From IMG/VR virus record IMGVR_UViG_3300032293_002036: a stretch of DNA of 20,000 nt; one strand, written 5' to 3'. Source of the DNA: an uncultured virus (IMG/VR IMGVR_UViG_3300032293_002036). Taxonomy: Duplodnaviria > Heunggongvirae > Uroviricota > Caudoviricetes. The position numbers were made by a program, and so were the translations under genes. Every line of letters starts with the position of its first letter. Within the stretch, counting starts at the first letter, position 1. Shown in pieces: positions 1 to 20,000 of the stretch. Under the pieces are notes generated by a model. The model ran no database searches and was not told where the DNA came from. It saw nothing but the letters and a program-made list of their open reading frames with translations.

Positions 1-553
1 AACGCATGCAGTCGGCGCAGTGTTTGGCTTGAGCGTCCAAGATGCGCTCCATCAGTCCGTGGCCCTGCTGTTGTTTGCGAAGCTCGGTTCCTTGCCAGTA
101 CGAGCCACGAACGCTTTGTGCATATAAGCCGATGCGAGCAATGGCCATTGGAGCAGAAACGCGCTGCTCTAGAAGATTACGGGCAAAACTTTGTAAATAA
201 GCATACTCACCCCGTAGCCTTTGACCAATCCGGCCAAACTCCCCACTGCCCATGTTGCTTTTTCCGCCATAGCCAACAATTGCCGCTTGAATGTGGGCGC
301 CTTTGATTGCCTCTCGAACACTGCCTTCCCATTGGTCAAGCGTAATACTACCACTACTAAGCATTCTCGTGAAACGCTTCAAAGTGGTTTCGAGCTTGTC
401 AATGCGGGCGTCAACAAGCTTTTCAATAGAGACTTGGCTTAGGAAGCGACCTTTTTCATCGCGATAGCGTCCGCTGCGCTGGTCGTAGGACCATGCAGCA
501 TCGAGCCTTGTTGACAGAACGATAAAGGAAAACTGGCTTAGATCATTCAGCAT
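1..553 (-). CDS. Phage head morphogenesis protein (Mu gpF/SPP1 gp7-like), truncated at the window edge
   Basis: Not in the ORF track. Translated by hand from ATG 553, overlapping the portal end: MLNDLSQFSFIVLSTRLDAAWSYDQRSGRYRDEKGRFLS...ERILDAQAKHCADCMR, open to the window edge. Lies directly downstream of the portal and has a C-terminal HCxxC motif. Confidence 0.65.
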   Translation of the reverse strand, partial: MLNDLSQFSFIVLSTRLDAAWSYDQRSGRYRDEKGRFLSQVSIEKLVDARIDKLETTLKRFTRMLSSGSITLDQWEGSVREAIKGAHIQAAIVGYGGKSNMGSGEFGRIGQRLRGEYAYLQSFARNLLEQRVSAPMAIARIGLYAQSVRGSYWQGTELRKQQQGHGLMERILDAQAKHCADCMR

Positions 554-2603
554 TGTCGGCTTCCAGAAGTTCCTTGAAGCGAGCGGGGGCTTCGCTCTTC
601 CATTCCTCAAGAGCCTTGTCGATGTCCTCTTCGGAGATAAATGCGGCTTCATCAACGCCACCAAGGATGCGTCCTTCAACAGTCATGGGGTCAATGGCAT
701 CCACTTTGCTGCTGACCATCTTGGCTGCACCTTTCCGCTCGGGATTGGGGTCTGACTTGCGCTTGCGGGCAACGATGGTTTCGCGCTCTTCTTTGCTCAT
801 GCCCTGGGCTTTTGCCTTCGGCAAGCACTTGGGCTTTCCTTCCCCCTCTTTCCGACCGCCGCATTCACCAAGAATTTCCCCATTGGCCCCAATGCGCACC
901 CACTCCTCTTTGAACCACTGATCCAAATCGTCAGAGTGAATTTCTTCACCGTCCTTGCCGCTAAAGGCGCCAGAAGACGACCCATGCTTGCGCTTGTACA
1001 GTTCTTTGTACTGCTTCACCATGTAAGCACTGGCGTAGGCGCTTGGCCACACCTTGAACTTTGTCTTGGCCGCCGCGATGGCTTGCTGATGGAGGTCCTT
1101 GTCAGTAAACTTCACATCGCCGCGCACTTTCTCCAATTCCTTTTCCAGAAACAGGCCTGCGGAGTCCTCCACTTCTCGCGTGCCATCCATGGGAAGAGTG
1201 CCGTTCTCTTCGTTCATGGGATCGCGCCCGCCAGGAGGCACTTTCATCTCACCGCCCTTGCTGGGAAGTTCCCGGACCACGGAAGGATCCAGGGTGAGTT
1301 CCATCGACCACTCGGAGCCCCCGTAACGGGCATCTGCCACCTCCTTCGGACTGAGTACGCCGAGTTGCACGTAGCGCCCGTCCACGGCTGCCACGCGGGC
1401 TCTTACGTCGGCCTTCTCGCGCTCGTTCAGCTCGAAGAGATCGTTGAACTTGACGCGCCAGGAGTCCGGGATGGTGCCGTTCGTAGGGCCGTCTTTGCTG
1501 AGGAGAATCAACTCCATCAGTTGCTTCATTGGCCGCTTGAAATGAGCCCCTTGGTAGTCACCGAGCATCTTGGCAAAGTCTCGCTCTTCACTCCGGCCAG
1601 TGGACCCAAGTCCACCAGGGCTCTCTCCGAACAGAATCGTGTGCGGAATCTGAGAAGCTCCAATGATGTCAATGCGAAGCTTCTCAAGGATGTCACCCAC
1701 TCCAGAAAGGTTTCGACTGATGAAGTCAAGCTCTTCTTTCTCAGCGTCGATGGCGTAGCCGCGATAGACGCTTTTGCTCATGTCGTTCAGAACCAAGCGC
1801 TCGCGAACGTCTTTCTCCTTGCCAGCAGCAAGCATCGTTGAAAGGCCGCGCAGCTTGTGCACGAAAATGTCAAACTCGGAAAGCAGCGTTGCTGCAGAGC
1901 TAACGCCAGACGAGTAGAAGCGGAAACTGTCGTAGACGCTTTGAAGAGTGCTCATTCCCCACCCATAGTTCCGTTGGCGGATGCGGTAGGGCAGCCACTC
2001 CCCGTCAAACCTCAGAATGCGATCTTTATGGATATAGGTGAGGGCAGGGTTCTGGATGAGGTCGCCAGAAATGATCTGATATTTTGTCGCCTTGGAATAG
2101 TCGTAGAGATTCTCCTCTGTGATGACAGGGGCAATTTGCCAGCGGTCTAGCACCTCCATTCCTTGAATGCTGCGAATGTTGTTGCGATCTACGGGCTGGT
2201 CAGCGCTTCTTCCATCGTCGATGTAGAGAAGAATGACGGCCCCGCCAAACAGTCGGGCATTCTTGCAGGCAAGTCCAAGATTCTCAAGGATGTACAAATC
2301 CTCAATCACCTGTTCAATGCCGGACACCACCTTGGCCTCCGCTCCTTCTCCTCCAAACAGCACCTTGAAACCTTTCCGCGTGGCCTGCTCAGCAACGATG
2401 TCAATGATTCGCTTCGGAATCCACTCGGAGTAGAGATTTTCAAGCTCTTCCTGGGTGAGGAAAACGATGGGGGTGGCGGTGGTGTACTGGCTCTTGTCGC
2501 GACGTGTGCCCATTCCAGTAAGGGCATTCACCAAGCCATCCATACGAAGGCCGGCACCACCGTTATGCCCAAGGTTCACGATCTCTTCCACTGTGCAATC
2601 CAT
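543..2603 (-). CDS. Portal protein, DUF1073/HI1409 type, with an extra C-terminal domain
   Basis: 686 aa. Motifs 'KRIIDIVAEQATRKGF', 'ARLFGGAVI', 'IHKDRILRFDG', 'GWGMSTLQ', 'IIGASQIPHTILFGESPGGLGSTG' and 'F.DLFELNEREKA' are typical of DUF1073 portal-like proteins. Next to a Mu F-like gene. Confidence 0.85.
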   Translation of the reverse strand: MDCTVEEIVNLGHNGGAGLRMDGLVNALTGMGTRRDKSQYTTATPIVFLTQEELENLYSEWIPKRIIDIVAEQATRKGFKVLFGGEGAEAKVVSGIEQVIEDLYILENLGLACKNARLFGGAVILLYIDDGRSADQPVDRNNIRSIQGMEVLDRWQIAPVITEENLYDYSKATKYQIISGDLIQNPALTYIHKDRILRFDGEWLPYRIRQRNYGWGMSTLQSVYDSFRFYSSGVSSAATLLSEFDIFVHKLRGLSTMLAAGKEKDVRERLVLNDMSKSVYRGYAIDAEKEELDFISRNLSGVGDILEKLRIDIIGASQIPHTILFGESPGGLGSTGRSEERDFAKMLGDYQGAHFKRPMKQLMELILLSKDGPTNGTIPDSWRVKFNDLFELNEREKADVRARVAAVDGRYVQLGVLSPKEVADARYGGSEWSMELTLDPSVVRELPSKGGEMKVPPGGRDPMNEENGTLPMDGTREVEDSAGLFLEKELEKVRGDVKFTDKDLHQQAIAAAKTKFKVWPSAYASAYMVKQYKELYKRKHGSSSGAFSGKDGEEIHSDDLDQWFKEEWVRIGANGEILGECGGRKEGEGKPKCLPKAKAQGMSKEERETIVARKRKSDPNPERKGAAKMVSSKVDAIDPMTVEGRILGGVDEAAFISEEDIDKALEEWKSEAPARFKELLEADNAE

Positions 2604-2617
2604 TGTGTGTTGTATTC

Positions 2618-2644
2618 ATCTTAGCAAGTGGCTACAGTGGCTAC
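2618..2644 (-). promoter_or_regulatory. Putative extended -10 promoter for the portal operon, with an adjacent tandem 9-bp repeat
   Basis: TG-C-TAAGAT on the minus strand (2626-2618), just upstream of ATG 2603. AGTGGCTAC is repeated at 2627-2635 and 2636-2644 in the 50-bp divergent gap. Confidence 0.4.
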
Positions 2645-2653
2645 GTTTTCTGA

Positions 2654-3145
2654 ATGATTATGCACACCCCCATTGAGTTTGTCTTTACAGAGGAAGAGCG
2701 CCAACAAGCAATGGAGGAGGGGCAGAGGCGTCAGTCGGTCAATGAGAGCAAAGGGCTTCGTGGTCGCAACGGCGGAGCATGGAAAGGCAGCAAGGCCCTT
2801 GACATTCACATGTTGGGAGCGGCAGGTGAAATGGCGGTGGCTTCCTACCTCGGAATGAAGGACCATCTATACAAGGAAACGGAAGCTCGACGCGGCTCCG
2901 ACGATCTGCCGGGAATTGATGTGAAGACTCGCTCAAAAGCATCTTATGACTTGATTGTGCAAAAAGGAGAAGATAGCCAGCGAATCTTTGTTTTAGTGAC
3001 GATCGAAAGACAGAGGACGTTAATATGGGGCTGGTGTTACGGCCACGAGGCAATGCAAGAGCGGTTCTGGGCTGATCCTGCGCGAGGCAGGCCTGCCTAT
3101 TTTGTAGGGAAAGAGCACTTGCACCCCATGGAGGCCTTGAAATGA
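2654..3145 (+). CDS. Hypothetical phage protein, PD-(D/E)XK nuclease-like
   Basis: 163 aa. 'LGAAGEMAVASYLG...DDLPGIDVKT' matches the E...D...D-x-K pattern. Its stop overlaps the next ATG (ATGA). Confidence 0.6.
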   Translation: MIMHTPIEFVFTEEERQQAMEEGQRRQSVNESKGLRGRNGGAWKGSKALDIHMLGAAGEMAVASYLGMKDHLYKETEARRGSDDLPGIDVKTRSKASYDLIVQKGEDSQRIFVLVTIERQRTLIWGWCYGHEAMQERFWADPARGRPAYFVGKEHLHPMEALK

Positions 3146-3852
3146 CTAAGCAAGATCCAAATCGTTTTTATGTCTACGCATATTTAAGGTCTAAGGACTC
3201 GGAGCATGGGAAGAGACTAATGCCTTACTATATTGGCAAAGGTCACGGCAATAGGGCTTTTAGCACAAGCAGGCGAGGGGCACCAAGACCCAAGGATACA
3301 AATTTTGTTGTTTTCATCCAAGAGGGCTTGACGGAAGAAGATGCTTTTGCCTTGGAAATATATTGCATTAAACTGTACGGAAGGATTGACACTGGAACCG
3401 GCATCCTCCGCAACCTCACGGACGGCGGAGAAGGGGCGTCTGGCACCGTGACAAGTGAAGAGACGTGCCGCAAATTGTCAAAAGCACTAATTGGAAACCG
3501 GCGACGTTTTGGAAAGCCGCAAACGCAAGCAGCCAAGGACAAAGTATCGCGATCCCTTCTTGGCAACAAGCGCTCCCTTGGGAGATTGCATACGCAAGAA
3601 ACAAAAGACAAAATGTCGTTATCACGTACTGGAAAAAATCACACGCGGGAGTCAAGGGTGAAAATGTCTCAATCAAGACTCAAATATCTTTATGAGTTGA
3701 TCGACCCCGCAGGAGAGGTTTACATGACCGACAATCTTAAGGACTTCGCGAAGCAATATGGATTACATCAAAGCGCTCTGCAGCAAATGGTCAACGGCAA
3801 AAGAAATCACCATCAAGGTTGGACTGGGCAAATTGCCAAAGCATTAAGATGA
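3142..3852 (+). CDS. GIY-YIG homing endonuclease with NUMOD3-type repeats
   Basis: 'FYVYAYLR...PYYIGKG..NRA...EEDAFALE...NLTDGGEG' catalytic domain, followed by repeated H(T/S)xE(T/S)(K/R)xKMS-like motifs. AT-rich relative to neighbours. ATGA overlaps at both ends. Confidence 0.85.
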   Translation: MTKQDPNRFYVYAYLRSKDSEHGKRLMPYYIGKGHGNRAFSTSRRGAPRPKDTNFVVFIQEGLTEEDAFALEIYCIKLYGRIDTGTGILRNLTDGGEGASGTVTSEETCRKLSKALIGNRRRFGKPQTQAAKDKVSRSLLGNKRSLGRLHTQETKDKMSLSRTGKNHTRESRVKMSQSRLKYLYELIDPAGEVYMTDNLKDFAKQYGLHQSALQQMVNGKRNHHQGWTGQIAKALR

Positions 3853-5225
3853 CTCTGAAGTGCAGCGAATTCGCAAAGTTAGTCCTCCAGTTGGAGCTGT
3901 GGCCTGAGCAGCAGCGCATTCTTGACTCTTATTTTGGCGGAGACAAGACTCATGCAGTGTGGGCCTTGGGAAGACGGTGCGGCAAGACGCTCATGGCTTC
4001 TATTGCGGCTTTGTACGCTTGTTTTGTCTTAGAAGACAAATACAGAAGACACGTCAGAAAGTCTGAAAAGTTTTACATCCTTACTATCGCTAACGACCAA
4101 AGTCAAGCGAAACTTGCGCTTAACAATATCAGACAATTGCTACTGGATAGCCCGCTGGCAGACGAGATCAAAAGGGAGACTGCCACTGAGATTGAAATAA
4201 GCAATAATTGTATCTTCCAGGCTATACCTGCCTCGGCCAGGACCTCCCGAGGCAAGGCTGTGGTCATGCTGATCATGGACGAGTTGAGCTTTGCGCTGGA
4301 GGGCGATGCAAACCGTGGTGCATCAGCCATCTACCAGGCGCTCTCCCCCTCGATCGCTCAGTTTGGCAAGCACGGTCGGATTCTGGAGTTGTCCTCCCCG
4401 TGGCTCACGGACGGCCTGTTCTACCAGCACTACTGCTGGGCCACGTCAGGCGACTACCCCTTCATGCAGGCCGAAAACCTGCCCACTTGGACCGTCAACC
4501 CCAACCTCCCGTGGGGCTGCCCGTTCCTTGAGGCCGAACTCAAGCGCAACCCTGAAACTTTCTGGGTGGAATATGGCGCTCAGTTCGCGAAGAACAACTC
4601 AGCGCTCCTCGATGCGCAGATTGTCGATGTGGCGGTCAACCATGACAGGGGTATCCTGTTTCCGCAAAAGCCGGTGATGGGCACCTACGTGCTCGCCTTG
4701 GACCCTGCGCGTGGGGGCGTGGGCCGAGACGATTACACCGCCTGCATCGTGCATTACGAAGGCGAGAGGCTTGTGGTAGACAAGTTCCATGCTTTCGAGC
4801 CTGACTTTGACATTGGTGGCAAGAAGGAAGTGAACATTGCCAAGGTTGAAGAATGGATTAAGGAGCACCACCGCATTTACGACTTCCAAAGCATCGTGCT
4901 TGACCAGTTCAACAGCTCTGGCACTATTCAGTCGATGTCGAAAGATTTCCCCATCGCTGAGCTGGCTTGGTCTGTCAGCACAAAGATGAAGGCATTCAGC
5001 AAGATGAAAGAGCTTTTCAATGCTGGCCTCATTGAGCTGTATCCTCATGACAAAGCCGTGAAGCAGCTCAAAAACCTGAGCGTCATCTACAGGAGCAGTG
5101 GTCAATGGGCGGTGACTGGCGGCAAAGAAGTGGGCATTGACGACTACGCTTTTGCATTGGCCGGCGCAATCCTGGAGGCTTCAAAGGATAACGACATCGA
5201 CTGGTTGAACAGCCTTGTTCGCTGA
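3849..5225 (+). CDS. terL: Terminase large subunit
   Basis: Walker A 'GRRCGKT', adenine-binding 'LWPEQ', Walker B 'VMLIMDE', coupling motif 'LSSP', RNase H-like nuclease 'LALDPA' and C-terminal 'DDYAFAL'. Start placed at ATG 3849 (ATGA overlap with the endonuclease stop). Confidence 0.9.
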   Translation: MTLKCSEFAKLVLQLELWPEQQRILDSYFGGDKTHAVWALGRRCGKTLMASIAALYACFVLEDKYRRHVRKSEKFYILTIANDQSQAKLALNNIRQLLLDSPLADEIKRETATEIEISNNCIFQAIPASARTSRGKAVVMLIMDELSFALEGDANRGASAIYQALSPSIAQFGKHGRILELSSPWLTDGLFYQHYCWATSGDYPFMQAENLPTWTVNPNLPWGCPFLEAELKRNPETFWVEYGAQFAKNNSALLDAQIVDVAVNHDRGILFPQKPVMGTYVLALDPARGGVGRDDYTACIVHYEGERLVVDKFHAFEPDFDIGGKKEVNIAKVEEWIKEHHRIYDFQSIVLDQFNSSGTIQSMSKDFPIAELAWSVSTKMKAFSKMKELFNAGLIELYPHDKAVKQLKNLSVIYRSSGQWAVTGGKEVGIDDYAFALAGAILEASKDNDIDWLNSLVR

Positions 5226-5240
5226 TGGCCAGTAGAATTT

Positions 5241-5624
5241 TCAAGAATTTGTAATTATCGCATTTCGTGAAAAACCCAGTATTTGACCTGTCGATGAAAG
5301 AGGCGTCCTATTTGATTGCCCTGCTCGAAGCTGATCGCCAAACTGCCCTGCAACTTTTGGCCGCAGATCATTTTTACGAGCCGTCTCTTTTGCCGCGCCT
5401 GAGGAAGTTTCAACAACTGCTGAAAAACCAGCAACTGCTGAAGGACAAGGAGGCTTCTGCCAGTGGCGAATGACGCCAGCAACAATGAAGCCGTTTGTGA
5501 CCATGTATGAAATGAGAACAATCGTTCTCATAAGAGCGACAACGTCTGCTTCTTTTTCATTCCTGCCTGCCTTTGGGCCCATCGCCAGTGCCCACATCCG
5601 CCAAGCACTTTGCCTCTTCCGCAT
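5241..5624 (-). CDS. Small conserved phage membrane protein (WxxWAxAxGxKAG...IVAGVIRHW type) with a C-terminal run-on
   Basis: 'WRMWALAMGPKAGRNEKEADVVALMRTIVLISYMVTNGFIVAGVIRHW' resembles, from memory, a small hypothetical protein common in cyanophages. One hydrophobic segment. Confidence 0.55.
   Translation of the reverse strand: MRKRQSAWRMWALAMGPKAGRNEKEADVVALMRTIVLISYMVTNGFIVAGVIRHWQKPPCPSAVAGFSAVVETSSGAAKETARKNDLRPKVAGQFGDQLRAGQSNRTPLSSTGQILGFSRNAIITNS
5267..5473 (+). CDS. Small hypothetical protein
   Basis: 68 aa helical-looking ORF right after terL on the same strand. GTG start. Confidence 0.45.
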   Translation: MKNPVFDLSMKEASYLIALLEADRQTALQLLAADHFYEPSLLPRLRKFQQLLKNQQLLKDKEASASGE

Positions 5625-5802
5625 GAATCCAATCCTTTAGCTCTGCCACATATTGTCGCAGCATTTGAGCCTTTTGAAGGTGCCAAGGGTCGCGATGGGA
5701 GAGGAATAGTTCGGTGTGCCCGTCAATAGCCTTGAGGAGATTGTGAATGGGCGCGTTCCAGCGTGATCGGACAACGGTGTCAAACGTCCTGCGATCGTTC
5801 AC
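5557..5802 (-). CDS. Hypothetical protein
   Basis: 81 aa ORF overlapping the phosphoesterase end on the same strand. Natural composition. Confidence 0.55.
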   Translation of the reverse strand: MNDRRTFDTVVRSRWNAPIHNLLKAIDGHTELFLSHRDPWHLQKAQMLRQYVAELKDWIHAEEAKCLADVGTGDGPKGRQE

Positions 5803-6319
5803 GGTCCTTGAAGAAGTCTTTGATGCACTCTAAAGGCACAGGACTAAAGTCATGCTGCTCTACGCAGCAGTTGAAATACTTCTGATCTGGCTGGCCGTTG
5901 GCGTCCTTCACTTCAAAGCAGTGCAAGTGGCCATGTGCATTGCCAGCGTACCTCCCAGACAAACTGTCAGGATGCACGGGAATATGAGTGAAGATCACGC
6001 CATCTCGATAGAAGGCGCCACGAATGTCCACAAAGTGATTCGCATAGTCCTGAAGCTTGTAAATGTCATGGTTGCCTTTAATCAGCACCTTGCTTCCATT
6101 GAAGCGATCTAAGAGGCTGAGCCCCGAGCGTGGAATGGCCACGTCGCCCAAGATGTAAAGCCGATCCTTTGGACTAACCACCTTGTTGAACCTCTCGATC
6201 ATCGTCTCATGCATCTCCTCAATGGAAGAGAAAGGACGCATGTGCGTGCCATCGGGGTTGACAAAAGAAAGCATCTTGGAGTGGCCAAGATGCAAGTCCG
6301 AGGTGACAAAAGCGGCCAA
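5780..6319 (-). CDS. Calcineurin-like metallophosphoesterase
   Basis: All family motifs are present: 'SDLHLGH', 'LGDV', 'GNHD', 'FTHIP', 'HGHLH'. TTG start. Confidence 0.9.
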   Translation of the reverse strand: MAAFVTSDLHLGHSKMLSFVNPDGTHMRPFSSIEEMHETMIERFNKVVSPKDRLYILGDVAIPRSGLSLLDRFNGSKVLIKGNHDIYKLQDYANHFVDIRGAFYRDGVIFTHIPVHPDSLSGRYAGNAHGHLHCFEVKDANGQPDQKYFNCCVEQHDFSPVPLECIKDFFKDRERSQDV

Positions 6320-6340
6320 CGGAACGAAAGCGGGGTTTTT

Positions 6341-6349
6341 ATTGTATCA
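6341..6349 (-). promoter_or_regulatory. Putative extended -10 promoter for the phosphoesterase
   Basis: TG-A-TACAAT on the minus strand, about 20 nt upstream of the start codon. Confidence 0.45.
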
Positions 6350-6352
6350 GAA

Positions 6353-6446
6353 GGGGAGAGGACGGAGTCGAACCGTCGTGACCCAGCGAGGGAATCGAAC
6401 CCAGCACAACAGATACATCCATTGTCGCCACCAAGACGTCTCTCCC
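6353..6446 (-). ncRNA. tRNA-like RNA (no canonical anticodon arm, two T-loops)
   Basis: Perfect 7-bp acceptor-like stem GGGAGAG/CUCUCCC stacked on a canonical T-arm GACGG-UUCGACU-CCGUC. D-like hairpin GUC-UUGGUGGC-GAC. Second T-loop hairpin GGG-UUCGAUU-CCC. No encoded CCA. Confidence 0.6.
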
Positions 6447-6514
6447 AGTGACCTCCAGGTTTGAGCATCGTTGAGAGGCTTAGGAGGTGTTGATAATGAC
6501 CCATGCGTAACTGA

Positions 6515-6690
6515 TGGGGGCAGTCAGAGGCCTGAGCGCTATCAGCCAGGAAGAGCACCCCGCACCGTCGGCGGACTCCAGAACTGGCAATGCCCGATGC
6601 CGAAGCAGTGCGGGTGCTGCAGGAGGCGATCAACCCTCCTGGCCTGCCAAGGCAGGTCTTAGAACGCAAGCCAGCAAGACTACTTCCCGA
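6515..6690 (-). ncRNA. manA-like structured RNA (boundaries approximate)
   Basis: Nested stems GCACCC-GCAC...GUGC-GGGGUGC (6617-6555) enclose GC-UUCG-GC, UCGG/CCGA, GGGC/GUCC and CCAG/CUGG, closed by GCCAGGA/UCCUGGC. The string CACUGC..GCAUCGGGCAUUGCCAG..CUGGAGUC..CGAC.GUGC..GGGUG...CUGAUAGCGC resembles the cyanophage manA RNA motif as I recall it; not searched. Confidence 0.5.
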
Positions 6691-6789
6691 CGACGCGGGT
6701 TCTTGAACGGGCTGCTCTCCATTGACAGAGCAATGGAGGGGATAAGGAAAGCACATGCATATTTAAGCTCAATTTAAAATTAAGCCGCT

Positions 6790-7011
6790 TGATACTTTCC
6801 CTCAATTCCAGTTGTTGCTGCGACACCGTCTACACACTGGCAAACTCTAACGGTGAAAGCGAGTCCCATCCTCGCTGGGCTTGTCAATGAGGCTAACAAG
6901 CGCTGCCTCTCCGTGTTGCCGGAGATACGCAGACGAAGGAGCAAACGTACCGTGCCAAGCCCGAGGTGAAATACATCCACCCGTAGGCCGGTAGGGACGT
7001 GTTCCCGTCGC
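6790..7011 (-). ncRNA. Unidentified multi-hairpin structured RNA
   Basis: Successive hairpins: GGGA/UCCC, GGUGGA/UUCACC, CUGC..UCUCCG-GCAACA-CGGAGA..GCAG, CUUGUUA-GCCUCAU-UGACAAG, AGCGAG-GAUGGGA-CUCGCU. No credible ORF. Promoter immediately upstream. Confidence 0.45.
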
Positions 7012-7016
7012 TTGAA

Positions 7017-7025
7017 ACTATAGCA
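7017..7025 (-). promoter_or_regulatory. Putative extended -10 promoter for the ncRNA cluster
   Basis: TG-C-TATAGT followed by TTCAAGCGAC. The same TTTCAAGCGAC string follows the putative DUF932 promoter (~18514-18524). Confidence 0.55.
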
Positions 7026-7045
7026 CCCTTGGGCAGCGAGCGGTA

Positions 7046-7786
7046 CTAGCGGGAGTACGCAGGCAGCGAGGTGTTCGGGCTCTCAAAGAACGAGATGGCC
7101 CTGCTGCTGCGCGTGGCGGCCATTTCAGGGGCCTTGCCAGTGAGGAACAGCGATTGCGATTGCCGCAGCCAGAAGTCCCTGTTGAGCCACTGATTGGACG
7201 ACTTGCCCAGATCATCAAACAGCCATGCAACAGTCGCGGCACGCAGTTTGTTCAGGCTTTGGCTTTCCTTCTCGCCCAGCTCCTTGCTCACCATGGCATT
7301 CACCACCGTATGCACCCGCTCGTCGCGGCTGATGTCCTGAGACACCGTGCGCATGCCCACGTCGCCTGTTTGACGGAAGAACGGCAGAGCCACGAAGAAC
7401 ACAGAACGCTCCATGATGCCAGCCTTCAGAATTGGGTGGGCAGGATGCTCGTTCCATGCCTTCAGAATGCTCATAACCTCCAGTTCTGCCTTTTCGCTCG
7501 TGCCGTGGGCGTCCACCACGAAATTGAGCGCAGCCAGATGGCGATCCTCGTCCTCCTGGTTGGAACGCAGGGTCTCGATGAGTCCAGGAGTGTTCGGCAG
7601 CTCTTGCTGCATGCCCTGCTCCAAAAGCTCTTTCACGGGGATCTCCAGGTGCCGAAGAGCCAGCGCCTTGAGCAGTGTGCTCTCAGCGCCTTCAGTTACA
7701 GCGCCCTTTGCCACTGGCACCGGCTGCCAGGACCGCTTCTTCTCCAGAACATTCAGATAGGGGCTCGGGCCAGCAATGGTGCTCAT
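7046..7786 (-). CDS. nrdB: Ribonucleotide reductase class I beta subunit (short ferritin-like, Cyano SP type)
   Basis: 246 aa from ATG 7786 (MSTIAGPSPY). Di-metal ligands 'HLEIPV', 'EDEDRH', 'IMERSVFF', 'SRDERVH'. C-terminal Tyr 'PAYSR'. Directly downstream of nrdA. Confidence 0.85.
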   Translation of the reverse strand: MSTIAGPSPYLNVLEKKRSWQPVPVAKGAVTEGAESTLLKALALRHLEIPVKELLEQGMQQELPNTPGLIETLRSNQEDEDRHLAALNFVVDAHGTSEKAELEVMSILKAWNEHPAHPILKAGIMERSVFFVALPFFRQTGDVGMRTVSQDISRDERVHTVVNAMVSKELGEKESQSLNKLRAATVAWLFDDLGKSSNQWLNRDFWLRQSQSLFLTGKAPEMAATRSSRAISFFESPNTSLPAYSR

Positions 7787-7826
7787 TTTTCGCTCAGTGC
7801 AATGTAAAAAAAGAGAAGAAAACAAA

Positions 7827-7844
7827 GGGCCGAAATTTCGGCCC
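7827..7844 (-). terminator. Hairpin between nrdA and nrdB (terminator-like or stabilising)
   Basis: GGGCCGA-AATT-TCGGCCC perfect stem, followed on the minus strand by TTTGTTTTC. Confidence 0.45.
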
Positions 7845-7871
7845 AAGAGGAAGAGACGATGGGAGGGAGTG

Positions 7872-9314
7872 TCATTCAGCGCAACTGGAGCAGAAGCCTG
7901 CATCCAGATTGCAAGACACACTTTCTTCTACTGGCTCGGCATCACCAAGCCCAAACATGCTTTGAAAATCGTCATCTAGAGCAGCGTAGGCATCATCCTT
8001 CCGTTGCATGTCAGGCATGACTTGCAGCGAGTAGTAGATGCTTGTCTGAGGAGATTCTAGCCATTTCCGCAAGAACTCCCGGTCATAAGTGACCATGTCG
8101 CCCCAAGTGTTCATGGAGTAGCCATGAAACAAATTGGTCGCTTGGAACAAACGAACAATACCATCAGCCACTCGTGAGAAGTTCTCCCAACCCACTTCTG
8201 CAGCGATCTCCACTTCGCCGTAGTCAAAGGTTTCGACGCCGAAGGTGCCGCTGTCGCGATCAACAGTGCGGCCAATGGGAGGGGCAATTTCAGGGGCTGT
8301 TGTGAAGCCCTTGGAATCGAGGTAGCGGTAGGAGCAGGAAGCAGTAGGAGCAATACAGAAAGCGCGTTCCATGCCGTATTTATTTGCAACTTGTTCAGCC
8401 GTGTAAATGGCATCATCAAGAGCGACAACAAGGTCGCCTGCTTTTGTATCGAGCCAGGAATCCCAGTCGCGACCACCAACTGTATAAGCTTCCAAGGCTT
8501 TGCCAAAGTCCTCGTATGTGACGCCATTGATTGCCAAGAAGTTGGCCAAACCAAGCAGTCCGAGGCCCACTTGTTTATCAATGGAAGGGGGGAGATATTC
8601 GCCAGTGTCCCCTACGCCTGTGTCTGGATGGAGCCGGCACAGTTGATGCATCGCCTTGGCGAACACATCCTCCAGCTCTTCAGGAGTGCAAGCGCCCAGA
8701 TTGACATGCTGAAGCAGGCAAGTGCCACGATGCTTTAGCCAGATTTCTTCGCAGACATTCGGCCAGATGCGCTCGCCATTCTTGTCATAGCGCTTTTTCG
8801 TGAGCCAGATGTCTCCAGAGGCAATGCCCTTGAGCAGCGCATCAATGAACTCTTCAGAGGCTTTTTTCAAGAACTGGTCGTCCACTGTGATGGAGCGCTT
8901 CACCCAAGGGAGAGACTGCCTGGAGGCTTGAATGAACTTCAGGGCGTCAGGGTGGTCGTAGTCGAGGTGCAGCGTGACGGCGCCATTACGAAACTGACCG
9001 CCGCGCCGCAGCACTTCATTAAGCTTGCTGTAGATGGTTGCAAAGCTTACTGGGCCGCTGGCTACCAAGCCTTTCCCGTTGTCCTGAGCCTCAGGACGAA
9101 GTTTGGAAAGATTGACGGCTGCTCCTGCAGCATTTCGCAACGCATGAGACACAAAACGCCACGATGCTTCAATGCCATCTGGCCCTTCCATTGAATCTTC
9201 CACCACGAAGGTGCAGCAACTGACAGGGAGACGGCTCTCAGGGCTATCCATCCAGTCTTGAATACGTCCCGTTCGAGCGATTTTAGAGCTTGTAGCTTTT
9301 TCCTTGAATGTCAT
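7872..9314 (-). CDS. nrdA: Ribonucleotide reductase class I alpha subunit (minimal, no ATP cone)
   Basis: 480 aa. 'PVSCC' (C225 equivalent), 'PNVCEEI' (N437/C439/E441), 'GTCLL' (C462), 'IAPTASCS', 'SIYYSL' (Y730/Y731, diagnostic of class I) and C-terminal 'CSSCAE'. Confidence 0.92.
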   Translation of the reverse strand: MTFKEKATSSKIARTGRIQDWMDSPESRLPVSCCTFVVEDSMEGPDGIEASWRFVSHALRNAAGAAVNLSKLRPEAQDNGKGLVASGPVSFATIYSKLNEVLRRGGQFRNGAVTLHLDYDHPDALKFIQASRQSLPWVKRSITVDDQFLKKASEEFIDALLKGIASGDIWLTKKRYDKNGERIWPNVCEEIWLKHRGTCLLQHVNLGACTPEELEDVFAKAMHQLCRLHPDTGVGDTGEYLPPSIDKQVGLGLLGLANFLAINGVTYEDFGKALEAYTVGGRDWDSWLDTKAGDLVVALDDAIYTAEQVANKYGMERAFCIAPTASCSYRYLDSKGFTTAPEIAPPIGRTVDRDSGTFGVETFDYGEVEIAAEVGWENFSRVADGIVRLFQATNLFHGYSMNTWGDMVTYDREFLRKWLESPQTSIYYSLQVMPDMQRKDDAYAALDDDFQSMFGLGDAEPVEESVSCNLDAGFCSSCAE

Positions 9315-9320
9315 GATCGT

Positions 9321-9830
9321 TTAGTGAACTGGATAAAGAGTTGTTAGTCGTTGATTGATGTAATCTAAGCGGGCCTTGGCAACCCTCGCCTCGGCCTCCT
9401 CGGCAGTCGCAAACCCTCCCAGCGCAATTGTTTTTCCTTGGCAGACTAAGCGAGCATAGTACCTGTTATCCACCTTGTGAACGCCTCGCCCGTATTGAGA
9501 TTTTCTTGCCTTGGTATTGTGCAATTGCCCTTCGTAGGTAGCGAGCCTCAGGTTTGCTGGATCATTATTGGACGGATTTCGGTCGATGTGATCAATGGTC
9601 ATTGAGCCTGGATCTCTTCGGTGAAAGATTGCCCAAACAACTCGATGACAGTGAAAACGACGACCGTAAAAATTTACGATCGAATGACCAGTGTCCTTGA
9701 CGCAACCAGCAATATCACCGGCTTTCATTTTCCAGTGATTCACTTTCCATCGAAGCCCCGTTGGGCTGGTCAGTGAGATAGAGAGCTTGGAACTTAATCT
9801 CTCCACATCTAAAGGCAGATGTGGCTTCAT
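9321..9830 (-). CDS. HNH homing endonuclease with a C-terminal AP2 domain
   Basis: 'HRVVWAIFH...TIDHIDRNPSNNDPANLR' HNH core. 'YGRGVHKVDNRYYARL...LGGFATAEEA' AP2 domain. Confidence 0.88.
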   Translation of the reverse strand: MKPHLPLDVERLSSKLSISLTSPTGLRWKVNHWKMKAGDIAGCVKDTGHSIVNFYGRRFHCHRVVWAIFHRRDPGSMTIDHIDRNPSNNDPANLRLATYEGQLHNTKARKSQYGRGVHKVDNRYYARLVCQGKTIALGGFATAEEAEARVAKARLDYINQRLTTLYPVH

Positions 9831-9857
9831 AAAAGGCTTTGGCAGGGCTTTGAAAGT

Positions 9858-9971
9858 TTAGCATGAAAACCGTGCAGCCACTGCCAGTCGCCCTTCGGGG
9901 CTGTCAAGCCAGTCCTGCACCCTTCCTGTGCGGGCAATCTTTGCACACGTTGCGTTTTCCTTGAATGACAT
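9858..9971 (-). pseudogene. nrdA: Truncated, frameshifted duplicate of the nrdA 5' end
   Basis: Hand translation MSFKENATCAKIARTGRVQDWLDSPEGRLAVAARFSC* versus NrdA MTFKEKATSSKIARTGRIQDWMDSPESRLPVSCCTF gives 23/31 identical. A 1-nt frame shift after 'RLAV' restores 'xCTVF'. Confidence 0.88.
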
Positions 9972-9975
9972 GGAC

Positions 9976-9999
9976 AAAAAAAGCCCGCTTGTGCGGGCT
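9976..9999 (-). terminator. Intrinsic terminator
   Basis: AGCCCGC-ACAA-GCGGGCT followed by a T run on the minus strand. Confidence 0.7.
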
Positions 10000-10074
10000 G
10001 CGATCAACAGAGGAAGCCTAGCGCAGACCAGGGGTTTCCCTTGCCTTAATGACGAAAGCTTTCAGGAGCCCTCT

Positions 10075-10263
10075 CTAGTCGCACAGACCTTCGGAGTCTT
10101 CCATCGCCTGCCTGTCCCTGGCGAACAGCACTGCATTGCTCTTGCTTCTGAAATAGAAAGGCTTCCCTTCGTAAGCGATGAACCACTGATAGTCGGGCCG
10201 GCTATGAACAGGCCAAACTTTTATCCCGCCAACCATAAATGGCGATGGTAGGTCGTCGAACAT
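10075..10263 (-). CDS. Small hypothetical protein
   Basis: 62 aa from ATG 10263 (MFDDLPSPFMVGGIKVWPVHSRPDYQWFIAYEG...). Confidence 0.6.
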   Translation of the reverse strand: MFDDLPSPFMVGGIKVWPVHSRPDYQWFIAYEGKPFYFRSKSNAVLFARDRQAMEDSEGLCD

Positions 10264-10336
10264 AACAATGCCCCAGCCTTTTATCAAGACTAGGGCGGAT
10301 CGATGGGGAAAGTAGTGGTGAATGATACCTATCGTT

Positions 10337-10522
10337 TCACAGTCGCACCTCCGTAGTGACTAGGTATTTAGTCGGGACTCCATGAAAAGATACAATGTCA
10401 AGGTCAATGGCCACAACGCTGCATTGAGTTTCCTTTTCAAACTTCTCAATGGCGTCTGCCATCGCTTTTTCAAGCACGCGCTTGGCAGCTATTACTTCTT
10501 GAATGGTCATGTTTGCGTTCAT
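10337..10522 (-). CDS. Small hypothetical protein
   Basis: ORF 'MNANMTIQEVIAAKRVLEKAMADAIEKFEKETQCSV...'. Start may instead be ATG 10510. Confidence 0.6.
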   Translation of the reverse strand: MNANMTIQEVIAAKRVLEKAMADAIEKFEKETQCSVVAIDLDIVSFHGVPTKYLVTTEVRL

Positions 10523-10602
10523 AAGAGAAAATTGCAATGGGGGGGGGAGTGGTGATAAAGAAGAGGCGCCTAGCGCCCCTTTGTTCTTTTTAACGGATCG
10601 CT

Positions 10603-11664
10603 TTAGCGAAGCTCATCAAGAGCGGTGAGCCAGTTAGCGAGGATCGCCCTTTGCTGTTCCCCGAAAGGAGCATCGCCATATGCAAATTTACTCCAGTAGC
10701 TGCGTCCTTGAGGAGAGCTTGACCAGACAAACGCTCCACTCAGATTGTCTGAGTCGAAGGGCTTTGTCAGCAGACGCAGGGTGTGCTCAGGACAAATTCT
10801 GCGCAGGAACTCCTCGCTGGGGGCGGGCGCTTTCTCCACCTCTTTCTCTGCCTTTGCTTTTGCAGCCTGCTTTTTCTTTGCCTTGAAATGAGCAGTCAGC
10901 CAGCTCTCCAGGATTTCCTTCTGCTCTTCGCCGAAAGCACTCTCATCGTCCTGAAACTTCGACCAGTAGTAGTGCCCTTGAGGAGAATTCTTCCAAGTGA
11001 ATGCACGGGGCAAGTGGCGTTTGTCTGCGCTGAAGGGCTCTGTTAGCAAAGGGAGAATGTGCTTGGCCGGCAGGTCAATCAAGAAACTCTCGCTAGGCAG
11101 GGGCCAGGATGCCTCATCCTCTTCTTCCTTCTCTTCTTCTTCGGGCTCTTTCTCTGCCTCGTCCAATTCAAGACGCGCAATCAGCCAGTTGCAAACGATG
11201 TCCTTTTGCTCTTGGGTGAAAGGAGTCCGCCCATGGTGAATGTCCCCCCAGTAGCCAACACCTTGAGGGGAGTCCGACCAAGAGAAAGCACGGATCAAAT
11301 GAAAAAGTCCTTCATGGAAAGGTTTGGCCAGAAGATACAGCGCTTGGTCCATATTTATAGACAGCAGGAACTCCTTGCTGGGCTCGTCCCACTCTTCCTT
11401 TTCGGACTCTTCCTCTTCTACTGCCGGCTCACTTTCTTCAACGGCCTCCTTGCTTGCAGTTTGTCGAAGAAGCTTAACAGCTTCAACAAGCAGAGGGATT
11501 TCCTCGAAGTCAAGCGTAACCTCTTCATCGTCATACTGCTTAAGGCTCACATACTCATGACCTTGTTCCCCGTCAAGGGAAACGCGGACAGTTGATGGGT
11601 CGCTGGCCCCTTCGTGAAGGGGCACAATGGCAATTTCAACGGGACCTAGGGTGTAACCGGACAT
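10603..11664 (-). CDS. Hypothetical protein with three tandem ~65-aa AFxWxxSPQGxxYW domains
   Basis: Three clear internal repeats separated by acidic or Lys/Ala linkers. Start at ATG 11664 after a pyrimidine leader; GTG 11703 is an alternative. Confidence 0.85.
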   Translation of the reverse strand: MSGYTLGPVEIAIVPLHEGASDPSTVRVSLDGEQGHEYVSLKQYDDEEVTLDFEEIPLLVEAVKLLRQTASKEAVEESEPAVEEEESEKEEWDEPSKEFLLSINMDQALYLLAKPFHEGLFHLIRAFSWSDSPQGVGYWGDIHHGRTPFTQEQKDIVCNWLIARLELDEAEKEPEEEEKEEEDEASWPLPSESFLIDLPAKHILPLLTEPFSADKRHLPRAFTWKNSPQGHYYWSKFQDDESAFGEEQKEILESWLTAHFKAKKKQAAKAKAEKEVEKAPAPSEEFLRRICPEHTLRLLTKPFDSDNLSGAFVWSSSPQGRSYWSKFAYGDAPFGEQQRAILANWLTALDELR

Positions 11665-11699
11665 GTTTGAGGGGAAAGAAAAACGAGGCCTGATGGTTG

Positions 11700-11939
11700 T
11701 CACCAGTCAGGATATGAGAAGGGTAGCTGGCTTTCGTCCATTGTCAACTCCCATTGAATGAGGTCCACTTGGTGACCTGTCTTGTTCGTCACACGAGGGC
11801 GATAGAAGCTTTCCTTCTCGGGCCTGAGCATAGCAGGCAGCTCGCGCACGGTTCGATGCCAGGCTCGCTCAGAAGGCACAAACACCCTCCAGAGGCTTGT
11901 CACGGCCACGTAGCCAGAACGACTGTCGTTGTATCCCAT
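11700..11939 (-). CDS. Hypothetical protein
   Basis: 79 aa from ATG 11939 (MGYNDSRSGY...), preceded by the pyrimidine-rich leader seen at other genes here. Confidence 0.55.
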   Translation of the reverse strand: MGYNDSRSGYVAVTSLWRVFVPSERAWHRTVRELPAMLRPEKESFYRPRVTNKTGHQVDLIQWELTMDESQLPFSYPDW

Positions 11940-12622
11940 GGGAAAGAAGGGGGGAAGCAGGAAGCTCACAGCATAATCACAAGCTTTTTCGCCTCCCATT
12001 GTCCGAAAACGCTCACAAAAGACACCTTTTTAATTGGCACAACAAGGCTACGACTAGAGTCTCATTTAAGTCTCATTTTGAGATTGTGAGATTTCGCTTT
12101 ACCATTAGTACATGGCGTAGCGCGTAGAGCGTTCAGCTTCGTCACGTTCGTGAGCCGCTTCGCGAAGGAGCCCCAAGCGTTCCCGAACAAGCGGCTCAGC
12201 TCCATCACTCTCCTTCAATTACTTTCTTCTAAGTAACCCTTGCAAGGAGCCTTACGAGCTGAGCCCCAAGCGACTACGTTCTAAAGGCTCCTCCTTCACC
12301 ACCTCCTTTCGCTCTCTCTTCTTTTCTGTCGTAACGCCCATGGTGTGCGTAGCTTTCACCCAGGCAAAACAATAAACGAAAGCAATAGAAGAAGAAAAGA
12401 AAGAAGATCGCAATGAACAAACGCTGGGGCTCCCTCTCTTAGCGATCTTCTAAAGACAATGGCTCGAAACAATAGCCCTTCGCGAATGCACAGTTATCGA
12501 ACATCTAGGTGTCCTCACTTTCAGCTCGTAAGCTACAGATCGTTCGGACAGTGCGCACTAGCTTTTGCCTGGGGAGAACCTCAAAATTTCCGTTAAAATA
12601 AAAGGGTACGCACGGAGTTCCG

Positions 12623-13216
12623 TTGGAAACAAAGAAATGTTCATCTTGTCAAGTCACGCTGTCGCTCGACAAATTTTACAAAGACTCATCCAGGCGCGAT
12701 GGCCTGACGAACAAGTGCAAACGATGCTCTTACGCAAGGCGTGTTAAATACGTAGAGAAAAACCCTGAGATTATCAAAGCAGAAAAACAAAGATACTACG
12801 CTCGAAACGCTGAAAAATTGCGCAAGTATTACTTTGACAACAGGGAGCGAATCTTGGCTACGGCAAAAGAAAGCCGAACCGGCAAGGAAGGATACATTAG
12901 AACCATGCTGAACTCGGCAAAAGCTCGCGCCAAGCGAAAGGGTTGGGATTTTGATTTAGAACTAAATGCGTTGTTAGGCATTGCCGGCGATTGCTGTCCA
13001 GTCGATGGGCTTCCTTTTGACTGGGATAGACAATTAGAAATTGATAACGCACTCCCATTGACCGTTCCATCTCTTGACAGAATTGATTCGTCTCGTGGCT
13101 ACACAAAAGACAACGTAATGATTATTGGCGACAAATGGAACAGATGGAAAAGCAACATGGATCTTGACGACTTGGAACAGCTAATTCAATATGTACGCAG
13201 TGTTACAAAAGGCTAA
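12623..13216 (+). CDS. HNH-type (beta-beta-alpha-Me) endonuclease with an N-terminal Zn ribbon
   Basis: 'KKCSSC...FYKD...DGLTNKCKRC' Zn ribbon. 'CPVDG...SLDRIDSSRGYTKDNVMII...NRWKSN' nuclease core. GGAG 5 nt before the TTG start. AT-rich. Confidence 0.82.
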   Translation: METKKCSSCQVTLSLDKFYKDSSRRDGLTNKCKRCSYARRVKYVEKNPEIIKAEKQRYYARNAEKLRKYYFDNRERILATAKESRTGKEGYIRTMLNSAKARAKRKGWDFDLELNALLGIAGDCCPVDGLPFDWDRQLEIDNALPLTVPSLDRIDSSRGYTKDNVMIIGDKWNRWKSNMDLDDLEQLIQYVRSVTKG

Positions 13217-13273
13217 AAAACTCGATCGTTTTTGCCGTCGCGGTTAACGGGGGTACCCCCACCCCCCTCTCCC

Positions 13274-13289
13274 TAGTACATCCGTACTA
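13274..13289. promoter_or_regulatory. TAGTAC-N4-GTACTA palindrome (cyanobacterial LexA-box-like)
   Basis: TAGTACATCCGTACTA, one mismatch to RGTACNNNDGTWCB. Confidence 0.45.
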
Positions 13290-13456
13290 CTGCTCCCTGT
13301 CTGTATCCATTGTTACCATTTCACACTTCAAAACACAGGGAATCTTAATCGAAACATTCTCAATAGCGCGTATTGTTGAGAATTCTCTCTCCTTCGCATG
13401 AGAAAGGCCTCCCCTTCGAGAAGGAGAGGCGAGAAGGCTTCTCAACCTAGGGGTTC

Positions 13457-13645
13457 TCAGGAGCCTTGAAGGAGGCGCGCTCGAGCCTCTCGAGAGGAGG
13501 AGAAGGGGAGGCAAGGCGAGGAGCGCTCGAGCCTTTCGAGGAGGCTCTCGAGGAGCTCCTCCTCGAGCATGCTCTCAGGCTCGAAGGCCTCGAGAGCGAG
13601 GAGAAGAAGAAGGAGCTCGAGCGAGGAGAAGGAGGAGGGACTCAT
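13457..13645 (-). CDS. Small hypothetical protein (GT/AC-depleted island)
   Basis: 62 aa (MSPSSFSSLELLLL...). ATGA overlap with the upstream gene. No Val or Thr. Confidence 0.5.
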   Translation of the reverse strand: MSPSSFSSLELLLLLLALEAFEPESMLEEELLESLLERLERSSPCLPFSSSREARARLLQGS

Positions 13646-14757
13646 GAGCATTCTCCCAATCCCGAGAAGCGCGCGAGGCCTCCTCCTGAGAGCTCCTGCC
13701 AGTCAGCGTGAGGAGCGAGCGCAAAGGCCTTCGCGCTCTCAGGCTTCGAGCCTCTCGAGCGCTTAAGGCGAAGGAGCACCGCAAGGCCTGAGAAGCCAGC
13801 GCGAGGCGCTCGATCGAGCATGCGCAGGTCGTTAAGGTCGCCGTCGATGCAATCGAGGCGCGCGAGGCCTCCTCCTTTCGCGGTGAGCATGAGCTCAGCC
13901 GGGAGAGGCTCGCCTTTCGCGAGGAGCACCGGCACGGCAATTGCGAAGCCATGGCGAGAGGCCTCGAGAGCGCGCAATGCTCCTCCGGGAGCATCCGCAG
14001 CAAGGCTCGCCGTGGTGTGGATGCCGGCTTCTCTCATGGCGAGAAGGCGCGCAAGAGGAGCCTTAGCGTAATCGTACAAGTGCACTCCTCGAGCATCGCG
14101 CAAGGCCTCCGGGATTGTGAGCCTCCCGGATGGGATTGGGCTCCCATAAAGGCGAGAAAGGCCTCGAGCCTCCTCCGGAGAAAGGCGCGCGCTCATGCTC
14201 CGCTCATGCCACGGGAGCTCCTGAGTGCCATTAAGGCGAAGCGCAAAGGGGAGGCGAAGCTTGCGCGCCTTGCGCGCTGCGAGGCCTCCGGACCACAGAA
14301 GCGCCTTTATAAAGGCTTCTGAGTCCCATAGAAAGGCGAGCATTCTGCGAGCGCGACAGGAGGCGCATGCTGTGCTGATCCCCCCGTGGCCGGAGAATGC
14401 CAGGCACAGATCACGGCATGATGCGCTCGAGAAGGCGCAAGCGTTAAGCGCGAGCGCGCGCTCGAGGAGCCCGCAACGGATCGCGAGCTCGCGAAGGCCC
14501 GGGAGCTCGCTCCTCACGTCGCAAGTATGCGAGTCCGGAGTCAGTGCGCGCGCAAGTCCTCGAGCCGGGAGCATATGAAGGAGCGAGGAGAAGGCGAGGC
14601 CTTCGCCTTTCGCGAGCTTCGCGTTTGCAGCTCCGGAGGTGAGAAGGCCGGGGATCGTGAGGCCGAACTGCGCGAGGCTCGAGGAGAACTCGCGAGGAGA
14701 GCGAGGCGCCTTCGAGCGGACTGCAGGAGGAGCGAGGAGGAGAGAAGGAGAAGCCAT
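13642..14757 (-). CDS. GP88-like (radical-SAM-related, Cys-rich) phage protein
   Basis: 'LLTSGAANAKLAK', 'NACAFSSASCRDLCLAFSGHG' (Cx6Cx3C), 'LRLNGTQE.PW', 'LYDYAK' and 'DGDLNDLRMLD' match the gene-product-88-type family as recalled. Confidence 0.7.
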   Translation of the reverse strand: MASPSLLLAPPAVRSKAPRSPREFSSSLAQFGLTIPGLLTSGAANAKLAKGEGLAFSSLLHMLPARGLARALTPDSHTCDVRSELPGLRELAIRCGLLERALALNACAFSSASCRDLCLAFSGHGGISTACASCRARRMLAFLWDSEAFIKALLWSGGLAARKARKLRLPFALRLNGTQELPWHERSMSARLSPEEARGLSRLYGSPIPSGRLTIPEALRDARGVHLYDYAKAPLARLLAMREAGIHTTASLAADAPGGALRALEASRHGFAIAVPVLLAKGEPLPAELMLTAKGGGLARLDCIDGDLNDLRMLDRAPRAGFSGLAVLLRLKRSRGSKPESAKAFALAPHADWQELSGGGLARFSGLGECS

Positions 14758-14801
14758 GAGAAGGAGAAAGGAGAAAGGAGAAGGAGAAAGGCGAAAGGAG
14801 C

Positions 14802-15236
14802 TCAGCGAGCGAGGAGAGGCCAGCGCAGCTCAGCCATGAGCTCTTCGAGCTCCTCGAGGCTCTCCTCGAGCTGAGCCTGCAGAGCCTCTCGCCTGTCGGC
14901 GATTGTGCGGAGATCCGCTGCGCGCTCGCGCAGTTGCAAGGCTCCCATTTGCAGATCCTTCGCGCTCATGCACAGGCGAGGCTCGCGCTCGAGAGCTGAG
15001 AGAAAGGAGGAGGCCTCGACCTCGAGCTCCTCGGCATCGGCGCGCAAGGAGAAAGGCGAGGAGCGCTCCTCGAGAAGCGCGAGGTTCTTCTCGAGCATGA
15101 GCGCGAAGGCCTCCGCCTCCTCGAGCGAGGAGAAGGAGAGCGCAGGCCAGGAGAGCTCACCTGGGAGCACAGGCGAAGGCGAGAGGCGAGGAGCGCGAGG
15201 CGCGCGCAGTTCACCGGGGAGGAGAGGAGAAGCCAT
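14802..15236 (-). CDS. Hypothetical coiled-coil protein (GT/AC-depleted island)
   Basis: 144 aa. Same MASP-LL start and pyrimidine leader as the downstream gene. Helical, E/L/A/R-rich. Confidence 0.6.
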   Translation of the reverse strand: MASPLLPGELRAPRAPRLSPSPVLPGELSWPALSFSSLEEAEAFALMLEKNLALLEERSSPFSLRADAEELEVEASSFLSALEREPRLCMSAKDLQMGALQLRERAADLRTIADRREALQAQLEESLEELEELMAELRWPLLAR

Positions 15237-15474
15237 GAGGAGAAAGGCGAAGGCCTCCCCATATAAAGGCCTCGAGCGCCTTTCGAGAAGGAGCGATCAG
15301 GACCGGTGATCGATCACCCCCATTTCAGGCACTGATTAGCGCGTTAGCTTATCGGAGCCCGATTCGGCGCAGAATGACAAGCCAGGCTAATCAGTGGAGC
15401 GGCAAGGCGCGATCCCGTAGCGCGGACAGGCTGAGTCTTGCGAGTCTCGCAACAATTGTTCACAATGAGGCTCA

Positions 15475-15635
15475 GCGCATAGAGTCTCCATGCGCCTATG
15501 CGCTTGCAAGCATAAAAGCGCTGTTCGCCTATGCGTCCACACGCATACAGTCTCGATGCTTCCATGCGCCTATGCGCATACAGTCCCTATGCGCACACGC
15601 GCATACAGGCTCAATGCGCCTATGCGCATATAGAC
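15475..15635. repeat. Degenerate short-repeat array (CCTATGCG / GCATACAG)
   Basis: CCTATGCG occurs five times and ATGCGCCTATGCGC three times, interspersed with GCATA(C/G/T)AG. Non-coding. Confidence 0.8.
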
Positions 15636-15641
15636 ATGGGC

Positions 15642-15671
15642 AGTACATTTGTACTATAGTACGCCTGTACT
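15642..15671. promoter_or_regulatory. Two tandem AGTAC-N4-GTACT palindromes (cyanobacterial LexA-box-like)
   Basis: AGTACATTTGTACT (15642-15655) and AGTACGCCTGTACT (15658-15671) both fit RGTACNNNDGTWCB. Four GTAC units at an 8-bp period. Confidence 0.6.
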
Positions 15672-15690
15672 AATGAAAATGATTCTCATT
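15672..15690. promoter_or_regulatory. 9-1-9 palindrome, Fur-box-like
   Basis: AATGAAAAT-G-ATTCTCATT, one mismatch from perfect symmetry. Confidence 0.35.
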
Positions 15691-15753
15691 TTTACTGCAA
15701 GTGCTTCTCAACAGCAATAAGACTGTAGACGCATACAGCCTTAATACCGCCGG

Positions 15754-15893
15754 AGCCGGACCCGAACTCTTCCAAAACAATCTGTTTTCCAGCCGGGTCT
15801 TAAACAAGTTGTTTTCCAGCCGGATCCGACCCCCCCCGCGAAACAAGCTACTTTTCAGCCGGATCCAGAACAATACTTTTTTCGCCCGGGTCT
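15754..15893 (+). repeat. Iteron-like direct repeats AACAA-N3-5-TTTTC(C)AGCCGGRTC
   Basis: CCGG cores at about 15756, 15793, 15820, 15859 and 15886. The last four are preceded by AACAA and a T-tract. Confidence 0.75.
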
Positions 15894-15935
15894 TGATTAT
15901 TTGCTTCATATTTCCAGTCAAGCAAGGACCAGTTA

Positions 15936-16190
15936 TCACCACCCCCAGTCGCCTTCCATGGGAGCCCACTGTAGCTGCTGCTCTTCAAGCCATGCCATAA
16001 GCGCTTCGTCGTCGCTTGGCCATTCCCCAGGCTCCACTGGCACCATTGTTTCGCACAGGGTCTCTCCTAGCTCCTCCGGGGCATGTCTGGAAGCTTTGCG
16101 CACCACCACTGCGTCTTCCACCATTGCCCACACTTGGAGGCTGCCTGTAGAGGAATCGTAAGCCCAACTATCAACGGAGAGAATGCTCAC
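15936..16190 (-). CDS. Small acidic hypothetical protein
   Basis: 84 aa, GTG start, natural composition. Confidence 0.65.
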   Translation of the reverse strand: MSILSVDSWAYDSSTGSLQVWAMVEDAVVVRKASRHAPEELGETLCETMVPVEPGEWPSDDEALMAWLEEQQLQWAPMEGDWGW

Positions 16191-16224
16191 GAGAAGTCTC
16201 CAGAGTGGTAGTCCCTGCCCATTG

Positions 16225-16530
16225 TCAAACCCTCTTGAAATTAGAAAGATAGATGTTCCATAAGCCAGCAGGGATGTCTCCTGGCCGATATAGCGTATAG
16301 CAAGATTTCCCCCTCACCATCCTGCCTTCCCCATTGTCGAAAGGCTCTGCTTCGTCCACCCAAATTCCTTTGCATTCGCCATCAGGATCAAACAAGCCAA
16401 TTTGATACTCGCAATCCTCCATGCACTTACGAGTGTGAAAGAGCATGTCTCTCAGGCCAGCGGCTTGATACACGTCCTTCGTGGGCGCGAAATAAGGCCC
16501 GTTTCCGGTGTAACTACGAACAGTGAACAT
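16225..16530 (-). CDS. Hypothetical protein
   Basis: 101 aa from ATG 16530 (MFTVRSYTGNG...) after a pyrimidine-rich leader. Confidence 0.7.
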   Translation of the reverse strand: MFTVRSYTGNGPYFAPTKDVYQAAGLRDMLFHTRKCMEDCEYQIGLFDPDGECKGIWVDEAEPFDNGEGRMVRGKSCYTLYRPGDIPAGLWNIYLSNFKRV

Positions 16531-16596
16531 GGTCGAAGAGGGGAAACTATGGGAAAACAAAGCAAGAGGCCCCTGGGGAGGGGCCTGTGACAAGGC

Positions 16597-16977
16597 CTAG
16601 CAAAAGTCGGTGCGCCCATTGGAGTAGGCGAACCATTCCCGCTTGCTGGTGCTGCTGGGCTTGGAATGGACCTTCCACACTTCCGGCAGTTCTTCCGTTT
16701 CGATAAGGGTGCCAGCGGGCACGCGGATCGGGCCGTTCAGGGTGGAGATGGTCCACTGATCCATCACGGGGCCATTCAGGTACCAAGTTTGGCACACGTG
16801 CAGGAGGCCGATCATTTCCATCTTGCGAGGGTTGGCAGCGCCCATGCGTACCTGGATCGGGAAAGGCTGGTGCCAGTCGGGCAGGGTGACGGTCATGCGG
16901 ATGGTGTTGAGGCCATCGAAGACGGTGTAGGAGTCTGCGGTGGTGAGCTGCTCGACAGTGTGGTTGATGCGGGTCAT
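16597..16977 (-). CDS. Hypothetical protein
   Basis: 126 aa from ATG 16977 (MTRINHT...), just downstream of a promoter cassette. Confidence 0.7.
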   Translation of the reverse strand: MTRINHTVEQLTTADSYTVFDGLNTIRMTVTLPDWHQPFPIQVRMGAANPRKMEMIGLLHVCQTWYLNGPVMDQWTISTLNGPIRVPAGTLIETEELPEVWKVHSKPSSTSKREWFAYSNGRTDFC

Positions 16978-16997
16978 CGCTGGAAGTGAGTGGTGGA

Positions 16998-17046
16998 CCT
17001 CGCGGCCCGTTGAAAGAACAATAAGATCAAACGGGGCAGGCGTCAA
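16998..17046 (-). promoter_or_regulatory. Sigma70-type promoter with 28-bp duplicated leader (copy A1)
   Basis: TTGACG-17 nt-TATTGT. 16998-17025 is identical to 17397-17424. Confidence 0.7.
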
Positions 17047-17055
17047 GCCCTTCAG

Positions 17056-17376
17056 TCAGAAGGCGGTGGGAACGGGGCGCAAACCAGTGAAGCGCTGAAA
17101 AGCAGCAAGGGCTTCAGACGAATTGCCACCAATGCTCCAGGAGTGCTCACCAGTGGGAGTGGCAGTCTCTTTCCAGTCGTAAACAGTGAAGCTTTCCCCA
17201 TTGTTCAGCTCAAAGCACCAAGAGACAGTCACCTTGTCGCCATTGCGCTCATGAGGCTCACCCAGGAGCACGCAGAGAGCCTGATAGGTGGTGCGGACAG
17301 TGCCCTGGAGAGAGGTGCCACCGCCGTGGCCCTTGCCGAGCACTGCGAGGGCGGGGAGGTTGGAAACGATGGTCAT
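17056..17376 (-). CDS. Conserved hypothetical phage protein (GTSLQG...LGEP...DKV...FTVYDWK)
   Basis: 106 aa ORF with its own promoter cassette. Confidence 0.75.
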   Translation of the reverse strand: MTIVSNLPALAVLGKGHGGGTSLQGTVRTTYQALCVLLGEPHERNGDKVTVSWCFELNNGESFTVYDWKETATPTGEHSWSIGGNSSEALAAFQRFTGLRPVPTAF

Positions 17377-17396
17377 GGGAGGGAAGGGGGAGAGGG

Positions 17397-17445
17397 CCTC
17401 GCGGCCCGTTGAAAGAACAATAAGCCAGAAAGGGGCCGTTGCCAG
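17397..17445 (-). promoter_or_regulatory. Promoter/leader cassette (copy A2)
   Basis: CTGGCA-17 nt-TATTGT. 28-bp identity with copy A1. Confidence 0.6.
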
Positions 17446-17475
17446 CCCCTCCCATTGATGATCTTCCCTTATGGC

Positions 17476-18486
17476 TCAGGCGGCCAAGGCCAGAGCGTGG
17501 GCCTTGGTGATGGTGGCAGCCCCAGTGCCCCACCATTGGCTCTCCAGGCGGCGACGTGCAGCCTCCACACCGTCACCACGGCCTGCTTCGTGCGTCACCC
17601 ATTCCGTGATGGCGTTGTAGGCGCCCCAGTAGGTGCCTTGCACGCCTTTGATGTCGAAACCAATGCCGTCACCAGCAAATTTGTTTGCGACGGTGTCCCA
17701 TTGGGGCAGATCGCCAAGCGTTCTGGCCCGAGCAGAGGTCTTGTCACCACGCTTGTCATTGACAGTGCCGGCCAGTTGATCAGCAAACACCTGTTCGCAA
17801 TAGGCCTTGAATTGGGCTGTGGTGCAAGGCTTGGCGGCCATTGCTTCCAGCTCCTCCAAGCCGGCAGTGAACTGCTGGCGCTTGATGTCGATGATCTCAG
17901 GGAGACGCCCAATCAGGGCGTTGCAGTTGAGCGTGTGGCGAATGCTGATGCGCTTGCCCTTGCTGGAAGCGCCAGTGCGATCGGCATGGCCAAGAGCAGC
18001 GCTGAGCGTGTTGGCACACACCACGCGCACCGGGGTGAAGAGAGTTTGGAAGGCGAGGGAGCCGTCGTGGCTGGTGGCGCCAACGATGTACTGGCAGATT
18101 TCGTCACCCTTGACCACTTCACCTTCCGCCCCATTGATCTTGGCCGTGAAAGTTACCTTGCGACCTTCATCAAGCACGCACACCGCGCTCATCTCGGCGT
18201 CTTCGTGCAACGCCTCTGCCAGCTTGATGAGCTGTTCATTCTGGACAATGGTGTAGGAAGCTTTCTGCACGCTCAGCACAGAGCCATTGTCGCCCCTGGT
18301 GATGGCTTGATAACCTTCAATGGGGAGGCCAGCAGGGTCGAAGATAGGCGTGGAGAGCACCTCCCAGTCGGCTTCGCCCAAGGCAAAAGCTTCACGGGCG
18401 GGCATGGTGCCATCAACAACGTGGCCGAGGCCGTGCCAAGCAGCTTGGCCGTGGAAGAAGGCGCCGGAGGAGAACTGGTGGCTCAT
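17476..18486 (-). CDS. DUF932 family phage/plasmid protein
   Basis: 'AWHGLG', 'ADWEV', 'YTIVQN', 'TSHDGS', 'TPVRVVCANTL', 'IRHT' and 'GTYWGAYNAITEW' motifs. Confidence 0.88.
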   Translation of the reverse strand: MSHQFSSGAFFHGQAAWHGLGHVVDGTMPAREAFALGEADWEVLSTPIFDPAGLPIEGYQAITRGDNGSVLSVQKASYTIVQNEQLIKLAEALHEDAEMSAVCVLDEGRKVTFTAKINGAEGEVVKGDEICQYIVGATSHDGSLAFQTLFTPVRVVCANTLSAALGHADRTGASSKGKRISIRHTLNCNALIGRLPEIIDIKRQQFTAGLEELEAMAAKPCTTAQFKAYCEQVFADQLAGTVNDKRGDKTSARARTLGDLPQWDTVANKFAGDGIGFDIKGVQGTYWGAYNAITEWVTHEAGRGDGVEAARRRLESQWWGTGAATITKAHALALAA

Positions 18487-18591
18487 GGTTTTGAAGAGAA
18501 GGGAGCGAGGTCGAGTCGCTTGAAAAGAAAGTTAGATGGTGGAGGGGCCAAAAGGCAAGCCCCTCGGTCTTGACGTTACGTTCTGAAACAA

Positions 18592-18852
18592 TCAGCGCAA
18601 CTGCGAGCAAATGCCTTCAAGCATTTCCTCTACGTAGGTCTGAGCCTCGCGGAGCTTTCTGAAAGCAGCATCGCGCTCTGAGCGGGCCTGAGAGTAGGCG
18701 TCTGCGCCCTGTGGGTAGAAGTCCCTTGCGTTGAGCGTTGCACCTGCAAGGGCCTCAATGGCATTGTCGATGGCTTCGTAGGCACCGAGGTACTCACGCT
18801 TCAGGCTGGAGCCGGAGGTGCCGTTGAGGTGGACAGTGGGGATGGTTGCCAT
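18592..18852 (-). CDS. Hypothetical protein (PTVHLNGTS...NARDFYPQG)
   Basis: 86 aa with its own promoter/leader cassette. Confidence 0.75.
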   Translation of the reverse strand: MATIPTVHLNGTSGSSLKREYLGAYEAIDNAIEALAGATLNARDFYPQGADAYSQARSERDAAFRKLREAQTYVEEMLEGICSQLR

Positions 18853-18865
18853 GGGGAAAGAGAAG

Positions 18866-18897
18866 GGGCATCGCTGCCGGACAAGGAAAACAATACA
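18866..18897 (-). repeat. 32-bp duplicated promoter/leader cassette (copy B1)
   Basis: Identical to 19292-19323. Contains the -10-like TATTGT. Confidence 0.8.
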
Positions 18898-18934
18898 TCA
18901 CGGAGGGGTCAAAGCCCCTCTCGGTTACAAGGCT

Positions 18935-19276
18935 TCACACTCGCACGATGCCATCTTCGACAAAGCGAAATCGCTGCCATTCGGCATTGCGAGCGTAGCC
19001 ACGAGCCTCAAACTCGTGACCAACCTTTCCAGTCACCTGGATTGAGGCGGCGGTGCCTCTTTTGTTGGAGGCTATGACCTCCCGGATGGGTTCATGTCCT
19101 GGCACGCGCCGGTAATGGCTCTGATGGGCCTTTGCGCTGTGGCTGGCGACGGGACTCGCCACCTTGAAGACAGCCACATTCCCGGTCACGTAGCCAATCT
19201 CACCAGCGATGCGCACCGGCTTTGCATCCGCTCGCACTTGAATGGCGGGCACTCCAGGCACTTGAAAGATGATCAT
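18935..19276 (-). CDS. Hypothetical protein
   Basis: 113 aa from ATG 19276 (MIIFQVPGV...), downstream of cassette B2. Confidence 0.65.
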   Translation of the reverse strand: MIIFQVPGVPAIQVRADAKPVRIAGEIGYVTGNVAVFKVASPVASHSAKAHQSHYRRVPGHEPIREVIASNKRGTAASIQVTGKVGHEFEARGYARNAEWQRFRFVEDGIVRV

Positions 19277-19291
19277 GACTCCGAAGGGAAA

Positions 19292-19323
19292 GGGCATCGC
19301 TGCCGGACAAGGAAAACAATACA
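19292..19323 (-). repeat. 32-bp duplicated promoter/leader cassette (copy B2)
   Basis: Identical to 18866-18897. Confidence 0.8.
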
Positions 19324-19375
19324 GCATCGAGGGGCTCCGTTGCCCCTAAATGATGACTATTTTTTATCACCGCAA

Positions 19376-19765
19376 TCAAGCACGCCAATCACCGAGGTCA
19401 TTAGCGGCAACGTCCACCAGTCGCTCGACAGACTTCGCGCCCAGGCAAGCAAGCTGGATAGCAAAACGCATCTCGTCCTCTCCGTAGCCATCAACAATAA
19501 GCCGAAGGTATTGGCAAAGTTTTTTTATCGAATCATCAATCTCTGCTTCTTCGTAAATCCAGAGAAGATGGAGTCCTCGGGTGAATTCGACAAAGGCCCT
19601 AAGAAGCGATGATTTGCTGGTGAGCATGCAGGCATCCGGGGGAAGCTTTGCGTAGATAACAGAAGGATGAAAACGCAGCGGACGATCGTCTTCGTCGCAT
19701 GGCCACAATCCAGTGGAAATAGATTCAAGCGACAAAAGATCGGGAGAGGCAAAGATGGTGCTCAT
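19376..19765 (-). CDS. Hypothetical protein
   Basis: 129 aa from ATG 19765 (MSTIFASPDLL...). Confidence 0.6.
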   Translation of the reverse strand: MSTIFASPDLLSLESISTGLWPCDEDDRPLRFHPSVIYAKLPPDACMLTSKSSLLRAFVEFTRGLHLLWIYEEAEIDDSIKKLCQYLRLIVDGYGEDEMRFAIQLACLGAKSVERLVDVAANDLGDWRA

Positions 19766-19830
19766 GAGATAATCCAAAAAACGAATGACATGGATAACGA
19801 AAAGGCTTTGACCATTATGAAGCTTTGCAA

Positions 19831-20000
19831 TCAAAGCTTGGGGACCCAAGGCGGCTGAGCCTGGCCCTCGACAATGGCAAAGCGTCGTTGCTTCATCAGC
19901 ACAGCAAGGCTTTTGGCTTGACGCTCAAGGGCGTTGCGGTCTGGGCCTGAATCAAGCTTGTGCCATTGAGCAAAGTCCTTGGGAAGAGGCTCGCTCACCC
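19831..20000 (-). CDS. Hypothetical protein, probably 5'-truncated by the window edge
   Basis: Open frame ...VSEPLPKDFAQWHKLDSGPDRNALERQAK...PPWVPKL*, stop at 19831-19833. Confidence 0.45.
   Translation of the reverse strand, partial: VSEPLPKDFAQWHKLDSGPDRNALERQAKSLAVLMKQRRFAIVEGQAQPPWVPKL

Follow-up and report, generated by a model that had tools for sequence, protein, structure and literature searches.

An orphan abiF antitoxin hairpin ahead of a tRNA-like element in a putative non-coding unit of an uncultured caudovirus: a candidate decoy against host AbiF

AbiF, the proposed ancestor of Cas13, was recently identified as a toxin-antitoxin defence of type III. The bacterial abiF RNA is located in the 5′ UTR of abiF and lowers expression of this gene. 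Among RNAs that carry or adjoin tRNA structures, the phage T4 tRNA cluster provides stable small RNAs, and in MALAT1-mascRNA a long RNA undergoes tRNA-like 3′-end processing by RNase P. The means by which phages naturally evade AbiF are hardly documented. In the literature surveyed, a single lactococcal hairpin, from phage sk1, is the only example and is described as protecting against AbiF (PMC12184496, PMC13064643).

The abiF-motif RNA RCd22 is reported to bind and neutralise the AbiF toxin in cis as well as in trans; it requires two abiF motifs and acts in cis on abiF transcription (PMC12373285). An antitoxin role is likewise reported in a review in connection with the PbAbiF-ncRNA structure (PMC12737573). 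In phage PhiTE, pseudo-ToxI is described as a phage mimic of the ToxI RNA antitoxin which defeats ToxIN abortive infection (PMC3475682). The cyanophage S-CREM1 contains wcaG, manA and abiF RNAs between its tRNA genes, and the role of its abiF RNA was left open (PMC9964418).

The locus described here lies in a 20,000-nt stretch of DNA from an uncultured member of the Caudoviricetes (IMG/VR record IMGVR_UViG_3300032293_002036), referred to as the window. Between nrdB and a phosphoesterase gene, a non-coding stretch of approximately 670 nt occupies the minus strand; an extended −10 opens it (7025-7017) and a tRNA-like element closes it (6446-6354). The original prediction had described a real structured stretch, and every element that it listed was recovered in place on the minus strand. 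Three homing-type endonuclease genes are also present within the window. The features are as follows.

7046..7921, minus strand: nrdB, ribonucleotide reductase beta subunit, the upstream context gene (phrog_6799, E 1.2e-102)
7017..7025, minus strand: extended −10 promoter-like element by sequence, TGCTATAGT, directly after the nrdB stop codon
6932..7013, minus strand: D1-like stem-loop domain at the 5′ end, a diverged version of a conserved leader hairpin ending in GUUUGCUCCUUCGUC
6857..6931, minus strand: three local hairpins (M3, M4); fold z = −3.61, 0/200 shuffles equally good
6749..6856, minus strand: AT-rich hairpin region (M5); fold z = −1.4, the weakest-supported part
6662..6748, minus strand: module M6, hairpin CUCCAUU-GCUCUGUC-AAUGGAG, then helix GCAGCC...CUGGCUUGCG around a variable hairpin
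6617..6661, minus strand: module M7, AAGACC followed by a pair of adjacent hairpins (CCUGC/GCAGG, CAGGAGG/CCUCCUG)
6488..6616, minus strand: module M8, CCCGCACUGCUUCGGCAUCGGGC hairpin, second GCCAG-UUC...CUGGCU sub-module, 3′ hairpin ending AACA
6451..6487, minus strand: abiF RNA motif (Rfam RF03085) with AACA on its 5′ side and CACU on its 3′ side
6354..6446, minus strand: non-decoding tRNA-like element, with 7-bp acceptor stem, small hairpin I, 8-bp hairpin II with tetraloop, extra T-arm-like hairpin and canonical T arm; CCA not encoded
6341..6349, minus strand: a second element of extended −10 type, TGAUACAAU, past the tRNA-like element and ahead of the phosphoesterase start
5780..6319, minus strand: small metallophosphoesterase, the downstream context gene; generic, link to the RNA not supported
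6199..6756, minus strand (185 aa); 6780..6980, minus strand (66 aa); 6514..6777, plus strand: overlapping ORFs

The extended −10 with which the stretch had been said to begin is present, and its support is positional. In related loci with enough upstream DNA, TGnTAnnnT is conserved 3-4 nt ahead of the CAAGCGAC start of the 5′ domain; a strict sigma-70 −35/−10 scan found no promoter at the site. The best reading of 7025-6354 (minus strand) is that of one phage non-coding transcription unit, presumably transcribed from this element and composed of structured modules, an orphan abiF hairpin and the tRNA-like element.

Open frames are present, and the stretch could in principle encode a protein through the 185-aa or the 66-aa minus-strand frame. 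However, none of the overlapping ORFs, which had been dismissed as not credible from the start, has a match in Pfam, PHROGs or PADLOC, and the 185-aa frame crosses both the abiF hairpin and the tRNA-like element before entering the phosphoesterase gene in a different frame. Natural relatives contain 1-nt insertions at 6737 and 6822 as well as module indels that are not multiples of three, so that the overlapping ORFs would be broken in them. The probability that the stretch is coding is close to nil. Folding of the whole 663 nt gave z = −2.8, with 0/20 shuffles equally good, while the values for single modules ranged from −0.75 to −3.6; in two modules, M6 and M7, compensatory base changes were found across relatives. 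These observations, and the abiF match described next, place the pattern beyond chance.

The abiF motif is the sole gathering-level Rfam match in the 20-kb window (E 1e-7). An ACCUCC...GGAGGU element had been noted at this site, and cmscan identifies it, at 6487-6451, as the abiF RNA (RF03085), above the gathering score (53.7 bits against 37, E 1.1e-7) and at full length (37/37). The alignment contains the outer 6-bp stem, the inner 3-bp stem, the conserved loop CUCUCAACGAU and the 3′ bulge CAAA, and a single-sequence fold of 6487-6451 reproduces the hairpin (z = −2.1). The motif is common in viral contigs: its 22-nt core equals the family consensus and is identical in at least 119 IMG/VR stretches, and the window copy has 96% identity over 48 nt to Synechococcus phage S-SZBM1.

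No Abi_2 gene was found among the ORFs of the window, where the gene downstream is the phosphoesterase, so the copy stands without an abiF gene. Abi_2 was also found in 0/5 records searched whole (complete S-CREM1, S-SZBM1 and S-SRM01, one 100%-complete IMG/VR genome, and L125, which is 34% complete) and in 4/77 IMG/VR loci around the motif (142 ORFs scanned). As judged by sequence and predicted structure, the window motif is a member of the abiF RNA family in the form of an orphan copy. The 37-nt hairpin matches the model of abiF RNA/RCd22/AbiFr, the described antitoxin of the AbiF/Abi_2 HEPN toxin, from end to end and with the consensus loop (PMC12373285, PMC12737573). In contrast to RCd22 as described (PMC12373285), which has two motifs followed by a terminator and the toxin gene, the window has one, placed inside an RNA of ~660 nt and followed by a tRNA mimic.

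The terminal tRNA-like domain that had been proposed corresponds to a tRNA-shaped element at 6446-6354 with a 7-bp acceptor and a T arm. An in-house scan detects the acceptor stem (GGGAGAG/CUCUCCC) stacking on a T stem of 5 bp, whose loop is of the UUCRA type (T arm GACGG-UUCGACU-CCGUC). ARAGORN found no tRNA at this element; the tRNA model RF00005 gave no match to it at E<=10, and tRNA-Sec (RF01852) gave 20.5 bits against a cutoff of 47. The T arm is present in two copies with 86% identity, which are all that an ungapped repeat search yielded when tandem duplication inside the RNA was considered, and that idea was rejected.

The 7-nt anticodon loop is absent and is replaced by an 8-bp stem with a 4-nt loop which differs between natural variants; in these variants the pairing of hairpins I and II is kept (U.G to C-G, G.U to A-U) while the tetraloop varies. 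Because a stem with a variable tetraloop takes the place of the anticodon loop, the tRNA-like element cannot decoy an anticodon nuclease, the target suggested in the original prediction. The other half of that suggestion, a decoy RNA aimed at a host RNase, is for now the best reading, but by analogy with the described antitoxins the identifiable decoy would be the abiF hairpin and not the tRNA-like element, and its partner the HEPN RNase AbiF.

The association of the two elements is recurrent. A tRNA or tRNA-like element lies 3-8 nt downstream of the exact abiF core in 43/102 distinct viral contexts, comprising 22 with an ARAGORN tRNA within 12 nt of the core and 21 with an acceptor-plus-T-arm element not called by ARAGORN; the other 59 have no tRNA-like element behind the motif. 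In the control, the pairing was scored in 38/100 cases at the real place against 0/96 on the opposite strand and 5/213 at offsets. Isolated phages carry the motif 4 nt ahead of tRNA-Gly, tRNA-Ala or tRNA-Arg. The window resembles S-CREM1 (PMC9964418) in that its abiF element has AACA...CACU flanks and sits 4 nt ahead of a tRNA-type element. It differs in lacking a true tRNA, manA and wcaG and in containing D1, M6, M7 and more that is outside Rfam, and the window phage is not T4-like.

The reading preferred here, to which a probability of about 0.5 is assigned, is that the unit acts as an orphan antitoxin decoy against host AbiF and is released by tRNA-processing enzymes. Once transcribed, as presumed, the RNA would be cut by host RNase P between 6447 and 6446, where the tRNA-like element has its 5′ end; this would free the upstream RNA with the abiF hairpin and a 4-nt CACU tail at its 3′ end. 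The freed hairpin would bind the AbiF toxin (Abi_2, HEPN RNase) of the host. AbiF would then stay inhibited after infection halts synthesis of the short-lived host antitoxin RNA, and abortive infection would be blocked, to the putative benefit of the phage. The virus may use the unit in this manner to disarm the AbiF defence. The reading is built on the identity of the motif, its orphan state, its recurrent fusion to a tRNA or tRNA mimic, and the occurrence, in the candidate host group, of AbiF together with a related cognate RNA.

Processing by way of the tRNA mimic had been suggested before, and tRNA-type processing is a plausible cutting route. As with MALAT1-mascRNA, RNase P would be able to set the 3′ end of an RNA that has a tRNA-shaped element immediately behind it. 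Pseudo-ToxI as described (PMC3475682) is similarly a phage RNA that resembles a type III antitoxin of bacterial hosts and comes without the toxin, and a like mode of action is proposed. The differences are that AbiF takes the place of ToxN, that there is a single hairpin instead of toxin-cut tandem repeats, and that release by tRNA-processing enzymes would, if true, be a new feature. Against the decoy reading stand the one abiF motif where RCd22 needs two, the low frequency of Abi_2 in the sampled host group (4%), the difference between the phage motif and the host cognate RNAs (see below), and the 59/102 viral contexts in which the motif has no tRNA-like element behind it. It is limited further in that a decoy needs ~40 nt, which leaves some 440 nt of additional conserved modules unexplained.

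The virus probably infects freshwater cyanobacteria; this assignment is based on abiF and D1, which resemble those of Synechococcus phages, and on relatives that carry glutamine-II riboswitches. As the candidate host group, the order to which a Synechococcus MAG belongs was used (301 genomes, 151 for some searches). Abi_2 is present in 12/301 of these genomes, and an abiF-like hairpin lies just upstream of Abi_2 in 7/10 host-order loci, with AACA...CACU flanks as in the phage copies. In these cognate RNAs the apical hairpin is expanded and the scores, 30.7-33.6 bits, fall below the Rfam cutoff; the consensus-type motif carried by phages was found in 0/151 host-order genomes. It follows that the phage motif does not simply reproduce the sampled host RNAs.

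The other modules were considered as mimics of host RNAs, which found no support in the candidate host order; the true host may differ. The M7 covariance model R1 gave only matches of <=29 bits in the 151 genomes, the best 8 in coding-like GC-rich DNA. The M6 pattern occurred in 4/301 genomes (5 matches, against 6 for the reversed control) and the D1 pattern in 9/301 (10 matches, against 5 for the control), and the five D1 matches inspected were without the partner strand.

Upstream of the abiF motif, comparative evidence indicates that D1, M6 and M7 are real structured RNAs; the upstream hairpin modules covary yet match no Rfam family, D1 included. In an alignment of 12 distinct copies of D1, the basal helix is kept, with one compensatory change in each of 3 pairs, and the apical hairpin varies in length and sequence. 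D1 lies directly ahead of abiF in phage S-SZBM1 and directly ahead of a tRNA in S-SRM01. A metagenome scan for a 15-nt D1 motif matched at least 119 stretches, with the abiF core nearby in none among the matches listed, and these matches are due to chance.

The stems of M6 and M7 covary among related loci, as a structured RNA of the kind first proposed would. The CUCCAUU/AAUGGAG element picked out beforehand was located at 6738-6717 as the M6 hairpin, for which 11 distinct versions are each 7/7 paired, with double compensatory changes at 5/7 positions and a conserved loop; M6 has 84% identity over 82 nt to related locus L037. M7 was found in 21/100 sources by R1. In its alignment 98.2% of cells are paired and 6/12 pairs have compensatory changes; 0/500 shuffles reach its score and slid controls are only 36-53% paired. 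A RNase P-like reading of M7 (AAGUCC then hairpins) was ruled out, there being no RNase P match at E<=10.

Elsewhere, 6903-6857 has 94% identity to a stretch of L006. The AT-rich linker that had been described corresponds to an AT-rich hairpin around 6790-6750, and 6813-6753 in M5 has 80% identity to L047. The fold z of M8 is only −0.75; its positions 6587-6546 have 81% identity to the M6 distal sub-module of L072, and the second GCCAG...CUGGCU sub-module rests on a single blastn match. A long-range helix, AAGCGA/UCGCUU, that would close off the 5′-most 154 nt was dropped because UCGCU pairs locally, in a hairpin which covaries with L006.

The ~660 nt headed by one promoter-like site, with no internal terminator, could instead form one large ornate RNA with its own function in the manner of GOLLD (RF01998) and ROOL (RF03087), in which the abiF hairpin would be just one module, structural or binding a protein, and the 3′ end would be formed by way of the tRNA-like element. 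GOLLD and ROOL are described as large, structured and phage-associated RNAs near tRNAs, possibly co-transcribed with them (PMC5737381), a likeness of context only. At least three module families have conserved loops and covarying stems outside Rfam, and the order D1, M6, M7, variable part, abiF, tRNA-like is common to L009/L124, L046, L104, L117/L125 and the window. However, RNase P, tmRNA, GOLLD, ROOL, manA and wcaG gave no Rfam-model match even at E<=10 in 6250-7150. This also leaves the manA-like junction (RF01745) of the original prediction without support; manA was further missing at the gathering score in 11 related loci.

The window modules also behave as dispensable cassettes, unlike GOLLD and ROOL, and are gained and lost cassette-wise among related phages. 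They occur separately, as D1 with a tRNA in S-SRM01, D1 with abiF alone in L049 and S-SZBM1, and M7 with abiF alone in L004 and L035. M7 (6614-6661) is precisely missing in contigs of runs X2 and X9, 6488-6619 is missing in one run X8 contig and in L004, L006, L035, L038 and L078, where M7 adjoins abiF, and a different 32-base sequence takes the place of 6860-7007 in contigs from 3 runs, which belong to 3 studies. With M7, M8 or the 5′-most 148 nt missing from close relatives, no constant core is needed other than abiF plus the tRNA-like element. An ornate RNA is an unlikely alternative.

The same presence and absence of modules with sharp borders in natural relatives could reflect neutral or selfish cassettes, left over from a phage tRNA array whose tRNAs decayed into mimics, with small structured cassettes being shuffled by recombination in a homing-endonuclease-rich genome to no benefit of the phage. 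Module order is shuffled between contigs, many of the elements behind abiF are aberrant tRNAs unscored by the Rfam tRNA model, and the window holds the three homing-type endonuclease genes. Yet compensatory changes keep the stems, divergent contigs retain the loops, the promoter-like element holds a constant position, and identity of the 22-nt abiF core extends over at least 119 viral stretches. Neutrality is accordingly regarded as improbable.

A more ambitious reading, tentative and rather unlikely, is that the unit represents a class of modular phage RNAs not described before ('cassette RNAs'), running from promoter to tRNA mimic, in which each of the interchangeable modules (D1, M6, M7 and others found among relatives) would decoy or inhibit a different RNA-binding host defence protein and be cut free by tRNA-processing enzymes. 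The abiF hairpin would then simply be the module with a known target. In a narrower version, D1 would be a second AbiF-binding hairpin, mirroring the two-motif RCd22, because D1 shares AAGCCUCU with abiF and adjoins it in minimal units. Under the preferred decoy reading, the upstream modules are taken to stabilise or scaffold the RNA or to act as additional decoys, which is the weakest part of the account.

The RNA lies directly upstream of the metallophosphoesterase in the window and in L123-L125 and L127, Metallophos ORFs are also found beside the motif in L025, L030, L038, L046 and L069, and RCd22 is reported to act in cis on abiF transcription. A cis-acting leader controlling the phosphoesterase gene is nevertheless very unlikely. 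The tRNA-like element is separated from the gene by a conserved −10-like element, with TGCTACATT at the equivalent position in L004, L006 and L078, and in T4-like cyanophages the motif sits within tRNA arrays with unrelated neighbours. The co-occurrence that the original prediction proposed to check was limited, the abiF core being upstream in just 4/26 phosphoesterase relatives. An "end-healing" role had also been proposed for the enzyme, which proved a generic small metallophosphoesterase (Pfam Metallophos E 1.8e-4; phrog_547 E 2.5e-45; PDB 1xm7 E 8e-4; PdeM-like model 28 bits against 150) separated from the RNA by the second −10-like element.

The stretch that had been called packed with stems is thus retained as a promoter-headed, non-coding chain of structured RNA domains with a tRNA mimic at its end, together with plausible tRNA-type processing and an RNA decoy against a host RNase; manA, the anticodon-nuclease target and the phosphoesterase link are not supported. 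The locus yields several covarying RNA motifs outside Rfam, as well as a natural set of variants that differ by the gain or loss of cassettes. The abiF hairpin with a tRNA 4 nt downstream offers a signature for finding RNA anti-defence elements. If the decoy reading is true, fusion of an antitoxin to a tRNA or tRNA mimic, matured by the tRNA enzymes of the host, would be a new mode of delivery, and orphan copies of the AbiF antitoxin would be a widespread counter-defence, found in at least 119 viral contigs including isolated cyanophages.

The window is a portion of an uncultured tailed phage. Genes for a portal protein, a large terminase and ribonucleotide reductase are present in it, as are three for homing-type endonucleases. 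No close relative was found among 50,697 GenBank phage records, and the only DNA common to these and the window is a 48-nt piece inside a non-coding RNA unit of ~660 nt. The setting of this unit is as follows.

3142-3852, plus strand: NUMOD3/I-HmuI-like homing-type endonuclease gene, just before the terminase
6319-5780, minus strand: small metallophosphoesterase gene
Between nrdB and the phosphoesterase gene, minus strand: the RNA unit, beginning at an extended -10 (7025-7017)
7921-7046, minus strand: nrdB (phrog_6799, E 1e-102)
9321-9830, minus strand: HNH endonuclease gene, directly upstream of the large ribonucleotide reductase ORF
12623-13216, plus strand: endonuclease VII/HNH-like gene of homing type

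The large ribonucleotide reductase ORF (480 aa; region 7872-9830, minus strand) matches the barrel domain only, starting at ORF position 1, and lacks the N-terminal domain; this could be a split gene, or one into which a homing element has inserted. The RNA unit precedes the phosphoesterase gene on the same strand, the position of a cis-acting leader of that gene, a role considered improbable.

Every sequence feature of the original prediction was found on the minus strand where it had been placed. Its view that the stretch contains no credible ORF holds, as the overlapping ORFs have no protein-family match and would be broken by the indels that natural relatives carry there. A protein-coding gene is a very remote prospect. 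The Rfam search it had called for identified its ACCUCC...GGAGGU element as the abiF RNA (RF03085) at 6487-6451, full length and with the consensus loop (53.7 bits, cutoff 37), the single gathering-level Rfam match in the whole 20 kb. The proposed manA-like junction was not borne out: neither manA nor wcaG, GOLLD, ROOL, RNase P or tmRNA matches the RNA unit, even at E<=10. It has been reported, in the accessible text of PMC12373285, that the AbiF (Abi_2) toxin is bound and neutralised in cis and in trans by RCd22, an abiF-motif RNA, in the manner of a type III antitoxin. The accessible part of a review describes the PbAbiF-ncRNA structure and the proposal of AbiF as an ancestor of Cas13 (PMC12737573). 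The abiF RNA was reported earlier in cyanophage S-CREM1, its function being left open in the part of that paper available (PMC9964418) and likewise in a 2025 review (PMC12197685).

The abiF RNA is followed by a tRNA-shaped element with the features below.

6446-6354, minus strand: whole element, 93 nt, starting four bases (CACU) after the abiF RNA
Acceptor stem: perfect, 7 bp
T arm: canonical, GACGG-UUCGACU-CCGUC
Extra hairpin: second, T-arm-like
Hairpin I: small
Hairpin II: 8 bp plus tetraloop, at the place of the anticodon arm

Neither ARAGORN nor the Rfam tRNA model calls this element, and the tRNA-Sec model gives 20.5 bits against 47. In DNA contigs from four other metagenome runs, the pairing of hairpins I and II is kept or improved (U.G to C-G, G.U to A-U) and the tetraloop letters of hairpin II vary. 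The element is therefore a tRNA mimic that is maintained but does not decode. A tRNA-like 3' part similar to the extra T-arm-like hairpin (GAGGG-UUCGAUU-CCCUC CUGGGCU) occurs in the related viral locus L004 at ~1010-1045, just before that locus's own promoter-like element.

The exact 22-nt abiF core is present in at least 119 IMG/VR stretches. When the two longest ORFs (>=130 aa) per locus were scanned in 77 of the 80 loci L004-L083 (142 ORFs), an Abi_2 gene was found in only four (L015, L042, L063, L082). It was absent from all five records searched whole, namely the complete phages S-CREM1, S-SZBM1 and S-SRM01, an IMG/VR genome rated 100% complete and a 34%-complete IMG/VR contig (L125). Most viral copies are therefore orphans. 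Among 105 distinct contexts of the core, 102 have enough downstream DNA to judge: 22 have a same-strand ARAGORN-called tRNA within the next 12 nt, with many different anticodons; 21, the window included, have an acceptor-plus-T-arm element not called by ARAGORN; and 59 have neither. As a control, the detector was positive at 38/100 real places, against 0/96 on the opposite strand and 5/213 at offsets of 400-800 nt. The acceptor stems are very diverse (GGGAGAG, AGCACAG, CACCCAG, CGUCUGU and others), yet pairing is kept. In the isolated phages, the motif is followed after 4 nt by tRNA-Gly (S-CREM1), tRNA-Ala (S-SZBM1) or tRNA-Arg (S-SRM01). Neutral or selfish cassettes left over from a tRNA array are an unlikely explanation of the unit. 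In L049, L117/L125, L034, L092 and L094, a 69-nt element ~4 nt after abiF is called tRNA-Ile(GAU) by ARAGORN and, even at E<=1, has no Rfam tRNA match. This element appears to be a further conserved mimic, not a functional tRNA.

The upstream 530 nt are built of modules, arranged in a chain, that other viral contigs also carry in various combinations. D1, a leader hairpin beginning a few bases past a conserved TGnTAnnnT, keeps its basal helix and varies in its apical hairpin, with one compensatory change in each of three pairs across 12 distinct copies. M6, a hairpin whose loop GCUCUGUC is conserved, is paired at 7/7 positions in all 11 distinct versions and has double changes at five of the seven. 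M7, two adjacent hairpins, is matched by its covariance model R1 in 21/100 sources, always upstream of abiF; 98.2% of alignment cells are paired, with compensatory changes in 6/12 pairs, the fitting of the alignment to R1 biasing it toward structure. None of 500 shuffles scores as high, and in slid controls 36-53% of cells are paired. None of the three has an Rfam family match at E<=1. Sharp-bordered absences are seen for M7 (6614-6661) in contigs of two other runs and for M8 (6488-6619) in one. In three runs, each from a different study, 32 other bases take the place of 6860-7007. The unit consists only of D1, abiF and a tRNA or tRNA-like element in S-SZBM1 and L049-type contigs, and in S-SRM01 a tRNA directly follows D1. 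The window has the longest version seen, its nearest relative being L017/L123 (97.4% identity over 760 nt). A less likely reading is that the whole stretch is one ornate RNA acting in its own right. Two further conserved modules without Rfam match, absent from the window, lie between M7 and abiF in L009, L117, L030, L031, L044, L046 and L037; the first contains GGUCCAC...GAGCCCUCGACCCAUUUGGCAAGCUCGACGGAC and the second GGUUCCACCGACAUGGAC...CUCUGAAACGGACC.

Three lines of evidence point to picocyanobacteria as the candidate host: the similarity of abiF and D1 to those of Synechococcus phages, glutamine-II riboswitches in relatives, and the labels of DNA runs containing part of the stretch (mostly freshwater or lake, some soil, marine or oil-sands). 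The glutamine-II aptamers lie near the phosphoesterase gene (L124 3884-3937, L125 4105-4158, L128/L129 4014-4067, L046 185-239) and point to cyanobacterial hosts. In a more distant phosphoesterase relative (L132 2946-3372), a permuted tmRNA gene adjoins the phosphoesterase (137 bits). The host side was represented by 301 genomes from the order to which a Synechococcus MAG (reached via L283) belongs; 12 of these genomes carry a strong Abi_2 gene. Just upstream of it, 7/10 such loci have an abiF-like hairpin that is flanked, like the phage copies, by AACA...CACU; at 30.7-33.6 bits it falls short of the Rfam gathering threshold (37), and this cyanobacterial variant therefore escapes standard annotation. 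In seven picocyanobacterial genomes (L285-L290, L293), an expanded 15-nt apical hairpin replaces CAACGAU. The consensus-type motif was found in 0/151 host-order genomes. In 151-301 such genomes, M7, M6 and D1 gave nothing beyond chance-level matches, and mimicry of host RNAs by all of the modules, a bolder proposal, is therefore so far unsupported.

Publications already cover the abiF motif, its role as an antitoxin and its occurrence in one cyanophage. No report was found in the accessible literature of the wide spread of orphan copies in viruses, their fusion to tRNAs or tRNA mimics, the flanks common to viral copies and picocyanobacterial cognates, or copies heading modular RNAs whose motifs Rfam lacks; either the Cell 2025 AbiF paper or the Weinberg 2017 supplement may bear on this.

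The best explanation, given about an even chance (0.5), is that the phage unit carries an orphan abiF hairpin, released by RNase P, that silences host AbiF. It builds on the identification of the motif as abiF, on its being an orphan, on its joining to tRNA-type elements and on the occurrence of AbiF in the candidate host group; the remaining steps we infer. Counted against it are the low share of AbiF-positive host-order genomes (12/301), the differing apical loops of phage and host RNAs, and the extra upstream modules, which it leaves unexplained. RCd22, as far as its accessible description goes, also needs two abiF motifs, whereas the window has one. A phage hairpin protecting against lactococcal AbiF is on record in the available text of two sources (PMC12184496, PMC13064643), and pseudo-ToxI, the PhiTE mimic of ToxI, does for ToxN what is proposed here for AbiF (PMC3475682, accessible part). 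The unit would be transcribed from 7025-7017 and cut by RNase P before G6446, giving an abiF hairpin with a CACU tail. RNase P requires no more of a substrate than an acceptor/T-arm minihelix. The hairpin would then occupy AbiF, and the toxin would stay silent once host antitoxin synthesis stops.

What the first reader, a model, noticed from the sequence alone, without database searches (positions are those of the whole stretch)
13390..15310. A 1.9-kb coding island from which the GT/AC dinucleotide has been almost purged
Seen: hand counts give 5 GT+AC in 13441-13740 (none in 13455-13639) and 6 in 14581-14880, versus 15 in only 120 nt of an ordinary gene nearby (17641-17760). The DNA is instead built from GAG/CTC/GCG words (many CTCGAG, GAGCTC, AGGCCT, GCGCGC). 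The depletion covers three genes and their spacers and has fairly sharp edges. In the windows counted, the residual GT/AC inside genes mostly sit at Thr, Val, Asn or similar codons. The proteins are poor in Val/Thr (6 Val in 371 aa; none of either in the 62-aa ORF). Inference: DNA-level selection strong enough to rewrite proteins. One option is a first-injected or terminal segment evading a host system that reads GT/AC-containing motifs before phage counter-defence is expressed (type I R-M half-sites, Dnd GAAC/GTTC). Another is a motif-free zone for a phage protein that recognises the GTAC boxes at the edges. Site avoidance in first-injected DNA is known (T7, T5); I do not know of a described case at dinucleotide level.
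Basis: partly seen in the sequence, partly recalled or inferred. Interest (0 to 1): 0.88.

Follow-up and report, generated by a model that had tools for sequence, protein, structure and literature searches.

The report
Recoded SOS-gated cassette in a cyanophage
A three-gene cassette in a cyanobacterial virus, bracketed by binding sites for the host's DNA-damage repressor, has been rewritten in a reduced DNA vocabulary that almost lacks the steps GT and AC, and selection still keeps it so for a reason not yet known.

Summary
The island 13390-15310 has 59 GT+AC; every other 1921-bp stretch of the window has 162-204. The depletion survives codon-preserving shuffles. It is not an assembly artefact: 27 related alleles from many metagenomes form one clade with the same vocabulary. 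In two complete relatives it is the only such region.

The island is a discrete cassette that is exchanged horizontally. It holds a GP88-family gene, whose model is weakly like radical-SAM enzymes, and two small ORFs. Boxes matching the cyanobacterial LexA operator flank it and are almost absent elsewhere. A second allele class sits at the same locus in sister phages, GC-rich but with an ordinary vocabulary.

Forbidding GT/AC/TA leaves purine runs and pyrimidine runs joined by G|C and C|G. This accounts for the CTCGAG/GAGCTC/AGGCCT words, the L/S/A/E/R/G/P proteins and the pyrimidine-rich sense strand. Polarised substitutions show that the bias is still maintained.

Why GT/AC is forbidden is unresolved. 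My leading inference (about 0.35) is evasion of a host factor that reads GT, such as the GTN PAM of type I-D CRISPR. First-injection could not be tested.

The parts
13390..15310 (-). Recoded cassette (the island). GC is 0.64 and the GT/AC odds are 0.2-0.36. It is built of purine runs and pyrimidine runs joined by G|C and C|G.
   Evidence: Composition. Homology to L001 begins and ends at these compositional edges.
14802..15236 (-). First ORF of the cassette (P0002, 144 aa), acidic and rich in Leu, Glu and Ala. No family was found.
   Evidence: Translation. Pfam, PHROGs and NCBIfam give no hit over threshold. It is kept at 94% in L001, 74% in L005, 69% in L002 and 55% in L027.
13642..14757 (-). 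GP88-family gene (P0001, 371 aa). Its model has a weak radical-SAM-like fold. Cys107, Cys114 and Cys118 are conserved.
   Evidence: Pfam PF17338 scores 25.9 bits against a cut-off of 24.4. phrog_1617 gives E 1.7e-20. 62 homologues were found. Invariant columns. The AF2 model has mean pLDDT 86. In the VIA wide search 19 of the top 20 chains are radical-SAM enzymes, Z 5.9-4.7.
13457..13651 (-). Third ORF of the cassette (P0003, 64 aa), with no Val and no Thr. It overlaps the end of the GP88 gene by 10 bases.
   Evidence: It is kept at 93% over 41 aa in L001. No family was found.
15642..15671 (.). Two tandem boxes, AGTACATTTGTACT and AGTACGCCTGTACT, that match the cyanobacterial LexA operator. 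They lie about 330 bp upstream of the cassette edge.
   Evidence: The consensus RGTACNNNDGTWCB and the predicted recA/lexA boxes of Synechococcus are given in PMC3091678.
13275..13288 (.). LexA-type box downstream of the cassette. It reads AGTACGGATGTACT on the cassette's sense strand, in the conserved context GGGAGCAGT-box.
15311..15641 (-). Stretch of ordinary composition between the LexA boxes and the cassette. It holds three TATGCGCATA-like palindromes (15571, 15588, 15621) and the motif ACTGATTAGCCTGGCTT, which L001 shares.
15682..15711 (-). Promoter-like site (TTGAGA, 18 nt, GAGAAT) just upstream of the LexA boxes, pointing into the cassette.
   Evidence: Consensus scan only. No transcript data are held.
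13407..13430 (-). Hairpin followed by a T-rich run at the 3' end of the cassette. It looks like a terminator.
15270..15288 (-). Hairpin at the 5' edge of the cassette, followed by TTTATATGGGGAGGCC. Related GGAGGCC/GGCCTCC hairpins precede ORFs in the larger cassette of L014.
12623..13216 (+). Flanking endonuclease VII/HNH-like gene, convergent with the cassette. It is a conserved neighbour in both allele classes.
   Evidence: phrog_1035 gives E 1e-30. Synteny.

Best explanation
SHOWN. The island is a self-contained three-gene cassette: a GP88-family enzyme and two small acidic ORFs, all on the minus strand. It lies in a cyanosiphovirus related to Synechococcus phage S-CBS4. Arrays of palindromic boxes that match the host LexA operator bracket it. 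Related phages exchange it as a unit.

Two deeply diverged allele classes occupy this locus. This one was recoded once into a vocabulary that nearly forbids the steps GT and AC on both strands. The ban acts on nucleotides, not on amino acids, and it is still being maintained.

The rest of the odd anatomy follows from the ban together with the need to code. Only G|C or A|T can lead from a purine run to a pyrimidine run, and mostly C|G leads back. This gives GAGCTC, CTCGAG and AGGCCT. It gives proteins made of L, S, P, F, E, K, R, G and A. It gives a pyrimidine-rich sense strand.

INFERRED. GT/AC is forbidden because the cassette must stay invisible to a host factor that reads double-stranded DNA through a GT-containing word of two or three bases. 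The best-known candidate in cyanobacteria is the 5'-GTN-3' PAM of type I-D CRISPR-Cas.

The cassette would be singled out for two reasons. It is gated by LexA, so it would be expressed when the host is in its SOS state. It is also a unit shared among many phage backbones, so a hit on it would be costly and a common target. The ordinary allele class would persist where hosts lack that factor.
For: Nucleotide-level selection. With amino acids and codon usage fixed, seven other purged GP88 genes show AC at 14 against 71 expected at codon junctions and GT at 21 against 63. Ordinary genes show AC 49/77 and GT 112/119. The window's own genes behave the same way.

Strand symmetry. On the sense strand of 12 islands (37 kb), AC is 0.32 and GT 0.28, although the bases are strongly skewed (C 0.40, A 0.11). 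All 16 NGTN words are depleted 0.21-0.74 relative to the flanks.

Ongoing maintenance. In nine triplets with 518 synonymous derived changes, GT/AC is created in 0.20 of changes against 0.29 expected. It is destroyed in 0.11 against 0.03 expected. The 518 synonymous against 65 non-synonymous changes show that the proteins are under constraint.

Single origin. The 27 purged tips form one clade on a long branch, against 34 ordinary tips.

A unit that moves. The cassette is 93-96% identical in protein to that of L001, while the flanking genes are 29-40% identical. L040 and L059 share a 90-91% identical DUF932 neighbour but carry the ordinary allele, at 45-53%. Homology to L001 stops at the compositional edges.

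Uniqueness. It is the only region with GT/AC below 0.4 over more than 400 bp, and the only region with GC above 0.62, in two complete genomes of 74.9 and 70.4 kb.

LexA boxes. In the window they lie at 13275, 15642 and 15658. In G001 they flank the island on both sides and in G002 they lie just upstream. At one mismatch there is a single stray box, in G002. They match predicted recA/lexA operators of Synechococcus.

The vocabulary as a consequence of the ban. 70% of purine-to-pyrimidine boundaries are GC, against 37% in the rest of the window. 63% of A residues lie between two purines, against 35%.

Restriction avoidance is active in these phages and the island obeys it. CAGCTG occurs 0 times in 174 kb of flanks and 64 kb of islands.

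Type I-D CRISPR-Cas uses a GTN PAM and is abundant in cyanobacteria (PMC10212523, passages read).
Against: A threefold local cut in GT/AC removes only about 2% of the genome's possible GTN PAMs. The gain to the phage is therefore unclear.

Nothing here shows that the hosts carry type I-D or any other reader of GT. The host itself is inferred only from the LexA-box type and from the 63% identical portal of S-CBS4.

The ordinary allele class lives in sister phages, some from the same metagenomes, without any purge.

The excess of CT, TC, GA and AG at codon junctions is large (359/247, 326/220, 104/46, 164/100). CTCT/AGAG is enriched 7.8-fold. Words of 9-12 bases repeat far above codon-order shuffles. 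A drive for certain words, rather than against GT/AC, is not excluded.

The codons that still hold GT/AC are not at more conserved columns.

The island is crowded with type II sites such as CTCGAG, 23 copies. It is not a general stealth segment.

No expression data and no mapped genome ends are held.
Confidence: 0.35

Rival explanations
1. Regulatory insulation. The cassette is kept free of anything the host transcription machinery reads, so that the flanking operator arrays alone decide its expression. The words in question are recalled from memory: the LexA half-site GTAC, the -35 TTGACA, the -10 TATAAT, NtcA GTA-N8-TAC and the RpaB site GTTACA. All are built of the steps GT, TA, AC, CA, TG and TT.
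For: The two most depleted step classes, GT/AC and TA, are exactly the steps of GTAC. Up to six tandem LexA-type boxes lie upstream and a conserved pair lies downstream, which suggests very tight control. Two more palindrome types cluster in the same hubs. The purge is limited to the cassette. TT, CA and TG are also lower than in the backbone.
Against: The ordinary allele class has the same boxes and no purge. GTA and TAC are over-represented, not under-represented, given the dinucleotide levels (1.5 and 2.0). At codon junctions TA is no more depleted in the island than in ordinary genes. The rest of two 70-kb genomes stays free of strong LexA boxes without any purge.
Confidence: 0.15
2. RNA-level selection. 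The cassette's transcript must lack AC, GU and UA to escape a short-motif endoribonuclease, or must be rich in C and U for stability or for translation without a Shine-Dalgarno sequence. If the downstream boxes drive an antisense promoter, both transcripts would be under this pressure.
For: The sense strand is 58-70% pyrimidine with only 11-14% A. ORF starts follow pyrimidine tracts without a nearby GGAGG. LexA-type boxes lie at both ends, so convergent transcription is conceivable, and one RNA motif avoided in both transcripts would look strand-symmetric. The sense RNA is predicted to fold more stably than synonymous shuffles (z -1.5 to -4.3). MazF/PemK-type toxins that cut at ACA, UAC or UAH are recalled from memory.
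Against: If only the sense strand is transcribed, two unrelated motifs (AC and GU) would have to be avoided to the same degree (0.32 and 0.28). ACA and UGU are over-represented given the dinucleotides (2.4 and 2.0). No transcript data are held.
Confidence: 0.12
3. First-injected or terminal segment. The island enters the cell first and must survive a restriction system until counter-defence is made, as in T7 and T5.
For: The logic fits a local purge with sharp edges. The phage backbones show strong restriction avoidance, so restriction matters to these phages. The cassette lies about 8 kb from the large terminase gene in the window, and at similar distances in five relatives.
Against: No physical ends are known. 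The island is dense in type II sites: 55 palindromic hexamers per kb against 10. The ordinary allele class occupies the same position in sister phages without a purge. The purged state therefore follows the allele, not the position.
Confidence: 0.08
4. No selection on GT/AC as such. The vocabulary is either the signature of a donor genome or the product of a local mutational process, such as slippage, template switching or conversion among short repeated words ('cryptic simplicity').
For: Direct and inverted repeats of 8-12 bases far exceed both dinucleotide-preserving shuffles and codon-order shuffles. For example, 122 positions lie in repeated 12-mers against 4 expected. The cassette moves between phages.
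Against: Derived point changes do not copy words from elsewhere in the same island more often than the ancestral states did (79 against 90 of 457 at k=9). The bias is maintained at synonymous sites through divergence down to 57% DNA identity, so it is not a fading donor signature. The islands share the backbones' own site avoidance: CAGCTG is absent everywhere, and CTCGAG is absent from both backbone and island of G001. An A-to-G hypermutation would raise Ala and GC, but both fall.
Confidence: 0.12
5. Damage-tolerant template. This is an SOS-time gene set whose transcribed strand is purine-rich and GC-rich. It would then carry few UV-prone TT and other dipyrimidine sites and could still be transcribed from damaged DNA.
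For: Both allele classes are GC-rich islands (0.58-0.76) in phages of about 0.49 GC and are flanked by LexA boxes. The template strand is 58-70% purine. TT is depleted at codon junctions (72/128).
Against: Purines on the sense strand are clustered (AG 2.06, GA 2.14). The template therefore keeps many CT and TC dipyrimidines. Dipyrimidines as a whole rise on the two strands together. GT/AC has no known link to UV lesions.
Confidence: 0.05

Closest known systems
Site avoidance in early-entering DNA of T7 and T5 (recalled from memory, not checked in a paper here)
   Same: It is a local stretch, not the whole genome, and it is poor in sequences that a host nuclease reads. The stretch holds genes that are needed first.
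   Different: There whole recognition sites of four to seven bases are missing. Here a dinucleotide class is cut three- to five-fold, the proteins are rewritten, and many type II sites are enriched. Entry order is unknown here.
Genome-wide depletion of CRISPR PAMs in phages (PMC4246573, one passage and the abstract seen; PMC12174588, search listing and abstract only)
   Same: A very short motif read on either strand of double-stranded DNA is depleted by selection. The GTN PAM of type I-D would give exactly a GT/AC depletion (PMC10212523, passages).
   Different: The published cases are genome-wide and mild. This one is confined to one 2-4 kb cassette and is strong. The backbone is only at 0.65-0.78. 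No host CRISPR type is known here.
Morons of temperate phages (concept recalled from memory)
   Same: It is a gene block of foreign composition set between conserved genes, with its own control signals and a terminator-like hairpin, and it is exchanged between phages.
   Different: The composition is not merely that of a donor. It is a reduced alphabet that is kept actively, and it comes in two allele classes at one fixed locus.
Phage functions under host LexA, such as coliphage 186 tum, GIL01 and colicin operons with double SOS boxes (recalled from memory)
   Same: Tandem host SOS boxes sit in front of a phage or plasmid operon.
   Different: These are cyanobacterial-type boxes (RGTACNNNDGTWCB) in a cyanosiphovirus. 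They lie on both sides of the cassette, up to six in a row. My search of the held library listed no paper that describes such a case (titles and abstracts of 12 of 27 hits seen).
CpG and UpA suppression in RNA viruses of vertebrates (recalled from memory)
   Same: Selection works at the dinucleotide level across codons and rewrites synonymous and some non-synonymous sites.
   Different: That is a genome-wide trait read on RNA by known sensors. Here the purge is local, strand-symmetric, in a DNA phage, and its reader is unknown.

Membership tests
Pfam GP88 (PF17338) / phrog_1617 | Profile match over the curated threshold | tested here: met
   The score is 25.9 bits against a cut-off of 24.4, E 1.1e-5. 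phrog_1617 gives E 1.7e-20 over residues 24-319. Ordinary-vocabulary relatives score 32-41 bits. tblastn finds 74 phage records, 64 of them mycobacteriophages, all below 60% identity; the 40 listed are at 27-30%.
Radical SAM superfamily | CX3CX2C cluster motif | tested here: not met
   The three invariant cysteines are spaced C107-x6-C114-x3-C118. Variant spacings exist in the superfamily (recalled from memory), so this lowers membership but does not exclude it.
Radical SAM superfamily | Partial TIM-barrel fold like solved members | tested here: inconclusive
   In the VIA wide search 19 of the top 20 chains are radical-SAM enzymes (NifB, LIAS, PFL-AE, QueE, SP lyase, viperin), but Z is only 5.9-4.7. 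Foldseek against the PDB gives nothing at E <= 0.001. The PDB profile search finds nothing. No Pfam family other than GP88 appears at E <= 10.
Cyanobacterial LexA operator (SOS box) | 14-bp pseudo-palindrome RGTACNNNDGTWCB | tested here: met
   The window has three sites, at 13275, 15642 and 15658, against 0.35 expected in shuffles. They are near-identical to the predicted recA boxes of Synechococcus WH8102, CC9902 and WH7803 listed in PMC3091678.
Cyanobacterial LexA operator (SOS box) | Placed in non-coding DNA at a promoter and conserved among relatives | tested here: met
   Boxes lie within 3.5 kb upstream of GP88 in 14 of 24 purged loci, 15 of 21 ordinary low-GC loci and 8 of 12 high-GC loci that hold at least 1.5 kb of upstream DNA. 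The downstream context is conserved. Only a consensus promoter scan supports the promoter itself.
Cyanobacterial LexA operator (SOS box) | Bound by LexA and de-repressed on DNA damage | not testable with these tools
   No binding data and no expression data are held. No RNA run was listed.
First-entering site-poor segment (T7/T5 type) | Lies at the genome end that enters first | not testable with these tools
   No whole genome is held. Only contigs of runs were on offer. The starts of the two complete relatives are assembly starts.
First-entering site-poor segment (T7/T5 type) | Poor in the host's restriction sites compared with the rest of the genome | tested here: not met
   The island has 55 palindromic hexamers per kb against 10 outside. 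CTCGAG, GAGCTC and GCGCGC occur 23, 12 and 17 times inside and never outside. The island does share the universal absence of CAGCTG and TTCGAA.
CRISPR PAM depletion (type I-D, GTN) | GT depleted on both strands beyond what composition and codons explain | tested here: met
CRISPR PAM depletion (type I-D, GTN) | The host carries the system and its spacers target the phage | not testable with these tools
   The host is unknown and no spacer collection is on hand. The one scan of genome contigs found no cyanobacterial prophage.
Moron | Composition unlike the neighbours, with its own promoter and terminator | tested here: inconclusive
   The composition criterion is met. The promoter and terminator are only consensus matches.

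The most novel reading that the evidence does not exclude
Cyanobacteria, or their resident elements, have a defence that recognises incoming DNA through the density of a two-base step, GT/AC. It could be the GTN PAM of type I-D or V-K systems working on a widely shared phage cassette, or a sensor or nuclease not yet described. One lineage of an SOS-gated phage cassette has answered by rewriting every gene and spacer in a GT/AC-free alphabet. That would be a prokaryotic counterpart of CpG and UpA avoidance in animal viruses.
Probability: 0.2. Interest if true: 0.9.

Novelty: new variant of a known kind. Interest (0 to 1): 0.78.

Why it matters
Selection on short motifs in phage DNA is known as a mild, genome-wide trend, or as missing whole sites in early regions. 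Here a single mobile cassette has been recoded so thoroughly that its proteins use a reduced set of amino acids while staying under purifying selection. The state has lasted through deep divergence, side by side with an ordinary allele class at the same locus.

That gives a natural paired experiment for finding what reads GT/AC in cyanobacteria. It also shows how far a functional enzyme can be rewritten in a restricted nucleotide alphabet.

Separately, the cassette is the only place in these genomes that carries host LexA operators. This points to an SOS-controlled module that my searches of the held library did not find described. It lies in a widespread group of freshwater and estuarine cyanosiphoviruses and is built around the uncharacterised GP88 family.

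Tried and rejected
**Hypotheses tested and rejected**
- Assembly artefact or chimera. Rejected: the same kind of island sits at the same syntenic place in contigs from many metagenomes.
- A-to-G hypermutation in the AC context. Rejected: Ala and GC fall in the purged clade, and it is Ser, Leu, Phe and Glu that rise.
- Overlapping antisense genes. Rejected: stop counts and the longest open antisense runs equal those of synonymous shuffles in 9 genes.
- Templated conversion among repeated words. No sign: at k=9, 79 derived against 90 ancestral words of 457 recur elsewhere in the same island.
- Specific avoidance of the LexA half-site. Rejected: GTA and TAC are over-represented given the dinucleotides.
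- Residual GT/AC sits at essential residues. Not supported.

**Searches that found nothing useful**
- tRNA genes: 0 in the window.
- Rfam at E <= 1 over 12000-17000: 0 matches.
- Near-identical DNA in the phage collection: none.
- DNA methyltransferases PF00145 and PF01555: 0 of 4 related genomes.
- Families for the small ORFs: no hit over threshold in Pfam, PHROGs or NCBIfam.
- ESM Atlas: only the viral family DUF7227, score 0.90.
- Foldseek against the PDB and the PDB profile search: nothing.
- Scan of genome contigs: no cyanobacterial prophage. The one close hit (80%) is an 8.9-kb contig of a MAG labelled Aquiluna, probably a mis-binned phage contig.
- Earlier findings of this scan: none.
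- Literature on GP88/PF17338: one unrelated paper.

**Steps that could not be done**
- Public runs: no RNA holder is listed, and only contigs are kept.
- Whole genome of the window: not held.


Full report
**1. The observation**

The island 13390-15310 holds 59 GT+AC. No other 1921-bp stretch of the window holds fewer than 162.

The dinucleotide odds in the island are AC 0.20, GT 0.36 and TA 0.27. In the rest of the window they are 0.75, 0.80 and 0.49. AG, CT, GA and TC stand at 1.5-1.8 and GC at 1.35. GC content rises from about 0.52 to 0.64. The edges are sharp within about 100 bp.

Synonymous codons were shuffled among positions of the same amino acid. GT+AC at codon junctions is then 9 against 31.2 expected, 3 against 9.5, and 0 against 4.6 in the three ORFs. 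Five ordinary genes show 44/47.4, 34/37.0, 24/29.3, 12/18.0 and 21/30.3. The depletion therefore acts on nucleotides, beyond amino acids and codon usage.

One point needs correcting. At codon junctions TA is no more depleted in the island than in ordinary genes (38/85 against 53/155). GT/AC is the island-specific purge.

**2. What lies there**

The window is a tailed phage. It encodes a portal, a large terminase, ribonucleotide reductase and several homing-type endonucleases. Its portal is 63% identical to that of Synechococcus phage S-CBS4.

The island carries three minus-strand ORFs. The middle one (371 aa) belongs to Pfam GP88 and phrog_1617. It has 62 relatives in the large protein collection.

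The GP88 model is confident, with mean pLDDT 86. Its best structural neighbours are almost all radical-SAM enzymes, but Z is only 5.9-4.7. Foldseek and sequence searches of the PDB find nothing. Three cysteines are invariant, spaced C-x6-C-x3-C and not the classical CX3CX2C. I therefore call the fold radical-SAM-like and leave membership open. The two small ORFs have no family.

**3. It is conserved, and it arose once**

A profile scan of viral contigs returned 80 loci. In 31 of them the GP88 gene has the same state: GT/AC odds 0.20-0.54 and AG/GA/CT/TC odds 1.42-1.74. In the other 49 the values are 0.49-1.06 and 0.71-1.15.

I built a tree from the window and 60 loci. I left out 21 of the 80 viral-contig rows that were copies of the same contigs, near-copies or short pieces, and I added L091. 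On this tree the 27 purged sequences form one clade on a long branch, and the 34 ordinary ones form the rest.

The purged clade is old. Its members are down to 57% identical in DNA. Purged islands are 1.9-3.9 kb long and hold varying numbers of small ORFs in the same vocabulary.

In two complete relatives (74.9 and 70.4 kb) the island is the only stretch longer than 400 bp with GT/AC below 0.4. It is also the only region with GC above 0.62.

**4. It is a cassette that moves, in two allele classes**

The gene order is DUF932, two small genes, the island with GP88, then a convergent endonuclease VII-like gene. This order is kept in both classes.

The cassette and its flanks have different histories. 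The window's cassette is 93-96% identical in protein to that of L001, but the neighbouring genes are 29-40% identical. L040 and L059 share a 90-91% identical DUF932 gene with the window, yet carry the ordinary allele at 45-53%. DNA homology between the window and L001 begins and ends at the compositional edges.

The ordinary alleles are also sharp GC-rich islands: 0.64-0.76 in phages of about 0.45-0.5 GC.

**5. LexA boxes**

Sites of the form AGTAC-N4-GTACT lie at 13275, 15642 and 15658 in the window. In G001 they occur only at the two flanks of the island. In G002 they lie just upstream of it, with one stray site at one mismatch.

They fit the cyanobacterial LexA consensus RGTACNNNDGTWCB. They nearly equal the predicted recA and lexA operators of marine Synechococcus. 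For example, WH8102 recA has CGTACGCCTGTACT and the window has AGTACGCCTGTACT (PMC3091678, passages read).

Arrays of two to six boxes lie upstream of GP88 in all three groups of phages: 14 of 24, 15 of 21 and 8 of 12 loci with enough upstream DNA. A conserved box pair lies downstream. Two other palindromes, GAGAAT-N-ATTCTC and TATGCGCATA, cluster in the same hubs.

The cassette is thus most likely under host SOS control. Binding and expression were not tested. One of four related genomes has a tyrosine integrase.

**6. How the vocabulary follows from the purge**

If AC, GT and TA are forbidden, a purine run can be left only through G|C or A|T. A pyrimidine run is left mostly through C|G.

In the island 70% of purine-to-pyrimidine boundaries are GC, against 37% outside. 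63% of A residues lie between two purines, against 35% outside and 21% in ordinary alleles.

This produces GAGCTC, CTCGAG and AGGCCT, and 55 palindromic hexamers per kb against 10. It leaves codons for L, S, P, F, E, K, R, G and A, which are the nine commonest residues. Because the hydrophobic residues that remain (L, F) have pyrimidine codons, the sense strand becomes pyrimidine-rich.

Between the classes Ser rises from about 4-5% to 10-14% and Leu from 12% to 18%. Val and Thr fall from 5-6% to 2%. Leu is written CTC (67%) instead of CTG (62% in ordinary alleles).

Not everything follows. CT, TC, GA and AG are in excess at codon junctions. CTCT/AGAG is 7.8-fold enriched. Words of 9-12 bases recur, direct and inverted, far above both dinucleotide-preserving and codon-order shuffles.

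**7. It is still being maintained**

I took nine triplets of close sequences, each with an outgroup. They give 518 synonymous and 65 non-synonymous derived single-base changes, so the proteins are under purifying selection.

GT/AC is created in 0.20 of synonymous changes against 0.29 expected. It is destroyed in 0.11 against 0.03 expected. AG/CT/GA/TC is created in 0.28 against 0.15 expected.

The triplets overlap in history and polarity rests on parsimony, so these are indications, not exact rates.

**8. Why: what the tests exclude and what is left**

Several explanations are excluded or not supported:
- An artefact (section 3).
- A fading donor signature. The bias is maintained (section 7). 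The islands also share the backbones' own site avoidance: CAGCTG is absent from 174 kb of flanks and 64 kb of islands, and CTCGAG is absent from both backbone and island of G001.
- A-to-G hypermutation.
- Antisense genes.
- Ongoing templated conversion.
- Specific avoidance of LexA half-sites.
- General escape from type II restriction.

The pattern is strand-symmetric although the bases are skewed. AC is 0.32 and GT 0.28 on the sense strand. This is most simply read as a property of double-stranded DNA.

The purge also goes with the allele, not with the position, because sister phages carry ordinary alleles at the same place. That fits a selective agent that differs among hosts.

My leading inference is that the cassette evades a host factor that reads a GT-containing word of two or three bases. 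The GTN PAM of type I-D CRISPR-Cas, common in cyanobacteria, is the known example (PMC10212523). The weak point is that a local threefold cut barely changes the PAM load of the whole genome. One has to assume that this shared, SOS-gated cassette is a favoured or especially costly target. I give this 0.35.

The rivals are:
- regulatory insulation, 0.15;
- RNA-level selection, 0.12;
- a neutral or mutational origin, 0.12;
- first injection, 0.08;
- a damage-tolerant template, 0.05.

The rest of the probability is unassigned.

**9. Comparison and novelty**

Missing restriction sites in early phage DNA and genome-wide PAM depletion are the nearest known kinds. PMC4246573 was seen as one passage and its abstract. 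PMC12174588 was seen as its abstract in the search listing only.

This case differs in four ways. It is local, it works at the dinucleotide level, it is strong enough to change the amino-acid alphabet, and it is carried by one of two allele classes of a mobile cassette.

Four searches of the held library listed no description of such an island, of LexA boxes in cyanophages, or of GP88 function. The searches were for S-CBS4; for PAM, dinucleotide and depletion; for LexA, cyanophage and SOS; and for PF17338, phrog_1617 and 'Gene product 88'. I saw titles and abstracts only, and journals outside the library were not covered.

I file it as a new variant of a known kind, with high interest because the cause is open and directly testable.

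Noticed in passing
window 1-13300 and 15400-20000; G001 and G002 (L083-L090): The phage backbones avoid many palindromic hexamers. CAGCTG occurs 0 times against 32 expected in each of two complete genomes, and 0 times in 174 kb of flanks plus 64 kb of islands. TTCGAA is nearly absent. Each phage also has its own further set of avoided sites. This looks like restriction avoidance tuned to the hosts.
   Followed up: partly
window 15571-15700 and 13431; G002 9531-10036 and 14156-14532: Two further palindromic motifs, GAGAAT-N-ATTCTC and TATGCGCATA, cluster with the LexA-type boxes on both sides of the cassette. Together they form what looks like a regulatory hub of the phage.
   Followed up: partly
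window 13216-13390 (minus strand); L001 and L002 in alignment A1: A conserved element of about 100 bp lies downstream of the cassette: AAATGGTAACAATGGATACAGA, then GGGAGCAGT with a LexA-type box, then a G-rich hairpin. It is shared by phages whose flanking genes differ. There is no Rfam match.
   Followed up: partly
L014 3610-5442: The larger purged cassettes hold three paralogous small ORFs with hydrophobic N-termini that look like signal peptides or membrane segments (motif SVLMLRS..ALA..LALFA). Each is preceded by a GGAGGCC/GGCCTCC hairpin.
   Followed up: no
window 7872-9830: The ORF for the large subunit of ribonucleotide reductase (480 aa) matches only parts of the family profiles. An HNH endonuclease gene (9321-9830) follows it directly, so the gene may be split or invaded by a homing element.
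   Followed up: no
window 3142-5225: A NUMOD3 homing-endonuclease gene (3142-3852) overlaps the start of the large terminase ORF (3819-5225).
   Followed up: no
window 17400-19321: 36 positions lie in repeated 12-mers, against 0 expected from dinucleotide shuffles. There is some direct repeat in or near the DUF932 gene region.
   Followed up: no
L033 5443-7110; L076 5359-7107: Ordinary-class GP88 genes in low-GC phages carry an N-terminal extension of 180-220 aa with poly-Gln and Pro-Ala runs. The purged class lacks it.
   Followed up: no
L091 (8.9-kb contig of a MAG labelled Aquiluna): A purged-type GP88 gene (80% identical) lies on a short contig binned with an actinobacterial MAG. The LexA boxes are of the cyanobacterial type, so this is probably a mis-binned phage contig.
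   Followed up: no
G005:C1:69074-69508: One of four related complete or near-complete genomes encodes a tyrosine integrase, so part of this phage group may be temperate.
   Followed up: no
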